Of a stretch of DNA of 64,000 bases, positions 1 through 64,000 are shown one piece after another. The translations under genes and the position numbers were made by a program. This DNA is from Candidatus Daviesbacteria bacterium (lineage in GTDB: Bacteria; Patescibacteriota; Microgenomatia; Daviesbacterales; UBA10151): contig JACPKL010000001.1 of NCBI GenBank assembly GCA_016187035.1, positions 14,607 to 78,606 of the forward strand, written 5' to 3'. How positions within the stretch are numbered: the stretch's first letter is position 1; each line of letters opens with the position of its first letter. The notes beneath the pieces were generated by a model. That model saw only the letters and a program-made list of their open reading frames with translations. It was not told the origin of the DNA and made no database searches.

Positions 1-413
1 TCCTCCTTATCAAACCGAACTTTTCCATCATATACACCTACAAATAAAGTAACCAATTCGTTTTCCAAACTTACTTCACCGTTGTTTTGATTCCTGCTTG
101 TTTGGTGATGTGCTTCTCTTATTAACTGAAGACCAACTTCAATCCCCAATTCCTCTTTCAATCCTCTTTTTGCAGCTTGCTCAAAAGTTTCTCCTACCTT
201 TAAATGTTCTGCTGCGCTAATATCCCAATACCCTGGCAGAAGTTTCTTAGGTAATGATCTTTTTTGAAGATAAATTTGATCCTTGGAGTTTTTAATTAAT
301 ATATGAGACGCCCTATGCAGTAATCCTTTTTGATAAACTTCTCCTCTGGATGCTTGTCCAATAACTTTTCCATTTTCATCTACGATATCAAGCTGCTCAT
401 CAAGCTCATCCAT
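1..413 (-). CDS. Nudix-fold hydrolase, IPP-isomerase-like paralog; C-terminal end lies outside the window
   Basis: Not in the ORF track (no stop inside the window). Own minus-strand translation from ATG (cat at 411-413): MDELDEQLDIVDENGKVIGQASRGEVYQKGLLHRASHILIKNSKDQIYLQKRSLPKKLLPGYWDISAAEHLKVGETFEQAAKRGLKEELGIEV, with a Nudix-box-like GETFEQAAKRGLKEELG. Start overlaps the stop of the upstream paralog. Confidence 0.55.
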   Translation of the reverse strand, partial: MDELDEQLDIVDENGKVIGQASRGEVYQKGLLHRASHILIKNSKDQIYLQKRSLPKKLLPGYWDISAAEHLKVGETFEQAAKRGLKEELGIEVGLQLIREAHHQTSRNQNNGEVSLENELVTLFVGVYDGKVRFDKE

Positions 414-939
414 AAAAAAATCCTGATTCTTTTAAAATTTTTAATCCTTCTTGTGACCAAGGAGAGTAATTTTTTGGATTTTTTTCCATATCTTTAAACA
501 GTTCGCCTTTATCTACCCATTTACACTCATAAGCTACTTTGGGATTTAGTTTTATCTCGCCATTATATTCTCCTATCAGGAGGTAATCATGTTCATTCTC
601 GCAAAGAGAACCAACTTTGGCAAAGTAATTAAAACTTCCCACCTCTTTAACTTGAACATTTTCAACTCCATATTCATCTTGTAAAGCCCTTAAGGTTGCT
701 TCTTCTAAACTTTCATCTCCATTTTCTGTATGTAAAGGGTGGGTTGAAGCGGTAAAATCCCAGATATTATCAAAGACTTGATGTTTTCTTTTTTGTAGCA
801 ACACCTCCCCTTTGTTGTTATATAGCAGCACTGTGACAGCCAAGTGTCTTCTTCCTTCTCCGGTATGCCCTATCTTTTTAGGAATATACTCTAAAAATTT
901 ACCTTTATCATCACAAGCTAAAATTATTTGATAAAACAT
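406..939 (-). CDS. Type-1 isopentenyl-diphosphate isomerase-like Nudix hydrolase
   Basis: HLAVTVLLYNNKGEVLLQKRKHQVFDNIWDFTASTHP, EEATLRALQDEYGV and CENEHDYLL resemble the IDI-1/Nudix family. Tandem with a second Nudix ORF at 1-413. Confidence 0.6.
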   Translation of the reverse strand: MFYQIILACDDKGKFLEYIPKKIGHTGEGRRHLAVTVLLYNNKGEVLLQKRKHQVFDNIWDFTASTHPLHTENGDESLEEATLRALQDEYGVENVQVKEVGSFNYFAKVGSLCENEHDYLLIGEYNGEIKLNPKVAYECKWVDKGELFKDMEKNPKNYSPWSQEGLKILKESGFFYG

Positions 940-1675
940 TTATAGTAAAATATATCACTAATACTCCAATAAAAAGACACACTGTTTCCCAAAAAGCTAT
1001 TTTTCGATTCTCCTGCAAATGAATCTCAGGAATCAAGTTTGTAGCTGCAATATAAATAAAAAAACCGGAGGTTAAAGCTAATATTACCGGCAGCAACCCC
1101 TGTATCAAATCTTTACTCAGATACGTCAAAATTGCCCCTGCCAGAGCTGCCAAAGCGCTATAGAAGTTAAGCAGGACCACTCTTTTCCTTGGAACTCCTT
1201 TATGAAGCATCAGACCAAAATCTCCTATCTCCTGGGGAATCTCATGCGCAGCAACAGCCAAAGATGTCACTATACCCAAAGGAATACTAACCAGGAAAGT
1301 GGCTGCCATAGCAACACCATCGATAAAATTATGCAAACTGTCACCAATCATTATCAGCGGTATCACTGATTTTTTATCCTCATGGTTTTTCCCATGGCCA
1401 TGATGATGGATAAACCGTTCCAGAAGAAAAAATATTAAAATCCCAATTAACACCCAAAGAAAAACATCTACCTCTTTATTTCCATTAGCAGCTTCCTGCG
1501 CTTCAGGCAGCAGGTCAAAGAATACTGTCCCAAGCAAAGTCCCGGCAGCAAACGAGGTTAAATAGTGGGAAATTTTAATTGCAAATTTTTCCTTAACTAA
1601 TAACAGGATTCCCCCAATTAAAGAAACTACGCTGCCGAGAAAGCTAAAAATTAAAATGTATAATAAAATTAACAA
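911..1675 (-). CDS. ZIP-family divalent metal (zinc) transporter
   Basis: Multi-TM protein with a His-rich loop HHHGHGKNHEDKK and ZIP motifs HNFIDGVAMA and HEIPQEIGDFG. Confidence 0.8.
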   Translation of the reverse strand: MLILLYILIFSFLGSVVSLIGGILLLVKEKFAIKISHYLTSFAAGTLLGTVFFDLLPEAQEAANGNKEVDVFLWVLIGILIFFLLERFIHHHGHGKNHEDKKSVIPLIMIGDSLHNFIDGVAMAATFLVSIPLGIVTSLAVAAHEIPQEIGDFGLMLHKGVPRKRVVLLNFYSALAALAGAILTYLSKDLIQGLLPVILALTSGFFIYIAATNLIPEIHLQENRKIAFWETVCLFIGVLVIYFTINVLSNNFSL

Positions 1676-1681
1676 ATTAGT

Positions 1682-2455
1682 TTACTTAAGCAAAGGGTCG
1701 ATGGCAGATTGAAAAGCAGAATATGGTTGAGCTCCTATTATTAATTGACCATTGACAACGCCTGATTTCTCAGTTTTTCCTAATACAAAAGATGGAGTAC
1801 CATTAACTCCAGCTGCGCTGCCATCTGAAATGTCTTTAGCGACTTGTTCCTTAAATTTATTTCCCTCCACACAACTTACTAAATTATCAGCATTTAGTCC
1901 CAAATCTGCAGCTATTTGGCGTACTTTATCTTTACTCAAACCATTACCATTTGAGGTTGTTTGTTTAAACATTTCATCATGAAACTTGAAATAAGCGCTG
2001 TCCCCTCCCTTATCTTTTGCACAAAGCGCAGCCTGGGCCTCATATGTAGCCATTGGATCATGGAAAGGTAAAGGGTAATTCCTGAATACCAGCTTCACTT
2101 TGCCTGTATCTATATAATCTTTTTTGAGTTGTGGATAGACCTGGTCAAAATGCCTTTTACAAAAAGGGCATTCATAATCAGAAAACTCAACTAAAGTAAC
2201 TGGAGCATTTTTATCACCTGACACTGGGTCATCAGCAGTCACTGTTGTTTTACCTGTAGCAAGTTGTTGAGGAGCTTGAGGTTGTGGGGCTTGTGCCTGA
2301 GAAGGTTGAGAAGGTTGAGCTTGAGGTTGTGGGGCTACAGCAGTAGTCTTACCTACTTTAATAATCCCGCCATGCATCATAATAGAGACAGCAATTACAA
2401 AAGATCCTAATAAGACTGCCAACGGGGTTGTCAGGAAGGAATTTTTAGCATCCAT
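1682..2455 (-). CDS. Membrane-anchored DsbA-family thiol:disulfide oxidoreductase
   Basis: N-terminal TM helix, P/Q-rich linker (APQPQAQPSQPSQAQAPQPQ) and a thioredoxin fold with active site CPFC (SDYECPFCKRH). Confidence 0.75.
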   Translation of the reverse strand: MDAKNSFLTTPLAVLLGSFVIAVSIMMHGGIIKVGKTTAVAPQPQAQPSQPSQAQAPQPQAPQQLATGKTTVTADDPVSGDKNAPVTLVEFSDYECPFCKRHFDQVYPQLKKDYIDTGKVKLVFRNYPLPFHDPMATYEAQAALCAKDKGGDSAYFKFHDEMFKQTTSNGNGLSKDKVRQIAADLGLNADNLVSCVEGNKFKEQVAKDISDGSAAGVNGTPSFVLGKTEKSGVVNGQLIIGAQPYSAFQSAIDPLLK

Positions 2456-2497
2456 TGTTATACTAGTCTAAAGAGAAAAACTGCTTATGTCAATCCC

Positions 2498-3076
2498 TTA
2501 ATTAAATTGATTCTGAGTTGATTCTAAACCTTTTTCCAAAAGGATCTGTATAGCTTTAACTGTTTGCTTGAGCATATGTTTAACCTGGGATTTTTCTTGA
2601 GGTAAAAATGGCTCTAATACAAACTTCTCAGTTGAAATTGTCTGACCTTTATATTCTCCACTTTGAGTTCTCAGATTCCCTATGCCCAACCTAACTCTGA
2701 TAAATTGATCAGTGTTTAAGCCTGAGATAATTGACTCCACTCCATGATGCCCGGCAGCCGCACCTCCCATCCTGATTTTAATTTTTCCCAAAGGAAGATC
2801 CAACTCATCATGAATAACCATTACATCAGCAGATGGTAGTTTGTAGTAGGTAGTAAGGAGCCTTACAGCCATACCCGAATTATTCATAGATGTTTGAGGC
2901 TTGGCAAATATTAAATCTCCAGTTTTAATAATTTCTGATTTAAGTTTTTCATTGTATTCCCATAATACTTTATACAAAATACTTGATACATACTTATCCA
3001 CAACTTCAAATCCTAAATTATGTCTAACCTTCTGATATTTAACACCAGGATTTCCTAAACCAACGATTAGCTTCAT
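2498..3076 (-). CDS. pth: Peptidyl-tRNA hydrolase
   Basis: MKLIVGLGNPGVKYQKVRHNLGF N-terminus and typical ~190 aa length. Confidence 0.9.
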   Translation of the reverse strand: MKLIVGLGNPGVKYQKVRHNLGFEVVDKYVSSILYKVLWEYNEKLKSEIIKTGDLIFAKPQTSMNNSGMAVRLLTTYYKLPSADVMVIHDELDLPLGKIKIRMGGAAAGHHGVESIISGLNTDQFIRVRLGIGNLRTQSGEYKGQTISTEKFVLEPFLPQEKSQVKHMLKQTVKAIQILLEKGLESTQNQFN

Positions 3077-3085
3077 AATTCTATT

Positions 3086-3122
3086 GTCATCGCGAGCGAT
3101 TAGCGTGGCGATCTTCTAGTGC
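3086..3122. repeat. Palindromic element family A, half copy
   Basis: GTCATCGCGAG-CGATTAGC-GTGGCGATCTTC. The left terminus plus core half is retained and the right half is absent. Confidence 0.65.
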
Positions 3123-3914
3123 CTTGATTATCTGTTCATGCACTACCCCATTTGAGGCTATAATATTTAACCTGTCTTTAGTCCAGTCTATTTCTTTACC
3201 CTCAAAATCAGTCACTTTCCCCCCTGCTTCCTCTATAATAACAGCCCCAGCTGCAAAATCCCAAATCCAGGCTTGATTTATCAAAGCATCCTGAATACCT
3301 TTACCAACTAAAACCATAGACATAGCAGCTGATCCAATTGAATAAACATGACCAACCTTATTAATTAGCGGTAAAATATACAGATTAGTTTTCAATGCTC
3401 TCTTTTCTAAATGCCCATAATCTAATATTACTCCCGCTCTATCTAGACTTGCCCTTTTACTGACAATTATTATCTTTTTGTTAACAAAAGCTCCTGATCC
3501 AACCTCAGCCCAGTATAAATCCTTACTTAACACATGATAAATCACTCCTAAAATTGGCTTATCCCCCTTAAGAAGACCAATTGAGACTGCAAAATAAGGC
3601 ATACCAATTGAGAAAGAAAAGGTACCATCCAATGGATCTATAACCCAGGTATAATCGCAGTTTCCTTGTATCCTTCCGCTCTCTTCTGCAATTATATTTG
3701 ACTCCGGAAAGTTTTGAGTAAGAATTTGAACAATTTTTTCTTCTGCTTGAAGGTCTGCCTGGGTAGTAAAATCGCTCTTATCATTATTCTTATAATTTAA
3801 TTTGTGTTCTTTGCCAAAATACTTAAATATGATTTCCCCAGCCTCCAAAGCAGCCTGTTTAGCAACTTTTAAATATTCATCTTTCATGGTGGAGCAATTG
3901 TACCACTTCTTCAT
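3087..3914 (-). CDS. suhB: Inositol monophosphatase family protein (SuhB-like)
   Basis: WVIDPLDGTFSF and WDFAAGAVIIEEAGG motifs. A more likely start is the ATG at 3887 (MKDEYLKVAK). The last ~11 codons (EDRHANRSR) and the stop codon lie in a half copy of palindromic element family A. Confidence 0.8.
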   Translation of the reverse strand: MKKWYNCSTMKDEYLKVAKQAALEAGEIIFKYFGKEHKLNYKNNDKSDFTTQADLQAEEKIVQILTQNFPESNIIAEESGRIQGNCDYTWVIDPLDGTFSFSIGMPYFAVSIGLLKGDKPILGVIYHVLSKDLYWAEVGSGAFVNKKIIIVSKRASLDRAGVILDYGHLEKRALKTNLYILPLINKVGHVYSIGSAAMSMVLVGKGIQDALINQAWIWDFAAGAVIIEEAGGKVTDFEGKEIDWTKDRLNIIASNGVVHEQIIKALEDRHANRSR

Positions 3915-4515
3915 CGCTTACACTCTCAAATTGATAATAAAATTGACCAACAGCCCGAAAATTCTGGGGTATATTTAAAGCTACCATTATATCAACTGCT
4001 TCTTTTATCTTCTCTGCAGTATCTTTGCTGATTACTGAAACAGCTAAAATTATTGTTCTAACCTGGTGCTTTTTTAGGTAATTTACAGCAGCCAAGGTTG
4101 TTGACCCTGTAGCAATTCCATCATCAGCAAGAATAACTGTTTTCCCTATCAGTTTAATTGGTTTCCTGCCCACTCTATAAACCTGTTCCCTTCTTTTTAC
4201 CTCTATTAATTCTTCTTCTATCTTTTCTCTTAAATCACCAATCTTAAATCTTAAATCTTTTAATAATTTTGTCTCCCATACAACCTCCCCGTCAGTATCC
4301 ACTGCTCCTAAAGCCAGTTCAGGCTGGTTAGGCGCTCCAATTTTTCTGGTTACAATAATATCCAAAGGCAGATTTAATTCTTTAGCTATTTCTGCTGCTA
4401 CCACTACCCCACCTCTGGGAATTCCTAACACTACTCCTCCCTGAAGCCCCCGAATTCCCCTAAGTCTCTTTGCAAGTAATATCCCGGCAGATCTCCGGTC
4501 TTTAAATAGCTTCAT
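3877..4515 (-). CDS. Phosphoribosyltransferase-family protein
   Basis: PRPP-binding motif VILADDGIATGSTTLAAV, plus GIPRGGVVVA. Contains a heptamer tract encoding DLRFKIGDLREK. Confidence 0.7.
   Translation of the reverse strand: MKLFKDRRSAGILLAKRLRGIRGLQGGVVLGIPRGGVVVAAEIAKELNLPLDIIVTRKIGAPNQPELALGAVDTDGEVVWETKLLKDLRFKIGDLREKIEEELIEVKRREQVYRVGRKPIKLIGKTVILADDGIATGSTTLAAVNYLKKHQVRTIILAVSVISKDTAEKIKEAVDIMVALNIPQNFRAVGQFYYQFESVSDEEVVQLLHHER
4229..4259. repeat. Heptamer tract CTTAAAT (in the PRTase gene)
   Basis: The 19-mer ATCTTAAATCTTAAATCTT is identical at 54283-54301 in the SucC-like gene. Both encode DLRFKI. Confidence 0.8.
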
Positions 4516-4519
4516 GAAT

Positions 4520-4640
4520 AATTTTTAATTTTAAGTTTTAAATTTTAATTGAATTTTAAATGTTTTAATGTTTTAAAATTTAATCATTTAGTCATTAAGA
4601 TTTGATTTTAAATTTAAAATTTGTACTTTAAAATTAATAC
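4520..4640. repeat. AT-rich intergenic array of degenerate heptamers (NTTTTAA-like)
   Basis: aatttta attttaa gttttaa attttaa ttgaatt ttaaatg ttttaat gttttaa ... between the PRTase start and the EndoQ stop. Confidence 0.55.
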
Positions 4641-4641
4641 T

Positions 4642-6021
4642 TTAATCAAATAACCCCAATTGCGGAATTTCATTCTTTTCCTCTTTTACAGATTCATCAT
4701 CAGACTGCCAAATTTTCACTACCCCATATACTCCATCATAACCAGGATCTATCACTAAATCACCGTCTCTGTCTTTTTTTACTCCTTCTGCAATTCTTTC
4801 TCCTGAGATTTTAGCTATTTCCTGAATGTCTACTTTGGTCAGAATCTTGATCTCACTACCTAAAGCAGTTGTTAGCTTTTTGTATTCATTTAAGACCTTC
4901 TGGGTTGTTGGAGCAGTATTAAAAGCCTCTGCTATTACCTGTAATAATGGTACTAACATTCTATATTCTGGCCTATCTAGGTTTTTGCTTTTAACCACCC
5001 CTTCTTCTTTAATTTCCCCTAACTCCTCTGCTCCTCTGTCTGCTAACTTCTCCACTCTTTCCATTACTCCTATTGTCAAACCTCTTTTGCAAACAGGACA
5101 GGTTGTTCCCTTAAGTTTTGAATCCTGCGGAGCATACTTAACATTACAATTTCTATGTCCTGTGTAGTGATACTTGCCTTCTTCAGGATAAAACTCAATT
5201 GTCCCAATCACTTTGTCATTGCGAGGGTCGCCGTGGCGACCCGTGGCAATCTCTTTTATTTCCAAGGAAGATTGCTTCGCTTTGCTCGCAATGACGGATA
5301 GTTGAGTAATAGCTCTCCATAAATTGTCATACGTAAACTCAGCCAGATCAAAAACTGTAGACTCCCTGCCTAGATTGGGTAAAGAATGAGCATCAGAAGA
5401 AGATAAAATTGATCTGTTGTCTAACTCTTTAATTCTCCAATTCATGGCCGGGGAAGAGCTTAAACCAGTTTCTATACCATAAACATATTCTGTTAAATCT
5501 TCAAAACACTCTTCCAAACTATCATAGCCGGATTCTGAACCAAATATGCCAAACCAGGGTGTCCAGGCATGCGCGCATACAAAAATAGCCTTGTCTGAAA
5601 CCTGCAAAGCTAAACTTAACAAATCTTTGGAAGATATTCCCACAATTGGTCTGCCGTCTGAGCCTAAATTAGCCCTTCTTGAAAGAAGTTCTTTTTGAAA
5701 CCTTTCTGCTGATGAGAAATCCGGTAAGTAAACTAAATTATGCACCCTTCTGCCCCTGCCTTTGTGAGAATAAATTGAAGCAATTTCTACAGTTAATAAA
5801 AATTTAACACTTGGATCTTTAGGATAAGTTAAAAAACCTGAGCCATCTTCTTTAAGCTGATTTTTAAGTTCTGTTAACCAAAGCGGATGCAGAAAATCTC
5901 CTGTACCTAATAAATCTATACCTTTCAGCTTACACCACTGCACCAAATTAGGAACATTCAGTTGTTGTGAACAAGCCCTGGAATACCTGGAATGAATATG
6001 CAAATCTGCAATATATGCCAT
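4642..6021 (-). CDS. Endonuclease Q-like PHP-domain nuclease with zinc finger
   Basis: MAYIADLHIHSRYSRA, GTGDFLHP, AHAWTPW, SSSDAHS, GKYHYTGHRNC..CPVCKRG and a C-terminal IDPGYDGVYG, collinear with archaeal EndoQ as I recall it. Carries an 81-bp in-frame palindromic element. Confidence 0.8.
   Translation of the reverse strand: MAYIADLHIHSRYSRACSQQLNVPNLVQWCKLKGIDLLGTGDFLHPLWLTELKNQLKEDGSGFLTYPKDPSVKFLLTVEIASIYSHKGRGRRVHNLVYLPDFSSAERFQKELLSRRANLGSDGRPIVGISSKDLLSLALQVSDKAIFVCAHAWTPWFGIFGSESGYDSLEECFEDLTEYVYGIETGLSSSPAMNWRIKELDNRSILSSSDAHSLPNLGRESTVFDLAEFTYDNLWRAITQLSVIASKAKQSSLEIKEIATGRHGDPRNDKVIGTIEFYPEEGKYHYTGHRNCNVKYAPQDSKLKGTTCPVCKRGLTIGVMERVEKLADRGAEELGEIKEEGVVKSKNLDRPEYRMLVPLLQVIAEAFNTAPTTQKVLNEYKKLTTALGSEIKILTKVDIQEIAKISGERIAEGVKKDRDGDLVIDPGYDGVYGVVKIWQSDDESVKEEKNEIPQLGLFD
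5215..5295. repeat. Palindromic element family A, 81 bp, in-frame in the EndoQ-like gene
   Basis: GTCATTGCGAG-GGTCGCCGTGGCGACCC-GTGGCAATCTC..GGAAGATTGC-TTCGCTTTG-CTCGCAATGAC. Translated as SVIASKAKQSSLEIKEIATGRHGDPRNDK. Confidence 0.9.
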
Positions 6022-6041
6022 TTAGCCGAATTTTACCACAA

Positions 6042-7829
6042 TCACCTTTTAAACTGCTGATTATACATCTCAATCAATTCTTTAACAGTGGTGGCATCTT
6101 CCCCTCTCTTATCAGCTTCCCTGAATTTAATCAATCTGGGAAACCTTAAAGCATATCCTGGTTCACTATTTTCTTTACCAGCAGTGTGCAGGGGCGAACG
6201 GGTGATTTCATCTGCTAATACTTCAATTACTATTTTAGGTTCAACCCAAACACTTGGAACTATTAAAGAATTAACTCTGGTCGGTTTACTTTGAACTTTG
6301 AACTTTGAACTTTGAACTTGTATCTCTCTCCATTCTTCATCTGATAAACCTGTTCCTATTTTTGAAACAGTCACGAATTCATCTTTTAACTCATCATAAA
6401 CACCAACCAACAAAGCACCTGCTCCAAACTCCGCTCTTTTACCCTTGCCATAAATATAACCTAACATTACACAATCTATAGTATCTTGTAACTGCCCTGA
6501 GGAATGCCTTTTTAATTTCACCCAGTTAAAATTTCTGGCTCCGGCTGAATAAACCGAAGTCACTCTTTTAACCACTAACCCTTCAAGATTGGCAGTTAAT
6601 GCTTCTTGCAGTAACTCCTCCAAACGGTTAACCTCAATCACTATTTCACCTGGTTGAGGAATTAAAATACCGTTTTCTTTAATAGTATCTTTTAAAATCT
6701 CCATCCTCGCTTTTAAAGGTTTATTAATCAAAGATTTACCATCTTTATACATAATGTCAAAAACAAATGCTTTTAAAGGTAAGCTTTTAGCCATTTCCTC
6801 TACCTTGTACTTTCTTCTTCTTTTAGTAGTTTCCTGAAATGGTAAAAACTCATCTGAGGCAGGATTATAAGCTAACGCCTCGGCATCTAATATAATTGTT
6901 TGAGCCTGAACCTGATTGTAAACTGCCTCAATCAGTTCGGGAAACATATGAGTTGTCTCTTCTAAATTACGGGAGAAAATTCTAACTACTTTTCCATCCT
7001 TATGCAGCTGTGTTCTAAATCCATCAAATTTTTTCTGAACATGAGCTTCTCCTTCAAACTTTTCCAAAATAGTTTTAGCATCAGGCAATCTTTCTGCCAG
7101 CTGGGATCTGATGGGCCTGCCTACTTTGACATCCAGTTTTTGCACTCCTGCCAAACCCTTGGTCCATAAAGTCTCCCCAATCAACCCTAAATCAGATGTT
7201 TTATTGTATGCTTCTTCTAAACTTGATCTTTGCTTGCGATCTCCTAATTTTGCCAAAGCAAATGCATCTAAAATGGTCGGATCACCAATTCCTAACCTGG
7301 ATACTCCCAAAGGAATCCTGACCAAATGTTTGCCAGATACCCCATTAACCTGTTTTAATAAATCAGCCAGGGTGGAAACTTTTTTCTCTACAGTTCCCTC
7401 ACCTTGAGTTTGTGCTATACCTCTTAAAATCTCAAAGACTTCTTTAACTGTCATTCCGAGGTCCGATGAAATCGGACCGTGGGAATCTTTCTTAGTTAAG
7501 ATTGCCACGTCGTCCCGATTTAATCGGGACTCCTCGCAATGACGTTGGGCAACCAATCCTAAATCCCCTACTTTTCCATATTCTTTTAAAACCTCTTCCC
7601 TTTCCATCCCATAAGCCCTGGCAATAGCAGCAGCTATCAGCTTCTCACTCATACCAATTTCGATGGCTTCATAAAAAGGAGCTACCCTGCCCTGGATTAA
7701 ATAACTCACATGTCCAATCTCCCCAACATTCACTTTAGAAAAAAGCTCAGCCAAAATATCAATTAAAGAGAGTCTGGAGGATGTCTGTTCTAATTTTTCA
7801 AAATACTCAGCTAAGGTGGAAAAAGTCAT
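6042..7829 (-). CDS. lig: ATP-dependent DNA ligase (archaeal/eukaryotic type)
   Basis: Adenylation motif I KFDGFRTQLHK, EGLVVK, and an OB-fold C-terminus. Contains one family-A palindromic element and a heptamer tract, both in-frame. Confidence 0.9.
   Translation of the reverse strand: MTFSTLAEYFEKLEQTSSRLSLIDILAELFSKVNVGEIGHVSYLIQGRVAPFYEAIEIGMSEKLIAAAIARAYGMEREEVLKEYGKVGDLGLVAQRHCEESRLNRDDVAILTKKDSHGPISSDLGMTVKEVFEILRGIAQTQGEGTVEKKVSTLADLLKQVNGVSGKHLVRIPLGVSRLGIGDPTILDAFALAKLGDRKQRSSLEEAYNKTSDLGLIGETLWTKGLAGVQKLDVKVGRPIRSQLAERLPDAKTILEKFEGEAHVQKKFDGFRTQLHKDGKVVRIFSRNLEETTHMFPELIEAVYNQVQAQTIILDAEALAYNPASDEFLPFQETTKRRRKYKVEEMAKSLPLKAFVFDIMYKDGKSLINKPLKARMEILKDTIKENGILIPQPGEIVIEVNRLEELLQEALTANLEGLVVKRVTSVYSAGARNFNWVKLKRHSSGQLQDTIDCVMLGYIYGKGKRAEFGAGALLVGVYDELKDEFVTVSKIGTGLSDEEWREIQVQSSKFKVQSKPTRVNSLIVPSVWVEPKIVIEVLADEITRSPLHTAGKENSEPGYALRFPRLIKFREADKRGEDATTVKELIEMYNQQFKR
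6288..6320. repeat. Heptamer tract ACTTTGA x4.7 (in the ligase gene)
   Basis: ACTTTGAACTTTGAACTTTGAACTTTGAACTTG encodes VQSSKFKVQSK. Confidence 0.85.
7450..7543. repeat. Palindromic element family A, 94 bp, in-frame in the DNA ligase gene
   Basis: GTCATTCCGAG-GTCCGATGAAATCGGAC-CGTGGGAATCT..AGATTGCCACG-TCGTCCCGATTTAATCGGGAC-TCCTCGCAATGAC. Translated as RHCEESRLNRDDVAILTKKDSHGPISSDLGMT. Confidence 0.9.
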
Positions 7830-7872
7830 ATCTGGATTGTAATTGATTATACTGCTGTTGTAAAATTCATTT

Positions 7873-8178
7873 ATGGCCGAATCTTCAGAAGGGAAATCCC
7901 CAATTATTCCTCCTATGCCAGAGATTTTAGATATTGAAAAGTTAAGTATCTGGATGAAGGATCATACAATAAGAGCTCCAAAAGGATATGCAGATATGAA
8001 ACGCCAAGATGGTACCCCCTTTAGTTTAGATGAGCAAATTGATGCTCATATAAAACAAACAGTAGACATTATTAACTTCAAGAGACAAAGAAATGATCCA
8101 AGAGAAACTTATCAAGAAATAGAACAAGGTATACTACGTTTTACTCAACCTGATGATCCTACCTCAAAAGGTAAGTAG
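7873..8178 (+). CDS. Hypothetical protein (101 aa)
   Basis: ORF only, no recognisable motif. Its 3' end converges on and overlaps the fic gene by 20 nt. Confidence 0.35.
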   Translation: MAESSEGKSPIIPPMPEILDIEKLSIWMKDHTIRAPKGYADMKRQDGTPFSLDEQIDAHIKQTVDIINFKRQRNDPRETYQEIEQGILRFTQPDDPTSKGK

Positions 8179-9235
8179 CTTTTTTGGTGCCGCCGATTTT
8201 TTTTATCAAGCCTTTTTTCCTTAAAAATTGTAACTCTCTTAAAACTGTATCATCTGAAAAATCAGGGAAGATCTTCCTGAAGTCTTTATTCTGCATGCTC
8301 TTATGACGATGGAGATATTCCATTATTATCATCTGCCTTTCATTTAATATGACCTGCTCCCCTAGTTTATCTTTAATCCTGGCATCAACAGAAATCCTTT
8401 GCACTTTTTCTTTAACCCTGTTTAACTCAATAGCAACACCTTCTGTAAAATATTCCAGCCAGGGAGTTAAATCCCTTTCATGAGTATCCAAAACCAACTG
8501 GTTAGATACTGCCTGCAAAGTTAAATAATACTTCATCGGATTTTCATCAAAATACTCCTCAAATGAGAAAAACTTTTTTATATCATATCCATCTAAAAAC
8601 ATTACTAAAGTAGCCACAGCCCTGGCTATTCTGCCATTCCCATCAACAAACGGATGAACTCTGGCTATTTCATAATGGATAATACCTGCTTTTAAGATGG
8701 GGTGGACTTGTTTCGCTTCATCAGAGTTGATCCAATTAACTAAATCTTCTATTAAATAAGGCACTTCCACTGCCGGAGGCGGTGTATAGGAAATTTGTCC
8801 TGTCTGGGAATTTTTAATAACCACTTGTCTGATTCTAAATTTCCCTGAAGACTGCTCTGGTAATATTTTCTCTGTAGTAAGCTTATGTATTTCTAAGATT
8901 GTTTCCAGGGTGAAGTTATATATACCAATTGAGCCTATTTGTACCTGAATAGACTCAACAAATCTTAAAACATTTCTATAATTAATGACTTCCTGAACAT
9001 CCCTGTCTCTGGCAACCACCTCAGTGCCTGCTAAAACATCCTGGACCTCTTCTTCAGATAAGGCATTGCCCTCAAGATGAGTGCCATGATGGATCGTTCT
9101 TTCAATAGCCTCTTTTCTGAATTTAGCTTCCCAGGCAGGCACCAAAGGAGCATGAATTATGACCTCTTTTGCAGCTTCTACAATACCTATGTCTTTTAAA
9201 ATCTTGTTGGTGATAGAATATTTGGGAACAAACAT
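8159..9235 (-). CDS. Fic/DOC-family protein (putative AMPylase) with C-terminal wHTH
   Basis: Fic motif HPFVDGNGRIARA, N-terminal Fic_N-like THLEGNALSEEEV, and a C-terminal winged-helix-like segment. Confidence 0.85.
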   Translation of the reverse strand: MFVPKYSITNKILKDIGIVEAAKEVIIHAPLVPAWEAKFRKEAIERTIHHGTHLEGNALSEEEVQDVLAGTEVVARDRDVQEVINYRNVLRFVESIQVQIGSIGIYNFTLETILEIHKLTTEKILPEQSSGKFRIRQVVIKNSQTGQISYTPPPAVEVPYLIEDLVNWINSDEAKQVHPILKAGIIHYEIARVHPFVDGNGRIARAVATLVMFLDGYDIKKFFSFEEYFDENPMKYYLTLQAVSNQLVLDTHERDLTPWLEYFTEGVAIELNRVKEKVQRISVDARIKDKLGEQVILNERQMIIMEYLHRHKSMQNKDFRKIFPDFSDDTVLRELQFLRKKGLIKKIGGTKKATYLLR

Positions 9236-9282
9236 ACCATTTCATTATCTCTCATTTCCCGCAAAAAAGCTATCTATATGCG

Positions 9283-9303
9283 TACCAATTTATTGTACGA
9301 TCG
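9283..9303. repeat. 21-bp direct repeat copy 1 (TACCAATTTATTGTACGATCG), upstream of fic
   Basis: Identical 21-mer at 9818-9838. Lies 3 nt after the PaaX-like stop and ~47 nt upstream of the fic ATG. Carries a TACAAT -10-like hexamer on the minus strand. Confidence 0.8.
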
Positions 9304-9305
9304 CA

Positions 9306-9818
9306 TCACAAAATGGTATTAATGGTATTAGCAGTTAAACGATTGACTTCCATTACCACCACCCACTTCTCTATTCCCAAATCTTTAATATATAATTCCA
9401 ATTTATCAAAAACGTTTCTTTTGCTCACCCAAACACTTTTTTGTAAATGCTTAAAACCCCATTTTTTAAGATTTCTTCTAAATAAGTTTCTGATAATTCT
9501 TTTTTGTTCTGGAATATCAAATATTACTATCCTCCACTTTCCATCCCAATCTTTCTCTTCATAATTATCACTGATTAATTCCTTTCCAGCTTGAGTCAGT
9601 TTTATTATTACATCATCCTTGACTTTTGTCTGTTCAATCAACCCCCCTTCCCTTAGTCTTCTTAACGCTTGGGATAAAGAGGATTTCCTAAGCTCAGGGA
9701 TTCCGTATCTGTAACGGTAATGATGATAGGTAAAATCTTCTAAACGAACATAACCATCCACTGTTTTTTCCAATACCAGAAGAATCTTATTTGTCAAACT
9801 CTTTTTATAAACCCTCAT
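9306..9818 (-). CDS. Small PaaX-like regulator (N-terminal wHTH plus Cas2-like/PaaX middle domain)
   Basis: WDGKWRIVIFDIPEQKRIIRNLFRRNLKKWGFKHLQKSVWVS matches the PaaX/Cas2-fold pattern. N-terminal wHTH (LSQALRRLREGGLIE). Paralog at 25795-26310. Confidence 0.6.
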   Translation of the reverse strand: MRVYKKSLTNKILLVLEKTVDGYVRLEDFTYHHYRYRYGIPELRKSSLSQALRRLREGGLIEQTKVKDDVIIKLTQAGKELISDNYEEKDWDGKWRIVIFDIPEQKRIIRNLFRRNLKKWGFKHLQKSVWVSKRNVFDKLELYIKDLGIEKWVVVMEVNRLTANTINTIL

Positions 9819-9842
9819 ACCAATTTATTGTACGATCGTACA
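9818..9842 (-). promoter_or_regulatory. Candidate promoter/operator of the PaaX-like gene: 21-bp repeat copy 2 plus the perfect 14-bp palindrome TGTACGATCGTACA
   Basis: Minus strand reads TTGACA-N16/17-TACAAT-aaattggt-ATG. The palindrome (9829-9842) overlaps the spacer and -10 hexamer. The ATG is 8 nt after the -10, suggesting a leaderless mRNA. Confidence 0.5.
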
Positions 9843-9956
9843 CCGAATTGTCAATAGTAGTAATTAAATATAATAATAAGACTTATGAAATAAAGTCGGG
9901 GGGAAAAGCCTGCAGACTATCTTTAATCAAATCCTCCCCACTTTCAAATTCCTTCC

Positions 9957-12900
9957 TTAACAGGAAATATATTCATCCCAAGACTTAACTTTTAAATCTT
10001 TTAACCTTTTGGGAGTCAGCGCTGAAACCAGAGTCTCAGCTGCCTGTAAGTTGGTAATTAAAGGCACACCTAAATCTACACAATTCCTCCTGATAATATA
10101 ACCGTCAGTCTCCCCTCTGATTGATCCTTTTTCAGGAATATTAATTGCCAGGTCAATCTCTCCTTTTTTCAAAAAATCTAAAATAGATGGATGCTTAGCC
10201 TCTGAAATCTTATAAACCCTGGTATTTCTGATCCCTGATTCCTTTAAAAACTTGTGCGTATGGTCTGTTGCATAAATTTTTAAGCCAAGCCTGAGAAGCT
10301 TTTTTGCCGGTATCAGCATGTCTAACTTATTTTTAGCCCCGCCAATTGACAAAAACACCGATCTTTTGGGCATTTTAAATCCTGTGGCCAGCAAGGCTTT
10401 AAGATAGGCTTCTGGCAAGTCATCACCAAAACATGCGACTTCCCCTGTTGAAGACATCTCTACCCTGAGGCGCGGATCAGCACCCTTTATCCTATGAAAA
10501 GAAAACTGTGGAGCTTTAACCCCAACATAATCTAAATCTAAAGTCTTAAAAGTCTGTTTAATCTCTTCTCCCAATAAAACCCTGGTGGCCAGGTTAACAA
10601 AATTTTTACCGGTCACTTTGGAAACAAACGGGAAAGACCTGGAGGCCCTTAAATTAAGTTCAATCACCAAAATCTTGTTGTCTTTGGCTAAAAATTGAAT
10701 ATTAAAAGGCCCTGATATATTAAGGTGCTTAATAATTTTTTTAGTTGCCAGCTTCACCCTTCTAATAGTTTCCAGATATAATCTTTGCGGGGGTAAAACC
10801 ATGGTGGCATCACCGGAATGAACCCCGGCATTTTCTATATGTTCACTTAAAGCATAAATTATAAGTTTCCCTTTTTGCCCCACCCCGTCAATTTCAATTT
10901 CCTTTGCTCCTTCAATAAATTTAGAAACTACCACCGGATGTTTACTGTAATCTCCGGCCTGCTGCAAATACTTTTTTAGTTCTTTGCCGCAGTAAGCTAC
11001 ATTCATTAAAGAACCGGATAAAACATATGAGGGCCTGATCAGTACAGGATAACCAATCTTTTTAGAAAAACTTGCTGCCTCTGAAACAGCTTTAAAGGAT
11101 TGCCAGGGTGGTTGTTCAATCCCCAGTTTGTCTAAAATTTCAGAAAATTTATTTCTATCCTCTGCCTTGTCAATACTTTCCGGAGAAGTTCCTAATATAT
11201 TATAACCTGCCTGATACAAAGGCAGCGCTAAATTATTAGGAATCTGGCCGCCAAAACCCAGAACCAAGCAGGCTGTTTGCTCAAGATCGTAAATATCACT
11301 AACCCTCTCAAAACTGAGCTCTTCAAAGTACATTTTATCCGCTATATCATAGTCTGTGGAAACAGTTTCCGGGTTACAATTAATAATAATTGTTTGCAGG
11401 CCTTTAGCCTTTAAAGTTTGGGCTGCTGTCACACAACACCAGTCAAATTCAACAGAAGAACCAATCCGATAAGGCCCTGAGCCTAAAACTATAGCCTTCT
11501 TCACTGCTGATTCTTTCGATTCCTCTGACTCTTCTCCATGGTAAGTTAAATAGAGATAATTAGTCTTAGCAGGATATTCTGCAGCCAAAGTGTCAATATG
11601 TTTGACTCTGGGAATTATGCCATGCTTTTTCCTAAATTGTCTGATCTTATCTTCTGTAGTATTTAGTTTCTTAGCTAGTAATTTATCCGAAAATCCCAGC
11701 CTTTTTGCCTCAGCAATTAATTGAAAATTTTTGAGCTTCTGCTCAAACTCTACTATTTCTTCTATCTGAGACAAAAACCAGGGATCAATTCCTGTTTCCT
11801 GGTAGATATTTTCCAACTGATCGCCTTTACTAAATCTTTGGGCAATTACAAACAATCTCTCAGTAGTAGGAAGCAATTTGGTATCATCTATCTGGTTTGA
11901 AAGTAACCCGTCTTGTCCTGTTTCAAGCATCCTGACTGCCTTTTGCAAGCTTTCCGGGAAACTTCTACCAATAGCCATTACCTCCCCCACGCTTTTCATC
12001 TCAGAGCCAATCATCTGCTTGGCTCCAACAAACTTTTGTAAATCCCATCTGGGTAATTTAACCACAATATAATCTAGGGCCGGTTCAAAAAAAGCTGAAG
12101 TGGACCCAGTCACAGAATTCCTAAGTTCCGCTAAATTAAAACCCAAACCAATCTTGGCAGCAATATAAGCCAAAGGATACCCGGTGGCTTTAGAAGCTAG
12201 CGCTGAAGAACGTGACAGTCTGGCATTAACTTCTATTACCCTGTAATCATTATTCTTGGGATTTAAGGCAAATTGAATATTACACTCCCCCACAACCCCC
12301 AGATGCTCAATTACCTGCAAAGATAGTCTTCTTAAAAAGTGATATTGATAATTATTCAAAGTTTGAGATGGAGCAACCACTATACTTTCCCCGGTATGGA
12401 TACCCAAAGGATCCATGTTTTCCATGTTACAAACTGTAATTTTATTACCCTGATTATCCCTGACCACTTCGTATTCCACCTCTTTCCAATGCTTGAGATA
12501 TTCTTCTACAGCTATCTGGGGAGCATGTTTCAGGCTGACAGAAACCATCTTGATCAATTCCTCTTTATTATTAATTACTCCTGAACCAAGACCACCTAAA
12601 GAAAATCCGGATCTGATTAAAAGAGGATAACCTAATTTTTCAGCAATTTTTAAAGCCTCTGAAACAGTTTTGGCAAATCCGCCTTTTGGCACTTTAACGC
12701 CTATTTGCCCTAAAGCTTCGGCAAAAAGTTTCCTGTCTTCAGTAATCTCAATACTTTTAACAGGAGTTCCCAAAACTTTAACTTTGTATTTTTTAAATAT
12801 ACCAAGCCGGTCTAAGGAAAGACCGCAATTTAAGGCAGTTTGCCCGCCAAAACCTAAAAAAATACCGTCAACTTTCTCTTTTTTGATTACATGTTCCACA

Positions 12901-13100
12901 AAATAAGGCATAACCGGTAAAAAATAAATCTTTTGAGCTAAACTTTGGGAAGTTTGAATAGTAGCAATATTAGGGTTGATTAAGACTGATTCAATACCCT
13001 CTTCTTTTAAGGCTTTTAAAGCCTGGGAACCGGAATAATCAAATTCCCCTGCCTCACCTATTTTTAATGCTCCTGAACCTAAGACTAAAACTTTTTTCAT
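9957..13100 (-). CDS. carB: Carbamoyl-phosphate synthase large subunit
   Basis: 1047 aa with duplicated ATP-grasp halves. N-terminus MKKVLVLGSGALKIGEAGEFDYSGSQA, second half KKAIVLGSGPYRIGSSVEFDW, and an MGS-like C-terminus. Confidence 0.95.
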   Translation of the reverse strand: MKKVLVLGSGALKIGEAGEFDYSGSQALKALKEEGIESVLINPNIATIQTSQSLAQKIYFLPVMPYFVEHVIKKEKVDGIFLGFGGQTALNCGLSLDRLGIFKKYKVKVLGTPVKSIEITEDRKLFAEALGQIGVKVPKGGFAKTVSEALKIAEKLGYPLLIRSGFSLGGLGSGVINNKEELIKMVSVSLKHAPQIAVEEYLKHWKEVEYEVVRDNQGNKITVCNMENMDPLGIHTGESIVVAPSQTLNNYQYHFLRRLSLQVIEHLGVVGECNIQFALNPKNNDYRVIEVNARLSRSSALASKATGYPLAYIAAKIGLGFNLAELRNSVTGSTSAFFEPALDYIVVKLPRWDLQKFVGAKQMIGSEMKSVGEVMAIGRSFPESLQKAVRMLETGQDGLLSNQIDDTKLLPTTERLFVIAQRFSKGDQLENIYQETGIDPWFLSQIEEIVEFEQKLKNFQLIAEAKRLGFSDKLLAKKLNTTEDKIRQFRKKHGIIPRVKHIDTLAAEYPAKTNYLYLTYHGEESEESKESAVKKAIVLGSGPYRIGSSVEFDWCCVTAAQTLKAKGLQTIIINCNPETVSTDYDIADKMYFEELSFERVSDIYDLEQTACLVLGFGGQIPNNLALPLYQAGYNILGTSPESIDKAEDRNKFSEILDKLGIEQPPWQSFKAVSEAASFSKKIGYPVLIRPSYVLSGSLMNVAYCGKELKKYLQQAGDYSKHPVVVSKFIEGAKEIEIDGVGQKGKLIIYALSEHIENAGVHSGDATMVLPPQRLYLETIRRVKLATKKIIKHLNISGPFNIQFLAKDNKILVIELNLRASRSFPFVSKVTGKNFVNLATRVLLGEEIKQTFKTLDLDYVGVKAPQFSFHRIKGADPRLRVEMSSTGEVACFGDDLPEAYLKALLATGFKMPKRSVFLSIGGAKNKLDMLIPAKKLLRLGLKIYATDHTHKFLKESGIRNTRVYKISEAKHPSILDFLKKGEIDLAINIPEKGSIRGETDGYIIRRNCVDLGVPLITNLQAAETLVSALTPKRLKDLKVKSWDEYISC

Positions 13101-14194
13101 AGTAAATCCAAAAATTCATCAAATAGAAAACTAGCATCAAATGGGCCTGGACTTGCCTCAGGATGGAATTGAACAGCCAAGAATGGTTTTGTTTTATGCC
13201 TGATTCCTTCATTTGTACCGTCATTTAAATTAACAAACCATTCCTGCCAATCATTAGATAAAGATTTCATATCCACAGCAAAACCATGATTTTGAGAAGT
13301 GATAATGGCTTTTTTATTCTGCATATCTTGCACTGGCTGGTTTTGACCTCTGTGACCGAACTTCAATTTATAAGTATTGCCCCCTGCTGCTAAAGCCAGA
13401 ATTTGGCTGCCTAAACAAATACCAAATATTGGTATGTCTGTTTTCAGTAATTGTCTAGTTGTTTGGATGGTGGCTTTGGCTTGTTTTGGATCTCCTGGTC
13501 CTGGAGACACTGAGACTCCGTCAAAGTCCAATTTAGAATTTAAAGGATTAAAATCCCAAGGGACTTTGGTTATTTTTACGCCTCTTCTAACCAAACTTCT
13601 GATAATGTTCATCTTTACACCACAATCAACTAAGACTATATTTTTCTTACCACTGCCAAAAACTTCTACCTGATCTGTACTAACCTGTGGTAACACATTT
13701 CCTGCATTAGGATCATAATTTTGAATTTTGAATTTTGCTCTGCCGAAGGCAGTTTCGCTATGCGAAACATTTTGAATTTCTATCCTTCCCAGCATGACTC
13801 CATGCTCTCGCAGTTTCGTGGTTAATTGCCTGGTATCTATTCCCTGCAAAGCAGGTATTCCCTCTTCTTTAAGCCAAACATCTAGGTTCTTTTGACTTTC
13901 AAAGTGTGATGGATGATCAATATAATTTTGGACAATTAACCCTTTTACTTGAATTTTTTTTGATTCCCAAAACTCTGGATCTGGTACTCCATAATTTCCT
14001 ACCAGAGGATAGGTTAAAACCAGTATCTGTCCAAAATATGAAGGATCTGTCAAAGACTCAGGATAGCCTACCATACCAGTATTAAAAACCACCTCTCCTG
14101 AGGTACTCGAGAGTCCACTGGACTCTCTCCCCTCTGCCCCAAAAGATTGTCCTAAAAAAACTGTCCCATCGGACAGAATTAATTTTCCCTGCAT
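13097..14194 (-). CDS. carA: Carbamoyl-phosphate synthase small (glutaminase) subunit
   Basis: GEVVFNTGMVGYPESLTDPSY, with GATase triad context GICLGSQIL and VQFHPE. Start set at the ATG at 14194 (MQGKLILSDG). The track's longer ORF (to 14302) would overlap pyrB by 92 nt. Holds two in-frame repeat insertions. Confidence 0.9.
   Translation of the reverse strand: MQGKLILSDGTVFLGQSFGAEGRESSGLSSTSGEVVFNTGMVGYPESLTDPSYFGQILVLTYPLVGNYGVPDPEFWESKKIQVKGLIVQNYIDHPSHFESQKNLDVWLKEEGIPALQGIDTRQLTTKLREHGVMLGRIEIQNVSHSETAFGRAKFKIQNYDPNAGNVLPQVSTDQVEVFGSGKKNIVLVDCGVKMNIIRSLVRRGVKITKVPWDFNPLNSKLDFDGVSVSPGPGDPKQAKATIQTTRQLLKTDIPIFGICLGSQILALAAGGNTYKLKFGHRGQNQPVQDMQNKKAIITSQNHGFAVDMKSLSNDWQEWFVNLNDGTNEGIRHKTKPFLAVQFHPEASPGPFDASFLFDEFLDLL
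13718..13790. repeat. Composite insert in carA: heptamer tract (AATTTTG x3) plus two short hairpins plus a heptamer-like end
   Basis: AATTTTGAATTTTGAATTTTG-CTCTGCCGAAGGCAG-TTTCGCTATGCGAAA-CATTTTGAATTTC. Encodes IQNVSHSETAFGRAKFKIQNY in the inter-domain linker. Confidence 0.75.
14106..14133. repeat. Palindromic element family B core, in-frame in carA
   Basis: CTCGAGAGTCCACTGGACTCTCTCCCCT, a 28-mer identical to 40550-40577. Encodes GRESSGLSS. Confidence 0.85.
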
Positions 14195-14210
14195 AAAATG
14201 GACTCCTCCA

Positions 14211-15173
14211 TCAAAGTCTTCCCAAAACCAGTGAAAGTAAAGCTTCCCTGATATACAAACCATTTCTGGCTTGTTGAAAATAAATAGCATTAGGATGCGC
14301 ATCTAATGAGGAATCCATTTCATTAACCCTGGGCAAAGGATGCATAAGTTTTACTCCTTTGTCTAAATACTCTTTAAAAGAAGCATCTAAAATAAACTTA
14401 TCTTTAATCTTTTTATACTGGCTTAGATTGATAAATCTTTCTTTTTGCACCCTGGTTTGATATAAAAAATCTACTCCCTTCAAATCCTCAGGCAGCTTAT
14501 CCCAAACCTTAAATTCTCTCTTTTTTTCTTTTAAAATTTTTAGATATTCATCTGGCATAGCCAAAGAAGGGTGAGATATAAAAATCTGCTTTACATTAAA
14601 GTGAGACAAAGCAATAGAGAGGGCATGAACGGTCCTGCCATATTTTAAATCCCCCATTAAAGCTACAGTTATTCCATCAAGCTTGCCTGCCCTTGCACCG
14701 TCCGGTGCGGGGCCTGCTTCTTTCATCATGGTATAAAGATCTAACATGGTTTGCGTTGGGTGCTGATTAGGACCATCTCCAGCATTAATGACTGGGATTT
14801 GAGCTACATCTGCAGCTTCTTTGGCAGCACCGGCTCTGGGATGCCTGATAATCAAAACATCTGCATATGAATCCATAATTCTGATGGTGTCTGAAAAACT
14901 TTCCCCTTTATGGATAGATGTAGACTCAGGGTCATTAAAACCAATAATGCCCATGCCAATTTTTTGGGCTGCTGATCTAAAAGATTGTTCAGTGCGGGTA
15001 GATTGTTCAAAAAATAATACTGCTGCAATTTTTCCCTGGGCTAGAGTGTAGTTAGATCTGTCTTTTTTAACAAAGGCAGGGTCAAATTTTTTGGCTGTTT
15101 TTAAAATAAAAAGCAGTTCCTCTTTGGAAAAATCATTTATATCAATAATGTCTCTACCTTTAAAACTTTTCAT
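14211..15173 (-). CDS. pyrB: Aspartate carbamoyltransferase catalytic subunit
   Basis: STRTEQSF, HPTQ, LKYGRTVHA and HPLPRV motifs. Confidence 0.9.
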   Translation of the reverse strand: MKSFKGRDIIDINDFSKEELLFILKTAKKFDPAFVKKDRSNYTLAQGKIAAVLFFEQSTRTEQSFRSAAQKIGMGIIGFNDPESTSIHKGESFSDTIRIMDSYADVLIIRHPRAGAAKEAADVAQIPVINAGDGPNQHPTQTMLDLYTMMKEAGPAPDGARAGKLDGITVALMGDLKYGRTVHALSIALSHFNVKQIFISHPSLAMPDEYLKILKEKKREFKVWDKLPEDLKGVDFLYQTRVQKERFINLSQYKKIKDKFILDASFKEYLDKGVKLMHPLPRVNEMDSSLDAHPNAIYFQQARNGLYIREALLSLVLGRL

Positions 15174-15242
15174 TTTTTTCTAAAAAATATACTTTCTACG
15201 AAAGACTGTCCCGCTTCGCGTGAAAGTCCCACGGTTTATTTC

Positions 15243-15267
15243 AAAAAAAATCCCGCCACAGCGGGAT
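15243..15267 (-). terminator. Rho-independent terminator after argF
   Basis: Minus strand AUCCCGC-UGUG-GCGGGAU followed by UUUUUUUU. Separates argHGF from pyrB-carAB. Confidence 0.75.
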
Positions 15268-15356
15268 AATCAAACTATATTTTTATCTTCAACAATACAA
15301 AGTTTTTGCATAATTCTTTTTGCTAGTTTATAGGTTTATAGTCTATCTGTCAACTA

Positions 15357-16280
15357 TCAAAACTTCTTCCTGCCAAACTTCATTAAGTATATTAATAATC
15401 CCTTTTGGGAATAGAGTCTATTTTCTGCCTGCAGGAATACTACTGATTGAGGTCCATCTATCACCTCAGATGCTACCTCATTTCCTCTATAAGCAGGCAA
15501 ATCATGCATAAAGATTACATCTTTTTTAGCCAAACTCATTAAACTTTGACTAACCTGATATGGTTGAAAGATTTTTAGTCTTTTTTCTTTATCCTTATCA
15601 CCCATGCTTACCCAAGTGTCTGTATAAATTATGTCTGCATTTTTAACAGCTTCTTCTGGATTTTCAGTTTCTAAAATATTTACTCCAGTAGCTTTAGCTA
15701 TTTGTTTTGCTTTTTGGACTATTTCTTTCTTCATAAAGTAACCTTTAGGTGAAGCGCATCTAAAATCAATGCCTAAAAGAGCACATCCCAATACTAAAGA
15801 ATGCGGCACATTATTTTCCCCATCGCCTAGATAAGCCAGGGTTAAACCCTCAAGCCTTCCTTTAACCTCTAATACAGTTAAAAAATCAGCTAAAGCTTGG
15901 CAAGGATGTTCTAAATCAGATAAAGCATTAATTACAGGCACTTTTGAATTATCTGCTAATTCTTCTAAATCTTTATGAGAAAAAACCCTGGCCACTATCA
16001 GATCAGCCATGCTGGATATTATCTTAGCCACATCTGAGACAGACTCTCTTTTACCTAAACCAACTTCCTGGGAACCAAAATAAACAATATGTCCTCCCAG
16101 TTGGTTAAAAGCTATATCAAAACTTAGTTTGGTTCTCAAACTTGGTTTCTCAAACAGCATTACCATAGTTTTACCTGCAAAATAATTTGCATTTCTTTGC
16201 TTTAACTTTTTTACCAATAAAAGCACCTGCCAAATTTCTTTAGCAGATAAATCTGCTATTGATAAAAAATCCTTTTTCAT
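15357..16280 (-). CDS. argF: Ornithine carbamoyltransferase
   Basis: FEKPSLRTKLSF, HPCQALAD, DTWVSMG and HDLPAYRGNEV motifs. Confidence 0.9.
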   Translation of the reverse strand: MKKDFLSIADLSAKEIWQVLLLVKKLKQRNANYFAGKTMVMLFEKPSLRTKLSFDIAFNQLGGHIVYFGSQEVGLGKRESVSDVAKIISSMADLIVARVFSHKDLEELADNSKVPVINALSDLEHPCQALADFLTVLEVKGRLEGLTLAYLGDGENNVPHSLVLGCALLGIDFRCASPKGYFMKKEIVQKAKQIAKATGVNILETENPEEAVKNADIIYTDTWVSMGDKDKEKRLKIFQPYQVSQSLMSLAKKDVIFMHDLPAYRGNEVASEVIDGPQSVVFLQAENRLYSQKGLLIYLMKFGRKKF

Positions 16281-17524
16281 GCTCCCTTTCCTGTCTGGTT
16301 TGCCAGCTTCATCTGTAAGGAATATACTTCTATAAACCCGGCTGATGCATTGGTATTAAATGGATATCCACCTAAGGAAAAGGACGTATGATCCAATCCA
16401 TATGGCGATGCCATTGCTACCACATCTGCTTTGCCTTTAAACAATTTGACTGTAACTTCACCTGTGGCTTTTTCATTAATAAAATCATTAAAAGCATTAA
16501 TTGCCTTCATAGCCGGATCAAACCATAAGGCTCCATAGCAAAGATAAGCCCATTTTGTATCTATCATTTCTTTTATTTCATTCAGGTTTCTGGTTGAGAC
16601 ATATTTTTCCAAAGCCTTATGAGCCAAAATGATTACATGGGCTGCGGGTAGATCGTAAACTCCACCATTTTTAACTCCAACTAACCTATCTTCAAACATA
16701 TAGACCACTCCCACTCCATGCTTCCCGGCAATCTTGTTTAACTTGATTGTTAATTTAGCCAGGCTTAATTTTTCTCCATTTAGGGCAATTGGCAGTCCTT
16801 TTTCAAAAGTGAGTTTAACTAGTTCCTCTTGATTTGGGGCATCTTTTGGCAGCGTGTGAGTTAAAAATTTCTCAACAGGAGCAATTAAATTTGGTTCTTC
16901 AATTTCTCCACCTTCCCAGGTAATTCCCCACATATTGTCATCACTGCTATAGGGAAAATTTACAGAGGCTGGGACAGGGATGCCATGTTTTTTGGCATAT
17001 TTAATCTCTTCATTTCTATCCATAGCCCATTCCCTGACAGGAGCAATGATTTTCATTTTAGGATCCTCTGTTAAAATATACCCATCAAGTCTCACCTGAT
17101 CATTACCTTTACCAGTACATCCGTGAGCTATGGCATCGCAGCCAAGTTTTTTTGCAATTTTGACAGCTTCTTTTCCTAAAATAGCCCTGCCCATAGGAGT
17201 TGACAGATGATAATTACCCTGATAAGAAGCATTGGCTTTTATACCTTTGGCTAAATATTCATTGGCAAATTCCTCTTTTAGATCCAAAACTATTGCCTCT
17301 ACAGCACCAAATTTAAGAGCTTTCTTTTTTATACTTTCCAAATCATCATGCTGTTGGCCTAAATCAGCTGTTAAAGCAACTACCTGACATTTATAATTGT
17401 CCTGTATCCATTTCAACATCACTGAGGTATCTAAGCCTCCTGAATAAAGAAGTAAAACCTTTTTCGCTTCTCCTGCTTTTCCTTCATATGAAGATACTTT
17501 TATATAATCAGTATTACTTTGCAT
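16277..17524 (-). CDS. argG: Argininosuccinate synthase
   Basis: VLLLYSGGLDTSV PP-loop and AHGCTGKGNDQVR. Confidence 0.95.
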   Translation of the reverse strand: MQSNTDYIKVSSYEGKAGEAKKVLLLYSGGLDTSVMLKWIQDNYKCQVVALTADLGQQHDDLESIKKKALKFGAVEAIVLDLKEEFANEYLAKGIKANASYQGNYHLSTPMGRAILGKEAVKIAKKLGCDAIAHGCTGKGNDQVRLDGYILTEDPKMKIIAPVREWAMDRNEEIKYAKKHGIPVPASVNFPYSSDDNMWGITWEGGEIEEPNLIAPVEKFLTHTLPKDAPNQEELVKLTFEKGLPIALNGEKLSLAKLTIKLNKIAGKHGVGVVYMFEDRLVGVKNGGVYDLPAAHVIILAHKALEKYVSTRNLNEIKEMIDTKWAYLCYGALWFDPAMKAINAFNDFINEKATGEVTVKLFKGKADVVAMASPYGLDHTSFSLGGYPFNTNASAGFIEVYSLQMKLANQTGKGA

Positions 17525-18707
17525 TTTTATTCACCTCCATTCCAATTTTTTGATAAGCCTCTCTAAAAGACATTCCTTTTATAACAAGTTCTAAAGCTTT
17601 TTCTGCTTGATAAAGCTCAGCAGTCATGGAATCTTCCAGCTTTTGCTTATTGGGAATTAAATTTTCCAGTAAAATTTTTGTTACTTTTAAGCAAGATTGG
17701 GTAATTTCAAAACTTTCTATTAATGGTTTTTTAGTATCCTGAAAATCCCTGTTATATCCTGAGACTAGATTAGAAGATAGACTAACTATTTGTGTGTAAT
17801 TTCCTAGCACTAAATGTACTTTTGATCTTAATAACTCTCCTATATCCACATTTTTCTTCTGAGGCATGATTGAAGAACCAGTGGTAACCTGATCTGAAAC
17901 CTCAAAAAAGTCAAATTCAGATGTGGTAAATAACATTACATCAGAGGCAAATTTATTAATTGTTTGTAAAATACTAATTAAGCTGGAAACAACACTTGCC
18001 TCAATTTTTCCTCTTGAATTTTGGCAGTAAGTTGTCTGCTGGACTTTTCCAAAACCTAATAAATTCTTTGTATATTCCCTGTCTAATTCAATTGGCGCTC
18101 CATACCCTGCCCCAGACCCTAAAGGAGATTGGTTATTTAACTTGTAAGCAGTTTTTAGAACCAAAAGATCGTCTTTTAATGATTCCATAAAGCTATCTGT
18201 CCAAAGGGCAATTGTTGAAGGCATAGCTTTTTGCATATGAGTATAGCCTGGCATCAGAATTGATCCATAATTTTTGGAAAACTTTTGGAAATTTTCAATC
18301 AAAGCGAATATTTCTATTTCAATTTGCTCTAAATTCTCATTGCAGTATAATCTTATGGCTGTTAAAACCTGATCATTTCTGGATCTGGCTGTATGAATCT
18401 TTCCCCCAGCCTGACCATATTTATCAGTTAAATAATTCTCTATCTTTGTGTGTACATCCTCCTCTCCTTTTTCTAAAATAAATTTATTTTGGTTATCTAA
18501 TTCAAGAATTTCATTTATCCCTTTCTTAATCTCTGCTAGCTCCTGACTGGAAATAATCCCAATTTTTTTCAACATCTTGGCATGGGCTAAAGAGCCTAAA
18601 CAGTCATATTTGACCAATTTTTGATCCATTATCAGATCTTCCTCTGTTTCAAAGGCTTCAACATCTGGATCTAACTCATATTTATCTTTTTGCCATAACT
18701 TTTTCAT
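17514..18707 (-). CDS. argH: Argininosuccinate lyase
   Basis: Fumarate-lyase signature GSSIMPQKKN, TARSRNDQV and PGYTHMQKA. At 397 aa it is somewhat short at the C-terminus. Confidence 0.9.
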   Translation of the reverse strand: MKKLWQKDKYELDPDVEAFETEEDLIMDQKLVKYDCLGSLAHAKMLKKIGIISSQELAEIKKGINEILELDNQNKFILEKGEEDVHTKIENYLTDKYGQAGGKIHTARSRNDQVLTAIRLYCNENLEQIEIEIFALIENFQKFSKNYGSILMPGYTHMQKAMPSTIALWTDSFMESLKDDLLVLKTAYKLNNQSPLGSGAGYGAPIELDREYTKNLLGFGKVQQTTYCQNSRGKIEASVVSSLISILQTINKFASDVMLFTTSEFDFFEVSDQVTTGSSIMPQKKNVDIGELLRSKVHLVLGNYTQIVSLSSNLVSGYNRDFQDTKKPLIESFEITQSCLKVTKILLENLIPNKQKLEDSMTAELYQAEKALELVIKGMSFREAYQKIGMEVNKNAK

Positions 18708-18720
18708 ATATTTTTTAGGC

Positions 18721-19023
18721 TTTAAAAAAGCCCTTGCTAAACCACAAAATTATTGTGATCTAACAAGGGCCATCTTTTGGCGGTGCCACCTTGCTTAATT
18801 TCCTTTAAAAAACCTCCGCTTTTGCGAAGGCTAAAAGAAATTATCTCTTTCAGCGCTCCGTTACCGACACGCTTAGCTGATTTTACAGTTTGCTTTCTGT
18901 CATACTCTGTCCTTCGACTTCGCTCAGGACTGATGTATGCTGCTTGCCTGCTGCGGCAGGCTCAAACGCATTTAAAATATTTAATTGTAAATATACTATA
19001 TCAAGAAATTATTATTTTGTCAA
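18721..19023 (-). promoter_or_regulatory. T-box riboswitch-like leader (promoter, antiterminator/terminator switch) upstream of argH-argG-argF
   Basis: Minus strand: TTGACA (19018-19023), N17, TATAGT (18995-19000). T-box core AAGCAAGGUGGCACCGCC (18779-18796). Canonical antiterminator GCAAGG[UGGCACC]GCC-AAAAGAU-GGC-CCUUGU competes with terminator GCCCUUG..CAAGGGC + UUUUUU (18721-18770). The Stem I specifier is not resolved. Confidence 0.75.
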
Positions 19024-19044
19024 ATTTTACATTTCATTCTGGTA

Positions 19045-19266
19045 TTATTTTAGAGCTTTCAGGAAATCTTCTAAGAGTATATTTGCTTTCTTGACTTGGG
19101 ATTTTAATAAAAATGGAGCTACCTCTTTGTGGAGCGGAATAGATAAAGAAGGTGCATTTGGTTTTTGTAAAATGGCATGGTCACCAGAAGTATGAACATG
19201 GGTATATCCAAATTTTAAGAATGCCTTGACTGCTTTTTTACCTGAAATATTTGCAATCTTAGGCAT
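19045..19266 (-). CDS. hicA: HicA-family mRNA interferase toxin
   Basis: 73 aa. SGKKAVKAFLKFGYTHVHTSGDHAILQK...IPLHKEV matches the HicA/YcfA pattern. Confidence 0.75.
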   Translation of the reverse strand: MPKIANISGKKAVKAFLKFGYTHVHTSGDHAILQKPNAPSLSIPLHKEVAPFLLKSQVKKANILLEDFLKALK

Positions 19267-19498
19267 TTAAAGTAGGGATTGGAGTGTCAACCGACCTCTT
19301 CGCATATTGAGTATTACTTTCTTTATTTGAAGTAATTACCTCCATATAAGCTTTAATAGCTTTTTCTATATTTTCTAAAGCCTCTTTTTTGGTTTTGCCT
19401 TGGGACATACAACCATATAAATTCACTACATCAGCCACATAGCCTTTGTAGGCTTTATCATAAGTTAATTTAATAATGTAATCTAATTTCTTGGTCAT
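19259..19498 (-). CDS. hicB: HicB-like antitoxin (UPF0150)
   Basis: YKGYVADVVNLYGCMSQGKTKKEALENIEKAIKAYMEV matches the HicB N-domain pattern. ATG at 19498 is preferred over the TTG at 19507. Overlaps hicA by 8 nt. Confidence 0.65.
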   Translation of the reverse strand: MTKKLDYIIKLTYDKAYKGYVADVVNLYGCMSQGKTKKEALENIEKAIKAYMEVITSNKESNTQYAKRSVDTPIPTLNA

Positions 19499-19507
19499 AC
19501 ATGTCAA

Positions 19508-20575
19508 TTATACCATTTCTGGAAAAATGACTTGGCCATATGGACCTATTACTCTACCCTGGTCAAAAACTGTTTTTCCCCTTAAGACAACCTTTTTTAC
19601 TTTTCCTTGAACCTCCATTCCTTCAAAAGGAGTCCATTTGCATTTAGTAAATAATTGTTTATGGTTTATCGTATATTGTTCATTAAGATCCACTTCTATC
19701 TCTGTATCTGCTTGCTCTGGGATCTTAAAAATCCTTCTAGGGTTTTTATTGGTTAATTGAATTAGCCTGTCTATTGTTAGTTTTCCCTCTGCCACTGCTG
19801 TTAACAAAATAGGTAAGCTGGTTTCTAAGCCTGGAACTCCATTAACTATCTTTCCTGGTGTTTCTTTTTCCTGCCTGGTATGAGGCGCATGGTCTGAGGC
19901 AATCATGTCTATGTAATCCAGATTGTCCCAAAGAGCCTGCTGATCTTCTTTAGAAGACAAAGGCGGCCTCATACACCCAAACGGACCCAACCTTTTAACA
20001 TCATCAGAATTTAAAAACAAATGATGGCAGGACACTTCACAGCTTATATCCAACCCTTCTTTTTTGGCTTGTTTTACTGCCTCAATTTCTTTTTTTAAAG
20101 AAATATGGCAAACATGCAGTCTTTGATGGTATTTTTTGGCTAGGTTAACAGCTTTTTTTAAAGTCTCCCCCTCTGCATGAACCATGATTACTTTTCCTTT
20201 AGGCCACTTTGAGAAAACCTCTTCCAAAGCATTCATATCTTCCATTAATAAATCTCCTGTGGTGTAATTCATGTAAACTTTTAATCCAAAAACCTTATCC
20301 TTAATTTTTTCAAAAACAGGGTAATTTGCGGGAGTTGCTCCAAAATGAAAACCCAAATCAGAGTATATTCTGCCTGTTGCTAATTTAATTTTTTGTTTTA
20401 AAGCTTCCTCTGATATCGTGGGAATAGGATTATTAGGCATGTCCAAAATAGCAGTATATCCTCCTGCTATAGCAGCTTTAGTGCCGGATTCAAAATCTTC
20501 CTTCTGAGTGGCACCTGGTTCTCTAAGATGTGTGTGCACATCAATTAAACCGGGCAAGGTAAGTATTTTTGGCAT
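19508..20575 (-). CDS. pyrC: Dihydroorotase
   Basis: Amidohydrolase metal ligands DVHTHLREPG, MVHAE and SDHAPH. Confidence 0.85.
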   Translation of the reverse strand: MPKILTLPGLIDVHTHLREPGATQKEDFESGTKAAIAGGYTAILDMPNNPIPTISEEALKQKIKLATGRIYSDLGFHFGATPANYPVFEKIKDKVFGLKVYMNYTTGDLLMEDMNALEEVFSKWPKGKVIMVHAEGETLKKAVNLAKKYHQRLHVCHISLKKEIEAVKQAKKEGLDISCEVSCHHLFLNSDDVKRLGPFGCMRPPLSSKEDQQALWDNLDYIDMIASDHAPHTRQEKETPGKIVNGVPGLETSLPILLTAVAEGKLTIDRLIQLTNKNPRRIFKIPEQADTEIEVDLNEQYTINHKQLFTKCKWTPFEGMEVQGKVKKVVLRGKTVFDQGRVIGPYGQVIFPEMV

Positions 20576-20591
20576 ATGCTAGAATGATACC

Positions 20592-20852
20592 ATGGCAACA
20601 AAAAAAGAAAAACCCTTTCACCGTGAACTTTTATCCCAGATGGTTACTTTATCAACTTCAGCATTTGGCTTGGCAGCAGCTTTAGCCTGGAATGAAACTA
20701 TTCAGCAGGCTGTCAAGGATTTTATAGAGCCGTCTTTACCCGGTTCAGGCATTTTATCCAGATTTATTTATGCTATCTTGGTGACTTTGTTGGGTGTCTT
20801 GGTTACTTACCAGCTTTCCCGTCTAGCCTCCAGATGGGGAATTAAGAGGTAA
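20592..20852 (+). CDS. Small membrane protein, hypothetical
   Basis: 86 aa with two predicted hydrophobic helices. Its 3' end converges on recF. Confidence 0.4.
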   Translation: MATKKEKPFHRELLSQMVTLSTSAFGLAAALAWNETIQQAVKDFIEPSLPGSGILSRFIYAILVTLLGVLVTYQLSRLASRWGIKR

Positions 20853-21894
20853 TCTGCCCATCCTCTACTCTTAAAATCCTGGATGAATCTAAAAAAGATC
20901 TGGGGATATTTTCCAGTTCTACAGTAGCTATAACAGTTTGCTGTTGACCTACAATTTCCACTACATGGGCCCTGTGCAAAGCATCCAGTTCTGAAAATAC
21001 ATCATCAAGCAAAAGCACTGGTCTTTTACCAAGAAGTTTAGTCATATATTCAAGTTGGGCTAGTTTGAAAGCTAAGGTAGCTGTTCTTTGTTCACCTCTT
21101 GAGCCAAAGTGGGCAATGTTTCTCTTGTCTAAAAAAATCCCAAAATCATCTCTGTGAGGACCAATTAATGTAGCAGCAGCAGCTACTTCCCTACCATTAG
21201 TTTCTGTGAGTTTTTCCATAGAAATCGGACTCATTTTATATTCAAACTTAAACTCTCCTAAAGGGCTTTCCAGACTATTTATATACTGAAAAAATTCTTC
21301 ACGCTTTACTCTAATTTTTTCACCATATTTAATCAATCCTTCAGTCCAATAATCTAGCTCATCTACTTTGCCTTTGCCTTCCCTGATCCTTTTTAAAACT
21401 CTATTCCTGGCAGTTAAGAATTGTTCATATAAAGTCAAAGACTTTTTGTAATCCTGATCTATTTGAGCCAGTCCCAAATCTAAATGCCATCTTCTTAAAC
21501 TGGGAGATCCTGTTATCAGGTTAATATCTGAGGGATAAAAGATTATAGCAGGAAGATTACCTATAAAATCTACCACTCTTTTGGAAAGCCCATTTACCAA
21601 AACTTTCTTTCTAAAAGACACCTCTTCTAAGGATCGGTTAACAAGCACCAAAAGCTCTGTTTCAGGACCATCCAAAAAACCTTCTACTCTTAAGAAATCC
21701 TCCTGATCTTTGATCAACTCATCTTCTGTAGTAACTCTTAAAGATTTTGTGGTAGATAAAAGATAAATGGCTTCCAAAATATTAGATTTCCCAACAGCAT
21801 TATTACCAACTAAAATAGTTGGCCTATGGTCGAACTCCAAATTAAGACTTGAGTAATTGCGAAAATTTGTCAGTGTAAGACGTTTAAGAAACAT
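20842..21894 (-). CDS. recF: DNA replication and repair protein RecF
   Basis: MFLKRLTLTNFRNY, Walker A GNNAVGKSNILEAI, and signature/Walker B region LLLDDVFSELD. ATG at 21894 is preferred over the TTG at 21906. Confidence 0.9.
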   Translation of the reverse strand: MFLKRLTLTNFRNYSSLNLEFDHRPTILVGNNAVGKSNILEAIYLLSTTKSLRVTTEDELIKDQEDFLRVEGFLDGPETELLVLVNRSLEEVSFRKKVLVNGLSKRVVDFIGNLPAIIFYPSDINLITGSPSLRRWHLDLGLAQIDQDYKKSLTLYEQFLTARNRVLKRIREGKGKVDELDYWTEGLIKYGEKIRVKREEFFQYINSLESPLGEFKFEYKMSPISMEKLTETNGREVAAAATLIGPHRDDFGIFLDKRNIAHFGSRGEQRTATLAFKLAQLEYMTKLLGKRPVLLLDDVFSELDALHRAHVVEIVGQQQTVIATVELENIPRSFLDSSRILRVEDGQITS

Positions 21895-21896
21895 CC

Positions 21897-23312
21897 CTAC
21901 TCCCAATGTCCTAATCCCAGAAACTGCCTAATACGGTAAGATAATTTATCTTTTTTGAAAAACCAACTAGGGTTTAAACCAAATAACCCTACTATAAAAA
22001 TAGCAAGCCCCATTCCGATAAATATCGGAGTAGTGCCAAAAAGATCAGCCAATAGTCCGGACAATATTACTGGAATAATTGATAATCCAGCCATAGCTAC
22101 ACCTAAAGTAGCAAATACCTTACCTCTGTCTTTTTCAGGGGTATTTTCCTGTAAGACTGTTTGCGAAGGAACTAAGATAGATACCACAGCAATACCTAAT
22201 AGAAATGATCCTGTGACCAGTATTTTAGATAATGGTGGCTGATAAAAAAACGGCAAGGGTTTAGGATACTTCAGATGACGGATAGCCGGCGAAACAAGCG
22301 GAGCTATTCCTACCAGGAAAAAAAGCACCCCGGCAAAAATAATAGCCCTTGCCACCAGTTTCCGTTTGATTAACTTACCGCCTATCCTGCCCAAAATCAT
22401 TCCTCCGGCTACTATACCCAAACCTAAGGGGACAATCACTATATAAGAAGCATCTGTTGCTTTAATTTGCAAGGATTTCTCAAAAAATGAAGGTATCATA
22501 ACTGCAATAACTCCTATTACTACTTGTACACCTGCCATGATAATAATTGAGGTTAAAACCGGTAATTTTCCTTTGATAAGCCGTATTGTTTGCAAAATTT
22601 CAAAATGCCCTGTTTTTACAAAAGCAGAGTAATCTTTTTTCCTTATGGCTGTTATGAGTTTTTTTCCCTGCTCATCTGTTACCCCATAAATAGAAGGGAA
22701 TATTAATGATAACAAAAATGCCAACCCTAACAGGAAAGCGCCTGCACCAAACACAAAATCAATATTAAGATGATTAATTAATGGCCCGGCTAATCCAAAA
22801 CCTATCAAGAAACAAGAAAAGAACGTAGCAGAAAAAATAGAGTTTGCAATAATCAGCTCCCTTTTTTTAACAATAATTGACATGGCTGAAGCTTCAGCTG
22901 GAGTGTGAAATTGCACTAAAGCGTTTACCAAAAAAGTAATCATCAAAACTGCAATATAACTTTCCTTAAGAAAAATTAAACTGATAAAAGCAAAGCATAA
23001 CAGCAAATCAACACCCATGATGATTTTTTTGCGGTCAGTCACATCTACTAATACCCCGGCAAACAACCCTAAAATTACTGCCGGTAAGTAGATGGAGAAA
23101 AGCAAGGCAGATACTGCAGTATTAGAATCTGTTAATCTAAACACCCAAATAATCAAGGCAAAGTTTAAGGCGTTGTAGGAAAGGGATATTAGAATTTGAT
23201 TAATCCATAAATTTGAAAACCCCCGATTTTGTAAAACCGAGGTAAAGGTTGGTTTACGTTTTTCGACAGAAAAAGGAAAGCTCTGCTTATTCATCTTTGG
23301 CAATTTGGGCAA
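21897..23312 (-). CDS. MFS transporter
   Basis: 471 aa with ~12 hydrophobic segments and typical MFS topology. Confidence 0.75.
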   Translation of the reverse strand: MPKLPKMNKQSFPFSVEKRKPTFTSVLQNRGFSNLWINQILISLSYNALNFALIIWVFRLTDSNTAVSALLFSIYLPAVILGLFAGVLVDVTDRKKIIMGVDLLLCFAFISLIFLKESYIAVLMITFLVNALVQFHTPAEASAMSIIVKKRELIIANSIFSATFFSCFLIGFGLAGPLINHLNIDFVFGAGAFLLGLAFLLSLIFPSIYGVTDEQGKKLITAIRKKDYSAFVKTGHFEILQTIRLIKGKLPVLTSIIIMAGVQVVIGVIAVMIPSFFEKSLQIKATDASYIVIVPLGLGIVAGGMILGRIGGKLIKRKLVARAIIFAGVLFFLVGIAPLVSPAIRHLKYPKPLPFFYQPPLSKILVTGSFLLGIAVVSILVPSQTVLQENTPEKDRGKVFATLGVAMAGLSIIPVILSGLLADLFGTTPIFIGMGLAIFIVGLFGLNPSWFFKKDKLSYRIRQFLGLGHWE

Positions 23313-24163
23313 AAGTATGTTCCCCTACCCCCTAAGGAGATCTTCTTGATTTGAGTCCCACACATTTTACATTTCTGTCTATTTCTGCCGTAACAATAAG
23401 CATAATCTAAATAATAACCTTTCTGCCCTTCGCTGTCTACAAAATTGGCTCTGGTAGAACCCCCAAACTTAATACCATCTTTTAAGGACTTGACTATACC
23501 ATAGTACAGCTTCTTAAATTGTTCGTCAGAAAGCTGAGAAACTAATGTTGCCGGATTAATCCCTGTATCAAAGCAGGCCTCATTAGCATAAATATTGCCT
23601 ATTCCTGAAACAACAGATTGATCCATAATAGCTGCTTTCACAGACTGAGATTTATGATTTAAGAGATTAGATTTAAGAATCTGCCAAGTGAAACTCTTTT
23701 CCAAAGGCTCTGGACCCAACTTTTCAAACAAACGATTTACGATTAACGATTTACGATTAACGATTTTTATCCAGCCGAATTTTCTTTGATCGTTAAAGTA
23801 AAGGTGTGATCCATCGCTAAAACTAAAAATAACCCTAGTATGCTTATTGGGCATATCCCCTGTCATATCTTCTGTTGGATGTCCTCCAATAAATTTGCTG
23901 TTACCATTAAAAACTAATTGTCCGCTCATCTTTAGGTGAAATAAAAGAGTCAAATTACCAGTTATATCTATGCCTAAAATCTTAGCTCTTCTCCATACTT
24001 TGAGTACTTTTCTACCCTGTAGATCCTGAGTGTAGTCGAAGGGTTGTCCTTTTTCATTTTGGAAAGATTTTGGGGAATTTATCTGGATTTTAGTTAATTT
24101 CAATCCTACAATTCTTTTCTCTAATCCAATTTTTATAATTTCTACTTCAGGTAATTCTGGCAT
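23291..24163 (-). CDS. mutM: Formamidopyrimidine-DNA glycosylase
   Basis: MPELPEVE N-terminus, LGPEPL, and a C-terminal zinc finger CKMCG..CPNCQ. Five heptamer units encode KIVNRKSLIVNR. Confidence 0.9.
   Translation of the reverse strand: MPELPEVEIIKIGLEKRIVGLKLTKIQINSPKSFQNEKGQPFDYTQDLQGRKVLKVWRRAKILGIDITGNLTLLFHLKMSGQLVFNGNSKFIGGHPTEDMTGDMPNKHTRVIFSFSDGSHLYFNDQRKFGWIKIVNRKSLIVNRLFEKLGPEPLEKSFTWQILKSNLLNHKSQSVKAAIMDQSVVSGIGNIYANEACFDTGINPATLVSQLSDEQFKKLYYGIVKSLKDGIKFGGSTRANFVDSEGQKGYYLDYAYCYGRNRQKCKMCGTQIKKISLGGRGTYFCPNCQR
23733..23767. repeat. Heptamer tract CGATTTA/CGATTAA x5 (in fpg)
   Basis: CGATTTACGATTAACGATTTACGATTAACGATTTT encodes KIVNRKSLIVNR. Confidence 0.85.
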
Positions 24164-24179
24164 GAAGGTATTTTAAACA

Positions 24180-24962
24180 CTAAATTACTTTAACTAATTT
24201 GCCCCCTTTTAGAACGCTTTTTAAAATAAAGGCAAAAAAGATAATTGATAAAGTTAGATAAATGATATTTAAGATTAAAGAGTGCCAAAAAAGATTAGTA
24301 TTAAACTGTCCGCTGACAATCACATACCTCATTCCCTCAAATACATGAGAGATAGGAATCAGGTAAGCTATTTTTTGGAAAACTGGGGGTAAAACAGACA
24401 GCGGGTAAAAAACTGCGGCAAATGGCTGAACTAAAAAAGGGATAATCCAGGTTAAAGGCCCGATTGAGTGGCCAAATCGCAGTACCAGAGCAATATTAAA
24501 AATACCAAAAGAAGCAGCAAACATAAACAGATTGACAGCAAACAAAGCTAAGCCAAAACCTAAACTAGTAATTTGAAAATTATAGAAAATTGCAGCAATC
24601 AGTCCCATCATTGAAAAAGCAAAGAAAATCTTAATCAAGCTGACAATTACCAGTGCTGCTAAATACTCTACAAAAGTAATAGGGGTAGATATGACATTAA
24701 TAAAATTCCTATCCCAGATATCAAACATAAAATTCACTCCTATATCTGTTCCTACTTTCTCAAAGATAATCCAAAGCAGTATTCCTCCTAACAAAAATGC
24801 AGCCAGGGTTTGCGACTGTAGGGTTTGAACATACTTTGTCATAAATCCCCATAACATTACCATCAGAACAGGAGAAATTAAAACATCAAAAAACCTCTCA
24901 AGCTGCCGCAGAGAAAGAAAATAATGCCTTAAAATAATGGCTGAAATTCTGTTGATATTCAT
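24180..24962 (-). CDS. ABC-2 type transporter permease
   Basis: Six-TM ABC-2 permease. Paralog of 47632-48423 with the same N-terminus (MNINRI.A.I.R). Confidence 0.8.
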   Translation of the reverse strand: MNINRISAIILRHYFLSLRQLERFFDVLISPVLMVMLWGFMTKYVQTLQSQTLAAFLLGGILLWIIFEKVGTDIGVNFMFDIWDRNFINVISTPITFVEYLAALVIVSLIKIFFAFSMMGLIAAIFYNFQITSLGFGLALFAVNLFMFAASFGIFNIALVLRFGHSIGPLTWIIPFLVQPFAAVFYPLSVLPPVFQKIAYLIPISHVFEGMRYVIVSGQFNTNLFWHSLILNIIYLTLSIIFFAFILKSVLKGGKLVKVI

Positions 24963-25705
24963 TGTTGTCTTGATAACTGTATGAAAACATCTCTTAAATT
25001 TGGTTCAGCTGCTTCACCTTTTAAAACCTGCTGGGTTAACTGCAAAGGACTACCCTGGGCAATAATCTTTCCATGGTTAATAAAAACAACGTCAGAGGCC
25101 ATCTCTTCTATTTCCCACATATTATGGGAGGTATATAAAATACTCATCTTTTCCTCTATTTGGATTTGTTTAATTAAACTTATCCCTTTATCCACCACAT
25201 CAGGGTCCATTGAAGCCATTGGTTCATCTAAAAGTAAAAGTTTTGGTTTATTAAGCAAAGCTTTGCATAAGTTTCCTCTGGCTCTTTGTCCAAAAGATAG
25301 GTCACGGATAGCCTTGGTCTTAAGATGGCTCATCTCAAAAACATCCAATAATTCTGTTATCCTTTTTTTAAGATCCCAAACCTCATATAACCTGCCGTAC
25401 ACCAGTAAACATTCCCATAAAGACAAATTCCAGGGCAAACTATATTCAGCTGAAGCATAGTTTACCTGCTTTAAAATCTCTGATCTGTTTTTTTTAACAT
25501 CTTCACCAAAAATGTTAATGCTCCCAAAATCAGGATCAACCAAACCTAAAATACAATAAATAGTGGTTGACTTACCTGCACCGTTAGGGCCTAAAAAGCC
25601 TAAAATTTGCCCTTCCTCTAAACTGAAAGAGATATCTTCAATGGCAACAAATTGGCCAAAAGTCTTCTTCAAATTTTTAACCTCTAAAATTATTTTTGTC
25701 ACCAA
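24959..25705 (-). CDS. ABC transporter ATP-binding protein
   Basis: Walker A GPNGAGKST, signature-like LSFGQRAR, Walker B LLLLDEP. Confidence 0.9.
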   Translation of the reverse strand: MVTKIILEVKNLKKTFGQFVAIEDISFSLEEGQILGFLGPNGAGKSTTIYCILGLVDPDFGSINIFGEDVKKNRSEILKQVNYASAEYSLPWNLSLWECLLVYGRLYEVWDLKKRITELLDVFEMSHLKTKAIRDLSFGQRARGNLCKALLNKPKLLLLDEPMASMDPDVVDKGISLIKQIQIEEKMSILYTSHNMWEIEEMASDVVFINHGKIIAQGSPLQLTQQVLKGEAAEPNLRDVFIQLSRQQ

Positions 25706-25794
25706 ATGATTTTAGCAGGTTTTACCTTGGCGGGCTAAGGAGACTTTTTTACTTCGAGTCTTATATTCTCGTCCTATACTTATACACGATCGTA

Positions 25795-26310
25795 TTATTG
25801 TATGTCCAGAGGACCATACTTTTCAGATTCAAAAACCCATACCCACTTCTCCACTCCTAAATCTCTAATATAATTGAATAATTTATCAGTAACGTTCTTT
25901 TTGGAAATCCAGACACTTTTTTGAAAATGTTTAAAACCCCATTTTTTTAAATTCCTTCTAAAAAGATCTCTTATCAACCTCTTTTGTTCTGGTATATCAA
26001 AAATCACTATTCTCCATTTTCCATCCCAACTTGCTGTACCATCACCAGTCAGCAATATCACTGTCTTACCTTCATCTGTCAATTTCAAAACCACTTGACC
26101 GATATCTTTCTTGTCAGTTTCTATCAGACCCTTCTCTTTTAACCTGGCAATAGCCTTAGATAAAGCAGATTTCTTCAGCTCAGGAATCCCATATCTGTAG
26201 CGATAATGATGGTAGGTAAAATCTTCTAAACGTACATAACCATCAATACTTTTTTCTAAAAAAGTCAAAAGGCTATAACTCAAACTTCCTCTTCTAACCT
26301 CCATACCCAT
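25795..26310 (-). CDS. Small PaaX-like regulator, paralog 2
   Basis: WDGKWRIVIFDIPEQKRLIRDLFRRNLKKWGFKHFQKSVWIS. Long identical blocks with 9306-9818 (YVRLEDFTYHHYRYRYGIPEL). Sits directly upstream of the ABC pair. Confidence 0.6.
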   Translation of the reverse strand: MGMEVRRGSLSYSLLTFLEKSIDGYVRLEDFTYHHYRYRYGIPELKKSALSKAIARLKEKGLIETDKKDIGQVVLKLTDEGKTVILLTGDGTASWDGKWRIVIFDIPEQKRLIRDLFRRNLKKWGFKHFQKSVWISKKNVTDKLFNYIRDLGVEKWVWVFESEKYGPLDIQ

Positions 26311-26364
26311 AACAATAACCGATCGTTTAATAGTATGTCAACCCCGACTGAGTCGGGGTCAAGA

Positions 26365-27225
26365 TTATATACTAAATATTGATAAAAGGACTATACCTAT
26401 TAAGGTAGTTACTACCCCTACGACTTGCTGCTTGGTGATAGGATCTTTAAATATAAGAAATGCCAGAAAGACAAACAAAGTAACTGAAGATGAAGCAATA
26501 GGGGCTACCAGAGAAACCAAACCCTCACTAATGGCTAAATTATAACTAATCCCCCCTATGTTAATTAGCAATGCAGCTAACAAAAGAGGGATAAATACTC
26601 TTTTGTCTGGTTTTATCAATTTGATTCTCTTTACCTGCATTACTATCAGGATGATAGGGAAAGATAACCAGGTGAGATATCCTGGCCAAAACCAACCAAT
26701 CTGCTTAATTGGTATTTTGATAAAAGTAAAATATACTCCCCATAAAAGCATAGCGACGATGGCATAGGGTATTCCCCGATCGAGTAAAATATTTTTATTT
26801 TTTAACTGCCTCAAATTTAAACTGCTTAGGATTATCCCTAAAAATATTATTGAGATAAAAATTGACTGACCAAGTGAAATCTTCTCCCCTAAAAAAATTA
26901 TTGATAATAAAACTGTAACCAAAGCAAACGAAGAAGCAATAGTCCCGACTACAGCAGCATTTCCTACCCGCAATCCTTCATAAAAAGCCACCAAAGGTAT
27001 TGGGCCCAAAAATGTGAGTATAATAATTATTATTAAAGACTCCAGAGTAAATTTATTCAAATCTGCAAGTGCAAAAGGAATGTAAAAACTAGATAATATC
27101 AATCCTATTACAGATAGATATAAACTAAAGCTATATCCCCCGATTTTCCTAGAAGTTTGCGCACCCAAAATATCCCCAATTCCCCAACCTAAATATGATA
27201 TAAATGCAAAAATTATAGCTAACAT
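26365..27225 (-). CDS. EamA/DMT-family transporter
   Basis: 286 aa with ~10 TM helices in two EamA-like halves. Confidence 0.75.
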   Translation of the reverse strand: MLAIIFAFISYLGWGIGDILGAQTSRKIGGYSFSLYLSVIGLILSSFYIPFALADLNKFTLESLIIIIILTFLGPIPLVAFYEGLRVGNAAVVGTIASSFALVTVLLSIIFLGEKISLGQSIFISIIFLGIILSSLNLRQLKNKNILLDRGIPYAIVAMLLWGVYFTFIKIPIKQIGWFWPGYLTWLSFPIILIVMQVKRIKLIKPDKRVFIPLLLAALLINIGGISYNLAISEGLVSLVAPIASSSVTLFVFLAFLIFKDPITKQQVVGVVTTLIGIVLLSIFSI

Positions 27226-28220
27226 TAGGAAGGCTTTGCTTGGCGGGCTAAGGAGACTTTTTTACTTCTTTCCAAGAAGGCTTGTTGGGCAAGCTTTACA
27301 TTTTCTTCTTTACCTGCCCAGGCAGTCAAAGCCTCATCCTGCAAGGCCCTGCCATAAGAGTAGGAAAGCTGCCAGGGACTACCTTCTATCAGATTTATTT
27401 CATATAAATTTGTGGTTGCTTCATCAGGTGATTGCCCCCCAGACAAAAAGACAATACCTGGCATTGGGGATGGAACTACCTTTTTAAATGTTTCCACTGT
27501 AGCTTTAGCTATCTCTTTTGCAGACGCTTGAGTTGGGCATTTTTTGCCTGAGATAACCATATTTGGTTTTAAAATCATCCCTTCTAAAATTACTTTATGG
27601 GCAGCTAGTCTTTCAAAAACAGCTTTTAAGGTTTTTTCTGTTACATCCTGGCAGACTGCCAAAGTATTATCAGCATCCATCAATACTTCAGGCTCTACAA
27701 TTGGCACTATATCAGCCTCCTGGCAAAGGCTAGCATATCTGGCTAAACTTTCAGCATTAGCCCATATACAAGTATCTGAAGGTATCCCCTCTACTATGGT
27801 AATCACCGCTCTCCATTTGGCAAACCTTGCTCCCATCTCTTTATACTCAGTCAATCTGTCTCTTAACTCATCCAACCCTTCAGTTACCTTTTCTCCGGGA
27901 AAATTAGCCAGTTTCCAGGCACCTTTATCTACCTTAATTCCAGGGATTATCCCTTTGCTTTCTAAAAACTGAGGTACAGGAGTTCCGTCTATACTTTGTC
28001 TGATGGTTTCATCATATAAAATCACTCCAGAAATATAGTCTGCTATACCTGAAGTGGTAAAAAGCATTGTTCTGTAGGCTAAATTAGTCTCTGGAGTAGA
28101 AGTTAAACCAATTTTGTCAAATCTTTTTTGAATGGTTTTTGAAGATTCATCTGCAGCTAAGATCCCTTTTCCAAGAGCCACCATAACCCGAGCTGTTTGT
28201 TTTAAGACATTTATATCCAT
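27225..28220 (-). CDS. fba: Fructose-bisphosphate aldolase, class I
   Basis: GILAADESSKTIQKRF and the Schiff-base lysine context MILKPNMV. Eukaryote-like class I length. Confidence 0.85.
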   Translation of the reverse strand: MDINVLKQTARVMVALGKGILAADESSKTIQKRFDKIGLTSTPETNLAYRTMLFTTSGIADYISGVILYDETIRQSIDGTPVPQFLESKGIIPGIKVDKGAWKLANFPGEKVTEGLDELRDRLTEYKEMGARFAKWRAVITIVEGIPSDTCIWANAESLARYASLCQEADIVPIVEPEVLMDADNTLAVCQDVTEKTLKAVFERLAAHKVILEGMILKPNMVISGKKCPTQASAKEIAKATVETFKKVVPSPMPGIVFLSGGQSPDEATTNLYEINLIEGSPWQLSYSYGRALQDEALTAWAGKEENVKLAQQAFLERSKKVSLARQAKPS

Positions 28221-28231
28221 TGCTATAATAT

Positions 28232-28317
28232 GTCATTGCGAGGGATGTACCATACGGTACGTCCCGTGGCAATCTTCCTACTTGAGGTGGAAGATTCCTC
28301 ACTACGTTCGCAGTGAC
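28232..28317. repeat. Palindromic element family A, intergenic copy (86 bp)
   Basis: GTCATTGCGAG-GGATGTACCATACGGTACGTCCC-GTGGCAATCTTCC-tacttgaggt-GGAAGATTCCTCAC-..TTCGCAGTGAC. The right terminus is degenerate. Lies between fba and glpX. Confidence 0.85.
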
Positions 28318-28328
28318 AACGGTAACAT

Positions 28329-29318
28329 CTAATGATGTTCCTGTTTATGTAACTTTACACCATTATCGTCTACTGTCAAGGTGGCCACTTCATATCCATC
28401 CTCTTTACTCTTAACTCCAGATAGATTAAACCATTTATTGTCATCAGTTATTGCTGAAATTGACACTAAACAATCCTCCTTTTTACCGCTAACCACTTCA
28501 TCCACACTCCAGACTTTACTGTATCTTTTAGTAATTTCTGGATCAGCAGACCACCCTCTCGTCTCACAAGCAGCACCCAAAGCTTTAGCAGCTACTACTG
28601 CCATCACTCCCTCTTCAAATCCACCAATACCCATTATCAGATAAATTCCTTTGTTGTACCTTCGGGGATCAGTACAGGATAAAATAGAAGGCATAAAATC
28701 CCCTGCTTTGATTAAAATCAGATTAACCCCAAACTTTTGACAGGCATTAATATAATGGGCATTCCTATCTCTGTCCATCATGACCACATTAATCTCCGAA
28801 GGTTTAATTTTAAAAGTATCAACTACCTCTGCTAAATTCTCTTCAACAGGATTCCGAATGGAAATCCTGCCTTTAAGCTGTGGTGGGCCAAACAGCTTAT
28901 CCATATAATCAATATCCAAAGGAGTAGGCATTAAACCTTTATGTGACCCAACAGCTATCACAGATACAGCCCCAGGACTATTTAGTTTGGCCGCTTTTGA
29001 ACCTTCCACTACATCATTCACCATATCCAGCTGATGTTTTCCTAAGCCAAAAGTGCCCATTAAAGTTGGTAAGCTTTCCCCATACTGGTGGATATGTTTT
29101 CTGCCCTCAGACCCAACTACCTCCAGTACAAATGGAATGTCAGTTAAAGCTGTATACATGGCATCAACCCCTGTTTGATCTATCAGCTTTTCTCTTGCTT
29201 TAGATTCTTCCTCATCTAAAAAATCTTCTGGTGTGAAACCTTTTTCTTTAATCAGTCTGGCAACTGAAATAGCAGTCAATTCTGTAACTCTGGTTATGTA
29301 TTTTTTGACTTGATTCAT
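28329..29318 (-). CDS. glpX: Fructose-1,6-bisphosphatase class II (GlpX)
   Basis: Collinear GlpX-like blocks VTELTAISVARL, DVVEGS, YMDKL, AGDFMPSILSC and GIGGFEEGVMAV. Confidence 0.8.
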   Translation of the reverse strand: MNQVKKYITRVTELTAISVARLIKEKGFTPEDFLDEEESKAREKLIDQTGVDAMYTALTDIPFVLEVVGSEGRKHIHQYGESLPTLMGTFGLGKHQLDMVNDVVEGSKAAKLNSPGAVSVIAVGSHKGLMPTPLDIDYMDKLFGPPQLKGRISIRNPVEENLAEVVDTFKIKPSEINVVMMDRDRNAHYINACQKFGVNLILIKAGDFMPSILSCTDPRRYNKGIYLIMGIGGFEEGVMAVVAAKALGAACETRGWSADPEITKRYSKVWSVDEVVSGKKEDCLVSISAITDDNKWFNLSGVKSKEDGYEVATLTVDDNGVKLHKQEHH

Positions 29319-29692
29319 GGTGTAATAACCTGAACATCTGTCATTGGAAAATCAGATTTATTGTGTGTAATCAAAGTTAATTTATTTAATTTTGCCTGGG
29401 CTGCTAAAAAGCAATCTAAAAGATGTACCTTTTTTGTCTTTAGACTCATCTTTCGATATTTTGCCGCTATTCTTGCTGCGTCTAAATTCACAGAAAGAAT
29501 TATAAACTCATTTAACAACTTTTCAAATGCTTTTTCTTCTTGAGATGTGGCTTTTGACAAGAATTCTCCTGCCACTATAGAAGAAATCTTAATTTGTTTC
29601 TTTTTGATTAGTTTACTCAAAAGTTCTGATTCTGGAGAATAACCCTTAGCAGCTCTGATAAAGATATTTGTATCCGGTAAATAACCTATCAC
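29315..29692 (-). CDS. vapC: PIN-domain toxin VapC
   Basis: 125 aa. N-terminal acidic residue (LPDTNIF), LLDCFLAAQA and a THN C-terminal region. Overlaps the upstream antitoxin by 4 nt. Confidence 0.8.
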   Translation of the reverse strand: MIGYLPDTNIFIRAAKGYSPESELLSKLIKKKQIKISSIVAGEFLSKATSQEEKAFEKLLNEFIILSVNLDAARIAAKYRKMSLKTKKVHLLDCFLAAQAKLNKLTLITHNKSDFPMTDVQVITP

Positions 29693-29979
29693 TTTCTTAG
29701 TAGCGCTTTTTGCAACCTTTCCTCTCTTACTTCATCTGACAGTCTTCTCTCTTCTCTGACCCAATCTAACCATTCCTGAATTTCTTCATCTGTTCTTTTG
29801 GAACAACCGATAAATTCATCTGCTAATTTTTTCAGGTCAGTTTTTCTTTTTTTATCTTTTTCCAAACGTTCTTTGGCAGCTTTCCTTAAATAATCAGTTA
29901 AACTCTCACCACAGGCTTTACGGTGTTGATCTATTTCTCTGCGTAATTCTTCTGGTAAATAAATTTGAGTCCTTTGCAT
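29689..29979 (-). CDS. vapB: Ribbon-helix-helix antitoxin (VapB-like)
   Basis: MQRTQIYLPEELRREIDQHRKACGESLTDYLRKAAKERL is a typical RHH N-terminus. Confidence 0.7.
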   Translation of the reverse strand: MQRTQIYLPEELRREIDQHRKACGESLTDYLRKAAKERLEKDKKRKTDLKKLADEFIGCSKRTDEEIQEWLDWVREERRLSDEVREERLQKALLRK

Positions 29980-30021
29980 ACATCACTATTATACATCATT
30001 TGATTACTAAGTCAATCGCGA

Positions 30022-30315
30022 CTACTTGCTGACTTGGGATTCCAGTGCCTGATTGATATTTTCTACAGTATTATCTTTTAATTTAACCCGAACTTTATCT
30101 CCAGAAACTGTGTAAGTAGGTACACTGTTATTTTTACTTTCATCCTCAACCATTTGCTGGGTTTGGTTATCCATATCCAGCGAGGAAGACATATTCCAAG
30201 AAGCCTTGGATTTAAAAATTTGTTTTACCTGGACTAAATATAAGGTTGCAAAAAGACCTAGAAGTAGCAGTATTATTATCAAAAATAACCATTTATTTTC
30301 TCTTATATAATCCAT
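30022..30315 (-). CDS. Small membrane-anchored protein, hypothetical
   Basis: 97 aa with an N-terminal TM helix (WLFLIIILLLLGLFATLYLV). Last gene of a three-gene secreted-protein array. Confidence 0.4.
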   Translation of the reverse strand: MDYIRENKWLFLIIILLLLGLFATLYLVQVKQIFKSKASWNMSSSLDMDNQTQQMVEDESKNNSVPTYTVSGDKVRVKLKDNTVENINQALESQVSK

Positions 30316-30321
30316 ATTATT

Positions 30322-32529
30322 TTACTGTACGCAACCATCTCCCCATGGGCCTACATCATATTGATCACATCTTGTTGCCCCTTCATGATTTTGGCTACAC
30401 ACTGCATCAGATCCTTCTCTATCATTTGGATCACCATTAATCCAACAGGCTGTTTCAGGAGGTATGGGCACTTCCTCTGCTGGTTGTTCATCAGGTCTGG
30501 ACTTTTCAATATAAAAGGAGCTGTCTTCTTCGGAAGTTTCATCATTATAAATGATGATAATTTTAAATAAATTAAGATCATTTCTTAATTCAATTTCAGG
30601 ATTCTGATAACCTCCTTCGTCAGTATAAAGAATTATTTTATTTCCTTCATCACCAACAGGAACAAGATCCACCTCTTTAACTTTTTTAGCTATTTTAGCG
30701 ATAATTTTGATCCCGCCCACCTCAGTAGTTTCACCATTGTTAAGATCAGCTGAATAATCCTTAACATCCCCATCTTTTTCCACTACCCTGATATAGGTGA
30801 TATCATCATTTCCATTTTCCGGAGGACTATAGTATATTTCTTCTGTTTGCTCAGGATTATTTATTACCTCAGTTGTGGTGATCTCTTCCCCTTTGGCATC
30901 TTGTCTGTCCACAAAGTCAGCATCATTGGAGATTAACACCTGTTGAAGGTCATTATCCTGTGAAGAAGTTAGGTCATTCGGCTCCTCGGATGTGGTAGAT
31001 GTTGGGGTGGGTGTTAGGGTAGGATTGATTAAATGACCTGGACACTGAGGGTAGTTAAAGAAAACACTATAGATACCATCACGACTGTTATTAAACAATA
31101 GCAGCCGACGACGTCCACCATTAGGTCTAATATTACCTATTGGATCAACTACGGCAGAATCATAACCAGAACTGGAAAATTTTAAAAGTGCCTCTCCCTG
31201 GTTATTGGTAGTGGCTTTAGCCACTACTTCCTTAGTATCATCTTCTCTCTCCACTCTGACTGGCAGGTTAGGTACAGGAATCTGATCTGGATTACAGGTG
31301 ACAAGCGCTTTTACAGTTATGCTAATTGGTTTAGAAGTGTCAATTGTTTCCAAAGTTACGTTAATCGATTTGGATTTGTTTATAATGGGTTTAACCTTAC
31401 CGTTAATGCCAAGGAGGTTTGGAGAGTGGACTGATCTACTTGGATCATTCTTAGTTTGAATGGTTAGATCCCAGTAGGTTGTGAACTCTTTAGTAGCTTC
31501 ATCCCTAATCTTAATCGTAATACTTGAATCTGACCACTGCACGATGTCAAATTTAGTTAAATCTTCTACCAGAATAGAGTTGTACAATTTGATAGCGCCC
31601 GGCTCTTTGCCAAATCCCTTCCCTTCAATGATTACTTGTTGACCGGGATCAATTGCAGCAGGAGAAATCCTGCTGATAATTGAGTTTACAACAGAAGAGG
31701 TTGGTATAACCTGACTAAAGGCTCTGCTTTGGGGACTAATGATGAATGGATTCTTAAGTAGTTTTGATACCTCCGGGTTAACAATTGAGTTATTGATATT
31801 AGCATTGGGAAATAGAGCGGCGCCAGATCCGTCCCAAGACATCATATCATTGTAATGTTCTATTGCAGGCGGCAGCGGTTGCGGAGCATTTGGTTTGCAC
31901 TCTTTTAGGCTGGCAATTGAACAAGGATGAAAATAGGCATACTCAGAATTAACCAGGCCAAAAGCATGCCCCAGTTCATGCGCTATAGTGCCAAGACTAT
32001 AACTCTTTGCATAATCTGAATTTAGTTTAAGCAGATTATCTTCATCCAATATAGCATATGGAATATCCCACTCGTAAATCCAGGCGCAATTATTAAGAGA
32101 CTTTGATCCTATTACCCAGATTGCATAAATAATATTAGCCTGTTTTTTAAAATAGTCAAACCCGTCAGCTCTTGTAAAGACGTCACAGGCCTGCTTTGCG
32201 CCAGTTCTGGCTGATCCTTTCTGAGCAATCTTAACATCAACATCAAGATAGATTTTAAAAGTGGCGCCGTTTAGTCTCTTAGCGTAGAACTGCTGTACAT
32301 CTTTTAAAGCCTGAATAATTTGCGGTTTAAACCTTTCAATCTCTTTATCAGAAAAGTCGTTTTTATGATCTGCTAAAATAAAAAGTCCTGGTTTAACAAT
32401 ATATTCCTGGGCATAAACTTCTCTTGAAGTCACAAAGATTAACCCTAGACAAATTATAGAAAAGAAGCAAAGCTTTTCTACGAATAAGCAAAGCTTTTCT
32501 ACGAATAAAAAGCATCTATTAAATTTCAT
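30322..32529 (-). CDS. Secreted zinc-metalloprotease-like protein (HEXXH) with beta-rich middle region, acidic tract and Cys-rich C-terminus
   Basis: Signal-peptide-like N-terminus ending VYA-QE, HELGHAFGL motif, Thr/Pro linker TPTPTSTTSEEP and a C-terminal CWINGD..C..C..C module. The N-terminus contains a 21-bp perfect tandem duplication. Confidence 0.55.
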   Translation of the reverse strand: MKFNRCFLFVEKLCLFVEKLCFFSIICLGLIFVTSREVYAQEYIVKPGLFILADHKNDFSDKEIERFKPQIIQALKDVQQFYAKRLNGATFKIYLDVDVKIAQKGSARTGAKQACDVFTRADGFDYFKKQANIIYAIWVIGSKSLNNCAWIYEWDIPYAILDEDNLLKLNSDYAKSYSLGTIAHELGHAFGLVNSEYAYFHPCSIASLKECKPNAPQPLPPAIEHYNDMMSWDGSGAALFPNANINNSIVNPEVSKLLKNPFIISPQSRAFSQVIPTSSVVNSIISRISPAAIDPGQQVIIEGKGFGKEPGAIKLYNSILVEDLTKFDIVQWSDSSITIKIRDEATKEFTTYWDLTIQTKNDPSRSVHSPNLLGINGKVKPIINKSKSINVTLETIDTSKPISITVKALVTCNPDQIPVPNLPVRVEREDDTKEVVAKATTNNQGEALLKFSSSGYDSAVVDPIGNIRPNGGRRRLLLFNNSRDGIYSVFFNYPQCPGHLINPTLTPTPTSTTSEEPNDLTSSQDNDLQQVLISNDADFVDRQDAKGEEITTTEVINNPEQTEEIYYSPPENGNDDITYIRVVEKDGDVKDYSADLNNGETTEVGGIKIIAKIAKKVKEVDLVPVGDEGNKIILYTDEGGYQNPEIELRNDLNLFKIIIIYNDETSEEDSSFYIEKSRPDEQPAEEVPIPPETACWINGDPNDREGSDAVCSQNHEGATRCDQYDVGPWGDGCVQ
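32465..32506. repeat. Perfect 2 x 21-bp tandem duplication (AAGCAAAGCTTTTCTACGAAT)
   Basis: Read directly. Encodes the duplicated FVEKLCL/FVEKLCF at the N-terminus of the metalloprotease-like ORF. Confidence 0.9.
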
Positions 32530-33014
32530 ATTTGACCTGTCCAGGCTATACTACCATCAGGGTAAAATAATCTAATGATTGCGCCTTGGGCGTAAACAGT
32601 AGTCACACGGAAATCAAGGTCACCTTTAGCTGTTTGCAGTATCTTTTTAGCAGTTGTAGACCAACCTTTTTGTAAAAGCTCATTTTTATTGGAAACAACT
32701 TCCAGTCTATAAATAAATTCATTTGGATCATTCGGAGGTTGAGAAGGAAATAAAGGAGGCAGGTCGCCTTTTGTTGTACCTGTGCTAAGTTGAGAGATAA
32801 GATTAGTTTTAGGATTGTATTCTAGATCTACATAATATAGGTCTGGGTGAGTATCCGTAGCTAACTTATTTATCGTTGTTTGCTTAATTAATTTAGGTTG
32901 AATTTTAGTGGTAACACCAGCGCTTTTTAGAAAAAGAAAATATCCTCCAATACTAAACACTATAATGAGGGCTAAAATTATCAATAATATTCCCAGGAAT
33001 TTAGAGGTTTCCAC
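32526..33014 (-). CDS. Membrane-anchored/secreted hypothetical protein
   Basis: 162 aa with an N-terminal TM helix. Overlaps the downstream metalloprotease-like start by 4 nt. Confidence 0.45.
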   Translation of the reverse strand: METSKFLGILLIILALIIVFSIGGYFLFLKSAGVTTKIQPKLIKQTTINKLATDTHPDLYYVDLEYNPKTNLISQLSTGTTKGDLPPLFPSQPPNDPNEFIYRLEVVSNKNELLQKGWSTTAKKILQTAKGDLDFRVTTVYAQGAIIRLFYPDGSIAWTGQI

Positions 33015-33034
33015 ACTTTTATCATGTACCTAAA

Positions 33035-34192
33035 TTAATACTCAGTCAAGTCCTCTAAATTTTTCTCCACCAATTCTAAAATTTCTTTTTTAAATCTAAC
33101 TTTTCCAAACTTCTCAGCGTTTTTGCGGCAGTCTTCGGTTTTGATACGATGATTCGTATCATCAAAGCGTTTAAGGACTTCTATTAAACTGTCCACAGAA
33201 ATTTGTCCTGGACAACCATATAATAATCCTGTTTTTCCATCTATGACTGTTTCTAAAAAGCCCCCGCTAAGCGGGGCTATGACCGGAGTTCCACAAACCT
33301 GGGCTTCTATTGAAGTAATCCCAAAATCCTCATCTTCTGAGGCCACAATTAAAGCCTGAGCATTAGACAGTAACTCTACTCTATCCTGATCAGATACCCA
33401 ACCCAGGAAAGTAGTTGGTAGTTGGTAGTTGGTAGCAAGCTTTTTTAGATTTTTTAATTCAGGACCAGATCCTGCTACTTTGAGTGGTAAACCTAATCTA
33501 CCACAAGCTTCTACCACTACCTCTACTCCCTTTCCCCTGACTAATCTACTCAGCACTAAATAATAAAATTTTGAATTTTGATTTGTATTTTTGATTTTTG
33601 AATTTTGAATTTTGAATTCTGCAAGATCCACTGGTGGGTAAATTACCACACTATCCCTTCTGTAAAATTTCTTGATCCGCTCTTGAACATTCTTAGAATT
33701 AGCAATTAAAATATCCGGTCTTTGGGAGGTCTCAAAATCATAAATTCTTAGAATATGATTAGCTAACTCCCCTAAAATTCTAGTAATAAAGTTTTTTTTA
33801 TAATTAAAAGAAGTCACATAACCATATAAAAACCTGGGCGGGGTATGAATGTAGCTTAAATGGAGCGTCTCGGGTTTAGTAATAACGGCTTTGGCAAAAT
33901 ATATGGCAGATGAAGAAATGACCAAATCATATTCAGATAAATCAAAACTTTCAAACATTAAACAAGCAAATACTCTGCAAGGAGACAACAGCTTATTGGC
34001 AAAAGGAAATTTTTGAAACCAGGAAGGCCTGATATCCCAATCCTTGAAACGCTTGCCATTCTCCCCCATTGCCTCCAAATTTACATAAGCAGTGTAGACA
34101 GGAGCATTAGGAAAGATTTCATGAAGGGCTTCTAAAACTCTTTCTGCTCCACCATATTCTCTTAAATAATCATGAGCTAATGCAACCTTCAT
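33035..34192 (-). CDS. Glycosyltransferase family 4 (GT-B fold)
   Basis: MKVALAHDYLREYGGAERV N-terminus and EDFGITSIEAQVCGTPVIA (EX7E region). Two in-frame heptamer tracts. Confidence 0.8.
   Translation of the reverse strand: MKVALAHDYLREYGGAERVLEALHEIFPNAPVYTAYVNLEAMGENGKRFKDWDIRPSWFQKFPFANKLLSPCRVFACLMFESFDLSEYDLVISSSAIYFAKAVITKPETLHLSYIHTPPRFLYGYVTSFNYKKNFITRILGELANHILRIYDFETSQRPDILIANSKNVQERIKKFYRRDSVVIYPPVDLAEFKIQNSKIKNTNQNSKFYYLVLSRLVRGKGVEVVVEACGRLGLPLKVAGSGPELKNLKKLATNYQLPTTFLGWVSDQDRVELLSNAQALIVASEDEDFGITSIEAQVCGTPVIAPLSGGFLETVIDGKTGLLYGCPGQISVDSLIEVLKRFDDTNHRIKTEDCRKNAEKFGKVRFKKEILELVEKNLEDLTEY
33411..33436. repeat. Heptamer tract GTAGTTG x3.7 (in GT4)
   Basis: GTAGTTGGTAGTTGGTAGTTGGTAGC encodes ATNYQLPTT. 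Confidence 0.85.
33567..33621. repeat. Heptamer tract AATTTTG/ATTTTTG, ~8 units (in GT4)
   Basis: AATTTTGAATTTTGATTTGTATTTTTGATTTTTGAATTTTGAATTTTGAATTCTG encodes FKIQNSKIKNTNQNSKF. The unit is the same as in the carA tract. Confidence 0.85.
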
Positions 34193-35001
34193 GCTGATTT
34201 TGCTACCTCAATCAACTGTTCAAATGATAATTTAGTAGGTTTACTATCTGGAGCTGATGATGAACCACAAATAACCATATGATGAGATTGGTGTAAAAAC
34301 CAGTCAGCCTTTGGATCTAACTCTTTGACTTTTTTGTATATAGCTTCTATATCTGCCTCAGGAGCAAAAAATTGAACTGCAGGATACTTTGGATTATACA
34401 TTAAAAACAGATCCCTGCCTTGCTCCCTGACAAATTCCCTGTCCACAGTTTCTGAAATAACTGCATAAGATTTGCCAAATTCAGACTCAAACTCCACTCT
34501 TTTCTCCCAGTCTAGCAAAGATTGTTCTTTTCTTTTTAATACTTTTAAAACCCTATCTAATATCTCTCTACCCAGCGCTACAGATTTTTGGGAAGTTTCA
34601 TTGGAATTAGCTTTGGTTCTGATAAAAGATTGAATACTAAACTCATCAAACTGGTTATTTGGAGCTTTACCTGTATCAATAAGTTTATTCCAGGAAACTA
34701 ACTTTTCTAAAGCCTTTTGGGTCAAACCAGAAGGTATAAATCCCTGCTCTTTTAAATATTCATAGACAAGGGACCCTGCGCAAGTGTCTAAACCTTCCTT
34801 ATGCTCATCAAATCTTCCTCCTCCTGTGCCTACAAATACTCTATCTGCTGTTTCCTGTCCTGCTTTGTCATGTGAGGCTGAAATGAACTCTACCTGGGCA
34901 TCTTTGAACTGCGGATGGAATTTTTTAAAAAGCCAGATCCCACAAATATCATCCAGGTGTGGATTAATGTGGGTAACCAAAACTTTTGCCATAGTTGTCA
35001 A
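34189..35001 (-). CDS. Conserved hypothetical protein; possibly an MYG1/UPF0160-like metal-dependent hydrolase
   Basis: VTHINPHLDDICGIWL ... GTGGGRFDEH loosely follows the MYG1 His/Asp pattern. The family assignment is tentative. Confidence 0.35.
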   Translation of the reverse strand: MTTMAKVLVTHINPHLDDICGIWLFKKFHPQFKDAQVEFISASHDKAGQETADRVFVGTGGGRFDEHKEGLDTCAGSLVYEYLKEQGFIPSGLTQKALEKLVSWNKLIDTGKAPNNQFDEFSIQSFIRTKANSNETSQKSVALGREILDRVLKVLKRKEQSLLDWEKRVEFESEFGKSYAVISETVDREFVREQGRDLFLMYNPKYPAVQFFAPEADIEAIYKKVKELDPKADWFLHQSHHMVICGSSSAPDSKPTKLSFEQLIEVAKSA

Positions 35002-35100
35002 AGTATAACATTCAAGAAGTTTCTCTACAATTTATTCCCATACATTTAAACGATCGTATTGTGTTATGTCTTTTTACATATACTATGATAAGATCATCAT

Positions 35101-35892
35101 ATGATTCTAGTTAAAAAGCTACTTTTTGCACCTTTATTTTTAATTACTTTTGCTTTATTAATTTCCCAGCTCTCCCCTATTTTTAAATCTTCTGATTTTA
35201 TCTTTTCTTTATCCATTAACAATCTTTTTCAGTTAATTATTATTTCCATCTTATTGAGTTTATCCTCTTTTTTATTTATTATATTTGCAACTTTGTCTTT
35301 TGACTTAAGACTAATCCTCCCGGTCAATTTACTAATCTCTGTCATTCCTATGTTTTTTTTAGATCAGGCTATTGGAGTAGTTTTAGCTGTGGCAGTGTTT
35401 ATAAGTTTGCTTGTTAGTTATCTTTCTTTGGAAAATACTCTAAAAACTTACTTGAATTTTCAACCAACTATCTTATTTGGTCCATCTTTCAGGCGTTTAT
35501 CCTCTTTTTTAATCTTAGTTATCTCTATCACATACTTTTTGGCAAGCAGCAGCATAATTGCTCAAAATGGTTTTCAAATTCCTGATTCTATAATAGATAC
35601 TACTCTAAAGTTTACTCCTCAATCTGAAACAACTACCAAAATTCCCCAAGAACTAGTTGATAATCTAATCAAACAAACTGTAAAAGATCAGATCCAATCA
35701 TTTATTAAACCTTATTTAAATTTTATTCCTGCAATTTTGGGATTACTGCTGTTTGTAACTTTCCAGTCTCTAACTTCCATTATCAATCTTTTGATATATC
35801 CCCTGCTTTGGATTACTTTTAATATTTTAGAAAAAACAGGGTACGTAAAATTTACAACTGAGATGAGGCCAGTTAAGAAGATGGTTATTTAA
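35101..35892 (+). CDS. Polytopic membrane protein, hypothetical
   Basis: 263 aa with several hydrophobic helices. Its last ~14 codons form the left copy of a ~42-bp direct repeat. Confidence 0.5.
   Translation: MILVKKLLFAPLFLITFALLISQLSPIFKSSDFIFSLSINNLFQLIIISILLSLSSFLFIIFATLSFDLRLILPVNLLISVIPMFFLDQAIGVVLAVAVFISLLVSYLSLENTLKTYLNFQPTILFGPSFRRLSSFLILVISITYFLASSSIIAQNGFQIPDSIIDTTLKFTPQSETTTKIPQELVDNLIKQTVKDQIQSFIKPYLNFIPAILGLLLFVTFQSLTSIINLLIYPLLWITFNILEKTGYVKFTTEMRPVKKMVI
35851..35892. repeat. Direct repeat, left copy (target duplication flanking the TA cassette)
   Basis: TTTACAACTGAGATGAGGCCAGTTAAGAAGATGGTTATTTAA versus 36490-36531 TTTATAACTTAGATGAGGCCAGTTAAAAAAATGGTTATTTAA (38/42 identical by my alignment). 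Confidence 0.85.
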
Positions 35893-36102
35893 TACTTATC
35901 TCTAGATAATAAACTTCTTTCCTATGACCAATCCTATCTACATAAATAGTAGTTTGGTCTAGATAAAAAGCTATTCTATAATTCCCTACCCTAAACCTAT
36001 GAGTTGCAGGTGGTAGATTAATTAAGGGTTTTGAAAAGGTTAAAGGATCAGCTTGGTTTCTAAATCTTTCAGGCCACGGGGTGTAAATTTAGCATCAAAC
36101 AT
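35885..36102 (-). pseudogene. RelE/ParE-family toxin pseudogene (frameshift plus internal deletion)
   Basis: Own translation: frame a is MFDAKFTPRGLKDLETKLIL then stop. Frame b is DPLTFSKPLINLPPATHRFRVGNYRIAFYLDQTTIYVDRIGHRKEVYYLEISIK then stop, with the RelE/ParE signature RVGxYR..IGHRKEVY. The helical segment between the two parts is missing. Confidence 0.6.
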
Positions 36103-36489
36103 TTAGAGATTGTGCTACTTCTTCTAAAGGTATCCATCTGGTTTTTTTGGCATTCTTTATAGATGATTTTAAATCAGAGGCAAATTTTGGATTTACAGGT
36201 AGTTTTTCCTCAATTAAATCAATCAGCTTCCCGGCTGGATTATCAAAAGCTTTTTTAGGATCATTAACTCTTTTTTCAAATTCGTCATCTATTACTGTGC
36301 ATAAAGAGATGAAAGAATCCCTTCCAAAAACAAAACCTAAAGGATTATTATCTTTATCTACTACTACTGATGCATCAGATAAAGACAGATTATTCTCAGA
36401 TTTAGTGAATTTTTTAAAGGGAATTAACTTATTCATGGTATAAAAATTATACCATCTTTTAATTAAAAAGTGCCACTTTCACTTTTGAA
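35893..36489 (-). mobile_element. Inserted toxin-antitoxin cassette (decayed RelE/ParE toxin plus Phd/YefM-like antitoxin) bounded by ~42-bp direct repeats
   Basis: The segment between the two repeat copies contains only the TA pair. The right copy is a stop-containing duplicate of the 3' end of gene 35101-35892. Confidence 0.6.
36095..36436 (-). CDS. Putative antitoxin (Phd/YefM-like N-terminus)
   Basis: 113 aa. VVVDKDNNPLGFVFGRDSFISLCTVIDDEFE resembles the Phd/YefM beta-alpha core. Its stop overlaps the start of the decayed toxin. Confidence 0.5.
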   Translation of the reverse strand: MNKLIPFKKFTKSENNLSLSDASVVVDKDNNPLGFVFGRDSFISLCTVIDDEFEKRVNDPKKAFDNPAGKLIDLIEEKLPVNPKFASDLKSSIKNAKKTRWIPLEEVAQSLNV

Positions 36490-36531
36490 TTTATAACTTA
36501 GATGAGGCCAGTTAAAAAAATGGTTATTTAA
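36490..36531. repeat. Direct repeat, right copy
   Basis: See 35851-35892. Abuts the stop of ORF 36535-37017. Confidence 0.85.
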
Positions 36532-36534
36532 ATC

Positions 36535-37017
36535 TTATTCATTTCTGCTTAACGTTCTAGGAATTGTATATAAGGAACTGGGTAGGTTTCTTATTAAAGT
36601 GTCAACCCCTCTGATATTACTCACTCTAGCCCCTAAAAACTCTTGCTGATAAGTATGACCTGCTGCCAGAAATATCCCTCCCTCGTCTATCATCAAGCTG
36701 GTTGATCCACTGCCAGTTCTATAGATATTATCAACAACTGCCTTAGCTCTAGTTTCAACAGAACCTTTATTGACTCTTAGTTGCTCAAGTAGTTTAGGAA
36801 GGTAATTAGGGTCTAACGGTTCTTGATTTTCTACTCTTTGGAGTGTTCCAAATGTATCCTGTTCTGTATCTGAAAGATAGCTGGTAGATTGAGCATCCTT
36901 AGGAAATATTGTTTGTTCATCAGGAAAATGTTCCAATCCTGAATGAAGACGATCATAACCTAACTTTGCAGCAGTACCAACGGCAGCTATTCCAGTTAGT
37001 CCAACCAGAATATCCAT
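36535..37017 (-). CDS. Hypothetical membrane-anchored protein
   Basis: ATG at 37017 (MDILVGLTGIAAVGTAAKL, a TM helix) is preferred over the TTG at 37053. No confident family. K-poor composition unlike its neighbours. Confidence 0.4.
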   Translation of the reverse strand: MDILVGLTGIAAVGTAAKLGYDRLHSGLEHFPDEQTIFPKDAQSTSYLSDTEQDTFGTLQRVENQEPLDPNYLPKLLEQLRVNKGSVETRAKAVVDNIYRTGSGSTSLMIDEGGIFLAAGHTYQQEFLGARVSNIRGVDTLIRNLPSSLYTIPRTLSRNE

Positions 37018-37022
37018 CCTTG

Positions 37023-39347
37023 TTAATTTTCCTCCGGCTTCATTTCTCCCCAAGTTTTGCCTGCTTTTAAATCAACTACCACTGGTACTGATAATTCTAG
37101 AGCATTTTCCATTTTTTCTTTGACCATTTTAGCAATCTGGCGGACTTGTGGTGAGCCTGCCGAACCATCACATTCAAACAAAAGCTCATCATGAACTTGA
37201 AGAATTAACTTACAGTTATCAGTTTTCGGTTTTCTGTTTTCAGATATTGGTTTGCCGGTTTTCTGTTTACCAGATTGACTGATAACTGATGAACTTTCAT
37301 CCGACGACTGACCACTGAGAACCGATAACTCCTTATCAATTTCCACCATAGCCTTTTTAATCATGTCAGCTGAAGATCCCTGAATAGGATGATTAATTGC
37401 TGCTCTTTCTCCTTGAGATCTGATCATTCTATTTGAGGCTTTTAGCTCCGGCATATATCTTTTTCTACCCCAGATAGTCTCTACATAACCATTTTCATAC
37501 CCAAAAGCTAAAGTTTGCTCCATCCATTCCCGTACTTTAGGAAACTGCTCAAAATATTCCACTATGTATTGACGGGCTACTTCATATTCCACTCCTAGTT
37601 GCCTGCTTAAAGCATGTGGACCCTGGCCATAAAGAGTAGCAAAATTCATGGTTTTCCCAACATTTCTTTGCTCATAAGAAACCTTTCCCACAGGTACTTT
37701 AAAGATCTTTGCAGCAGTGGCGCTGTGGATATCCAAGCCTGCTAAAAAAGCCTGTTTTAATCCTGGATCATCTGCCAGATGAGCCATAATCCGAAGTTCT
37801 ATCTGAGAATAATCAGCTCCAAATAATACTTTTCCCTTGGGAGCAATAAAGGCTTTTCTGACCTCTCCTCCAAGTGTACCCCTGATTGGGATATTTTGAA
37901 GGTTGGGGTCCTGGGAAGAAACACGTCCTGTGGCAGCTCCTTCCACATTAAAAGTAGAATGTATTCTGCCGTCTTCCCCAACTGATTTTGGTAAAGCGTC
38001 AATATAGGTGGAAACTAACTTGAAAAGTTGGCGGTATTCCAACAAAAGGGGTACAGCAGGGTGAGCTATAGATAATTCTTTCAAAGTCTCCTCATTTGTT
38101 GACCTGCCGGTTTTGGTTTTTTTAAAAACAGGCAATTTTAACTCGTCAAAAAGCACTACCTGCAGTTGTTTTGGGCTGTTCAGATTAAACTGATGACCTA
38201 TTTTAGAGTAAATTTCTTTTTCAATATTAGTTAATTTAGCTTTTAAATCGGTCCCAAGCTTATTTAAAAACTTAAGATTTATTAATATTCCTGACTTGGA
38301 CATTTTTTCCAAAACCGGCTGGACTTGGAGATCTAAATCAGTAGTGTCATTGCGAGGAAGTTTACCCTGAGCCGATTCGGCCTGAGGGCTCACGGCCTCG
38401 AAGGCTTGTCGAAGGGTGGCAATCTTCCCACTTGAGGTGGAAGATTCCCACGGCCCTTCGGGCCTCGGAATGACAGGAAAAGGTAATCTGTTTATCAAGC
38501 TCTTAAATTCCAATTCTTCGAATAATTCTCTTACCTTATTAGCATCGTAATCATGTACTCTACAAGCTGCTAAATCTAGCTTGACAGGGGCATTTGTATC
38601 TAGAGTAGCTAATTTTTTACTCATCACAGCTGATTCTGCTCCCTCGGCCAGTAACTTTTGCATTCTTTCGGGTAAGGTCTTCAAATTTTTAGGCAAGTAG
38701 ATTTTCTCAATAGAACCGAATTGGTGAATCAATTTAGTGGCTGTTACATCTCCTATACCAGCTACCCCTGGAATGTTATCTGAAGCATCTCCTGCCAAAG
38801 CTTTGTAATCTATCATCTGAGGAGGCATAAAACCATATTTAGCTACAAACTCCTCTACTCCATAAAGGCCCACATCCTGTAAAGTTTTTTTTGGCATTAA
38901 TACTTTAATATTTTCATCAATCAGCTGCATAATATCCCTGTCACCCGTGACTATTATAACTTCTAATTTTTGAGCTTTGAGCTTTGAGCTTTGAGTTGCC
39001 AAAGCGCCTATTAAATCATCTGCCTCATAACCTGACAGCCTAAACTCAGGAATATTAAAAGCTTTCACTACCTGATAAACCCTATCATACTGGGAAGATA
39101 AACCATCATCAGCCGGTCCCCTGGTAGCTTTATACTGAGTGTAAGCTTGATGCCTGAATGTTGGCCCTTTTTCATCCCAGGCAATGGCTAAAAAATCAGG
39201 TTTTAATTCATTTAAAGTCCGAAGAAGCATTGAGGAAAAACCATATACAGCATTAATTAACTCACCATAAGATGTGGAAAAAGGAGGAGTGGCGTGATAA
39301 GCCCGATGAAGTAAAGCATTCCCATCAACCAAAACCAAATGTTTCAT
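37023..39347 (-). CDS. polA: DNA polymerase I: 5'-nuclease plus polymerase domains, no 3'-5' exonuclease domain
   Basis: N-terminal 5'-3' exonuclease (VLVDGNALLHRAYHA, GDRDIMQL, GVAGIGDVTATKLI). Pol A motifs DYSQIELRI, RNVGKTMNFATLYG and QVHDELLFE. The two domains are joined by a translated 129-bp palindromic element. A second ~40-aa heptamer-derived insert precedes QVHDE. Confidence 0.9.
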   Translation of the reverse strand: MKHLVLVDGNALLHRAYHATPPFSTSYGELINAVYGFSSMLLRTLNELKPDFLAIAWDEKGPTFRHQAYTQYKATRGPADDGLSSQYDRVYQVVKAFNIPEFRLSGYEADDLIGALATQSSKLKAQKLEVIIVTGDRDIMQLIDENIKVLMPKKTLQDVGLYGVEEFVAKYGFMPPQMIDYKALAGDASDNIPGVAGIGDVTATKLIHQFGSIEKIYLPKNLKTLPERMQKLLAEGAESAVMSKKLATLDTNAPVKLDLAACRVHDYDANKVRELFEELEFKSLINRLPFPVIPRPEGPWESSTSSGKIATLRQAFEAVSPQAESAQGKLPRNDTTDLDLQVQPVLEKMSKSGILINLKFLNKLGTDLKAKLTNIEKEIYSKIGHQFNLNSPKQLQVVLFDELKLPVFKKTKTGRSTNEETLKELSIAHPAVPLLLEYRQLFKLVSTYIDALPKSVGEDGRIHSTFNVEGAATGRVSSQDPNLQNIPIRGTLGGEVRKAFIAPKGKVLFGADYSQIELRIMAHLADDPGLKQAFLAGLDIHSATAAKIFKVPVGKVSYEQRNVGKTMNFATLYGQGPHALSRQLGVEYEVARQYIVEYFEQFPKVREWMEQTLAFGYENGYVETIWGRKRYMPELKASNRMIRSQGERAAINHPIQGSSADMIKKAMVEIDKELSVLSGQSSDESSSVISQSGKQKTGKPISENRKPKTDNCKLILQVHDELLFECDGSAGSPQVRQIAKMVKEKMENALELSVPVVVDLKAGKTWGEMKPEEN
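37212..37330. repeat. Degenerate heptamer array with inverted ends (CAGTTATCAG / CTGATAACTG) in polA
   Basis: CAGTTAT CAGTTTT CGGTTTT CTGTTTT CAGATAT TGGTTTG CCGGTTT TCTGTTT ACCAGAT TGACTGA TAACTGA ... encodes LSGQSSDESSSVISQSGKQKTGKPISENRKPKTDN just upstream of QVHDELLFE. Confidence 0.7.
38346..38474. repeat. Palindromic element family A, 129 bp, in-frame in polA
   Basis: GTCATTGCGAG..(extra GC-rich hairpins CCTGAGCCGATTCGGCCTGAGGGCTCACGGCCTCGAAGGC)..GTGGCAATCTTCCCACTTGAGGTGGAAGATTCCCAC-GGCCCTTCGGGCC-TCGGAATGAC. Translated as VIPRPEGPWESSTSSGKIATLRQAFEAVSPQAESAQGKLPRND. Confidence 0.9.
38971..38995. repeat. Heptamer tract TGAGCTT x3.5 (in polA)
   Basis: TGAGCTTTGAGCTTTGAGCTTTGAG encodes SKLKAQKLE. 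Confidence 0.85.
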
Positions 39348-40240
39348 CGCCAGACACCCCTTTTCCTCTTTGGTAACAAGTCTGCTATTTTCTTCATAAC
39401 CAGATCACTTTGTTTCCTGATATGTTCTTTAACCTGTCCATACCTTACCCTTTCTTCATTTTTCTCCTCAGCAGTTAATGTTTCTACTTGAGTCCTACTA
39501 GCTGCTTTACCATAACAGGCAGCATACCGCTTCTCAAAAGATTCCCATGCCTCTCTATAAGTCTGATCAAGATTAAAAGGTTGACCAATAATAACTCTTA
39601 CTTTAGGCCTTTGTCCTTTTATCAATCTTTTGATTGTACCCCCTACATCTGCTGACATAGCAACTGGCTGGTCTGTCTGAATATCAACAGCTACAGGTAA
39701 CAGAGTAGCATTAGTTCGTTGTGCTAAATAAGCAGCACCCAGACCTGACTTACCGGGAAGCTCCCATGACAAACCTGTAATATTAGATAAAGGTTCATGT
39801 GCAGATATGATTAAATCTGTTCCTTTTTGTAATGCCTCTGTCATCTTATCAAAATTCTCAGGGTTAAACCGAAATCGTAAATGGCCTGTTTCTTCATCCG
39901 GGTAGGCATCCAACGGGAAAAAGTGCTCTTTCCCTACCAGTTTTATTGGTAGGGCAGTCCTGAGATCACGGAAATTATCAGATTGCAAAGTTATACCCAG
40001 CCCATGGCCAGGACGGACCTTTTTTAACTGGGGCCTTAAAACGCTTTCAACTGTCTGCACATCCGCATCTGAAAAGTGTGAAGTCGCAATAATTAATGGT
40101 AAATGCGCTGGTATTTCACCCAGATCTTCTGCTCCCAAAACTTCAGAGACTCTAAAAACCAAGCTTTTATTTAATCCCATCAATACATCAAAACGTCGTT
40201 GTCCTGGAGCTTCCGGACCACCCCCTACACCTTCTGCCAT
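39344..40240 (-). CDS. Hypothetical protein; weak PlsC-like acyltransferase motif
   Basis: SHFSDAD fits HX4D. Start set at the ATG at 40240 (MAEGVGGGPE) because the longer ORF overlaps the upstream gene by 79 nt. The family call is tentative. Confidence 0.35.
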   Translation of the reverse strand: MAEGVGGGPEAPGQRRFDVLMGLNKSLVFRVSEVLGAEDLGEIPAHLPLIIATSHFSDADVQTVESVLRPQLKKVRPGHGLGITLQSDNFRDLRTALPIKLVGKEHFFPLDAYPDEETGHLRFRFNPENFDKMTEALQKGTDLIISAHEPLSNITGLSWELPGKSGLGAAYLAQRTNATLLPVAVDIQTDQPVAMSADVGGTIKRLIKGQRPKVRVIIGQPFNLDQTYREAWESFEKRYAACYGKAASRTQVETLTAEEKNEERVRYGQVKEHIRKQSDLVMKKIADLLPKRKRGVWR

Positions 40241-40275
40241 ATCTTTTATTGTATCAGTTTTAGATAAACTAAAAC

Positions 40276-41334
40276 CTAAAACAGCTGTTTGGCTAAGTTT
40301 AGATACTCCGGGTAGCCGTTTTGAGCCATTAAATACCACCACTCTACTCCCCAAAGATAGGCTTCATTAAAAGCTGTTTTTCTAACAAAGTTAATATTAT
40401 CTTTAAAATCAGCCAGTGTAAAAAGTTTTGCCTGAAACTGATAAGAATCCTCCCTTTTATCTCTTCTGGCTAACCACGGTTCTGCCTGAAGCTCTGAAAT
40501 TATAATTTTTTTATTCTGCTGCCTTCCTGCCACCTCGAAGGTGGGCTTTCTCGAGAGTCCACTGGACTCTCTCCCCTTCGAGGTGTTACTGACCAGATAA
40601 GCTTTTAAACTATACATTCCAGGAGTAAAAGGATAACTGGTATACATATTCACCATAGAATTAAAAGATCTTCTGTAAATAGAAACACCTAATACATCAG
40701 CCAGCTTAAAAGAACTCACCCAGCTCCCCCATTCACCGCTATCTGTGATAATGACCGGCCGGCTGTCTAATCTTTTAACCAAACCAATCTCTTCTTTCAG
40801 AAATAAAGAATTAGGAGAATCACAGCCTTCTCCAAACCAAAAAGCAAAAGGCTCATTTTCTATCTGCCAGGCCCCGATAGCCTGATTACCCTGATATCTT
40901 TCCACTACTTTTTGAACAAACTGCATGGTTTTTTGTCGCCTTTTCGGTAAAGATACTTTTTTAGCCCAATCAGGATACTGGCATTCCGGCCAACGAGGCT
41001 GCCTGGCGCCCAAGACTAAAATTACATTCGCTCCTCTTTTTTCCGCCTCAGATAACATAAAGTCAGTTTCAGAAAAATCATATTGATCCTGCTCTGGCTC
41101 TAGACTATTCCAATAACTGGGAAGCCTTAAATTTTTAACTTTTAACTCATCCAAGATCTGAAGATAGACTTTTTGCCAATCCAATTTTAGAAACCTGGCA
41201 TACCTGGGGGAAAAAGTTACCCCATATTTAACTTGATCAGAAGAATAATACTTTTCAAAGATAAAAGATATAAAAATTATAACAGTTATAATAGTTATAA
41301 ATATTATGATAGCGGCTTTAAGTATTTTACCCAT
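40276..41334 (-). CDS. Membrane-anchored TIM-barrel glycoside-hydrolase-like protein (clan GH-A type NEP motif)
   Basis: N-terminal TM helix. WQIENEPF (acid/base-like NEP) and ISELQAEPW (candidate nucleophile Glu). Contains the family-B palindromic element in-frame. Confidence 0.5.
   Translation of the reverse strand: MGKILKAAIIIFITIITVIIFISFIFEKYYSSDQVKYGVTFSPRYARFLKLDWQKVYLQILDELKVKNLRLPSYWNSLEPEQDQYDFSETDFMLSEAEKRGANVILVLGARQPRWPECQYPDWAKKVSLPKRRQKTMQFVQKVVERYQGNQAIGAWQIENEPFAFWFGEGCDSPNSLFLKEEIGLVKRLDSRPVIITDSGEWGSWVSSFKLADVLGVSIYRRSFNSMVNMYTSYPFTPGMYSLKAYLVSNTSKGRESSGLSRKPTFEVAGRQQNKKIIISELQAEPWLARRDKREDSYQFQAKLFTLADFKDNINFVRKTAFNEAYLWGVEWWYLMAQNGYPEYLNLAKQLF
40531..40585. repeat. Palindromic element family B, full 55-bp copy, in-frame in the GH-like gene
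   Basis: CACCTCGAAGG-tgggctttc-TCGAGAGTCCACTGGACTCTCT-cc-CCTTCGAGGTG. An 11-bp perfect outer inverted repeat surrounds the central palindrome. Encodes TSKGRESSGLSRKPTFEV. Confidence 0.85.
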
Positions 41335-41358
41335 CTAATCAATGATATAATATTTTAA

Positions 41359-42525
41359 GTGAAAATTGCATATTTTACAGATACCTTTTTACCTCAAGTA
41401 AACGGGGTGGCTACAGCTTTAGCTAATCAAACTAAAGTCTTGGGTGAAATGGGCCACGAAGTCCTCATTTTTACTCCTAAATTGGATAATATTAACAGGC
41501 CGAAATTTAAAGCAAAAAATGTTCAAATAATCCCCCTGCCTGCTGTACCGGCTTTGGTTTATACTGAATTTAAACTGGGAGTATTTGGTTTACCCAGAGT
41601 ATTCAAACACTTGACCAAATTTGATCCTGATATTCTTCACCTTCACACTCCTTTTACAGTAGGCATGGATGCAGTTATAGCTTCCAAATTATTAAAAAAA
41701 CCGCTGGTTGGCACAATCCATGTTTATTACACTGATCCAGAATATTTACGCTGGCTGAAATATAATTTTGCTGTGAAACTGGCTGATAAAATTTCGCAGC
41801 GTTACTTAAACTTTTTATACAGCCAATGCGATGTTGTTTTAGCTCCTTCAAAAATATTAGCGGAAGAACTAAACAGGAATGGATTTAAAAAAACAGTATC
41901 CCACCTGCCAAACGGCATTATCATAAAGAGTTCAAAAACATTATCTTTGCAAGAGAAAAATCATATTAAGAAAAAGTATGCACTTAAAGAAAAAGTTATA
42001 TTACATTTTGGTAGATTGTCTTATGAAAAAAATGTTGATGTGATAATCAAATCCTTTAACCTGGTTACTAAAAAACACCCTGATGTCAGTTTACTGATTA
42101 TAGGTGACGGACCTGCTACTAAACATCTTAAAAAATTAGTCAGAAAATTAGGACTTGACTCCAAGGTAGTTTTTACAGGCTTTATAGATTATCAATCCTT
42201 AATAAACTCCAGTCTTTTATCTGTTGCTGACCTTTTTGCAACAGCCTCAACCATGGAAAATCATCCAATGGTAGTACTTGAAGCCATGATGTTTGGATTA
42301 CCAATTGTAGGGGTTAAACAGGCAGGACTCATTGAGTTGGTTTCCTCAAATGGTTACTTAGCAAAAGCAGGAGATACAAAACAGTTAGCAGAAGCAATGG
42401 GGAAAATACTTTTTGATAAGCAGCTGGCTAGTAAAATGAGTAATGAGTCCATAAAAATGATCAAGCAATATTCAGTTGATAAAACTACTGATAAACTATT
42501 AAACTTATATCATAGTTTAGTGTAA
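41359..42525 (+). CDS. Glycosyltransferase family 4
   Basis: GTG start. MKIAYFTDTFLPQVNGVA, and ENHPMVVLEAMMFGLPIVG (EX7E). Confidence 0.8.
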   Translation: MKIAYFTDTFLPQVNGVATALANQTKVLGEMGHEVLIFTPKLDNINRPKFKAKNVQIIPLPAVPALVYTEFKLGVFGLPRVFKHLTKFDPDILHLHTPFTVGMDAVIASKLLKKPLVGTIHVYYTDPEYLRWLKYNFAVKLADKISQRYLNFLYSQCDVVLAPSKILAEELNRNGFKKTVSHLPNGIIIKSSKTLSLQEKNHIKKKYALKEKVILHFGRLSYEKNVDVIIKSFNLVTKKHPDVSLLIIGDGPATKHLKKLVRKLGLDSKVVFTGFIDYQSLINSSLLSVADLFATASTMENHPMVVLEAMMFGLPIVGVKQAGLIELVSSNGYLAKAGDTKQLAEAMGKILFDKQLASKMSNESIKMIKQYSVDKTTDKLLNLYHSLV

Positions 42526-43145
42526 TCATTTAAACTACTAAAGCATTTTTTTGCTCTACCCTTTAAAACTACCTGTTCTATCTGATTAAGGGCAGAGGAT
42601 GAAGCTTCTCTATTAAAAAGGTAGCAGATTGGCAGCCTAGCTTCTTGTGGCACATCAGCCCTTTGAATTACCCTATTCATAGCAGATCTAATAGCCATTT
42701 TTGCTCTTGCATTTGCAGCAGACTGATAAACTTGTTCAAGCACCTTAAGATGAATTGTTAAATTATCTCTAAGAATCGCTGCAAATTCATCTGTCTTTTT
42801 GTGTTTATCAGGTAAAGTGTTTAAATGAGCTATATACCTTTCTAAGGTTGGGGGGATAAGGTTTTGATCTATTAGTATCAGAGTTTTTGTTTCACGCAAC
42901 CTTCTAGTAGCAAATTCTAATTGTCTAAGGTATTTTACCCTAGTAGTCTGTGCAGATCCCATTTCCAGACTTTCCCTGACTGTTTTTAAAAAGTAAAAAG
43001 GGTGAGCAGGATGAAGCTTGGAAGAATCAATGGTCTCTTGAGCAAAGGTAGGGGTATTTATAACAGTTATAATTATTATAAATATTATAAGCGAAGCTTG
43101 AAAAGCGAGCTTACAAACTCGCTTTATAAATATTATAATTTTCAC
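42510..43145 (-). CDS. Secreted helical hypothetical protein
   Basis: 211 aa. N-terminal hydrophobic signal-like segment ending TFAQE. Overlaps the ftsH stop by 4 nt. Confidence 0.4.
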   Translation of the reverse strand: MKIIIFIKRVCKLAFQASLIIFIIIITVINTPTFAQETIDSSKLHPAHPFYFLKTVRESLEMGSAQTTRVKYLRQLEFATRRLRETKTLILIDQNLIPPTLERYIAHLNTLPDKHKKTDEFAAILRDNLTIHLKVLEQVYQSAANARAKMAIRSAMNRVIQRADVPQEARLPICYLFNREASSSALNQIEQVVLKGRAKKCFSSLNDYTKL

Positions 43146-44983
43146 TTTTTTGAACCTACAATACCCTCAAATTCATCAGATTCTAGGGTTTCTTTCTCCA
43201 GTAACGCCTTTGCTACTAAATCTAGTTTAACTTTATATTTCTTTAAAGAAATCTGGGCGTTTTTATAACAAGTATCTATAATTTTCCTGATTTCTATATC
43301 CACTGCATCATGAAGCTTGGGAGAAAGATCTTCTCCATCACTCATCCCTCTCCAGATGCCAAACATTGGTTTGGATGTAATACTGATTGGACCTAAAGCA
43401 GACATCCCATATTGAGTCACCATTTGCCTGGCAATATTTGTGGCTATTTCAATATCAGATGCCGCTCCTGTTGAAATATCTTTAAACACTAAATCTTCTG
43501 CAGCTTGGCCGCCTAAAGCAGCTGTAATTTGCTCCAGCAGGCGCGACTTACTTTCGTTTGACCTATCCTCTGTGGGAGGAAATAAAGTATGGCCGCCGGA
43601 GATGCCGCGGGAAACTATGGAAATCCTGTGTACCGGATCAACGTTTTTAAGAAAATGGCCAACCACGGCATGACCTGCCTCATGATAGGCTGCCAATTTT
43701 CTGTCTTTTTCTGACTGCATCCTTTTCCTTTGCGGGCCTAATTTCTCTTTTGTGGCTGCCTCTTCCAAATCTTTTGGCTCAATGGCTTTTTTGCCTTCCC
43801 TGGCTGCTAAAATAGCGGCTTCATTTAACATATTAGCCAAATCAGCTCCGGAAAAACCAACTGTTCTTCTGGCCAATTTCTCCACACTAACATTTTTAGT
43901 AAAAGGTTTACCTTTCATATGGAGCTCAATAATGGCTTTTCTTTCTTGCAAATCAGGCAGACTTAAAACTACTCTTCTGTCAAACCTGCCTGGCCTGATT
44001 AATGCTGCATCCAATAAATCAGGACGGTTTGTTGCAGCCAGAATTATTAAGCGCTCGTTAGGGGTAAAACCATCCATTTCCACCAGAATTTGATTTAAGG
44101 TTTGCTCTCTTTCATCATGGCCTCCAGAGATCCCAATACCCCTTTGACGCCCAATACTCTCAATTTCATCTATAAAAATAATGGCCGGAGCGTTTTTCTT
44201 TGCCTGCAAAAACATATCACGAACGCGACTAGCACCCACACCTACGAGCATTTCCATAAACTCTGAACCGGCTATTGAATAAAAAGGTACTCCTGCTTCA
44301 CCTGCTATGGCACGCGAAATTAGGGTTTTTCCGGTTCCGGGTGGCCCTACCAACAATACTCCTCTGGGAATTCTGGCACCTAATGCTTTAAATTTATCAG
44401 GAGTTTTTAAAAACTCTACTATTTCAGATAATTCTTTTTTCGCTTCTTCTGCTCCTGCCACATCTGTAAATTTAATCTGCGGCTGGTCTTTAGTAAATAG
44501 CCTGGCCCTGGATTGGGCAAATGAAAAAATCCCCTGGGCTCCTTCTCGGGCGTTTCTAAACAATAAAAACATTAGCCCTACCAGAATTAATACGGGCAAA
44601 ATTGCAGATATAATGCCAGTCCAAGCCTGTTGCGTAGATAAATCCTTAACCTCAATAGTAACTGATTTTGGATCAACGCCTGAGGATTCCAGGATTTTAT
44701 AAATGGATTCGCCTTCTTCTTTACGTGAGATCAGCTTTTGGTCAGAAGATTTAACCTCAGCAGTTATTTTATTGCCTTCTATGGAAACCTTTTCTATTTT
44801 ATTGTCTTTAACCTGATTAATAACCTGAGAGATGGGCACCTCATTACCCGTACCAGATGGTCCCCCTGCCACCTGGTAGAAAAAGATTAAAGCAGATAAA
44901 GCAATTAATACATAAATTGCCAAACCCTTTAAAACTGACATCAGCCTTTTGTTTAAATTGAATCTCTTTTTACCATTTGCCAT
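43142..44983 (-). CDS. ftsH: ATP-dependent zinc metalloprotease FtsH
   Basis: Two TM helices, Walker A GPPGTGKT, Walker B IIFIDEID, SRH region and protease motif HEAGHA. Confidence 0.95.
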
Positions 44984-45027
44984 AGGCGGATTGTACCACA
45001 GACTAATCTTGGGGTAAAATAATTTAT

Positions 45028-46764
45028 TTACTTTGATGGGGTGAATTGTCTGAAGCCCATAAATTGACCTCTATCTCTTATCCTTTGTCTTTCTGCATAT
45101 TCCCTGCTCACTTTAACCCGCAGTCTTAAAATATCATCAGTTGTCACCGGAACCCATTCATCCTGATCCAACTTTTCATCAAGAGCAGTATTAATAAGGT
45201 TTTCCAACTCTGCCCCGCTAAACTGCTCAGTTTGATCACCAATAGCAACCCAATTAACATCTTGTGCAAATAAATTTTTATAACCTTCATGTGCCCTACT
45301 TACTGCAGCCTGGGCCTTACTTTCTAAAATAGCGGTCCTGCCTCGAGCCTCTGGTAATGGTACCTCTATAATCCTGTCAATACGGCCAGGCCGCATAATT
45401 GCAGGGTCTATTGCATTCGGCCTATTAGTTGTAGCAAGCAGTGTTACTCCTTTAGATTCAACCAATCCGTCAAGCCTTTGCAGAAAAATAGAAATGGTTT
45501 TAACGTCTTCCGGGTGTACTCCCTCTCTATTCTGAGTCACTGCATCAATCTCATCAACAAAAAGAATAACTTTTCTACCTGCTTTAACCCTTCTCACAGC
45601 ATCATCAAATATGGCATTAACTTTTTGGGCTGATTCATTGATCCATTTGCTGCCAATATTGGCTGCATTTATCTGGATAAAATCAGCATCTGTTTCAGAT
45701 TGTATAGCTCTGGCAATCATAGTCTTACCGGTTCCCGAAGGACCAACCAGCAAAACTCCTTTGGGAGGTTTTACTCCCCTGCGTTCATACTTTTCCGGCT
45801 CGTTGATTGCCCTAACCAGCCTTCTGCATTCTTGAACAGCACGATCCTGACCCTTTACGTCATTTAATGTTAATTTTTCCGGAACAACCTGTTCCTTGGT
45901 CAGAACCCTAGGCTCTGGCTCTGCAGCACTTTGTAATTCTATTAATATATCTTCTGCTTTATTAGGTGGTCTTAAATTTATCTCAACTCGCGGAGTTACG
46001 TCTGCTTCTTTATACAAAACTTGAATCATATATGCTAATCCCTTTCTATAAAATTCTGTTTGTTCGTAAAACTCTGTTTTATCCTGGGGAATGGTTGGAC
46101 TAGCAACTGCCAAAAAGTCACCGGCTAATCTGGCTTTGCTGGATAAGTGGATAGATATTTGAGTATTGTTCTTAGTTACCGCCTCTGCTGCCTGCTTTCT
46201 TGCTTGTTCCTCCAACTGCTGTGGATCAGTAATCTGCCCAGCATACGTCTGTCTATTTAGGTTATACTCATACTGGTAATAACTCTCTCTAGAAGGCCAT
46301 CCTAGGATCATCTCAATTCCATAATCTTTATTATCCGGACCATAAATCATAATACGCTGATTACCATTACCTATATCTCCAAAACGGGCATTTATTCTGT
46401 CTTTTTGGAAAATTGCCATAAGATTGTGTATTCTGTCCGGGTTATAATACCCGCCATTATTCTTTTCAATCTGCTTAGCGGTAAGGTACAAAGATGTATA
46501 GTATCCATAGTTATCTACAGGGAAAATATCTCCTTTTCTTCGTACATCAACCTCTGTATGCTCACTTGAAAAAAGATCATCGTTCAAAACGGTATTACTT
46601 AATGGGTTTTCTCCAGTTCTTCCTGAACTTACATTAATAGCTGCAAATATAAGATCTGGCTGGGAAACGTTTACCCTGACAAAACCTTGAGGGCGTTCTG
46701 CACTAGGATCTCCAACAGGAAGTCTAGAAGGCTCAGATGGAGGCGGAACAGGTACTTCACTCAT
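45028..46764 (-). CDS. Classic-clade AAA+ ATPase with a ~300-aa N-terminal domain of unknown family (no TM helix, no protease domain)
   Basis: C-terminal half has GPSGTGKTMIARAI (Walker A), ILFVDEIDA (Walker B) and ATTNRPNAIDPAIMRPGRIDR (SRH). I recognise no motif in the N-terminal 300 aa. Confidence 0.8.
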   Translation of the reverse strand: MSEVPVPPPSEPSRLPVGDPSAERPQGFVRVNVSQPDLIFAAINVSSGRTGENPLSNTVLNDDLFSSEHTEVDVRRKGDIFPVDNYGYYTSLYLTAKQIEKNNGGYYNPDRIHNLMAIFQKDRINARFGDIGNGNQRIMIYGPDNKDYGIEMILGWPSRESYYQYEYNLNRQTYAGQITDPQQLEEQARKQAAEAVTKNNTQISIHLSSKARLAGDFLAVASPTIPQDKTEFYEQTEFYRKGLAYMIQVLYKEADVTPRVEINLRPPNKAEDILIELQSAAEPEPRVLTKEQVVPEKLTLNDVKGQDRAVQECRRLVRAINEPEKYERRGVKPPKGVLLVGPSGTGKTMIARAIQSETDADFIQINAANIGSKWINESAQKVNAIFDDAVRRVKAGRKVILFVDEIDAVTQNREGVHPEDVKTISIFLQRLDGLVESKGVTLLATTNRPNAIDPAIMRPGRIDRIIEVPLPEARGRTAILESKAQAAVSRAHEGYKNLFAQDVNWVAIGDQTEQFSGAELENLINTALDEKLDQDEWVPVTTDDILRLRVKVSREYAERQRIRDRGQFMGFRQFTPSK

Positions 46765-46900
46765 AATAGGTCTAAGTTAAACATACCACACAGGGACTAT
46801 ATAAAGCCAATCATTTCTTCCAGAACTCCTGAGGTATTTAGTTTTTTTGCCCATTTTCGGCTGTTTTCTTCATTGGGATTATTATACAATATCGCGGCTT

Positions 46901-47635
46901 ATGACAGATGTAATTTTAGAGGTAAAAAATTTAAGAAAGAAGTTTGGCAAATTTGAAGCTGTCAAAGGAATCAGCTTTAATTTAAAAAAGGGTGAAATCT
47001 TAGGATTGTTAGGCCCCAATGGAGCTGGTAAAACCACTACTATCCAGTCTATTTTAGGCTTGATTCATCCTACCTCCGGTGTAGTTTCAATTTTTGGTAA
47101 AAAAATGCCCGGGGACAGGGAGGAAATTTTATCCCGTGTTAATTTTTCTTCTGCTTATGTTTCTTTGCCTACTAATCTAAAAATTTGGGAGAATTTATAC
47201 ACCTTTGCCAGATTATATAATGTACCTGACTTTAAACAAAAAGTAAAAGATTTGGCAGGCTTTTTCCAAATTAATGATTTAATGGGCAAAATGTATGGTA
47301 CCCTATCCTCTGGCCAAGCCACCAGAGTAAATCTGGTTAAAGCTCTGCTTAATTCTCCCCAGTTATTATTTTTAGATGAACCAACTGCCTCTTTGGACCC
47401 TGATATTGCTGACAGGGTAAGAAGGTATTTAAAAATTTTTCAAAAACAGGATAATTTAACTATTCTTTATACTACCCATAATATGGGGGAGGTGGAGGAA
47501 CTTTGTGACCGTGCTATTTTTATTAATGAGGGCAAAATTATTACCCAAGGCACACCTAAACAGTTGGTTAGAAGGTTTGGGAAAAAGGATCTAAATGAAG
47601 TATTCATTAAAATTGCCAGGGAGAAACACCTGTGA
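46901..47635 (+). CDS. ABC transporter ATP-binding protein (paralog of 24959-25705)
   Basis: ATG at 46901 (MTDVILEVKNL) is preferred over the TTG at 46847. Walker A GPNGAGKTT, LSSGQATR, LLFLDEP. Confidence 0.85.
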   Translation: MTDVILEVKNLRKKFGKFEAVKGISFNLKKGEILGLLGPNGAGKTTTIQSILGLIHPTSGVVSIFGKKMPGDREEILSRVNFSSAYVSLPTNLKIWENLYTFARLYNVPDFKQKVKDLAGFFQINDLMGKMYGTLSSGQATRVNLVKALLNSPQLLFLDEPTASLDPDIADRVRRYLKIFQKQDNLTILYTTHNMGEVEELCDRAIFINEGKIITQGTPKQLVRRFGKKDLNEVFIKIAREKHL

Positions 47636-48423
47636 ACATTAACCGTATTTATGCTTTGATAATGCGTTATTTATATCTTTATCCCCGTTCTGTTCCCAGA
47701 ATTTTGGATATTTTCTTCTGGCCAATGGTGGAACTTTTGATTTGGGGCTTTTTAACTTTATATTTACAGCAATCCAGACTGGCTATTCCCAATTTCATTA
47801 CTGCTTTACTGGGAGCTTTAATATTTTGGAATTTTATCCAAAGATCCCAGCAGGCTGTATCCATTGCTTTTTTGGAAGAAGTTTGGGAAAGAAATTTATT
47901 AAATATTTTTGTCACCCCTTTAAGAATTAGTGAATTCCTAATAGCAACTGTTTTTGTGGGTATAGTCAGGCTTATCTTGATTGGGTTAACCCTGGGTGTG
48001 CTGGCCTATTTATTATTTAAGTTTAATATTTTCTTTTTTGGCTTTTTACTTATCCCTTTTATATTAAATCTATTTTTGTTTGGCTGGATTTTAGGACTGC
48101 TTGCCACTTCAATTATCATGAGGTTTGGCCAGAGTGCCCAGGTATTGGCTTTTGCCCTCACCCTACTTTTACAACCCTTTATGGCGGTTTTTTATCCGGT
48201 ATCAGTTTTACCTAAGGCTTTACAATATTTTGCTAACCTGATTCCAGCCACCCATGTTTTTGAAGGAATGAGAGTAGTGGTATTTAGCGGACAGATACCA
48301 TTAACCAGTTTATTTTTTGCAACCGTGCTAAACATCGTCTGGTTTATTATTGCCATAATAATATTTTTTAAAATGTTTGATTATATTTTGGAAACAGGAC
48401 AACTGATGAAGCTGGTAGATTAA
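47632..48423 (+). CDS. ABC-2 type transporter permease (paralog of 24180-24962)
   Basis: MNINRIYALIMRYLYL..., collinear with the other permease (..ATHVFEGMRVVV versus ..ISHVFEGMRYVI). Confidence 0.8.
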   Translation: MNINRIYALIMRYLYLYPRSVPRILDIFFWPMVELLIWGFLTLYLQQSRLAIPNFITALLGALIFWNFIQRSQQAVSIAFLEEVWERNLLNIFVTPLRISEFLIATVFVGIVRLILIGLTLGVLAYLLFKFNIFFFGFLLIPFILNLFLFGWILGLLATSIIMRFGQSAQVLAFALTLLLQPFMAVFYPVSVLPKALQYFANLIPATHVFEGMRVVVFSGQIPLTSLFFATVLNIVWFIIAIIIFFKMFDYILETGQLMKLVD

Positions 48424-49412
48424 AAATAATCAAGTTTCATCATCTTTTTAACTTCTGCTAAAGTTTTTTGGGCTTCTGCTCTTATCTTTTCTGTCCCTTT
48501 TCTTAGGATCTCATCTACCAAATCAGGTTTATTCTCATACTCAGCCCTTTTTTTCCTAATAGGTTCCAGAAAATTATTTAAAACTTTAGTAAGGTACTTT
48601 TTTACCTCAACATCGCCTACTTGGCCTTTTGTGTATTGTTCTTTATAACTTGTTACTTGTGCCTTGTCATCTTCTGTACCAAAGGCATCCAGATATATAA
48701 AAACAGGGTTGCCTCCAACAGTTCCGGGATCTGTGGGATGTATTCTTTTTGGATCTGTATACATACCCATGACCTTTTTTTCTACTTCTTCTTGGGTATC
48801 TGTTAGGAAAATAGCATTACCCAATGATTTGCCCATCTTAGCCTGCCCGTCAGTACCAGGCAGAGTTGGCACCTCTCCTATTAAAGGTTCTGGGATGGGA
48901 AAAACCTCCCCATATTGGTCATTAAACTTTTGGGCAATGTCTCTGGCAAACTCCACATGAGCCTTTTGATCCTTACCCACAGGCACCAAATTGGCTCTGG
49001 GAAGCAAAATATCAGCAGCCATTAAAACCGGGTAGTAAAAAAGTCCAACAGTATCTTCAGACCCCTGGTCCAGTTTTTCTTTTAAAGCAGGCTGCCTGGC
49101 AATTAAACTTCTGGGAGTAAGCAGGCTAAGAAAATATGCCAGCTCCAAAACCTCCGGCACTTTGGATTGAACAAAAAAAGTTACTCTCTCAGGCTCTAAT
49201 CCAACTGATAAATACCCAAGCATCAGCCCCCTGATATTTGATTCTAATTCCCGGGTTCTATTAAAATGAGTAGTCAAAGCATGAAGATCAACCAAAGGGA
49301 TAAACATTTCATATTCCTGTTGCAGCTTAACTCTATTTTTTAATGACCCCACATAATTACCTAAATGAAAACTATCATAAGTAGGCCTATCCCCTGTTAA
49401 AATCCTTTTCAT
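48420..49412 (-). CDS. trpS: Tryptophan--tRNA ligase
   Basis: Class I motifs GDRPTYDSFHLGNY (HIGH-like) and KMGKS (KMSKS). 330 aa. A 21-nt heptamer module encodes DKAQVTS. Confidence 0.9.
   Translation of the reverse strand: MKRILTGDRPTYDSFHLGNYVGSLKNRVKLQQEYEMFIPLVDLHALTTHFNRTRELESNIRGLMLGYLSVGLEPERVTFFVQSKVPEVLELAYFLSLLTPRSLIARQPALKEKLDQGSEDTVGLFYYPVLMAADILLPRANLVPVGKDQKAHVEFARDIAQKFNDQYGEVFPIPEPLIGEVPTLPGTDGQAKMGKSLGNAIFLTDTQEEVEKKVMGMYTDPKRIHPTDPGTVGGNPVFIYLDAFGTEDDKAQVTSYKEQYTKGQVGDVEVKKYLTKVLNNFLEPIRKKRAEYENKPDLVDEILRKGTEKIRAEAQKTLAEVKKMMKLDYF
48648..48668. repeat. Heptamer module ACTTGTT-ACTTGTG-CCTTGTC (in trpS)
   Basis: The 20-mer ACTTGTTACTTGTGCCTTGT is identical to 52002-52021. 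A variant lies at 52266-52286 in the SucD-like 3' end. Confidence 0.8.
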
Positions 49413-49458
49413 GATACTCTTTTATTCTATCTTATTCCAGTGGCGATTGATAGGAGTA

Positions 49459-50214
49459 TTAGACCCTTCTAGCAATAATATTATGATACCTACCACTTTT
49501 TGTCCCAACTCTTTGCATTTTTTCGTAATGAACAACTTCGAAACCAGCGAAGATAAGCGCATTCATTAATTCTGGTTTTGTATAGTAGGCAATGAAACGA
49601 GGATTCCCCATACCATAGCTAGTTGAAAAATGCTCAGAACTACCTCTTAACATCCCCATACCTAAGATACCTCCAGACACTAAGGTCTCTCCAATCTCTG
49701 CCAATGTTTGTACAAACTCAGTTTTTGGGACATGAATTAATGAGGTGTATGCCCAAGCTCCATCAAAAACACCTCTACTAAAGGGGAGCCTGCGAAAATC
49801 TCCTTGCACTGTAGTAAATCCTCTTTCAGACGTTAACCTTGTCATACTTACACAAGCATCTAGACAGATAACTTCTAACCCAGTCAGCGACAATAATTTG
49901 CTATCCCATCCTGGGCCACTTCCTACATTTAAGACTCTCCCATTCGGTGGTAAATGGTTTCTATAGTTTTCAATAAATCCCAGTGGAAATCTCCTCCAGA
50001 ATCTGGCAGCTTCTCGATCATACACAACTGCCATTGTTTCATAAGCTTGGTGAGTAAGTGATAAGGCATCTGGCTTAATTCTTTGATAAAGCGTAGCTGG
50101 AAAGCTACCTAGCTTATCTTGCGTTACTCTGACCTCTTCAACGGCTACCATCGCATTAAAAAGAAGAGTATTTGTGGCACTCTGTCTCTCAATTGAATCA
50201 GGTGATATTGGCAT
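49459..50214 (-). CDS. Class I SAM-dependent methyltransferase
   Basis: Motif I VLNVGSGPGWDS. K-poor composition unlike its neighbours. Confidence 0.7.
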   Translation of the reverse strand: MPISPDSIERQSATNTLLFNAMVAVEEVRVTQDKLGSFPATLYQRIKPDALSLTHQAYETMAVVYDREAARFWRRFPLGFIENYRNHLPPNGRVLNVGSGPGWDSKLLSLTGLEVICLDACVSMTRLTSERGFTTVQGDFRRLPFSRGVFDGAWAYTSLIHVPKTEFVQTLAEIGETLVSGGILGMGMLRGSSEHFSTSYGMGNPRFIAYYTKPELMNALIFAGFEVVHYEKMQRVGTKSGRYHNIIARRV

Positions 50215-50226
50215 ATTTTCCTTTTT

Positions 50227-50259
50227 TAAAACGAAAAAACCGCTTCTTGGGAAGCGGTT
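50227..50259 (-). terminator. Rho-independent terminator
   Basis: Minus strand AACCGCUUC-CCAA-GAAGCGGUU followed by UUUUUCGUUUU. Lies ~200 nt downstream of the vapC stop and immediately upstream of the methyltransferase start. Confidence 0.75.
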
Positions 50260-50464
50260 TCAAGTCTTTCTAGATTCTTTTAGAATCTTTAGACACTCGA
50301 ACCGTTCCCCTTTGTAAAGAGGCGGCGTTGCCAAACAACAATTTGTTTAAAAAACTTCATTGTATTTAAACTAAAAACATCCCCTATGGGATATTTCTAT
50401 AGTAATTTTAACCACAAACAAAATACTCTGTCAATAGGGATTATACTATGGGGCTTAATTAAAA

Positions 50465-50851
50465 TCAAACTTTAGCGAACTGCTTTTCTAGCTTATCATC
50501 AAACGTTCTAAAATCTTCAACCTTGAGCTTCTTCGCATAAAGTAGGTTATAGCAATCTTCTATTTCTAATGTAGTGTTTCTGAATAAATGCAAAACCTCA
50601 AACAATAAATCTCGATTTTCAATATTAAGACTTAAGGTCAGTATCTTGTATAAAGCCTCAGTCAAACTATCTCTATCTTGACCATAACTAGCTTCCAAAA
50701 CCCAGGCTACCTCAAAAAAGACCACCACGGAAGTTATCAATTCCAATTCACCTCGAGCTGCTTTGAGAAATAGCTCTTTAGACTGCTGGTAATGAGAATC
50801 AATATCATTTAGCAAAAATCTAAGGAAGTAGTTTGTATCAACAAAAGTCAT
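50465..50851 (-). CDS. vapC: PIN-domain toxin VapC
   Basis: MTFVDTNYFLRFLLND, with acidic residues spaced as in a PIN domain. Overlaps the antitoxin by 4 nt. Confidence 0.8.
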   Translation of the reverse strand: MTFVDTNYFLRFLLNDIDSHYQQSKELFLKAARGELELITSVVVFFEVAWVLEASYGQDRDSLTEALYKILTLSLNIENRDLLFEVLHLFRNTTLEIEDCYNLLYAKKLKVEDFRTFDDKLEKQFAKV

Positions 50852-51108
50852 TTAATGTGGTATTTTCTTAAAAAATGTTCTTCTTTGGCTTTTCTAACAA
50901 CTTCCTTAATACTGTTACCATACCATCTCTTAGGCAAAGCTACTGATCCAGCAAGCTCCTCCACCACCCTTTCAGCTGGAGTAATCTTTAAAGACCCATT
51001 TTCCTCTGATACCATCACCCTTTGTCCGATTTTGAGCCTAGCTCTTTCAAAAATCTTGGCAGGGATAGTTAATTGTTTTTTGCCAGTAATTGTAGCTATC
51101 TGAACCAT
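50848..51108 (-). CDS. vapB: AbrB/MazE/SpoVT-type antitoxin
   Basis: ITGKKQLTIPAKIFERARLKIGQRVMV, a swapped-hairpin barrel motif. Confidence 0.75.
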   Translation of the reverse strand: MVQIATITGKKQLTIPAKIFERARLKIGQRVMVSEENGSLKITPAERVVEELAGSVALPKRWYGNSIKEVVRKAKEEHFLRKYHIK

Positions 51109-51200
51109 AGTAAGGAAATTATACTATTGCAAGGAAGGAATGTCAATATCAAGGCAAGAAACTAATTAGTTCTTCCCCTTGGCTGGGAAATACTGAATAG

Positions 51201-51950
51201 CTACCAAGGCAATTTTCTGGGTGAAGTCCCATCATATTCAATCTCTTCACTAGGTATTCTTCTGAATGGTTTTTCTCTGACCCATTCTTCAAATACATGG
51301 GCTATGAGTCCTACTACCCTACCGATTAAGAAAAATCCCTTGCCTAACCTGTAGTCAAAGCCCATATCAGAAATAACAGCTGCTATGGCTCCATCCACAT
51401 TAACAGGTATTTTTTTACCTTTCTTTTGCTCTAAAACCTGTTCTACTTTAACTGCCAACTCACAATATTCCCCAAAAAAACCTAATTTTTTAGCCTTTTC
51501 AAAAATCTGTTTAGCTCTGGGATCCTCCGTCTTATAAACTTTGTGTCCAAATCCAGCAATTCTGTCTCCTGCTGCTAATACTTTTTCCACCAATTTTTCA
51601 GCAGACAGGCCCATCTGCAGCAGTCTGGCACATTCTTCAATTGCTCCTCCATGATATTCCCCTATTCCTAATACTCCTGCTGCCACAGCAGCCTGCATGG
51701 GATTGCCGGCAGAGGCAGAATTCCTGGCATTAGTTGTGGATGGCGGACCCATGCCATTATCAATGGTGGAGATTAAAATAGCATCCAGCATAGCTTTCTC
51801 TTTTTCTGTAGGCAGCTCCCCTTTTAATTCCAGCCAGATAGCCGCTGTGAAGTTTACCTTATCCATCAACTCAGTCACTTTATAACCATGAATCAAAGTC
51901 TCCCCATCAACAATTCCAGCAATAGATGTTTTCCACTTTTTATCAGACAT
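51201..51950 (-). CDS. Short citrate-synthase-family protein (citryl-CoA lyase-like)
   Basis: GFGHKVYKTEDPRA citrate-synthase signature in a ~250-aa protein. ATG at 51950 (MSDKKWK) is preferred over the TTG at 51986. Confidence 0.65.
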   Translation of the reverse strand: MSDKKWKTSIAGIVDGETLIHGYKVTELMDKVNFTAAIWLELKGELPTEKEKAMLDAILISTIDNGMGPPSTTNARNSASAGNPMQAAVAAGVLGIGEYHGGAIEECARLLQMGLSAEKLVEKVLAAGDRIAGFGHKVYKTEDPRAKQIFEKAKKLGFFGEYCELAVKVEQVLEQKKGKKIPVNVDGAIAAVISDMGFDYRLGKGFFLIGRVVGLIAHVFEEWVREKPFRRIPSEEIEYDGTSPRKLPW

Positions 51951-51959
51951 AATAGTAAC

Positions 51960-52024
51960 TAGTAACAAGTACAGTAAAGGTAACAAGTTGAAATAAAAAT
52001 AACTTGTTACTTGTGCCTTGTTAC
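51960..52024. repeat. Long imperfect hairpin built from heptamer modules (ACTTGTT/ACTTGTG/CCTTGTT and complement)
   Basis: TAGTAACAAGTACAGTAAAGGTAACAAGT - tgaaataaaaata - ACTTGTTACTTGTGCCTTGTTACTA. Lies between the four-helix-bundle fragment stop and the ccl-like start. Confidence 0.7.
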
Positions 52025-52263
52025 TATTTCTGTGAAATGTATAACCTCCAAATTATATGTCCTGTTTCTGATCTTAGCAAGCAGACATCCTGAAATTCTG
52101 TTTCTTTTATTAATTTTCTCTGGTAAGAAAACTCAAGCAAATATTCCGTTTCTGCAAGCGAGCCTAAGGCTATAGATAAAAATCTATAAAATTCTTTCTT
52201 ACTGTTTCTAGCATGCCCTTCAACAATGTTTGTTGGAACTGATAAGCACGCTCTTTGTAGTTG
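52024..52263 (-). pseudogene. 5'-truncated four-helix-bundle protein gene (23S rRNA intervening-sequence protein family)
   Basis: Not in the ORF track (contains no Met). Own translation: QLQRACLSVPTNIVEGHARNSKKEFYRFLSIALGSLAETEYLLEFSYQRKLIKETEFQDVCLLRSETGHIIWRLYISQK then stop. Matches the family core RA..S...NI.EG..R.S.KEF..FL.IA.GS..E. It begins right after the SucD-like stop, and roughly 40 N-terminal codons are absent. Confidence 0.7.
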
Positions 52264-53169
52264 TTACTTGTCACTTGTGCCTTGTTGCTTTAGTAATTCT
52301 GGGATTTCATCTGGAGTTTTGGCAATAATAACTCCAGCTGCTTTTAAGGCTGTTATTTTTGATTTATAACTGCCCTTATCACCATAAACTATGGCTCCTG
52401 CATGACCAAGTTTTGTACCTTGGGGCAACTTTTCGGCAAATAACCCTGAGATAAAGGCTACCACTTTTTTGCTAAACTTACCACTTTTAATAAGCTGTGC
52501 AGCCTCTTCTTCATAAGTTCCCCCAATTTCTCCAAATAAAACTACTGCTTTAGTTTGCTCATCTTTTTCAAAGTCTACCAATAAATCAGCAAAGCTTGAC
52601 CCCACCAGTATATCTCCTCCAATACCCACAACAGTTGATTGCCCAATGCCATTTTTGGTTAGAATCCAGGATACCTCAGATGCCATTCCCCCGCTTTTAG
52701 AAATTATCCCCACATTTCCTTTAGAATAAACGCCTCTGGGATCATCCCCGCCAATTGAGCCCACTTTACCTATACCTGGAGAAATAATCCCAATAGATGA
52801 GGGGCCTACAATTCTCACTCCATTTTGTTTGGCTAAAGCTATGGCCTTGGCGCTATCTGCTATTGGAATATGTTCTGTTAAAACATTGATTAGAGGAATT
52901 TTGTTATTGATTGCCTCTTCTATTGCACCAAAGGCGGCAAAATTTGGCACAGCTATGAAAGAGGTATTAATCCCGGGGTGATTATCCAATGCTTCAGAAA
53001 CTGTATTATATACAGGTATTCCGGAAACCTCATATCCACCCTTACCAGGAGTTACTCCGGCTAAGACTTTAGTTCCATAATTCCTCATCTGTAAGGCTGC
53101 TTTAGAGCCTTCTTTACCAGTGATACCCTGGATTAAAACCTTAGTCTTTTCTGTTACTAAAACACTCAT
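52264..53169 (-). CDS. Succinyl-CoA synthetase alpha-subunit family protein (CoA-binding plus CoA-ligase domains)
   Basis: VLIQGITGKEGS, SKSGGMASEV and phosphohistidine loop LGHAGAIV. The C-terminal QQGTSDK is encoded by a heptamer module. Confidence 0.8.
   Translation of the reverse strand: MSVLVTEKTKVLIQGITGKEGSKAALQMRNYGTKVLAGVTPGKGGYEVSGIPVYNTVSEALDNHPGINTSFIAVPNFAAFGAIEEAINNKIPLINVLTEHIPIADSAKAIALAKQNGVRIVGPSSIGIISPGIGKVGSIGGDDPRGVYSKGNVGIISKSGGMASEVSWILTKNGIGQSTVVGIGGDILVGSSFADLLVDFEKDEQTKAVVLFGEIGGTYEEEAAQLIKSGKFSKKVVAFISGLFAEKLPQGTKLGHAGAIVYGDKGSYKSKITALKAAGVIIAKTPDEIPELLKQQGTSDK
52266..52286. repeat. Heptamer module ACTTGTC-ACTTGTG-CCTTGTT (3' end of the SucD-like gene)
   Basis: Third copy of the module. 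Together with 51960-52024 it brackets the truncated four-helix-bundle gene. Confidence 0.75.
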
Positions 53170-53202
53170 ATGAATTCTTTACTCCTTTTTTTATCTTCGT
53201 AG

Positions 53203-53252
53203 ATTTAAGATGTAAGAATTAAGAATTAAGATCTTAAATCGTAAATCATAAA
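53203..53252. repeat. Intergenic heptamer tract with central palindrome TTAAGATCTTAA
   Basis: ATTTAAG ATGTAAG AATTAAG AATTAAG ATCTTAA ATCGTAA ATCATAA ATC. Confidence 0.7.
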
Positions 53253-54485
53253 TCACTTAACTCCATATGCTAACTCCACCATGATTTTTGCAGTTGAAGT
53301 CATTGGAGTCTCCCTGCCAAATATATGAAAATCAAACCCTTCCTTACGGCCTACTCTTTTTAGCTCCTCAAAAGCTTCCTGATCCCTTGGCCCGCCTCTT
53401 CTTATCACAATTGGGTAAGCAGGCTTTGGTTTAATTTCCCTAAGCCCTTCTACAAAGCCCATTAAAGTTTCATAAATATCAGTAAAATTGGCTGTGCCTC
53501 CCACAAACCAACAACCCTTAAGTCCTGGTTTTCCTAGAACAATTTTAGTTAATTTTTTCAATTTTTCTCTGGGAGGGTTGCCTGAGTGTTCAGTATAATT
53601 AGCCGCCCTTCCTCCAAAAGTTACTAAAGCATCCATGTTAACTATAGACCCTCCACCTCCTGCAGCAATGACTGCAATGTCTCCATCCCGAAGGTCCCAA
53701 TAAACAGAGCCTGCAGTACCTCTGTGATCTCCTTCATCTATTTTTCTGGCTTCAATTTCAGCCTCAGTTGGGGGTCTGCCAAACAAATTTCTTTGGGGAA
53801 ATTTAATTTCCCTTCTAAAGTCTGCATCATCGTCCAAGATAACTTTGGCATCTAAAGCATAGACTCTCTTGTCATTGCGAGGTCCGCCCTGGCGGACCGT
53901 GGCAATCTTTCCATTTGAGATGGAAGATTCCTCGCTTATGCTCGGAATGACAGAAGTGGTAGAAACTACCAAAGGATTTATTTCTGCCAGTTCTAAGTCA
54001 TATTTTGTGAATACCTCCCAAAGCTCTGTAATAGTATCTGTAAATTGGACATAATGTTCAACGATCGTTGAAGGTAACGTCATATTTAGAGGATCAACAG
54101 GAAAACTCTCTGCGCCTTTTTCCTCTACTCCTGTCCCACCTTTGCCAAAAGTTAACACAGGTCCTCTTGTTGCTGTGGAGTATGAGAAAGACAGATAATA
54201 CTCCTTACCAACATCAACCATTTGTTCAACTAAAACCTTCTCCACCTTCTCATTGTTAATTGTCTTTGAAAGTAATTCTTCAATCTTAAATCTTAAATCT
54301 TCCATCTTCTCTACCACCAAAATCCCCCCAGCTTGTGCTCTTTTTCCAGACAAAACTTGAGCTTTCAAAACCAAAGGAAGTTTTAAGGTTACTTCCTGAT
54401 CTGCAGATTCTAAGAGTTGTGACTGGGGAACATTAATCCCACAACTTTTAAAAAGTTGTTTGCCTTCAAATTCGAAGAGTTGCAT
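53253..54485 (-). CDS. Succinyl-CoA synthetase beta-subunit / ATP-citrate-lyase beta-like ATP-grasp protein
   Basis: N-terminal ATP-grasp (MQLFEFEGKQLFKSCGI). C-terminal ligase-CoA-like IAAGGGGSIVNMDALVTFGGRAANYTEHSGNP. Carries an 81-bp family-A element in-frame between the halves. Confidence 0.75.
   Translation of the reverse strand: MQLFEFEGKQLFKSCGINVPQSQLLESADQEVTLKLPLVLKAQVLSGKRAQAGGILVVEKMEDLRFKIEELLSKTINNEKVEKVLVEQMVDVGKEYYLSFSYSTATRGPVLTFGKGGTGVEEKGAESFPVDPLNMTLPSTIVEHYVQFTDTITELWEVFTKYDLELAEINPLVVSTTSVIPSISEESSISNGKIATVRQGGPRNDKRVYALDAKVILDDDADFRREIKFPQRNLFGRPPTEAEIEARKIDEGDHRGTAGSVYWDLRDGDIAVIAAGGGGSIVNMDALVTFGGRAANYTEHSGNPPREKLKKLTKIVLGKPGLKGCWFVGGTANFTDIYETLMGFVEGLREIKPKPAYPIVIRRGGPRDQEAFEELKRVGRKEGFDFHIFGRETPMTSTAKIMVELAYGVK
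53871..53951. repeat. Palindromic element family A, 81 bp, in-frame in the SucC-like gene
   Basis: GTCATTGCGAG-GTCCGCCCTGGCGGAC-CGTGGCAATCTTTCCATTTGAGATGGAAGATTCCTC-GCTTATG-CTCGGAATGAC. Translated as SVIPSISEESSISNGKIATVRQGGPRNDK. Confidence 0.9.
54285..54301. repeat. Heptamer tract CTTAAAT x2.4 (in the SucC-like gene)
   Basis: See 4229-4259. Confidence 0.8.
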
Positions 54486-54488
54486 AGC

Positions 54489-55781
54489 TTAAAGTTTTTT
54501 TCTGAACTGATCGTAGCTGGTTAAAGAAGGAGTACGCTTGGATACCTGATACTGCTGTTTAACTAAAATCCTGGTGTTGTCTTTGACATCTTCATGCAAA
54601 ACCACCCCTGGGCCAATCAGGCAGTTTACTCCAATCCTGACTCCAGGCATGATTGATGCATTTACTCCTACTCTTGAGCCTTTACCAGCTACTGTCCCCA
54701 GTTTGGTTCTGCCTGTATCAATTTTTTCATCCCCTATTCTAATTGTAGCATCATCCAGCCTGAGATTAGCTAAAACTGCACCAGATCCCATCCCAAAATC
54801 CCCTTCTATTACAGAGTCTCCTACATAATTGGTATGAAACCAGCTGTTTCTGCCTATATATGAGCGGGTGATATCGCAGTTAAAACCTGTTACCACCCCT
54901 TCTTCTAAAATAGATTCCCTGATCATAGTGTTGTTACCAACAATGACATTCTTGCCAATGTAACAAGGGCCTTTAATGACAGCCCCTTCAAACACTTTTG
55001 CTCCCTCTTCTATCTTCACATTACCCTCTATAATTGCTTTATCAGACACTTTTGACCCCGGGGAAATATTTTGTTCAAGTGTGGATAAAAAGTAAGCCCC
55101 TGTTTCTAAAATCTGCCAGGGATATTTTAAAGGAATCCACACTCCGTTATATCTAATAAACCTGACATCACAACTATCACAAATCTTAGCTAAAGCTACT
55201 TCATAAACATCATCTTTTTCACTTGAAGCTTCTTCTAGATATGAAACCAGCTTTCCACCATCTCTAAAATAATCTACTACTAGTTTAACTAAATCAGACG
55301 GTTCATTACCCTTGCCAGGTTTTTCCACTATACCCTGTATCCTATCCCTTTTAACCTCTAAATATCCTCCCGGAAAATAACTTTTAACCTGCAAACCTGA
55401 CAAAACCACATCAGATTGAGTATCTGAAGCTGTAGTCAAAACATCCTGATAAACTCTTTCTTCCAAAACATCCTCAGCATTAATAACCAAAATCTCACCG
55501 TTTATATCCTCTTTTGCAGATAAAAGCGCATCTGCCATACCTTTAGGTTCTTCTTGGATAGCTATTTTGTGCTTTATGCCTAGGCTTGAGGCTATTTGAG
55601 AAACCTGATCCCTTGAGGCTTCTTTGGTAACTATAATTACTTCATCAAAGTTTATTCCATCAGCTATTCTTTTCAGAGTATAAGAGATCAAAGGCTGGCC
55701 TAAAAAGGGAATCAGATACTTATCAGTCTGAATAGGCCACATTCTTTTGCCTTCCCCCCCGGCTAGAATTATTATTTTCAT
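54489..55781 (-). CDS. Sugar-phosphate nucleotidyltransferase fused to a left-handed beta-helix domain (GlmU-like architecture)
   Basis: MKIIILAGGEGKRMWP (NTP-transferase G-loop). The C-terminal half has hexapeptide-repeat periodicity (IGKNVIVGNNTMI..). Confidence 0.75.
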   Translation of the reverse strand: MKIIILAGGEGKRMWPIQTDKYLIPFLGQPLISYTLKRIADGINFDEVIIVTKEASRDQVSQIASSLGIKHKIAIQEEPKGMADALLSAKEDINGEILVINAEDVLEERVYQDVLTTASDTQSDVVLSGLQVKSYFPGGYLEVKRDRIQGIVEKPGKGNEPSDLVKLVVDYFRDGGKLVSYLEEASSEKDDVYEVALAKICDSCDVRFIRYNGVWIPLKYPWQILETGAYFLSTLEQNISPGSKVSDKAIIEGNVKIEEGAKVFEGAVIKGPCYIGKNVIVGNNTMIRESILEEGVVTGFNCDITRSYIGRNSWFHTNYVGDSVIEGDFGMGSGAVLANLRLDDATIRIGDEKIDTGRTKLGTVAGKGSRVGVNASIMPGVRIGVNCLIGPGVVLHEDVKDNTRILVKQQYQVSKRTPSLTSYDQFRKKL

Positions 55782-55851
55782 AAAATTAATATACTACTTT
55801 AATTATGATAAACTATTTTACACTAAACAGAAAGGTTGATAGACTTAAATT

Positions 55852-56511
55852 ATGAAAGTTAAGAAAATTAAAAAGAATTATCTTATGCTAATAGGATTAG
55901 TGCTCGTACTTTTTATAATATTTTTTTACTCTACAAAGTCCACAACTCTCTTGCAAGAAATTAGTATTGAACCAGCTTTTCCTTTCAAAACACTCCCACC
56001 AAATACATACAATACAGATAGTTTTTCCTGTAATTCTAATGAGGATTGTGAAATAAATATCTGTCAGTGTACGGCTATGAATAAGAAATACATTAGCCCC
56101 GAAGATAGGTTATGCACAAGGGTATGTGAAGGAATAACTCAATGTATAAACAACAAATGTAAGTTCAAAGAAGATAAATCAGCAAATTGTTATTATTCAA
56201 GAATAATTTGTGTCATGGGTCCATGTAATCCTAAACGGGTTTGTAGTAGTAAAAATCACAGTTTAATAATGGCTGTAGTTAATGATTTATCAAAAAGGCT
56301 AAGGGTGGATAGGAATACAATTATTGTTAACAAAGTGACTGAAGTTATGTGGAGCGATGGTAGTTTAGGTTGCCCAGAACCTGGCAAAATGTATACACAG
56401 GCGACTATTGGTGGCTACAAGATAAGTCTATCTCAGGAAGATAAAACTTATCTTTACCACACTGGACCCCAAGAAAGGTTTATTCTTTGTGAAAATCCAG
56501 AAAAAGATTAG
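55852..56511 (+). CDS. Secreted cysteine-rich hypothetical protein
   Basis: N-terminal TM/signal segment, then a Cys-rich module (CNSNEDCEINICQC..C..C..C..C). Confidence 0.45.
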   Translation: MKVKKIKKNYLMLIGLVLVLFIIFFYSTKSTTLLQEISIEPAFPFKTLPPNTYNTDSFSCNSNEDCEINICQCTAMNKKYISPEDRLCTRVCEGITQCINNKCKFKEDKSANCYYSRIICVMGPCNPKRVCSSKNHSLIMAVVNDLSKRLRVDRNTIIVNKVTEVMWSDGSLGCPEPGKMYTQATIGGYKISLSQEDKTYLYHTGPQERFILCENPEKD

Positions 56512-56559
56512 TCCGATATATCAATCCATTCAGCACTTTGGCGAAGAGGGTGCCCCGTA

Positions 56560-56634
56560 TGGTGGCAGCGACAGGGATCGAACCTGTGACCTAGCGGTTA
56601 TGAGTCGCTCGCTCCGCCACTGAGCTACGCTGCC
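56560..56634 (-). tRNA. tRNA with anticodon CAU; G1-C72 paired, so elongator Met (or Ile2 if lysidine-modified); CCA encoded
   Basis: Own fold of the reverse complement: GGCAGCG-TA-GCTC-AGTGGCG-GAGC-G-AGCGA-CTCATAA-CCGCT-AGGTC-ACAGG-TTCGATC-CCTGT-CGCTGCC-ACCA. Confidence 0.85.
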
Positions 56635-56695
56635 ATACCATTATTATACCAAAGCTGGTCTTGACTCACCCTAAAATTGGGTTTACTGTTAAATT

Positions 56696-58069
56696 ATGAA
56701 TGATTCAGAAAAATTTATAGAAAAAATGGCTGGGGCTCCAGCTTATGTTCTGGATAAAACTTTGGATACCTCAAGGCAGATAGGTGAAACAATCATTACC
56801 AAAAAACAGATAGGCCATGCCAGGAATTACTGGAAATCATTAGGACCAGGGGTTATCACCGGCGCTGCTGATGACGACCCTTCCGGGATCACCACCTATT
56901 CTCAGGCTGGAGCAATGTATGGTTTTAATCTGCTTTGGCTGTCTGCTTTCACCTTTCCTTTAATGGCTATTGTGCAGGAAATGTGTGCCAGAATTGGCCT
57001 GGTAACCGGCAGGGGTCTAGCTGCCAATATCAGGCAGTATTTTCCTAAGTGGGTGCTATATCTGGCCACATTTTTGCTATTTTTTGCCAATTCTTTAAAC
57101 ATTGGAGCAGATTTGGGTGCTATGGCTAAAGCAACTCAACTGATTTTCCCTAAATTGACCTTTACTTCCCTTCTTTTAACTTTTACCACCCTTTCTTTGG
57201 CCCTGCAGATCTTTACCACTTATGAAAAGTATGCTAAATACCTAAAATGGCTGGCTTTGGTATTATTATCTTATGTTTTCTCTGCTTTAACTTTAAATTT
57301 AAATTGGGGGATGATTTTACAAAAAGCTGTGGTGCCTGCCATTACTTTTTCCCGCGATCAGATCTTTTTAATTACAGCTGTTTTAGGCACTACTATTTCA
57401 CCTTATTTATTTTTTTGGCAAACCTCACAAGAAGTTGAAGAACAGATCTTAGGCGGCAAAACTACCCTTAAATTGCGCCGGGAAGAAACTACACCTTTAG
57501 AGATTGGAAACATGAGAACAGATGTCTGGTCTGGCATGTTTTTGTCAAACTTGGTAATGTTTTTTATCATTGCAGCCTGTGCTGCCACACTTTTCACTGC
57601 CGGTATTACAATTACTACTGCCTCTGATGCTGCCCAAGCCTTAAGGCCTATTGCCGGTGAGCAGATTTATCTGCTTTTTGCTTTAGGAATTATTGGAACC
57701 GGGATGTTGGCTGTGCCAATTTTGGCTGGATCTGCCTCTTATGCTTTATCTGAAAGTTTTGGCTGGAAATTGGGATTATATAGAAAGCTGAAAGAGGCTA
57801 ATGCTTTTTATGGAGTGATTATTATTTCAACCGGTATCGGATTAGCTATTAATCTGTTAGGTTTTGATCCTATTAAGGCTTTAATTTATTCAGCTGTGGT
57901 CAATGGGTTAATTGCTCCAGTGGTATTAGTTTTAATAGTATTAATGAGTGGTAATCAAAATATTATGGGCAGATGGACCAATGGCGCTCTCACTACCCTA
58001 CTTGGATGGTTTATTACCCTACTGATGGCTGCAGCAGGCCTAGCCACTATCTTCTATTTATTTGTCTAA
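56696..58069 (+). CDS. NRAMP-family divalent metal cation transporter
   Basis: 457 aa with ~11 TM helices. GPGVITGAADDDPSGITTYSQAGA resembles the NRAMP DPGN-region. Confidence 0.75.
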   Translation: MNDSEKFIEKMAGAPAYVLDKTLDTSRQIGETIITKKQIGHARNYWKSLGPGVITGAADDDPSGITTYSQAGAMYGFNLLWLSAFTFPLMAIVQEMCARIGLVTGRGLAANIRQYFPKWVLYLATFLLFFANSLNIGADLGAMAKATQLIFPKLTFTSLLLTFTTLSLALQIFTTYEKYAKYLKWLALVLLSYVFSALTLNLNWGMILQKAVVPAITFSRDQIFLITAVLGTTISPYLFFWQTSQEVEEQILGGKTTLKLRREETTPLEIGNMRTDVWSGMFLSNLVMFFIIAACAATLFTAGITITTASDAAQALRPIAGEQIYLLFALGIIGTGMLAVPILAGSASYALSESFGWKLGLYRKLKEANAFYGVIIISTGIGLAINLLGFDPIKALIYSAVVNGLIAPVVLVLIVLMSGNQNIMGRWTNGALTTLLGWFITLLMAAAGLATIFYLFV

Positions 58070-58122
58070 ACATTGACTTATTAACTTCTCAAAGCTAAAA
58101 TATGCATTGTTCTTTTAAATAT

Positions 58123-58194
58123 CGCGGGGAAGTGTAACGGCTGCACACAAGGCTCATAATCTTGAGGCAGTGGGTTCGACTCCCGCCCCCGCAA
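58123..58194 (+). tRNA. tRNA with anticodon CAU and a C1xA72 mismatch: probable initiator tRNA-fMet with atypical D-arm and anticodon stem
   Basis: CGCGGGG..GTGT-AACGGCTGC-ACAC..CAAGG-CTCATAA-TCTTG-AGGCA-GTGGG-TTCGACT-CCCGC-CCCCGCA-A. No encoded CCA. Lacks the three consecutive G-C pairs usual in initiator anticodon stems. About 1 nt short of canonical length. Confidence 0.65.
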
Positions 58195-58440
58195 CCTTTT
58201 TTAATCTTAAATTTCTTCATTCTGTTGGGGCATTAAACAAAATTAAAAAATGATAAAAAAAGTTGGTTATAATGTTGACCATAGGCAGTTTGATAAAGAT
58301 AGTTTCATGTTGCCCATTCTACTTTTTAGAAGTAAAGATAAATTGCCTTTTTGTGTAAGAAAATAGTAATAGATGAGTGTTTTATATTGAAATTAGAGAT
58401 AAGAATCTGTTAAAGTTTGTAAGAAGTTTACGAAAGTCTT

Positions 58441-59112
58441 ATGATTTATAAGATATTGATTGCAGAAGACGACATAGGGATACAGAAATACTTAAAAGAA
58501 CTTCTTTTAGATAACCAATACTCAGTGCAGGTGGTGTATGATGGTATTTCTGCTTTAAACAGCATTGCTAAATTACCCCCTGATCTAATTATATTAGATC
58601 TAGGGCTGCCAAATATGAGCGGGGAATCAGTTTGCCAGGAAGTCAGGAAAAAGTACCCCCATCTTCCCATAATTATCTTAACAGCCAAAGACAGTGTTTC
58701 AGATATAGTCCAGGGATTAAATTTAGGAGCAGATGATTATATTACCAAACCCTTTGTGGCTGAGGAGCTGCTGGCCAGGATTAAAGCCAGATTACGTTCT
58801 AACGGTGAGGCTGAGACTAAACTTAAGGTAGGTAATTTGGAACTTGATGATAAAACTCTGGAAGTTAAAAGGGGTGGAAAACCAATTCAACTTACTCCCC
58901 AAGAGTTTAAGCTGTTAGAGTATTTGATGAGAAATAAAGGCAGGATTTTAACAAGAGAGATGATTTTGAATAGAGTTTGGTTATATTCCCAGGATATAGA
59001 AACCAGAGTAGTGGACGTGTATATGGGATATCTAAGAAAAAAGATTGATGGGGAGAGTAAAAAGAAACTGCTTAACTCAGTCAGGGGTTTTGGTTATATG
59101 ATTAAGGAGTAA
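58441..59112 (+). CDS. OmpR/PhoB-family response regulator
   Basis: Receiver domain (DDIG.., phospho-acceptor context IILDLGLP, TAKD), plus a winged-helix output domain (LTPQEFKLLEYLM, RGFGY). Confidence 0.9.
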   Translation: MIYKILIAEDDIGIQKYLKELLLDNQYSVQVVYDGISALNSIAKLPPDLIILDLGLPNMSGESVCQEVRKKYPHLPIIILTAKDSVSDIVQGLNLGADDYITKPFVAEELLARIKARLRSNGEAETKLKVGNLELDDKTLEVKRGGKPIQLTPQEFKLLEYLMRNKGRILTREMILNRVWLYSQDIETRVVDVYMGYLRKKIDGESKKKLLNSVRGFGYMIKE

Positions 59113-59118
59113 TTAAGT

Positions 59119-60240
59119 TTATTGAGCTAGAGTTAGGAATTTATCTGGTTGGTGATCATGTAAATTATAAATATAACTTCTTCTTCTAAATTCTTCAATC
59201 TGTCTTGGCGAGGCTGGTAGTCCGGGTCTTGAGTTCTCACAAACCAGTACTTGTTCAGGAGGTACATTAAAATTTTCAGGTCCTAACAGCCAAGGAATAC
59301 CAAATGATCTCCAAATAAACAGTCTAGCTGCGTCTATACTAACTAGATCAAGTTCCTGGCTTAGATCAGGCAATTCATCCCCAGAAGCAGTAGAATAATC
59401 CCTAATAAATTCCTCAAGTTCCATATTACCAATTTCTGTTGCCAAAACATTTCCACCAGGTCTTTCCGGAGTTCTACTATCGATAGCACGGCTTTCCAGG
59501 TTTCTTTTGTATTGACCCGGCAATGCTGTCATGGCAGTAACCCATAATTTACTTCTTGAATTTGCAAAGACACCTTGATGTGTACTTAAATCGCAAACAG
59601 CGCTCGTACCCCGATCTTTACCGGTTATTTTTGTTCTGCCCCATCTATCAGTCATCCTATATCCTCCTATACAGGGAATCTCTGCAAATACAAAGTTATA
59701 ATCAACTCCAGCCATATATAAGGCATTTGTCAGAATACGTGTGCCGCCTAAAAAATCTCTTTCATCCCAAAGTTTTGAAAGATCTGCTGGATTAGAGGAG
59801 TGTTTGGGACTCACAAAAAACGATCCATCTGCTCTTGGCAGTCTTTGTCCGGCCCACAATGCATCTTGAATAGTCACAATCGTGCTTTGTATCTTCTTTG
59901 CTTCTTTGCCAACTGCCTCTACATGTTCATCAAAATCATCAATTCCTTGGGCAAAGGTTAAGGTTTTCCCGGTTCCCTGCGGCCCTATTATCACACAGTA
60001 CTGTGTATCCCCTGTTTCTAGGAGAGATCTCACAGCATGATCATTCATTTCCCGGGGAGAAGTTAGTCCACCATATGAGCTTGTTAATATAGTTAAATGT
60101 CCGAATCGAAAAGTTGAGGTAAGATAAGCTGTGGCAGCAACATCACCGGCAATATCTGGTTCTGACTCAGGATGACGCTCGACCCAGCTTCTAATTAGAG
60201 CTATTCGTTCTCCAGAGGTCAATCCCTGTTGTTCAGTCAT
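59119..60240 (-). CDS. P-loop NTPase of unknown family, translationally coupled to the upstream histidine kinase
   Basis: Walker A VIIGPQGTGKT and a possible Walker B NFVFAEIP. K-poor, R/G/P-rich composition. ATGA overlap with the HK stop (60237-60240). Confidence 0.5.
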   Translation of the reverse strand: MTEQQGLTSGERIALIRSWVERHPESEPDIAGDVAATAYLTSTFRFGHLTILTSSYGGLTSPREMNDHAVRSLLETGDTQYCVIIGPQGTGKTLTFAQGIDDFDEHVEAVGKEAKKIQSTIVTIQDALWAGQRLPRADGSFFVSPKHSSNPADLSKLWDERDFLGGTRILTNALYMAGVDYNFVFAEIPCIGGYRMTDRWGRTKITGKDRGTSAVCDLSTHQGVFANSRSKLWVTAMTALPGQYKRNLESRAIDSRTPERPGGNVLATEIGNMELEEFIRDYSTASGDELPDLSQELDLVSIDAARLFIWRSFGIPWLLGPENFNVPPEQVLVCENSRPGLPASPRQIEEFRRRSYIYNLHDHQPDKFLTLAQ

Positions 60241-61424
60241 ATATATGAGGGCAGTATTATTTTAACAGTTGTACCAATATTCATTTTTGATTTAATATCG
60301 ATCTTACCGCGGTGCTTTCGAACAATTTCTTTGACCAGAAATAACCCCAGACCCATCCCTTCCCGGTCATGACCTCTGCCACGATAGAACTTATCAAATA
60401 GTTTATTTAGATCTTCTCGGGAAATTCCTTGGCCAAAGTCTTTGATAGTGATGTGTATTTTTTTGCCAATTTTTTTGGCTTTCAGGATGATTTTTGATTT
60501 TTGAGGGGAAAATTTAACAGCGTTATCTAAAATATTAGTCAGCATCCGCAATAGCTTATCCTTATCTCCAAAAATTATATCTTCCTTTAAAGAAAGCTTG
60601 ACCTCGGTTTCCAGCTCTCTGTCTGTATGAATAATCTTAAAATCTTTCTCTGCCTCACAAAGTAATTTCTTAAGGTGTAGTCTTTCAAAATCAATGAAAA
60701 AAGGTTCCCTGGTTGTTCCCACCTGAAGTAATTCCTGAATTAATTTTATTAAACGGGTTGTTTCAGCAGTAATTGAATCAACCCAATCCTTTTTCGGCAG
60801 TCTATTTACATCCGTGTATTGTCTTATCAGTTGGAGATATCCATAAATAGAAGTTACAGGGGTTTTAAGTTCGTGAGAAGCCATCTCCATAAATAACTCC
60901 CGAGCTTCCAGCGCAGACTTGGTTTCCATATAACTTTCCCCTTTATTGATTGCCAAACATGCTAAAGAGCCATATAGTTTCAGCATGCCTAATTGATCTT
61001 TGGATAGTTGTTCTTGCTGTTTTGATAGTATATTTAATACACCGATCGATTTCTGTCTATAAGTTAAAGGAATAAATATAATAGATTTGATATTAAGCTT
61101 ATATATCTTGGCATTTATATCTGCTTTGGTTTCTATTCTAGTAATTACAGGTTGTCTGGATTTGAAAGCCTGATATGCTCTACCTCTTTGTCTGACAGCG
61201 GCAGCAGCTATAATTTCATGATTTGAGTAAATGCGCTTTAATTCCCCTTTACGGTATAACAAAATGGTTCCATAATCTGCAGCTAGTAATCTTAAAGCTT
61301 CCCAAACTATAGCCTGATAGATTTCATCAGGAGTATTTAGAGCTAAAAATCTCAGGGCAGCCTGATCAATCTCCAGTAAGAATTTTCTCAGGGTTATTGA
61401 TGGATTAGTACTATTTTTTTTCAT
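60237..61424 (-). CDS. Cytoplasmic sensor histidine kinase (GAF-like N-domain, HisKA, HATPase_c)
   Basis: H-box SHELKTPVTSIYGY, N-box NILDNAVKF, G-boxes DFGQGI and GLGLFL. No TM segment. Confidence 0.85.
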   Translation of the reverse strand: MKKNSTNPSITLRKFLLEIDQAALRFLALNTPDEIYQAIVWEALRLLAADYGTILLYRKGELKRIYSNHEIIAAAAVRQRGRAYQAFKSRQPVITRIETKADINAKIYKLNIKSIIFIPLTYRQKSIGVLNILSKQQEQLSKDQLGMLKLYGSLACLAINKGESYMETKSALEARELFMEMASHELKTPVTSIYGYLQLIRQYTDVNRLPKKDWVDSITAETTRLIKLIQELLQVGTTREPFFIDFERLHLKKLLCEAEKDFKIIHTDRELETEVKLSLKEDIIFGDKDKLLRMLTNILDNAVKFSPQKSKIILKAKKIGKKIHITIKDFGQGISREDLNKLFDKFYRGRGHDREGMGLGLFLVKEIVRKHRGKIDIKSKMNIGTTVKIILPSYI

Positions 61425-61430
61425 GGTTAT

Positions 61431-61775
61431 TTAGAAAAAGACCTTCCACCAGCCTAACCAATTGGGTAATTTAATTTGAGCTGATTGACTAACCCCCATC
61501 ACCTGTTTTAACCTTTCTTGGGGAATAACCACAATAGTTTCTCCTATCTTAGAAAGTCCAAGTTTATTTCTGGCCTCTTTCTCAATAAATCCTTCTGATT
61601 GAATCTGGGCAAGTTTCTTTTTCAGCTCTCTATTTTTAGCTTCTAATTTATAAACTTTTTCAGCAGCTTGAGATAATCTTTCTCCAGATTTAACAGCATC
61701 CATAATTTGAATCACTAGGTTATATGTAATGATTGAAATAATTATGATTGCTACAGCCAAGATGATTTTTTTCAT
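61431..61775 (-). CDS. Septum formation initiator family protein (FtsB/DivIC-like)
   Basis: Single N-terminal TM helix, a coiled coil (KLEAKNRELKKKLAQIQSE) and IEKEARNKLGLSKIGETIVVIP. Confidence 0.7.
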   Translation of the reverse strand: MKKIILAVAIIIISIITYNLVIQIMDAVKSGERLSQAAEKVYKLEAKNRELKKKLAQIQSEGFIEKEARNKLGLSKIGETIVVIPQERLKQVMGVSQSAQIKLPNWLGWWKVFF

Positions 61776-61796
61776 GTTCTTCCAGTATTGACAAAG

Positions 61797-62690
61797 ATGA
61801 CCTATAACATTACAATATATGATATGATATCACTTCGTGATGCACACCAACAATTTATTGGACACCTGCAAGGTAAATCCCGCGCCTCAGCTACTATCTT
61901 AGCCTATGGTAAAGACATAGAGCAACTGGTGGATTACTTGCAGAATTTGGGTAAGCTTGATCCTAACGAGATTACAACAGAAGATTTGCAAATCTTTATG
62001 GATAGTTTAGCCAAACAATCTTACACTGCTAAATCTATTTCCAGGAAAACTAATTCCACCAAAACCTTCTTTAAGTTTTTGAAAACCACTGGTGTCATTT
62101 CTAATGATCCAGCTACTAATTTGGCTCATCCTAAGTTTGAAAATAAACCTCCCAGAATTTTAACTAAGCTGGAATACAGAGCTTTAAGAGATGCTGCCAG
62201 AACTGATGTCAGGATGATGGCAGTAATTGAGCTGCTTTTACAAACCGGGATCAGAATCGGAGAATTAGCAAAGCTTAGAGTTGAGGATGTTAATTTGGAA
62301 GAAACCTCATCTTTACATGTTCCCCTCTTTGAGGGGGCCAACGAGAGAACTATCCCTTTGATAAAAGCCGCTTCAGAAGCAGTTGCCAAATATTTAGAGA
62401 TCAGGCCAAAATCACCTTCACATTCTTTATTTATCACTAAAACCGGCAGGCCTTTGCTTATCAGAAATATCAGGACTGCAATTGACAGGTATTTCAGAAT
62501 TGCTGGAATTAAGGATGCCAAGGTAAATGACTTAAGACATACCTGGGTTGCACACCAGCTCCAATCCGGTGTACCTATGACTATGGTTTCAAAGCTGGCC
62601 GGACATAAAAGATTATCAACCACAGAAAGATATCTTCAGTTTATCCAAGGCCAGGCAGTTGATGCTAAAGTCAAACTGGAGGAATTGTAA
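61797..62690 (+). CDS. Tyrosine recombinase, XerC/XerD-like
   Basis: N-terminal SAM-like domain. Catalytic residues in context TGIRIGEL (R), LRHTWVAHQL (H-x-x-R) and GHKRLSTTERY (H..Y). The track start is a TTG at 61788. Confidence 0.85.
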   Translation: MTYNITIYDMISLRDAHQQFIGHLQGKSRASATILAYGKDIEQLVDYLQNLGKLDPNEITTEDLQIFMDSLAKQSYTAKSISRKTNSTKTFFKFLKTTGVISNDPATNLAHPKFENKPPRILTKLEYRALRDAARTDVRMMAVIELLLQTGIRIGELAKLRVEDVNLEETSSLHVPLFEGANERTIPLIKAASEAVAKYLEIRPKSPSHSLFITKTGRPLLIRNIRTAIDRYFRIAGIKDAKVNDLRHTWVAHQLQSGVPMTMVSKLAGHKRLSTTERYLQFIQGQAVDAKVKLEEL

Positions 62691-62737
62691 ATAACTTGTA
62701 TCTTGACATAGTTCTGATTTTCTGATATTCTGAAATC

Positions 62738-62995
62738 ATGAAAACTGTCAGTATTGTTCGAGATAGAGGTCAGCTAACGATACCTGATTCTATTCGTAGG
62801 GTTGTAAATTGGATTGCTCCTATGTCTGCTGTATCTATTTCTGTTGTAAAACCTGATGAGATTATTATCAAACCCCACCAGCAACAAATTGATTGGGATC
62901 AGGTTTGGGAAAATATAAGAAAATCTAGAGCCAGTTTAGGTAAGGGTAAGATTAGTGCAGCAGAATTTTTAGAGCAGGATCGTAGATCACATTAA
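62738..62995 (+). CDS. vapB: AbrB/MazE-type antitoxin
   Basis: IVRDRGQLTIPDSIRRVVNW swapped-hairpin motif. Stop overlaps the vapC start. Confidence 0.75.
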   Translation: MKTVSIVRDRGQLTIPDSIRRVVNWIAPMSAVSISVVKPDEIIIKPHQQQIDWDQVWENIRKSRASLGKGKISAAEFLEQDRRSH

Positions 62996-63414
62996 TGAAT
63001 ACCCTAGTTATTGACACATCAGTATTTGTCAAATGGTTAAGCCAAAATAATGAACAAGATCTAGAAAATGCAGATAAAATTCTCCAGGACGTTAAAAATG
63101 GTCAAGCAGAACTTATAGTTCCGGAGTTAATTAAATACGAAGTTGGAAATGTTCTTCTAAAAGGTAAGCAATTAACACCAAATCAAGCACATATTTCTTT
63201 TGGGACTGCATATTCCTTACCGATTACCTTCATTGCAGATTCAGAGCAACAGGCAAAAGATACTTACTCCCTCGCTTATAACTTAGGAATTAACTACTAT
63301 GACGCCTCGTTTATGTCATTGGCTAAACAATATAATGCTACACTAGTAACGAATAACATAAAACACCAAGGAAAAGATTCAACTATTAAAGTTGTCGCAC
63401 TTAAAGATTACTAA
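62995..63414 (+). CDS. vapC: PIN-domain toxin VapC
   Basis: MNTLVIDTSVFVKWL and YDASFMSLAKQYNATLVTNN. PIN acidic residues are present. Confidence 0.8.
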   Translation: MNTLVIDTSVFVKWLSQNNEQDLENADKILQDVKNGQAELIVPELIKYEVGNVLLKGKQLTPNQAHISFGTAYSLPITFIADSEQQAKDTYSLAYNLGINYYDASFMSLAKQYNATLVTNNIKHQGKDSTIKVVALKDY

Positions 63415-63415
63415 G

Positions 63416-63487
63416 TGGGCGGACCAGGATTTGAACCTGGAACCAAATCTGTATAAGAGATTTGCTCTACCGTTGAGCTATCCGCCC
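63416..63487 (-). tRNA. tRNA-Ile with anticodon UAU (reads AUA)
   Basis: Own fold of the reverse complement: GGGCGGA-TA-GCTC-AACGGTA-GAGC-A-AATCT-CTTATAC-AGATT-TGGTT-CCAGG-TTCAAAT-CCTGG-TCCGCCC-A. All stems are Watson-Crick paired. No encoded CCA. Confidence 0.85.
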
Positions 63488-63504
63488 GATCGGTAGTCAT
63501 TATA

Positions 63505-64000
63505 CTAGAGCTTGGCTCTCTGGGCAATTGAGACCTCTACCTGGGTAACATCTCTGCCATACTTTAATCTTGATAACTCCCTGATGGCTTGTCCTATTTG
63601 AGGCTTTAACATTGCTTTCCATTTAACCATGTCTTTGGTGGTATCCAGAGAAAACGGCACTACCGGTTCACCGCTGACTATAGTCTTGATATAAGCATGA
63701 GGAGATTCAATATTAACCAGATCCTGCTCAGAAAAAGTAGGGGAAAACTCATGTTGTAAATAGTTAGCGTCTGTTACTCCTACTCGGAAAGCTATTACAG
63801 TACCCACATTACCAAAAACCGCATTCTTTAAATCTTCGCCAATTTGGCCGATAAATTGATTTGCCACAGTTAAATTAAGTCTATATTTCCTGGCTTCTGA
63901 TAATATATCTGCAAAAGTATCTGTGGCAAAATTTTGGAACTCATCAACATATAAATAAAAATCGCGTCTATCCTCCATCTGCATATCTGTTCTGGACATG
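63505..64000 (-). CDS. C-terminal part of a type IV secretion coupling-protein-like (TraD/VirD4/TraG-family) ATPase; N-terminus outside the window
   Basis: FYLYVDEFQNFATDTFADILSEARKYRLNLTVANQFIGQI (Walker-B-like DEF plus the ARK..L..A.Q block typical of T4CP/HerA-like ATPases). The ORF is open to the window edge. Confidence 0.6.
   Translation of the reverse strand, partial: MSRTDMQMEDRRDFYLYVDEFQNFATDTFADILSEARKYRLNLTVANQFIGQIGEDLKNAVFGNVGTVIAFRVGVTDANYLQHEFSPTFSEQDLVNIESPHAYIKTIVSGEPVVPFSLDTTKDMVKWKAMLKPQIGQAIRELSRLKYGRDVTQVEVSIAQRAKL

Follow-up and report, generated by a model that had tools for sequence, protein, structure and literature searches.

The DNA polymerase I gene (polA) of a Candidatus Daviesbacteria bacterium holds a 129-nt palindromic element between the codons for its 5'-nuclease domain and those for its polymerase domain. 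This is probably a non-autonomous selfish element that sits in the linker of a PolA already devoid of a 3'-5' exonuclease domain and is translated as a disordered tether. The gene and its parts lie as follows within the window, that is, the whole 64-kb stretch of DNA that was analyzed.

37023..39347, minus strand: polA CDS, 774 aa, 5'-nuclease plus linker plus family-A polymerase (ORF list, Pfam, Taq/Klenow alignment, Foldseek)
38475..39347, minus strand: 5'-3' nuclease (FEN-like) domain and C-terminal helix, residues 1-291 (Pfam, Taq alignment, pLDDT)
38346..38474, minus strand: 129-nt palindromic element, translated in prediction as residues 292-334, predicted disordered linker (inverted repeats, folds, frames, pLDDT)
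37026..38339, minus strand: polymerase domain, residues 337-774, split by the second insert (Pfam, Taq alignment, KlenTaq match)
37215..37325, minus strand: second hypervariable insert, residues 675-711, directly ahead of motif C (QVHDE) (gap at Taq 772-777)

The 774-aa product is identical to the NCBI entry [quoted passage not shown] Pfam places 5_3_exonuc_N (PF02739) at residues 4-172 (E = 1e-50), 5_3_exonuc (PF01367) at residues 175-269 (E = 1e-28), and DNA_pol_A (PF00476) at residues 360-768 (E = 5e-141). Residues 4-301 align with Taq Pol I 14-300 and the polymerase part with Taq 433-829, residues 338-674 corresponding to Taq 433-772. By Pfam and the Taq alignment, Daviesbacteria PolA has the FEN-like N-terminal nuclease of a canonical PolA1, and it also has the family-A polymerase domain with motifs A, B, and C. 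In the AlphaFold2 model, the pLDDT of the 5'-nuclease domain is mostly 80-95, and the best Foldseek matches are Taq/KlenTaq (KlenTaq rmsd of 2.9 A over ~430 columns). Across 66 homologues there is no change in the acidic residues of the 5'-nuclease or in polymerase motifs A, B, and C, the invariant polymerase residues being D512, R561/K565/F569/Y573, and H719-D720-E721. With its catalytic motifs unchanged across these homologues, PolA is, on sequence grounds, under purifying selection.

The initial annotation had proposed a 129-bp palindromic element read in frame as 43 codons of PolA. The element (GTCATTGCGAGG...CCTCGGAATGAC, 38346-38474) is indeed exactly 129 nt long and encodes residues 292-334 of 774, VIPRPEGPWESSTSSGKIATLRQAFEAVSPQAESAQGKLPRND, which sit between ...ELEFKSLINRLPFP and TTDLDLQVQPVLEKMS. 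The polymerase domain, said to start straight after the element, does adjoin it, but two residues (TT) intervene before the first conserved ones. The terminal inverted repeat spans 13 nt (38345-38357 and 38463-38475; 92% complementary), an inner 13-nt hairpin is also present, and the GC content is about 0.55-0.60, compared to about 0.33-0.42 in the flanks. The predicted RNA fold has an energy of -62.1 kcal/mol (z = -4.2), and none of 200 shuffled sequences was as stable. An Rfam scan of the whole window returned three tRNAs only and nothing at the element. Within the element, two units and a joining hairpin can be distinguished.

38346..38424, plus strand: long unit GTC-ATTGC...(two inner hairpins)...GCAAT-C, 79 nt (unit regex, ssDNA folds)
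38443..38474, minus strand: short unit GTC-ATTCC-GAGGCCCGAAGGGCCGTG-GGAAT-C, 32 nt, inverted relative to the long unit (unit regex, ssDNA folds)
38416..38451, no strand assigned: central hairpin GTGGCAATCTTCC...GGAAGATTCCCAC joining both units (inverted repeat; direct-repeat family, 4 copies)

The central hairpin is common to other copies in the window, and the inner segment of the long unit at 38365-38388 is unique in it. Only one of the six reading frames of the element is open, and it is the frame used by polA, which fits the survivorship of tolerable insertions. From the open frame and the conserved flanking domains we infer that the insert is translated as part of PolA. The pLDDT falls below 50 over two stretches, residues 294-332 and residues 686-707, and the domains flanking them are modeled with confidence. 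No clamp-binding motif (QxxLF) or other conserved peptide motif was seen by eye in the 43-residue insert. Since insertion into the linker is tolerated, the element can be read as a disordered 43-residue tether between intact catalytic domains.

The element had also been assigned to a repeat family, and this assignment holds. The window contains five full copies of 81-129 nt (the polA copy included) and one solo unit, and GTCATTGCGAGG with up to two mismatches has 12 matches in the window against 1.8 expected. The remaining members are listed below.

5215..5295, minus strand: 81-nt copy, in frame in a 459-aa ORF without a Pfam match, translated VIASKAKQSSLEIKEIATGRHGDPRND
7450..7543, minus strand: 94-nt copy in the N-terminal domain of an ATP-dependent DNA ligase, in the opposite orientation and a different reading frame
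28232..28317, plus strand: 86-nt copy in the intergenic space separating a class-I aldolase gene from a glpX-type FBPase gene
53871..53951, minus strand: 81-nt copy, in frame in a citryl-CoA-synthetase/ACL-like ATP-grasp protein, translated VIPSISEESSISNGKIATVRQGGPRND
3086..3113, plus strand: solo unit GTCATCGCGAGCGATTAGCGTGGCGATC, with which an inositol-monophosphatase-family gene ends (final 9 codons and TGA stop)

Of the five full copies, four lie in frame inside genes, at loops, linkers, or interdomain positions, and the fifth is intergenic. Nine of their ten units fold as GTC plus an ATTSC...GSAAT stem plus C, the exception being a degenerate unit at 28293-28317. Two duplicated 170-aa ORFs (9306-9818 and 25795-26310), considered as possible transposases/RAYTs, turned out to be PaaX_M/Cas2-like wHTH regulators.

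Between the nuclease and polymerase domains the initial annotation had noted no exonuclease, and it had named an exonuclease HMM match as the finding that would speak against this and a Klenow/Taq alignment as a check. Pfam returned no 3'-5' exonuclease family in PolA even at E <= 1 (PF01612 and PF22619 included), and in the alignment nothing in PolA corresponds to the vestigial exonuclease domain of Taq (about 301-432). Where the domain would sit, the AlphaFold model has a disordered segment only. Daviesbacteria PolA lacks the 3'-5' exonuclease of canonical PolA1, and the same architecture (PF02739 plus PF01367 plus PF00476 without PF01612) is found in all 119 homologues listed, which are 696-777 aa long, 67-75% identical, and nearly all from Daviesbacteria/Microgenomates. 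Relatives L015 and L019 have no element, linkers of 11-12 residues, and unchanged domain boundaries. The distant CPR PolAs L022, L030, L034, and L043 gave no exonuclease match in a Pfam scan that did detect PF22619/PF01612 in the positive controls L040 and L042, and Paceibacteria-type CPR PolAs likewise lack the domain. Linkers measure 177-272 residues in non-CPR PolAs and mostly about 80-106 in the Paceibacteria type, with 67 residues of L022 left unaligned to Taq, as against a minimum of 11 in Daviesbacteria. These comparisons indicate that the loss of the exonuclease domain is older than the divergence of the whole lineage and independent of the repeat. The whole domain was probably already gone in the Daviesbacteria ancestor, most of it having been lost earlier still within the CPR/Patescibacteria.

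Across homologues, the linker between the two catalytic domains varies from 11 to 62 residues in length (more than 20 residues in 91 out of 120), and its sequence is not conserved. In the nearest relatives, P0002 and P0003 (74-75% identical), the linker has no element. The linkers of about a third of the relatives contain other GTCAT...ATGAC elements, usually read as V-I...N-D; these differ from one another (GCGAG, CCTGA, TCTGG, and CCTGC types) and have intact arms. The peptide hallmark VI[ALPS] occurs in 46 of the 120 homologue linkers, with both end hallmarks in 34, and its density is 14 per 1,000 aa in linkers versus 3.1 per 1,000 overall. The interdomain linker is, as far as these patterns tell, a permissive and recurrent landing or retention site that has been colonized by many different elements. 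The second insert of PolA (residues 675-711) carries a different inverted-repeat family, CAGTTATCAGT/ACTGATAACTG, and its length in homologues ranges from 3 to 41 residues.

The units of the polA element resemble NTS/Ssn-related motifs, and we tentatively tie them, by sequence likeness, to the Ssn/NTS system. In the NTS, CGTCATTCCCGCGMAVGCGGGAATCYRG, the positions that matter most are the base triplet on the 5' side of the palindrome and the C that directly follows it (Chenal et al. 2025, PMC11893778). Units and NTS/SRM have in common a 5' GTC, a palindrome ATT[C/G]C...G[G/C]AAT, and then C, so the functionally critical NTS positions are matched; the oriented hairpin of SRM/NTS (GTC 5' and C directly 3') is present in 9 of the 10 units. 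The same paper describes an NTS-ssnA-NTS layout and NTS/SRM as repeats around genes, and a term search of its full text turned up neither Patescibacteria nor copies lying inside genes or in frame (PMC11893778). The published SRM pattern, HGTCWYN(0-2)YYVSBRHN(0-5)WNVSBRGN(0-2)RNCYNB, had no match on either strand of the window (0.12 expected from shuffles) because the inner hairpins of polA-type elements are longer; formal SRM membership therefore cannot be claimed.

Searching metagenomes with the unit pattern retrieved 120 loci, with a density of 0.68 units per kb. These loci contain five Ssn-like GIY-YIG ORFs (assigned by Pfam PF01541 and similarity), on contigs from other organisms, all of which are flanked within 150 nt by a plus-strand unit below and a minus-strand unit above. 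The arrangement is that of the NTS-ssnA-NTS cassette, an inward-facing inverted unit pair, and it is also the geometry of the gene-less elements studied here. Such unit-ssn-unit cassettes, found elsewhere, are the sole candidate parent of the polA-type elements. No Ssn-like GIY-YIG ORF was present in 681 kb of sequence from polA loci and the window, no GIY-YIG gene was found by regex and HMM (118 family members) in the window or 80 polA loci, and about 150 kb of Daviesbacteria polA loci held no GIY-YIG/Ssn gene. A homologue search seeded with the GIY-YIG protein of L171, a low-GC unit-flanked contig, yielded no Daviesbacteria Ssn among source-named proteins; the source-named relatives were from Gastranaerophilales and other phyla.

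The elements could also have been spread by another mobilizer, either a RAYT (IS200/IS605-like) or, as in MITEs, a DDE transposase that uses the 12-13-nt terminal repeats, in which case the likeness to NTS/SRM would be superficial. Terminal inverted repeats and a MITE-like size are what such a mobilizer would leave, the published SRM search sequence is unmatched, no Ssn gene occurs in the Daviesbacteria sequence searched, and the Ssn paper itself draws a parallel between the Ssn system and REP/RAYT (PMC11893778). However, units with the same ends, GTCATTGCGAG...GTGGCAATC, bracket the Ssn-like GIY-YIG ORFs in five cases out of five, and the ORF-flanking units share their outward-GTC geometry with the gene-less elements. 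The GTC before the stem and the C after it, which are key NTS cleavage/binding positions, are kept in 9 of 10 units, and the subset of window ORFs scanned with Pfam included no cognate transposase or RAYT (Y1 transposase included). We therefore consider a non-Ssn mobilizer rather unlikely. A different kind of doubt concerns whether the insert is in the protein at all, since this is a metagenome-assembled genome, repeats can mis-join contigs, and introns in RNA genes are reported for CPR genomes. An assembly chimera at the repeat, a polA pseudogene, or intron-like removal from the RNA is nevertheless barely credible: polA continues on both sides, colinear and in the same frame, the length is a multiple of three, and catalytic residues are conserved on both sides. 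No Rfam family, and hence no intron model, reaches its gathering score over the element. Three other copies are also in frame in conserved genes, and the equivalent linkers of many independent assemblies contain comparable in-frame elements.

If the insert is in the protein, it might have been co-opted, with a longer flexible tether selected, once the domain was lost, to coordinate the 5'-nuclease and polymerase or an mRNA hairpin (-62 kcal/mol) slowing ribosomes between the domains. The many relatives that keep linkers of more than 20 residues (91/120), the unusually stable RNA structure, and the position precisely between two independently folding domains are in line with this. We still find co-option improbable, because linker length is free to vary (11-62 residues) with no sequence conservation, otherwise similar enzymes have short element-free linkers, members of the same family lie in unrelated genes and intergenic DNA, and the 43 residues hold no conserved peptide motif such as QxxLF. 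The initial annotation had left two options for the missing domain, an ancestral deletion later occupied by the element or a deletion mediated by the element. The second option, in which this or an earlier copy there caused the exonuclease loss, e.g., by recombination between two flanking copies, is suggested by the location of the element exactly at the missing-domain junction, where many relatives also have elements; as the family is repeated in the genome, ectopic recombination is conceivable. Yet the domain is absent from every listed relative, with or without an element and with linkers down to 11-12 residues, from the nearest relatives, which have no element, and from other CPR classes, whose linkers have no such element. 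The initial annotation had itself taken element-free relatives with unchanged domain boundaries to count against its proposal, and L015 and L019 are such relatives. The arms and hairpins of the present copy are nearly perfect, which suggests that it is much younger than the divergence of the lineage and far younger than the loss. Deletion by the element is accordingly very improbable, and the first option, later occupation, is the one favored by all 119 homologues lacking the domain, element-free ones included. The element and the missing domain likely coincide because the interdomain linker is a permissive site, with no causal tie between them.

A translated selfish element in an already exo-less PolA could have arisen as follows. 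The exonuclease domain would have been lost first, in the Daviesbacteria ancestor, and the element would have come into the linker later. Its anatomy is a pair of inverted hairpin units of the form GTC-ATT[G/C]C-(variable perfect hairpin)-G[G/C]AAT-C, with a short central hairpin between them. As the linker presumably needs no fixed structure, a frame-keeping and stop-free insertion, which we assume to be nearly neutral, would survive. An Ssn-type GIY-YIG nuclease, supplied in trans, may have spread the element by recognizing its ssDNA hairpins, the polA element being the gene-less form of a "unit-ssn-unit" cassette. The two-unit core GGCAATCTTCC...GGAAGATT was present in 0 of 200 fetched loci, which accordingly revealed no donor or master copy. 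For polA, no empty site was found at nucleotide resolution, and the flanks of the element have only a loose context, T before GTCAT and A after ATGAC.

Two places in an essential replication and repair enzyme, the linker that follows residue 291 and the loop preceding motif C, seem to tolerate selfish DNA that is translated. These permissive sites, mapped by comparison, could be useful for the engineering of family-A polymerases. In-frame palindromic elements, known mainly from Rickettsia, occur in the candidate phyla radiation too, and the tentative tie to Ssn/NTS offers a testable mechanism for the spread of such elements. Deletion of the domain by the element, tempting as a causal account, is best dropped as wrong. 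We can also imagine a broader picture, which is speculative and in our judgment has less than an even chance of being right. Ssn-type hairpin elements might be a general and ongoing source of in-frame disordered insertions in essential CPR proteins, which in roughly one in three Daviesbacteria species would repeatedly hit the polA linker and the pre-motif-C loop, and Rickettsia palindromic elements (RPEs) might stem from the same ssDNA-nuclease process. Separately, an exo-less Pol I with the 5'-nuclease tethered directly to the polymerase might be a lineage-wide CPR architecture outside current family-A classifications.

As a polymerase, Daviesbacteria PolA resembles Taq and other Pol I enzymes with a vestigial exonuclease, in that these are 5'-nuclease-plus-polymerase orthologues without proofreading. 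Taq-type enzymes keep the exonuclease fold, whereas in Daviesbacteria PolA the fold is wholly absent and element-free relatives have as few as 11 residues in its place. The DEDDy motif is disrupted in about half of PolA1 enzymes (PMC12926913), and two recent PolA surveys, that one included, mention neither CPR nor an exo-less architecture. The literature searched yielded nothing relevant on CPR Pol I without an exonuclease domain, an absence that is no proof of novelty. In Pol I of Daviesbacteria, and apparently of other CPR classes too, the entire fold is gone and not just the active site, and one may ask how a tether of only 11 residues allows the two active sites, polymerase and 5'-nuclease, to be coordinated.

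As a repeat, the polA element shares with MITEs and REP/BIME a small, non-coding size, repeated occurrence, terminal inverted repeats, and strong hairpin potential. Its family has the small size (81-129 nt) and the terminal inverted repeats (13 nt and 92% complementary in polA) of MITEs; no target-site duplication is defined for polA-type elements. REP elements are extragenic by definition, whereas most copies of the window family are intragenic. On CPR with MITEs or in-frame palindromes, the literature searched yielded nothing relevant, which again does not prove novelty. The closest analogue would be the RPEs, ~100-150 bp palindromic repeats that are described, in an account citing Ogata et al. 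2000, as lying in frame in unrelated, often essential genes and as encoding extra segments compatible with the host fold (PMC10969869). Judged by that description, the likeness lies in in-frame palindromic insertion in a reduced-genome bacterium, and the copies in polA, the DNA ligase, the citryl-CoA-synthetase-like protein, and the 459-aa ORF are likewise palindromic repeats in frame in unrelated genes. The differences are that the host here belongs to the CPR/Patescibacteria and that the element comprises two inverted NTS-like units with hypervariable inner hairpins, 81-129 nt in all. As Rickettsia is among the genomes with >300 SRM elements (PMC11893778), a deeper link between RPEs and SRMs is possible.

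The initial annotation had described a palindromic element within the DNA polymerase I gene (polA), and this description was accurate: the element is 129 nt long, palindromic, and in frame as residues 292-334 of the protein. The gene and its two inserts are as follows.

37023-39347, minus strand: polA, an open reading frame (ORF) for a 774-aa protein that GenBank lists, with an identical sequence, as a "hypothetical protein" from a Candidatus Daviesbacteria MAG
38346-38474: palindromic element of exactly 129 nt, GTCATTGCGAGG...CCTCGGAATGAC, in frame within polA
37215-37325: second hypervariable insert (PolA residues 675-711), just before motif C and predicted to be disordered

The terminal arms of the element are 13 nt long and 92% complementary, and the inner hairpin is also 13 nt. 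GC content is ~0.55 to 0.60 in the element versus ~0.33 to 0.42 in the gene around it. Its RNA fold was predicted at -62 kcal/mol (z = -4.2), and none of 200 shuffles was as stable. Only one of the six reading frames is free of stops, which is the frame actually used, encoding VIPRPEGPWESSTSSGKIATLRQAFEAVSPQAESAQGKLPRND. We infer that this insert is translated as part of PolA.

Pfam placed the 5'-3' nuclease, in two halves, at residues 4-172 and 175-269, followed by the family-A polymerase domain at 360-768, with no further credible domain even at E ≤ 1. In an alignment with Taq Pol I, residues 4-301, 338-674, and 712-768 corresponded to Taq 14-300, 433-772, and 777-829, respectively; the second insert (675-711) fell between the last two blocks, and the vestigial exonuclease domain of Taq (~301-432) was left uncovered. 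The initial claim that PolA lacks a 3'-5' exonuclease domain thus held up. AlphaFold2 (input alignment of 66 sequences; mean pLDDT of 79.5) modelled both catalytic domains confidently, and the pLDDT dropped below 50 in both inserted segments (residues 294-332 and 686-707) and likewise in loops 71-80 and 465-487. The Foldseek neighbours of the model were Taq Pol I, M. smegmatis Pol1, and KlenTaq, with the polymerase part superposed over ~430 columns at 2.9 Å. Across all homologues compared, the catalytic residues were unchanged both in the nuclease and in polymerase motifs A, B, and C, which argues that polA is a working gene. The 43 residues of the element most probably form a passive disordered tether, as judged from the model, and the polA copy is an ordinary, probably neutral insertion.

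The missing domain had been explained in two ways: as an ancestral deletion later occupied by the element or as a deletion that the element itself mediated. The 119 best PolA homologues listed (696 to 777 aa; 67 to 75% identical; those that carry a name are Daviesbacteria or Microgenomates) all had the same three Pfam domains and lacked PF01612. In an alignment of 120 PolA sequences, the flanks ...EFKSLINRLPG and TTDLDLAVQPVLEKMS were conserved on either side of the linker between the nuclease and polymerase domains, and the linker itself was hypervariable (11 to 62 residues; 20 or fewer in 29 sequences). Two relatives' polA loci had element-free linkers of 12 (L015) and 11 (L019) residues with unchanged Pfam domain boundaries, and the closest relatives among the matches listed (proteins P0002 and P0003) had no element in the linker. 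The survey of relatives therefore speaks against mediation by the element, which is polymorphic or absent while the domain boundaries stay the same, and the polA copy still has near-perfect arms although the loss is ancient. The initial placement of the element and the reading of an ancestral deletion that was later occupied both stand; a deletion mediated by the element does not. The missing exonuclease domain is unrelated to the polA element.

Distant Paceibacteria-type PolAs of the candidate phyla radiation (CPR) (L022, L030, L034, and L043; ~38% identity) gave no exonuclease match in a Pfam scan in which the positive controls from Armatimonadota (L040) and Gemmatimonadota (L042) were matched by PF22619/PF01612. 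The L022 protein covered Taq 15-283 and 418-828, with just 67 residues unaligned in between. Linkers measured 177 to 272 residues in non-CPR bacteria, mostly ~80 to 106 in Paceibacteria-type CPR, where they may retain a conserved helical remnant, and down to 11 in Daviesbacteria. These graded lengths, together with the absence of the domain in relatives without the element, suggest that the loss was stepwise as well as ancient, and it looks CPR-wide. More broadly, Paceibacteria- or Saccharibacteria-labelled PolAs of ~780 to 800 aa (L020-L037, L041, L043, and L056; e.g., L022:3001-5349) had no detectable 3'-5' exonuclease domain and shared the linker motif ...ALWLLNSDITNPT.EDIL....

Other members of the polA element's superfamily sat in relatives' linkers; their inverted ends were intact, but their interiors differed.

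L002, L007, and L011: GTCATTGCGAG...CTCGCAATGAC
L003 and L038: GTCATCCTGA...TCAGAATGAC
L018: GTCATTCTGG...CCAGAATGAC
L006 and L016: GTCATTCCTGC...

The peptide motif VI[ALPS] occurred in 46 of the 120 linkers, four to five times more densely than across the whole protein, and both end hallmarks were present in 34. The linker is thus a recurrent landing or retention site for such elements. The second site behaves like the linker: it spans 3 to 41 residues across homologues and in relatives sometimes carries GTCAT-type elements (peptides VIASEAKQS and VIPAKAGIY). In the window, it is occupied by another inverted-repeat family, CAGTTATCAGT/ACTGATAACTG, with CGGTTTTCTGTTT repeated. The longest ORF of locus L016 was unusually long (1232 aa). 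A Daviesbacteria PolA homologue of 1153 aa (P0101) contained the intein/LAGLIDADG domains PF14890 and PF14528, so polA of this lineage also hosts inteins.

The window contains five full copies of the family, including that in polA, and a solo unit.

7450-7543: in frame, N-terminal domain of an ATP-dependent DNA ligase
53871-53951: in frame, citryl-CoA-synthetase/ACL-like protein, in the hairpin turn joining the ATP-grasp part to the citrate-binding part
5215-5295: in frame, 459-aa ORF without a Pfam match
28232-28317: intergenic
3086-3113: solo unit GTCATCGCGAGCGATTAGCGTGGCGATC at the 3' end of an inositol-monophosphatase-family gene, where it supplies the final nine codons (EDRHANRSR) and the TGA stop

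All full copies but the one at 28232-28317 are intragenic (four of five), and three of these four use the frame giving V-I-x... and ...P-R-N-D at the ends. Each copy is built from a pair of inverted units, GTC-ATT[G/C]C-GAG-(variable, nearly perfect hairpin)-GTG-G[G/C]AAT-C, connected by a central hairpin, GCAATCTTCC...GGAAGATT. The end motif was enriched in the window (12 matches versus 1.8 expected), as was the unit pattern (11 versus 1.9 in shuffles). When folded as single-stranded DNA (ssDNA), 9 of the 10 units in full copies formed a stem closed by ATTSC/GSAAT, with GTC unpaired 5' of the stem and C directly 3' of it; the exception was a degenerate unit (28293-28317). The inner hairpins vary in sequence from copy to copy and retain the stem.

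The solo unit adjoins the start of a peptidyl-tRNA hydrolase gene. The ligase (6042-7829) is of the ATP-dependent archaeal/eukaryotic type: among solved structures it matched PDB 2hiv best ("Thermostable DNA ligase"; E = 5.5e-120), not an NAD-dependent LigA. Elsewhere, paralogous genes for 170-aa wHTH + PaaX_M/Cas2-like regulators (9306-9818 and 25795-26310; 81% identical over 150 nt) each have conserved ACGATCG-containing repeats beside them, and a third repeat copy (35036-35070) lies upstream of ORF 35101-35892.

The unit layout recalls the Neisseria NTS, CGTCATTCCCGCGMAVGCGGGAATCYRG, an oriented hairpin bound and cut as ssDNA by the small GIY-YIG nuclease SsnA; cleavage depends on the bases immediately 5' to the palindrome and binding on the C that directly follows it (Chenal et al. 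2025, PMC11893778). In many phyla, ssn genes have Ssn-related motifs (SRM) on their flanks, an IS-like NTS-ssn-NTS arrangement, and such motifs abound in symbionts including Rickettsia and Wolbachia (PMC11893778). We scanned metagenome contigs for GTCATTGCGAGG-N(8-38)-CGTGGCAATC (120 loci; 655 kb; GC content of 0.25 to 0.70) and searched them with an HMM built from 118 Ssn-like GIY-YIG proteins. This yielded five Ssn-like ORFs in the 655 kb and none in the 681 kb of polA loci plus window. All five had a plus-strand unit and, on the opposite side, a minus-strand unit within 150 nt, where the background density of units was 0.68 per kb. The outward-GTC geometry is common to these unit-ssn-unit cassettes and the gene-less window elements of 81 to 129 nt. 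In the simplest reading, the window elements would be miniature, gene-less derivatives of such cassettes, mobilised in trans. No ssn gene was present in the window or in the Daviesbacteria sequences searched, and mobilisation by RAYT-type or IS-type machinery is possible. In one metagenome contig (L090, Ga0172381_10015542; 6200-7066), at least eight GTCATTGCGAG...GCAATC units are packed around one Ssn-like GIY-YIG gene, resembling a BIME-like array or unit-amplification hotspot. Another (L144, Ga0210039_1097764) has 15 pattern matches in 1.2 kb, ~45 and ~120 nt apart, as a tandem unit array.

The repeated colonisation of two permissive sites in an essential enzyme across a CPR class deserves attention, as do the likely Ssn link and an exonuclease fold that has been lost completely. 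Two recent surveys of family-A polymerases mention neither CPR nor Pol I without the whole exonuclease fold, and this lineage-wide exonuclease-less Pol I may be underdescribed. Our limited literature search, which leaves novelty unproven, found no match linking CPR with MITE-like or in-frame palindromic elements, and neither intragenic copies nor Patescibacteria are mentioned in the Ssn paper (PMC11893778). The closest structural relatives of the window elements are the NTS/SRM hairpins, which share the GTC / ATT[C/G]C...G[G/C]AAT / C layout; their longer inner hairpins keep the window units from matching the published degenerate search string. The closest functional analogue is the Rickettsia palindromic element (RPE), palindromic selfish DNA inserted in frame into unrelated genes of a reduced genome. 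The polA element is thus best described as RPE-like in-frame selfish DNA that is probably related to Ssn.

Follow-up and report, generated by a model that had tools for sequence, protein, structure and literature searches.

Direct repeats of the heptamer TAACTGA have been described in Beggiatoaceae, cyanobacteria, and Bacteroidetes, and the cyanobacterial STRR heptamers are similar to them (MacGregor 2015, PMC4679880). The translation derived for TAACTGA repeats in the reverse orientation is LSVISYQ, and the forward orientation contains stops in all frames (PMC4679880). More generally, heptameric simple sequence repeats (SSRs), including the GGGAATC repeats of Xanthomonas, are over-represented in bacterial genomes (cited in PMC4692102). 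The Rickettsia palindromic elements (RPEs) have been termed 'protein-coding palindromes' (PMC10969869). Among the family A DNA polymerases, human Pol theta carries a 33-aa insertion (Insert 3, in the palm subdomain) in the loop ahead of catalytic motif C (sequence checked against PDB 7zus/4x0q).

Here, we analysed an insert located in this same loop of the polA gene of a Candidatus Daviesbacteria genome, using a 64-kb stretch of DNA (hereafter, the window) and homologous loci of its relatives. Like the TAACTGA and STRR repeats, the insert has a tandem 7-nt period, but it lies inside polA and not in intergenic DNA near a start codon, and many array units unrelated to TAACTGA are also used in the same genomes. 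Like an RPE, it is a hairpin-capable palindrome placed in-frame in a housekeeping gene, but searches of the 64-kb window revealed no dispersed family of further copies with the shared sequence and ends that characterize RPEs.

The polA gene and its insert

The gene and the segments of its 3' part were located as follows:
37023..39347, minus strand: polA (ORF list), 774 aa, encoding a 5'-nuclease and a family A polymerase domain, without a 3'-5' exonuclease domain
37185..37199, minus strand: motif C QVHDE, residues 717-721 with the catalytic D720 and E721, intact in the alignments
37215..37325, minus strand: the insert, codons 675-711 (SVLSGQSSDESSSVISQSGKQKTGKPISENRKPKTDN), without counterpart in Taq or Mycobacterium Pol I (HMMER alignment)
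37317..37430, minus strand: long helix ahead of the insert, residues 640-677 (AF2 secondary structure)

The polA product is 100% identical to HYW41_00300 of NCBI (Candidatus Daviesbacteria) and matches DNA_pol_A (PF00476, E 4.9e-141) and both 5'-3' exonuclease domains (PF02739 and PF01367) in Pfam. Its DNA_pol_A domain and KlenTaq-like fold assign it to family A, the AF2 model superposing on KlenTaq and Bst with ~3 A rmsd over the polymerase domain outside the insert. The three-domain layout of Pol I (5'-nuclease, active or vestigial 3'-5' exonuclease, and polymerase) is incomplete, with the middle domain missing: no 3'-5' exonuclease domain of Pfam was matched in the protein, and residues 301-338 occupy the place of Taq residues 300-433. 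The 120 closest PolA homologs are all 696-777 aa in length, except for one containing an intein. Motifs A (DYSQIELR), B (R..K...NF..LYG), and C (QVHDE) are all present. Across 60 homologs, the window PolA among them, no substitution occurs at D512, Y513, S514, Q515, E517, L518, R519, R561, K565, Y573, G574, Q717, H719, D720, or E721, and the acidic residues of the 5'-nuclease are likewise invariant. Both active sites, that of the polymerase and that of the 5'-nuclease, are thus intact as judged from these residues, from which we infer that the enzyme should work. No further polymerase was found among the 10 window ORFs scanned with Pfam.

The HMMER alignment with Taq Pol I (E 2e-152) stops at query 674/Taq 772 and restarts at query 712/Taq 777, leaving 37 residues (675-711) in the window PolA versus 4 in Taq (net ~33 aa), and the alignment with M. 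smegmatis Pol1 breaks at the identical place. The earlier note, which had reported an insert of about 40 aa directly before motif C and proposed the comparison with Taq, was therefore right about its existence and position and also read the encoded peptide (..LSVLSGQSSDESSSVISQSGKQKTGKPISENRKPKTDN-CKLILQVHDELLFE) correctly; its size estimate was slightly high, the extra length being 29-36 aa depending on the reference polymerase.

At the DNA level, the insert consists of two halves and two pairs of inverted-repeat arms:
37270..37328, minus strand: 5' half in the coding sense, degenerate heptamers GTTATCG, GTTCTCA, GTGGTCA, GTCGTCG .. AGTTATC, AGTCAAT (heptamer register)
37222..37268, minus strand: 3' half in the coding sense, heptamers CAGAAAA, CCGAAAA, and CTGATAA, complementary to the 5' half (TRF; direct-repeat families D1 and D2)
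37213..37223, no strand: arm CAGTTATCAGT of pair I2, 11 nt, 100% complementary to 37278-37288 (longest in 2000 shuffles 10 nt, mean 5.8)
37278..37288, no strand: arm ACTGATAACTG of pair I2, partner of 37213-37223
37308..37330, no strand: outer arm of pair I1, 23 nt, 78% complementary to its partner at 37221-37243

The heptamers of the 5' half resemble TAACTGA-type units in the 'reverse' orientation and translate like LSVISYQ; one perfect TAACTGA is present (37283-37289, plus strand), accompanied by degenerate units (SVLSGQ and SVISQS). The stops in all frames of the forward TAACTGA orientation fit the degeneracy of the second arm. TRF detected a period of 7 at 37222-37268 (6.6 copies, 65% matches, score 36), and the self-identity of 37212-37330 was 0.55 at lag 7 and 0.47 at lag 14, compared with 0.26 +/- 0.04 in shuffles. 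This periodicity was reached by none of 2000 dinucleotide shuffles, and the segment ranked third among 3195 windows in the 64 kb for period-7 self-identity, bearing out the degenerate heptamer array of the earlier note. The inverted-repeat structure that it described is likewise present; the weaker 23-nt pair links the two ends of the insert, and the perfect 11-nt pair links one end to the middle. The single-stranded DNA of the insert reaches a folding energy of -14.3 kcal/mol (z = -2.6), which was matched by 3 of 200 shuffles. No Rfam family was matched in 36000-40000 at E <= 1, and blastn-short searches for further copies of the insert in the 64-kb window returned only chance-level matches of 9-12 nt.

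In the AF2 model, the insert forms a coil (678-711; pLDDT below 50 at 681-707) placed between a confident helix and a confident strand, the fold being undisturbed, and is thus predicted to be a disordered loop on the surface. It contains 7 basic and 4 acidic residues.

Two further repeat tracts were identified in polA:
38346..38486, minus strand: second in-frame palindrome, a GC-rich, REP-like compound hairpin encoding a 47-aa linker, LPFPVIPRPEGPWESSTSSGKIATLRQAFEAVSPQAESAQGKLPRND (DNA fold)
38969..38995, minus strand: third tract, (TTTGAGC) x 3.9, perfect, encoding TQSSKLKAQK (TRF)

The linker stands at the position of the 3'-5' exonuclease domain of Pol I and has a pLDDT below 50 at 294-333. 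Its palindrome folds at -33.1 kcal/mol (z = -4.5), a value that none of 100 shuffles attained, and the 33-nt core of this palindrome is found again at 28266-28298 and 53899-53931, giving three copies in the window, one of which is in-frame in an ATP-grasp gene. In a DNA folding scan along the window polA, only this linker and the loop before motif C stood out. The TTTGAGC tract sits in a variable loop of the 5'-nuclease, where residues 121-127 correspond to a region varying in length from 1 to 12 aa.

Loop diversity and heptamer arrays in Daviesbacteria

The spacing from ..QGxxAD to QVHDE is nearly constant elsewhere, measuring 22-24 aa in the 29 non-CPR bacteria and 26 aa in the 21 other CPR genomes compared, in agreement with the short loop that the earlier note described for ordinary Pol I. 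In Daviesbacteria, it ranges from 19 to 57 aa (median 36; 55 aa in the window PolA); the loop is expanded in 89 of 115 homologs, and the remaining 26 (23%) show no expansion. At least 10 unrelated repeat-derived sequences occupy it in different relatives, and on this comparison the loop is hypervariable within Daviesbacteria. The loops are Lys-rich, with a mean net charge of +1.7 among relatives. The earlier note had considered such an insertion unexpected in a functional polymerase unless it fell in a known variable loop of like length. This assessment does not hold, given the catalytic motifs invariant in 60 relatives, the predicted disorder of the loop, and its expansion in most Daviesbacteria PolA; comparable loops exist both in the hypervariable Daviesbacteria PolA and in human Pol theta, an active family A enzyme whose spacing at the identical loop is 56 aa.

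The orthologous insert is present in two independent assemblies, L016 and P0082. Inserts of relatives encode SVISYQ or SAISYQ, and some begin with ELSVISYQ or ELSAISYQ. Of 15 Daviesbacteria polA loop inserts, most are a heptamer array followed by its reverse complement, and 14 form a DNA hairpin with z of -2 to -7.6, L009 being borderline (z = -1.97). Classic REP-like palindromes also occur in the loop of relatives, e.g. in L006 (VIPAKAGIH..SRIKSGMTD), and the CTGTAAC array of L015/L007 is in register with the native codons Cys-Asn-Leu. The insert families are interspersed in a neighbour-joining ordering of the 115 homologs, which is a weak, star-like tree (~70% identity). No preference for folding of the sense-strand RNA was detected over the 15 inserts (summed sense -362 versus antisense -400 kcal/mol), and the stems contain few G-U pairs. 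An mRNA-specific hairpin was therefore dropped as a candidate, and the inserts are of the DNA palindrome type.

Tandem arrays of period 7 are ~7-fold enriched in Daviesbacteria: their density per 100 kb is 20.3 for the window and 21.8 across 20 Daviesbacteria loci, compared with 3.1 in shuffles, 3.5 in other CPR loci, and 3.2 in non-CPR loci. In total, 106 arrays with 74 distinct units were identified in 422 kb, and 94 (89%) of them lie within open frames of at least 100 aa. This genome-wide repeat phenomenon behind the insert had escaped the earlier note. Copy numbers peak at 4 (40 arrays), whereas those of the controls fall steadily; since the addition of three units (+21 nt) preserves the frame, the peak fits a frame filter. 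Many arrays are paired with an inverted array, yielding DNA palindromes. The in-frame arrays of the window are located in genes for DNA ligase, CarA, Fpg, a GT4 glycosyltransferase, PolA, and other proteins. The CarA array falls in a 12-aa insertion relative to human CPS1; the Fpg array was rejected as an insertion, adding only 1 aa compared with solved Fpg structures, and heptamer arrays can apparently also overwrite native segments.

Near-identical segments of 25-32 nt belonging to one element family were found in polA, the glycosyltransferase gene, and intergenic DNA of single genomes. A CAGTCGT-type element occupies the polA loop, is found again in a loop of the glycosyltransferase encoded next to polA (four genomes), and also lies in intergenic DNA; over 16-32 nt, multiple copies of CAGTCGT-type and AGTCTAG-type elements exist in other genomes. 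L012 carries its element at three sites, and the L010 element recurs in L018. A link between the missing 3'-5' exonuclease and the heptamer excess was also considered and was dropped because other CPR PolA appear similarly short (matches of ~780 aa) and their loci show no period-7 excess. No literature describing in-frame repeats of heptameric or palindromic type from CPR, Patescibacteria, or Daviesbacteria was found in a search of incomplete coverage, which is weak evidence of novelty.

In overall nucleotide identity between the window and L016, the insert and the gene are similar (74-85% versus 77-85%), and a higher conservation of the insert was rejected at this level; a difference emerges only when synonymous and non-synonymous sites are separated. 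In the polA inserts, pS is 0.06-0.46 compared with 0.52-0.84 in the flanking codons, and pN is 0.14-0.38 compared with 0.08-0.17. Across eight polA and five glycosyltransferase pairs, which are only partly independent and comprise short low-complexity alignments of 21-39 codons, divergence at synonymous sites is 2-9 times lower in the inserts than in the flanks; in the glycosyltransferase insert, pS is likewise low, and pN is roughly equal to that of the flank. Purifying selection on the flanking codons is strong (pN 0.16 versus pS 0.68). The combination of a low pS with a pN close to pS indicates that the insert peptide is near-neutral as a protein, and the low pS points to constraint or homogenisation acting on the DNA at every codon position. 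Such low synonymous divergence is not what pure neutral junk predicts, and slippage alone leaves it unexplained.

Origin of the insert

The insert is probably repeat DNA that became fixed in-frame as a tolerated, disordered loop of an intact enzyme, and not a catalytic feature. It would have been built as an array of degenerate TAACTGA-type heptamers in the stop-free orientation followed by a roughly complementary array, the two halves together making up an imperfect DNA palindrome. Arrays of this kind may arise throughout Daviesbacteria genomes by tandem duplication and replication slippage in 7-nt steps, with inverted duplication or template switching adding the complementary arrays and with some spread or copying between sites. 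Within genes, survival would be limited to changes that keep the frame (multiples of 21 nt, i.e. 7 aa) at positions where the protein can accommodate them; one of two such tolerant sites in the window PolA would be the loop joining helix 640-677 to the motif C strand. The Ser/Lys/Asn-rich peptide encoded by the insert would then form a disordered loop at the surface, and protein-level selection on it would be weak or absent. Because no second copy of the insert exists in the 64 kb, its putative tie to the dispersed elements rests on the architecture that they share and on the relatives.

The low synonymous divergence in both genes could also mean that the DNA of the hairpin or heptamers has a function of its own, as a binding site for a protein recognising heptamers, as a cruciform or recombination site, or as a replication or transcription signal, and is retained within genes on that account, with the peptide as its by-product. 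The retention of a palindromic architecture by lineages whose sequences differ agrees with this, as does the protein-binding regulatory role proposed for TAACTGA repeats (PMC4679880). We nevertheless consider it unlikely: the loop is unexpanded in 26 of 115 relatives, a single specific recognition motif is hard to reconcile with at least 10 unrelated sequences and 74 heptamer units, neither an Rfam match nor a sense-strand folding preference was found, and repeated copying between dispersed copies could lower the divergence as well. A similarly low probability is given to the transposition of a discrete mobile element (a MITE or an RPE-like 'protein-coding palindrome') into polA, the loop being struck repeatedly. 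Here, the near-identical segments in polA, the glycosyltransferase gene, and intergenic DNA, the elements shared by several sites of L012 and by L010 and L018, the REP-like palindromes in the same loop of relatives such as L006, the REP-like linker with its three core copies (one in-frame in the ATP-grasp gene), and the like behaviour of Rickettsia RPEs (PMC10969869) are to be set against an insert that has no other copy in 64 kb, shows neither a target-site duplication nor defined termini, and is linked to no transposase; the 74 distinct units and the arrays in register with native codons (L015/L007) fit local duplication better.

An adaptive role of the peptide as an extension of the palm, serving in DNA binding, lesion bypass, or partner binding and perhaps offsetting the missing 3'-5' exonuclease, appears less probable still. 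In position and length the peptide matches Insert 3 of Pol theta, without which that enzyme no longer bypasses abasic sites and thymine glycol, and both the Lys-rich loops of relatives and the excess of basic residues in the window insert would suit such a role; however, non-synonymous rates in the insert approximate synonymous ones, the sequence families are unrelated, 23% of relatives lack the insert, the loop is predicted by AF2 to be disordered, and Insert 3 itself was judged unlikely to reach DNA (PMC2441791). Low-complexity repeat DNA near an active site in a metagenome-assembled genome might further suggest a decaying pseudogene or an assembly artefact, but the frame is open over 774 aa with all catalytic residues present, the flanks are under strong purifying selection, and orthologous inserts occur in the independent assemblies L016 and P0082, rendering either highly improbable. 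A bolder reading, which we regard as speculative and rather improbable, is that a Daviesbacteria-specific process or system makes heptamer-array palindromes and keeps them conserved at the nucleotide level even in essential genes beside active sites. If so, the palindromes would have a function as DNA, either as targets of a dedicated protein or in recombination or replication control, and would form a new class of CPR 'protein-coding palindromes' for which the polA loop before motif C is a recurrent docking site.

Implications and comparison with known systems

Since the insert is probably a tolerated, disordered loop at the place of Pol theta Insert 3, there is no reason to call the window polA defective. 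In this small-genome CPR lineage, the ~7-fold excess of heptamer arrays falls mostly in-frame in housekeeping genes and often produces DNA palindromes, identical protein loops are struck repeatedly, and the synonymous sites in the arrays are oddly conserved. The lineage may thus offer a natural system for studying the bacterial preference for heptamers, which is treated as unresolved in the literature consulted, for following the origin of new protein loops from repeat DNA, and for mapping the positions of conserved enzymes that tolerate 7-40 extra residues. For annotators and structure predictors, low-complexity loops of CPR proteins may be footprints of repeat DNA and not functional motifs.

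The bacterial heptamer SSRs resemble the Daviesbacteria arrays in their period-7 excess, in the inverted pairs that enable some of them to form stem-loops, and in a length and sequence that vary greatly between close relatives; unlike the Daviesbacteria arrays, they have been described as intergenic, and polymerase slippage is a hypothesis there too (PMC4692102). The TAACTGA repeats share with the insert the tandem 7-nt units, the insert containing a perfect TAACTGA and degenerate variants, and the ELSVISYQ/ELSAISYQ starts of inserts in relatives match the LSVISYQ peptide of the reverse repeats. However, TAACTGA repeats are mainly intergenic, lying just upstream of start codons, with a few in ORFs at the protein periphery, and repeat one unit directly, an indirect (inverted) repeat occurring just once among 170 sets (PMC4679880), whereas the Daviesbacteria arrays occur in a CPR host, are located in ORFs in 89% of cases, use 74 units, and often form inverted pairs.

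RPEs and the Daviesbacteria elements are both hairpin-capable repeats found between genes and in-frame in unrelated housekeeping genes at fold-compatible positions (PMC10969869). RPEs are ~150 bp long and fall into ten defined families, each with a conserved peptide, whereas the Daviesbacteria inserts are 40-130 nt, built of heptamers, and extremely diverse, with an unconserved peptide; the two were compared on architecture, and their likeness is architectural. The window PolA and Pol theta are both family A enzymes with intact catalytic residues, and their BLASTP alignment is collinear. Insert 3 and the window insert occupy the identical loop, from the helix after ..QGSAAD to the motif C strand (56 versus 55 aa), with no meaningful sequence similarity within the insert by BLASTP. 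Insert 3 has been described as a conserved loop and is needed for lesion bypass, whereas the Daviesbacteria loop is hypervariable, repeat-derived, absent in 23% of relatives, and near-neutral.

An expanded palm loop in an apparently intact PolA

The window polA encodes a family A polymerase domain (Pfam, E 4.9e-141) and two 5'-3' exonuclease domains, with no Pfam match for a 3'-5' exonuclease domain; it matches NCBI HYW41_00300, from a Candidatus Daviesbacteria genome (CPR/Patescibacteria lineage), at 100% identity. Its alignment with Taq Pol I stops at residue 674 (Taq 772) and restarts at residue 712 (Taq 777), and that with M. smegmatis Pol1 breaks identically. The insert noticed in an earlier reading of the sequence alone is thus confirmed; the ORF translation and the alignments agree with the peptide given there and with its place directly before KLILQVHDE, which contains motif C (QVHDE).

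37023..39347, minus strand, polA ORF (2325 nt)
37215..37325, minus strand, insert, residues 675-711 (37 residues vs 4 in Taq)
38346..38486, minus strand, polA linker, residues 288-334 (47 aa, predicted to be disordered, where the 3'-5' exonuclease domain would be)

Another ORF, 36535..37053 (minus strand, 172 aa, TTG start), overlaps the final 31 nt of polA (37023-37053); its true start may lie further downstream.

At the DNA level, TRF detected a weak period-7 array at 37222-37268. Across 37212-37330, self-identity is 0.55 (lag 7) and 0.47 (lag 14); dinucleotide-shuffled sequences gave 0.26 +/- 0.04, none of 2000 matched the observed value, and the segment ranks third among 3195 windows of the 64 kb. 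A perfect 11-nt inverted repeat (37213-37223/37278-37288) is longer than any in 2000 shuffles (maximum 10 nt), and a 23-nt pair with 78% complementarity joins the outer ends of the insert. The first half, in the coding sense, is GTTATCG GTTCTCA GTGGTCA GTCGTCG ... AGTTATC AGTCAAT, and the second half (CAGAAAA CCGAAAA CTGATAA) is approximately its reverse complement. The heptamer array with inverted repeats described previously is therefore beyond chance by the shuffle tests.

For 29 bacteria outside the CPR, the interval from ..QGxxAD to QVHDE spans 22-24 residues, and for 21 other CPR genomes it spans 26, which bears out the earlier statement that this loop is normally short. Among 115 Daviesbacteria homologs it ranges from 19 to 57 residues (median 36), being at most 24 in 26 and expanded in 89; the window PolA (55 residues) is the second longest. 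Two large indel hot spots appear when 60 relatives are aligned: 0-37 residues in this loop and 0-46 in the inter-domain linker. Human Pol theta (sequence 100% identical to PDB chains 7zus, 4x0q, and 4x0p) has 56 residues in the same interval, the extra ones forming Insert 3 (33 aa) of the palm (PMC9962433), and 126 aa of Pol theta are collinear with the final 128 aa of the window PolA; the two inserts occupy a coincident palm loop. The alignment check suggested in the earlier note therefore places the insert in a loop with a counterpart of comparable length.

All 60 homologs compared, the window PolA among them, share the same motif A, B, and C residues and the same acidic 5'-nuclease residues. 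In an AlphaFold2 model, a long helix (640-677) is followed by coil (678-711, with pLDDT <50 at 681-707) and the motif C strands (712-718 and 721-727), and the polymerase domain superposes on KlenTaq and Bst at ~3 A rmsd. The codons flanking the insert, with pN of 0.16 against pS of 0.68 relative to the closest relative (non-synonymous and synonymous differences per site), are by this measure under strong purifying selection. Orthologous inserts are present in independent assemblies (locus L016 and protein P0082). Judged from sequence and model, the enzyme looks intact, and the view that such an insert is unexpected in a functional polymerase was not supported, given the variable loop in Daviesbacteria, the comparable length in Pol theta, and the invariant motifs.

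Different repeat DNA at the polA loop and linker

Loop DNA was taken from 14 Daviesbacteria species genomes in which the loop was locatable and expanded, and the window was added as the 15th. In most of these inserts, a heptamer array precedes complementary heptamers, and 14 of the 15 fold as DNA hairpins with z of -2 to -7.6 (L009 is borderline, -1.97).

Loop inserts at other Daviesbacteria loci
L001: AGCTATC x4
L012: AGTCGTC x3
L002, L008, L010: AGTCTAG with CTAGACT
L007: GGTAACA with CCTGTAA
L011: ATTTCAA x4

In L006 and others, a classic REP-like palindrome (VIPAKAGIH..SRIKSGMTD) replaces the heptamer arrays. Across the 115 homologs, at least 10 unrelated sequence families occupy this one site, which invariably lies after ..EIDKEL and before the Cys preceding xLILQVHDE.

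The polA of L016, the closest species-level relative (9986-13681; also protein P0101), encodes 1232 aa owing to a LAGLIDADG intein that splits the polymerase domain immediately ahead of ..AADMIKK, where the helix before the insert begins. The orthologous heptamer insert (LSVLSGQSSVFGQSVVGLSVTGKRKTGKLNSENRKQKTDN) is present in this gene as well. Heptamer arrays in the polA loop of L005 (~2950-2975) and in a loop of the neighbouring GT4 glycosyltransferase gene (GT) of L018 (~16580-16603) enclose small GC-rich hairpins (CCAACCTCCGGTTGG; CCTCCCCTTCGGGGGCCC), which lengthen the proteins by PPTSGWY and PPLRGP; the hairpins resemble the small dispersed repeats that sit within Nostoc heptamer repeats.

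The linker DNA forms a compound palindrome that is GC-rich and REP-like (GTCATTCCGAGG ... CCTCGCAATGAC; dG -33 kcal/mol, z -4.5). The 120 closest homologs are equally short (696-777 aa, one with an intein apart), and other CPR PolA gave matches of ~780 aa. The 33-nt linker core (GTGGCAATCTTCC.ACTTGAGGTGGAAGATTCC) has two further copies in the window, at 28266-28298 and 53899-53931 (97% and 91% identity), each flanked by gtcattgcgagg and an imperfect inverted counterpart (cagtgac, cggaatgac). The latter copy lies in frame in an ATP-grasp/citrate-binding ORF, 53253..54485 (..SEESSISNGKIATVRQGGPRNDK..).

Heptamer arrays across Daviesbacteria loci

Period-7 arrays number 20.3 per 100 kb in the window and 21.8 in 20 Daviesbacteria loci, vs 3.1 in shuffled sequence, 3.5 in other CPR loci, and 3.2 in non-CPR loci. 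Among the 106 arrays in 422 kb, 74 different units are used, and open frames of 100 aa or more contain 94 of the arrays. Four is the commonest copy number (40 arrays), whereas counts in the controls fall steadily; a peak there is expected if arrays are filtered for reading frame, since adding three units lengthens the gene by 21 nt. Besides the 5'-nuclease domain of polA, the following window genes carry in-frame arrays (GT, 33035..34192, minus strand, carries two).

4228-4259, phosphoribosyltransferase, KDLRFKIGDLR
6288-6319, ATP-dependent DNA ligase, QVQSSKFKVQS
13717-13737, CarA, AKFKIQNY, inside a 12-aa insertion vs human CPS1
23732-23766, Fpg, KIVNRKSLIVNR, only +1 aa vs solved Fpg
33411-33435, GT array 1, (GTAGTTG) x 3.6, encoding ATNYQLPTT
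33567-33618, GT array 2, (AATTTTG) x 7.6 (a CAAAATT array), encoding EFKIQNSKIKNTNQNSKF
54273-54309, ATP-grasp enzyme, EDLRFKIEEL

At the site of GT array 2, four other genomes (L001, L007, L012, and L018) have a CAGTCGT-type palindrome instead (ISRQSSVVRKSESSRLKADS), so that one protein loop holds different repeat DNA in different species. The CAGTCGT-type element occurs in polA loops, at this one fixed GT site, and in intergenic DNA.

Three further pairs of inverted arrays share the architecture of the polA insert.

4519-4645, intergenic, (TAATTTT) x 9.6 facing (ATTTAAA) x 4.4; 58-nt arms, 72% complementary
51951-52028, TAGTAAC facing ACTTGTT; 21-nt arms, 86% complementary
53201-53255, intergenic, (AGATTTA) x 5 facing (ATCATAA) x 3.6

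The arrays at 51951-52028 may be coding, since a frame of 283 aa without stops (51204-52052, minus strand) encloses them. At 32465-32508, 21 nt are perfectly duplicated in tandem (AAGCAAAGCTTTTCTACGAAT x 2.1), three heptamers in length and without an internal 7-nt period. The duplication is close to where ORF 32526..33014 starts and ORF 30322..32529 (minus strand, 735 aa) ends; the 735-aa ORF has no Pfam match at E <= 1e-5.

Substitution pattern and comparison with known repeats

Eight polA pairs with alignable inserts and five GT pairs were compared over 21-39 codons, gapped columns being excluded.

Differences per site in inserts and flanks
pS: polA insert 0.06-0.46; polA flank 0.52-0.84; GT insert 0.18-0.31; GT flank 0.71-0.79
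pN: polA insert 0.14-0.38; polA flank 0.08-0.17; GT insert 0.11-0.22; GT flank 0.10-0.29

In these short samples, the pattern suggests a near-neutral peptide whose nucleotides are constrained at all codon positions; either the DNA itself would matter or the copies would be repeatedly homogenised. Sense RNA of the inserts folds no better than antisense, and G-U pairs are few in the stems, a pattern that points to DNA rather than mRNA as the relevant level. We consider it probable, with some reservation, that the in-frame inverted heptamer array represents repeat DNA that became fixed in a disordered, permissive loop of the palm, the site of Pol theta Insert 3, and that it is one among the many such arrays that Daviesbacteria genes contain.

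Our literature search, incomplete in coverage, found no published description of such repeats in CPR. Heptamer simple repeats are in excess in bacteria, for which polymerase slippage has been hypothesized (PMC4692102). Direct repeats of TAACTGA occur in Beggiatoaceae, cyanobacteria, and Bacteroidetes, mostly in intergenic regions; the reverse orientation encodes LSVISYQ, and the forward one has stops in all frames (MacGregor, PMC4679880). Daviesbacteria inserts start with ELSVISYQ, ELSAISYQ, or ELSVVSRQ. In that of the window, SVLSGQ..SVISQS is encoded and a perfect TAACTGA occurs at 37283-37289 (plus strand); its second arm is degenerate, as an open frame requires. The linker core copy at 53899 behaves in frame like the RPEs of Rickettsia, the classic in-frame palindromic repeats (PMC10969869).

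Follow-up and report, generated by a model that had tools for sequence, protein, structure and literature searches.

CPR bacteria (Patescibacteria) have small, tightly packed genomes, and insertions that lack an explanation are common in their proteins. Two unrelated genes in the 64-kb stretch of Candidatus Daviesbacteria (CPR) DNA analysed here (the window) share such a segment, a short palindrome that both of them read in frame. How did it come to lie in frame in both genes? The 28-nt sequence CTCGAGAGTCCACTGGACTCTCTCCCCT is found on the plus strand at 14106-14133, in carA, and at 40550-40577, in a gene for a glycoside hydrolase (GH)-like protein. The initial annotation had reported these identical copies and their common predicted translation as GRESSGLS, and we recover both, the ORFs being on the minus strand in each case. 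The 19-nt palindrome GAGAGTCCACTGGACTCTC occurs at just these two sites of the window, even when up to three mismatches are allowed. The same search on shuffled sequences gave 0 matches in 100, which excludes a chance origin of the two copies. Across contexts the conserved unit is slightly shorter than the 28-mer, i.e. 25-27 nt of the form (Y)A-CTCGAGAGTCCANTGGACTCTCTCC. All six frames of this core are free of stop codons, and it is GC-rich (56-65%) in a window of 34-41% GC; its host genomes are AT-rich (approx. 37% GC).

The copy in the GH-like gene is part of a larger structure.

40276-41334, minus strand: gene for a GH42/GH5/GH10-like TIM-barrel glycoside hydrolase with an N-terminal membrane helix (from Pfam, homologues and a structural model)
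40531-40585, plus strand: complete 55-nt nested palindromic element, read by the minus-strand gene as ..NTSKGRESSGLSRKPTFEVAG..
40531-40541, plus strand: left outer arm CACCTCGAAGG, in perfect 11-nt pairing with 40575-40585
40542-40549, plus strand: 8-nt spacer TGGGCTTT between outer arm and core, a geometry that recurs elsewhere
40550-40574, plus strand: 25-nt core CTCGAGAGTCCACTGGACTCTCTCC, with an 8-bp stem GAGAGTCC/GGACTCTC and a 3-nt loop
40575-40585, plus strand: right outer arm CCTTCGAGGTG, partner of 40531-40541

The complete 55-bp structure with perfect 11-bp outer repeats that had been described at this site is indeed present, and the 28-mer shares 3 nt with its right outer arm. The element has a predicted folding energy of -33.9 kcal/mol (z -5.2), and none of 200 shuffled sequences was equally stable. 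Its core scores 47.9 bits against our covariance model of the element (R1). The insert of 18 residues that it encodes is present in the protein of the window only, i.e. in one of 120 homologues. The site is empty in the nearest orthologue (L086), which is 72% identical in amino acids and 78% in nucleotides. In the predicted structure of the protein (pLDDT 90, pTM 0.87), the insert is a coil between the helix at 238-251 and the strand at 276-283, with pLDDT below 50 at residues 263-271. Hence, according to the model, this copy occupies a tolerant surface loop, a disordered helix-to-strand connection. A look-up of the exact GH product returned no record.

Other genomes reveal how the 55-mer is built. 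In one metagenome locus (L060) the same 55-nt architecture lies inside a gene that, upon alignment, proved to encode a CCA-adding enzyme and not an orthologue of the GH protein. Another locus (L064, positions 614-647) has the 34-nt outer hairpin without the core. The 55-mer is thus a composite of a 34-nt outer hairpin and a core placed in its loop. The outer helix keeps 11 of 11 pairs in the three elements available (window, L060 and L064), with two compensatory changes, and no direct repeats flank the 55-mer in the window or in L060. The arrangement of outer stem, 8 nt, core, 0-2 nt and outer stem was found with five different outer stems.

The copy in carA lacks the outer hairpin and sits at a different kind of site.

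13097-14194, minus strand: carA, small subunit of carbamoyl-phosphate synthase (TIGR01368, E = 1.6e-132), 100% identical to a Candidatus Daviesbacteria protein (P0001)
14090-14105, minus strand: native, terminator-like hairpin TACCTCAGGAGAGGTG, codons T-S-G-E-V, followed by GTTTTTAAT
14100-14103, plus strand: GAGG, half of a native 4-bp mini-stem that encloses the cassette and pairs with CCTC at 14131-14134
14104-14130, plus strand: 27-nt cassette TACTCGAGAGTCCACTGGACTCTCTCC, with the minus-strand reading GRESSGL (54.4 bits with R1)
14131-14134, plus strand: CCTC, second half of the mini-stem, partner of GAGG at 14100-14103

An alignment of CarA orthologues around GEVVFNT, which had been proposed as a check, reveals both empty and filled states. 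Most of 120 homologues are empty, with 25 residues before GEVVFNT. The insertion ahead of this block is therefore real, as the initial annotation proposed, but it adds 7 residues (21 nt) relative to the empty orthologues and to human CPS1, which shows a 7-residue gap, and not about 9. At the DNA level, the empty site GAGG-TATCCA-CCTC (L083) corresponds to GAGG-[27 nt]-CCTC when filled. The cassette takes the place of a native mini-hairpin loop of approximately 6 nt, for a net gain of 21 nt, or seven codons, and no flanking duplication was seen. The core has thus landed at the tip of a short inverted repeat that was already there. In the predicted model the CarA insert lies between two strands, with low confidence in that region. 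The protein stretches that span the cassettes read ..FGAEGRESSGLSSTSGEVV.. and ..NTSKGRESSGLSRKPTFEV...

The same few nucleotides of carA accept other cassettes. The empty site has the layout GAGGT-atcc-ACCTC-aggc-GAGGT, in which the core enters loop 1. Loop 2, that of the native hairpin, receives two other 21-nt cassettes in other Daviesbacteria, TTGGGCGATGAGCCCACGTCC and GCCCCGATTGAATCGGGGTCA, which occur singly or doubled, and some homologues show double occupancy of the site. The 27-nt core cassette itself is flipped at this site in L062, where it reads LLESPLD. In every case the insertion point is the middle of a small native inverted repeat. We conclude that the carA site is a hot spot that can be empty or carry the core, the inverted core or other 21-nt cassettes.

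These observations extend well beyond the window. Scans of public collections, which were for exact matches only so that the copies are identical by construction, retrieved the 25-nt core at 28 metagenome loci of 33-43% GC, with many different flanks. At least 15 different gene contexts are represented, with several sub-architectures. Long host ORFs identified with Pfam encode SecA, a PurP-like protein (DUF1246/1297), GT1, Rho, UvrC, the CCA-adding enzyme, Wzy_C, a transketolase and GT2; inspection by eye added MurB-like and TlyA-like ORFs. Copies that persist in coding regions retain the reading frame. The initial annotation had named gene conversion between two genes as what would speak against a dispersed family, and this range of contexts shows that the family is dispersed. 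An assembly artefact is also unlikely, since the frame is kept in many independent assemblies, and a DNA-uptake sequence is ruled out by the far too low copy number. Matches to the bare 19-mer in genome contigs of Bifidobacterium, Comamonadaceae, Solimonas and others are mostly unrelated hairpins or terminators with different flanks. No match to the element was found in viral contigs or in the phage and plasmid collections.

Could a few ancient insertions, inherited vertically, repeatedly lost and kept identical by gene conversion, have produced this pattern in the absence of mobility? There are some arguments for it: core-bearing CarA proteins are among the nearest to that of the window, and the window holds just two copies. 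The core-bearing state occupies at least eight scattered places of a neighbour-joining tree of CarA, but this tree is star-like and weakly resolved, so that repeated gain is inseparable in it from repeated loss or recombination. The other loci make an immobile element improbable. Beyond the number of gene contexts, several sub-architectures are each found in at least two unrelated loci; purL and dnaB, for instance, both have ATCCTTCGTA-core-CGCTCAGGAT upstream. The GH insert is unique among its homologues, its 55-nt architecture reappears in the CCA-adding enzyme gene of another genome, and the 25-mer recurs without change in Clostridia MAGs whose GC is 45-50%. The core has been copied between unrelated loci and genomes.

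The encoded peptide is a still weaker candidate for the unit under selection. GRESSGLS, which proteins might have recruited as a linear motif or flexible linker, for example, is the commonest reading in long ORFs (6 of 15 sites). However, such ORFs also use this DNA in four other readings (LESPLDSL at five sites, TRESTGLSP at two, GESPVDSRV and YSRVHWTLS at one each), and the carA site itself has the inverted reading given above. Inside long ORFs, five of the six frames are used, the sixth being found just in the copy upstream of dnaB, and the orientation relative to the host gene is balanced (7 versus 8). Searched without a profile, a set of 1.84 billion representative proteins yielded only unrelated FG-GAP-like repeat proteins for a 36-residue query from the window, and a 43-residue query of concatenated peptides gave no candidates. 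We regard selection for the peptide as very improbable. The frames are nevertheless not used evenly: those containing Trp account for 1 of 15 sites when 5 are expected (binomial p approx. 0.02, by our own count).

The element also has a relation to another palindromic family of the window, whose termini are TGTCATTGCGAG...CTCGCAATGACA. It had been described as a second family. That it is a palindromic repeat is clear; its independence is not upheld, as in related genomes larger TGTCAT...ATGACA elements, which end like those of the first family, have the core in a hairpin slot. There the core occupies the position where the window's first-family copies have GGTCGCCACGGCGACC. The core thus has three forms: solitary (carA), enclosed in the loop of another hairpin (the 55-mer) and, in TGTCAT...ATGACA elements, as one interchangeable slot. 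The repeats at the ends vary with the form, from the perfect 11-nt arms of the GH copy to the native 4-bp GAGG/CCTC of carA and the TGTCAT...ATGACA of the composite relatives. Outer stems enclosing the core average 5.6 bp, against 3.6 bp in a control with mismatched flanks, and 8 of 28 reach at least 6 bp, against 6% in the control.

Such strong and maintained structures might also be expected of a functional cis element in RNA or DNA, be it protein-binding, mRNA-stabilising, ribosome-pausing or an intragenic attenuator of pyrB-carA-carB. The outer helix with its compensatory changes fits this reading. So does the variant core of L085, GAAAGGTCCAGTGGACCTTTC, which retains all its pairs. The carA site also lies between two terminator-like hairpins. 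One is CTGTCCGATGGGACAG followed by T7, 30 nt upstream; the other is the native hairpin ACCTCAGGAGAGGT followed by GTTTTTAAT, whose loop takes the other cassettes elsewhere. The first 38 or so codons of carA show almost no synonymous variation among four orthologues, a figure that is biased for the core itself. Indeed, the apparent 100% conservation of the core in carA orthologues is biased because these were found by exact match, and we discarded a third-codon-position test as evidence of selection, three of its four sequences having been retrieved in this way. When CarA proteins were collected without reference to the DNA pattern, 16 core-type inserts were present, 7 of them identical and 9 with one or two changes. 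Substitutions, some of them compensatory, are also seen in L079, L080 and L085. Hence, carA copies do diverge in place, which argues against a cis function. Furthermore, the insert is missing from most orthologues of both host genes, these genes have no functional relation, and the core is used in both orientations and in five of six frames. There is no U-tract after the core in the GH gene or in carA. An Rfam search at the gathering threshold, run on the window and on eight loci, had no hit at the element; its only hits, to tRNAs and one cobalamin riboswitch, lie elsewhere. Pairing within a palindrome can also be kept for reasons at the DNA level alone. Overall, a cis-acting role seems unlikely, if less so than immobility or selection for the peptide.

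We therefore favour, with a probability of about 70%, the reading of the core as a non-autonomous mobile hairpin, a very short and GC-rich module that spreads selfishly in low-GC bacteria, including Daviesbacteria. Its predicted translation would then be a neutral or nearly neutral loop extension. Selection would act as a filter on length (multiples of three; seven codons at the carA site) and on frame, favouring readings in Gly, Ser, Glu, Leu and Pro and making those with Trp rare, and would not act for a function of the peptide. Copy number is low, with two copies in 64 kb, both intragenic, and none in four other Daviesbacteria loci (approx. 80 kb). A search with R1 over 372 kb found no diverged copies beyond those known, and no decayed ones outside carA. 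This scarcity is unusual for a proliferating element. A full-text literature search with the sequence strings, and with CPR combined with palindromic or MITE terms, returned no description of the core.

What might move it? Pfam reveals no transposase family in 20 small or unknown ORFs of the window or in the called genes of L079-L086, and the copies examined show no target-site duplication or excision footprint. There would be two likeliest candidates. One is a structure-directed process at extruded hairpins or palindrome centres, with a hairpin-recognising single-strand transposase acting in trans. The other is breakage of a hairpin loop followed by repair copied from a palindromic element with matching arms (ACCTC/GAGGT). 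Modules could subsequently merge and shuffle, as GC clusters do in yeast mitochondria. A more specific version, to which we give clearly less credence than to the mobile module itself, is that hairpin cassettes of 21-27 nt form an undescribed class with a specific target, the apex of existing hairpins or the centre of palindromes. Their insertion would produce modular palindromes by stepwise nesting and insertion hot spots inside essential genes, of which carA, with at least four alternative cassettes, double occupancy and in-place inversion, would be an example. The same 25-nt core in CPR-like bacteria and in gut and rumen Clostridia would then suggest either a shared structure-directed machinery or horizontal traffic. 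If confirmed, apex targeting would point to a mobilisation mechanism so far uncharacterised in bacteria.

Mobile GC-rich hairpin modules may thus be one concrete source of the insertions in CPR proteins, as predicted loop extensions. For the movement of tiny palindromes and their tolerance by proteins, carA offers a natural experiment, since a single short loop is found empty, filled once or twice, or with an inverted insert, and takes several different cassettes. In CPR genomes, such cassettes can lead alignments, phylogenies and gene calls astray, and the intragenic hairpins they form may affect replication, transcription and metagenome assembly.

The core may be likened to the palindromic elements of Rickettsia (RPEs) or to yeast mitochondrial GC clusters, but it is far shorter than RPEs and modular. 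NCBIfam holds domain models for RPEs; searches with CarA, the GH protein and PolA (E <= 0.01) returned host-enzyme families only and no RPE-type domain, and Pfam also found only host-enzyme families in the host proteins. RPEs insert in frame into Rickettsia genes (PMC10969869). According to summaries of the work of Ogata et al. (2000), they measure approximately 100-150 bp and form Rickettsia-specific families with one conserved peptide each (PMC10969869, PMC1779305). The resemblance lies in palindromes inserted in frame in many unrelated housekeeping genes, CarA and the GH protein included here, in a small AT-rich genome with no associated transposase. It extends to additional loops judged compatible with the fold; here the translation is predicted, and the surface location of the GH loop comes from the model. 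Our element differs from an RPE family in its unit of 21-27 nt (55 nt when nested), the use of five of six frames inside genes and of both orientations, its modularity, usually nested in other hairpins, and its low copy number.

REP/BIME elements are similar in size. REP hairpins have 20-40 nt and an imperfect bulged stem that is plausibly recognised by a single-strand transposase, and they leave no target-site duplication (PMC3733652). Unlike our element, with its two intragenic copies in 64 kb, they are extragenic, high-copy, tagged by GTAG or CGTC and accompanied by a RAYT gene (PMC3733652). A comparable tag, CTCGAG then TAG on the reverse strand, is present in just 4 of 22 aligned contexts, and we found no RAYT-like gene in the DNA examined. 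MITEs such as ERIC and QMITE1 of Coxiella are also non-autonomous inverted-repeat elements that can lie within ORFs (PMC10969869, PMC5896051). They have IS-derived terminal inverted repeats, target-site duplications and lengths of approximately 50-600 bp (PMC10969869, PMC5896051), whereas here, of the two copies in the window, only the 55-mer has arms that resemble terminal repeats, duplications are not visible and the carA copy has neither.

The GC clusters of yeast mitochondria (GC42 and relatives) are GC-rich hairpins of 18-48 nt in an AT-rich genome, which merge, shuffle and transfer between species by a mechanism described as unresolved (PMC4478555). Like our element, they are found alone or merged at homologous sites, and their copy in var1 is in frame (PMC4478555). 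Unlike it, they are mitochondrial, mostly intergenic, high-copy and flanked by AG/ACT direct repeats (PMC4478555); the core is bacterial, mostly intragenic and low-copy, with no flanking duplication seen. The modularity of these clusters has a direct counterpart here: the core can stand by itself, sit within another hairpin or fill a slot, the outer hairpin has been found on its own, and the carA cassettes combine.

The 28-nt sequence CTCGAGAGTCCACTGGACTCTCTCCCCT, which contains a 25-nt GC-rich hairpin core (40550-40574), has copies at 14106-14133 and 40550-40577. Both lie within minus-strand ORFs and are translated as GRESSGLS, which agrees with the coordinates and the reading of the initial annotation. 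The hosts and the larger structure are as follows:

13097-14194, minus strand: carA (TIGR01368, E 1.6e-132; PF00988 and PF00117)
40276-41334, minus strand: gene of a TIM-barrel glycoside hydrolase (GH), matching GH42, GH10 and GH5 models
40531-40585: the GH copy, a nested hairpin of 55 nt (55-mer) with perfect outer arms of 11 nt, as first described

The 55-mer folds at -33.9 kcal/mol (z = -5.2), and the carA copy forms only the inner hairpin and a small adjacent one; the GC content of the window is 34-41%. The 19-nt palindrome GAGAGTCCACTGGACTCTC has no third match in the window with up to 3 mismatches (0 in 100 shuffles). A search with R1, a covariance model of the core, gave 0 additional copies in 372 kb, i.e. 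the window and L051-L086, loci that carry the core or homologous genes. The core thus has 2 copies in the 64-kb window, and 0 in ~80 kb from four other Daviesbacteria loci.

The core is copied between unrelated sites and genomes. A metagenome scan with the 25-mer retrieved 28 loci (GC 33-43%) in which the core lies in unrelated genes, so the 28-mer belongs to a dispersed family and is not limited to two genes by gene conversion. The wider search of public genomes for the 19-bp palindrome, with its centre left free, gave 50 loci, mostly unrelated hairpins with other flanks; some have the non-palindromic flanks CTC...TCC in common. Since both scans for the core were exact-match, identity among the scanned copies holds by construction and is no measure of conservation. 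Long ORFs containing the core encode, as confirmed by Pfam, SecA, a PurP-like protein (DUF1246/DUF1297), a GT1 glycosyltransferase, Rho, UvrC, the CCA-adding enzyme, a Wzy_C ligase, transketolase and a GT2 glycosyltransferase, and, as identified by eye, MurB-like and TlyA-like proteins. Elsewhere the core lies immediately upstream of purL and of dnaB. Sub-architectures recur at unrelated loci, ATCCTTCGTA-core-CGCTCAGGAT being found upstream of purL and also of dnaB. The entire 55-nt architecture is present at L060 in the same frame (..NSTSEGRESIGLSSKPSSEVNV..), its outer stem differing from that of the window by a compensatory A-T to G-C change. This locus was ruled out as a GH orthologue, its gene being that of the CCA-adding enzyme.

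In the GH gene, the segment SKGRESSGLSRKPTFEVAG is missing from 119 of 120 homologues; in the closest orthologue (protein P0122 of L086, 72% aa and 78% nt identity) ..KKLS is joined directly to SPNKKII... Vertical inheritance combined with gene conversion is contradicted both by this unique insert and by the number of contexts in which the core occurs. In the predicted structure (pLDDT 90, pTM 0.87) the GH insert lies in a loop, the coil linking helix 238-251 to strand 276-283, and residues 263-271 have pLDDT below 50. Helix-to-strand loops of TIM barrels generally lie on the face opposite the catalytic one, a rule that assigns the modelled loop to the non-catalytic face of the barrel.

The identical 25-nt core was also observed in rumen and gut MAGs of Clostridia/Bacillota (L001, L012, L026, L043 and L048, 45-50% GC), within a conserved element of ~170 nt with a strong fold (-71 to -77 kcal/mol). 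This element had no Rfam match in the two loci searched, L001 and L026, and in L026 it is flanked by a tyrosine integrase gene and an ISL3-like transposase gene.

The alignment of CarA homologues around GEVVFNT reveals the carA insertion, most of the 120 sequences being empty. Its size had been given as about 9 residues, but it is 7: most of these close homologues have 25 residues ahead of GEVVFNT (..SFGxExSTS/GEVV) and the window CarA has 32, and in the phmmer alignment with human CPS1 a 7-residue gap opens precisely at EGRESSG. In the CarA model, strands 12-17 and 30-37 flank the insert, within a poorly modelled domain (pLDDT ~40). We retrieved the DNA of the site for eight variants and read it codon by codon. 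The empty site, GAG GTA TCC ACC TCA GGC GAG GTG, consists of three short inverted repeats (GAGGT-atcc-ACCTC-aggc-GAGGT), and the core sits at the apex of a pre-existing inverted repeat. It fills loop 1, GAGG/TACTCGAG..TCTCC (reverse complement)/CCTC, with 27 nt in place of ~6, a net gain of 21 nt. The cassettes TTGGGCGATGAGCCCACGTCC and GCCCCGATTGAATCGGGGTCA, each a 21-nt hairpin, both occupy loop 2 (ACCTCA/../GGNGAGGT). Among the carA orthologues, L062 has the same 27 nt at the same position in reversed orientation, L085 has a variant core (GAAAGGTCCAGTGGACCTTTC) that retains every pair, plus a partial second copy, and the cores of L079 and L080 have point changes. The site is a hot spot with alternative cassettes.

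States of the carA site among 120 CarA homologues
Empty: majority state
Core (GRESSGL and variants): 16, doubles counted in
Core inverted (LLESPLD): 1
Second cassette (LGDEPTS): 10, plus 1 double
Third cassette (APIESGS / APIKSGS): 4, plus 1 double
Other +14-residue states: two

These states are scattered over a neighbour-joining tree of CarA proteins from which the insert region was taken out, the core state turning up at 8 or more positions and the inverted one grouping with a core state as its sister; because the tree is star-like, it does not tell apart repeated gain, repeated loss and recombination. Four carA orthologues share 100% identity in the core against 82-87% in the flanks, but three of the four were retrieved via the core itself, so we draw no conclusion on constraint from this identity. 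Divergence can be sampled without this bias in the CarA proteins that the homologue search returned: of 16 core inserts, 7 are identical and 9 have 1-2 substitutions, which is consistent with decay in place.

Core elements nest and exchange modules. In related genomes, the core adjoins the right terminus of larger palindromic elements, such as TGTCATTGCGAG...core...CTCGCAATGACA, ...GGATCCCGGATCAAGACA-core-GGTCCGGGATGACA, ...CCAGAATGACA and ...CAGGATGACA. The termini of the first one are those of the first family of palindromic elements in the window (TGTCATTGCGAG...CTCGCAATGACA):

5213-5298: first-family element
53869-53954: first-family element
~38365-38474: first-family element, in polA

In these elements the slot of the core holds GGTCGCCACGGCGACC-type hairpins. 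Given the same termini and the same slot, the second family is a module in common with the first. Hence, the family proposed by the initial annotation stands, but not its separateness, the core being a slot module of first-family-type elements. A core-less version of the 55-mer's outer hairpin is present at L064 614-647 (CACCTCCGAGGTGGTCTTTGACTCCTCGGAGGTG), where it makes up the final 12 codons of a RecF-like ORF. Across three elements the outer stem keeps 11/11 pairs with 2 compensatory changes, which is statistically weak at n = 3. The best outer stem around the core has a mean length of 5.6 bp in 28 contexts and of 3.6 bp in a control with mismatched left and right flanks; it reaches at least 6 bp in 8 of 28, compared with 6% in the control. 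Five different outer stems share one geometry, outer stem - 8 nt - core - 0-2 nt - outer stem. Dispersal extends to other cassettes: a hairpin resembling (d), one of the two other cassettes of the carA site, is located at window 26341-26361 and again within an SMC-like gene of L080.

Other hairpins occur as well. The first-family elements at 5213-5298 and 53869-53954 are also in frame, since they lie inside long ORFs (a 459-aa ORF without Pfam match and an ATP-grasp/citrate-binding protein). The minus-strand polA has two low-complexity inserts, 38365-38474 (..PRPEGPWESSTSSGKIATLRQAFEAVSPQAESAQGKLPRNDTT.., a composite element of the TGTCAT...ATGACA type) and ~37140-37250 (..SGQSSDESSSVISQSGKQKTGKPISENRKPKTDN..). 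In pyrB (ATCase), a GC-rich island on the minus strand (14681-14722, hairpin GCACCGTCCGGTGC) encodes ..EAGPAPDGARAGKLD.. where the L064 orthologue reads ..EAGKING.., and so looks like an in-frame 9-residue hairpin insertion of a different cassette. In one Daviesbacteria genome (L084) the hairpin CCTGACTGCCGTCAGGCAGG is in both carA and carB (10066, 11214). The first half of the core-less hairpin of L064 (ACCTCCGAGGTGGTCTTTGAC, TSEVVFD) resembles the native carA sequence beside the cassette site (ACCTCAGGAGAGGTGGTTTTTAAT, TSGEVVFN), which could be coincidence, target preference or derivation of the hairpin from carA.

Copies preserve the reading frame. Of the 15 sites in long ORFs, 7 have the core antisense to the host gene and 8 sense, and five of the six frames are read: GRESSGLS (6 sites), LESPLDSL (5), TRESTGLSP (2), GESPVDSRV (1) and YSRVHWTLS (1). 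The sixth (RERVQWTLE) appears only in the copy upstream of dnaB. No frame contains a stop codon, and the two Trp-containing frames are rarer than expected (1/15 vs 5; binomial p ~0.02, hand count). This usage accords better with filtering for loops that are small, polar and flexible than with selection of a single peptide. A selected peptide is contradicted by this usage and by the inverted carA state; the unit is the DNA.

We infer that the core spreads selfishly, with selection acting only as a filter. The main alternative is that the hairpin functions as an RNA or DNA element. The carA gene, with two terminator-like hairpins at its start and the cassettes between them, is the likeliest place for this; yet the insert is missing from most orthologues, the hosts are unrelated, both orientations occur and the GH copy has no U-tract. 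As for selfish spread, a single-strand transposase recognising hairpins might be supplied in trans. Alternatively, extruded hairpin loops might break and be repaired by copying another palindromic element with matching arms; the 55-mer termini CACCTC/GAGGTG correspond to the native ACCTC/GAGGTG repeats at the carA site. The copies show no visible target-site duplication, 20 small or unknown window ORFs and the called genes of L079-L086 yielded no transposase family, and viral, phage and plasmid collections gave no match to the element.

Closest in behaviour are the Rickettsia palindromic elements, inserted in frame in many unrelated genes (PMC10969869, PMC1779305), and the GC clusters of yeast mitochondria, short GC-rich hairpins in AT-rich DNA that stand alone or merge, shuffle modules and transfer between species, their mechanism of mobility being unresolved (PMC4478555). 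The core element belongs to neither. Nor does it show the tags that define REP/RAYT elements (PMC3733652) or the target-site duplication found in MITEs. The searchable literature yielded no account of such elements in CPR bacteria. What is new here is the very small unit, its placement within other hairpins, the multi-cassette hot spot in the essential gene carA and the identical core across distant phyla.

Just downstream of pyrB, carA codons 6-14 (14150-14176, minus strand) form a terminator-like hairpin, CTGTCCGATGGGACAG followed by TTTTTTT, with 100% nt identity in five orthologues, L062 among them; its protein sequence, LSDGTVFLG, is highly conserved too. One possible role is that of a UTP-sensitive attenuator acting on the pyrB-carAB operon. 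Two PaaX_M/Cas2-like winged-helix genes (~170 aa; 9306-9818 and 25795-26310) are paralogues with 81% DNA identity, each with a conserved upstream motif containing ACGATCG; the associated repeats are at 9283-9549 / 25772-26029, and at 26305 and 35036. A gene of this family follows carB in L082-L084. Most bacteria decode AUA with a lysidine-modified CAT tRNA; the window has a tRNA-Ile with anticodon TAT (63415-63487) and two CAT-anticodon tRNA genes (56560-56634 and 58123-58196). Three PIN-domain genes (29315-29692, 50465-50851 and 62995-63414), within 64 kb of a small genome, are likely toxin-antitoxin modules, and a TraG-D_C fragment lies at the window edge (63505-63999).
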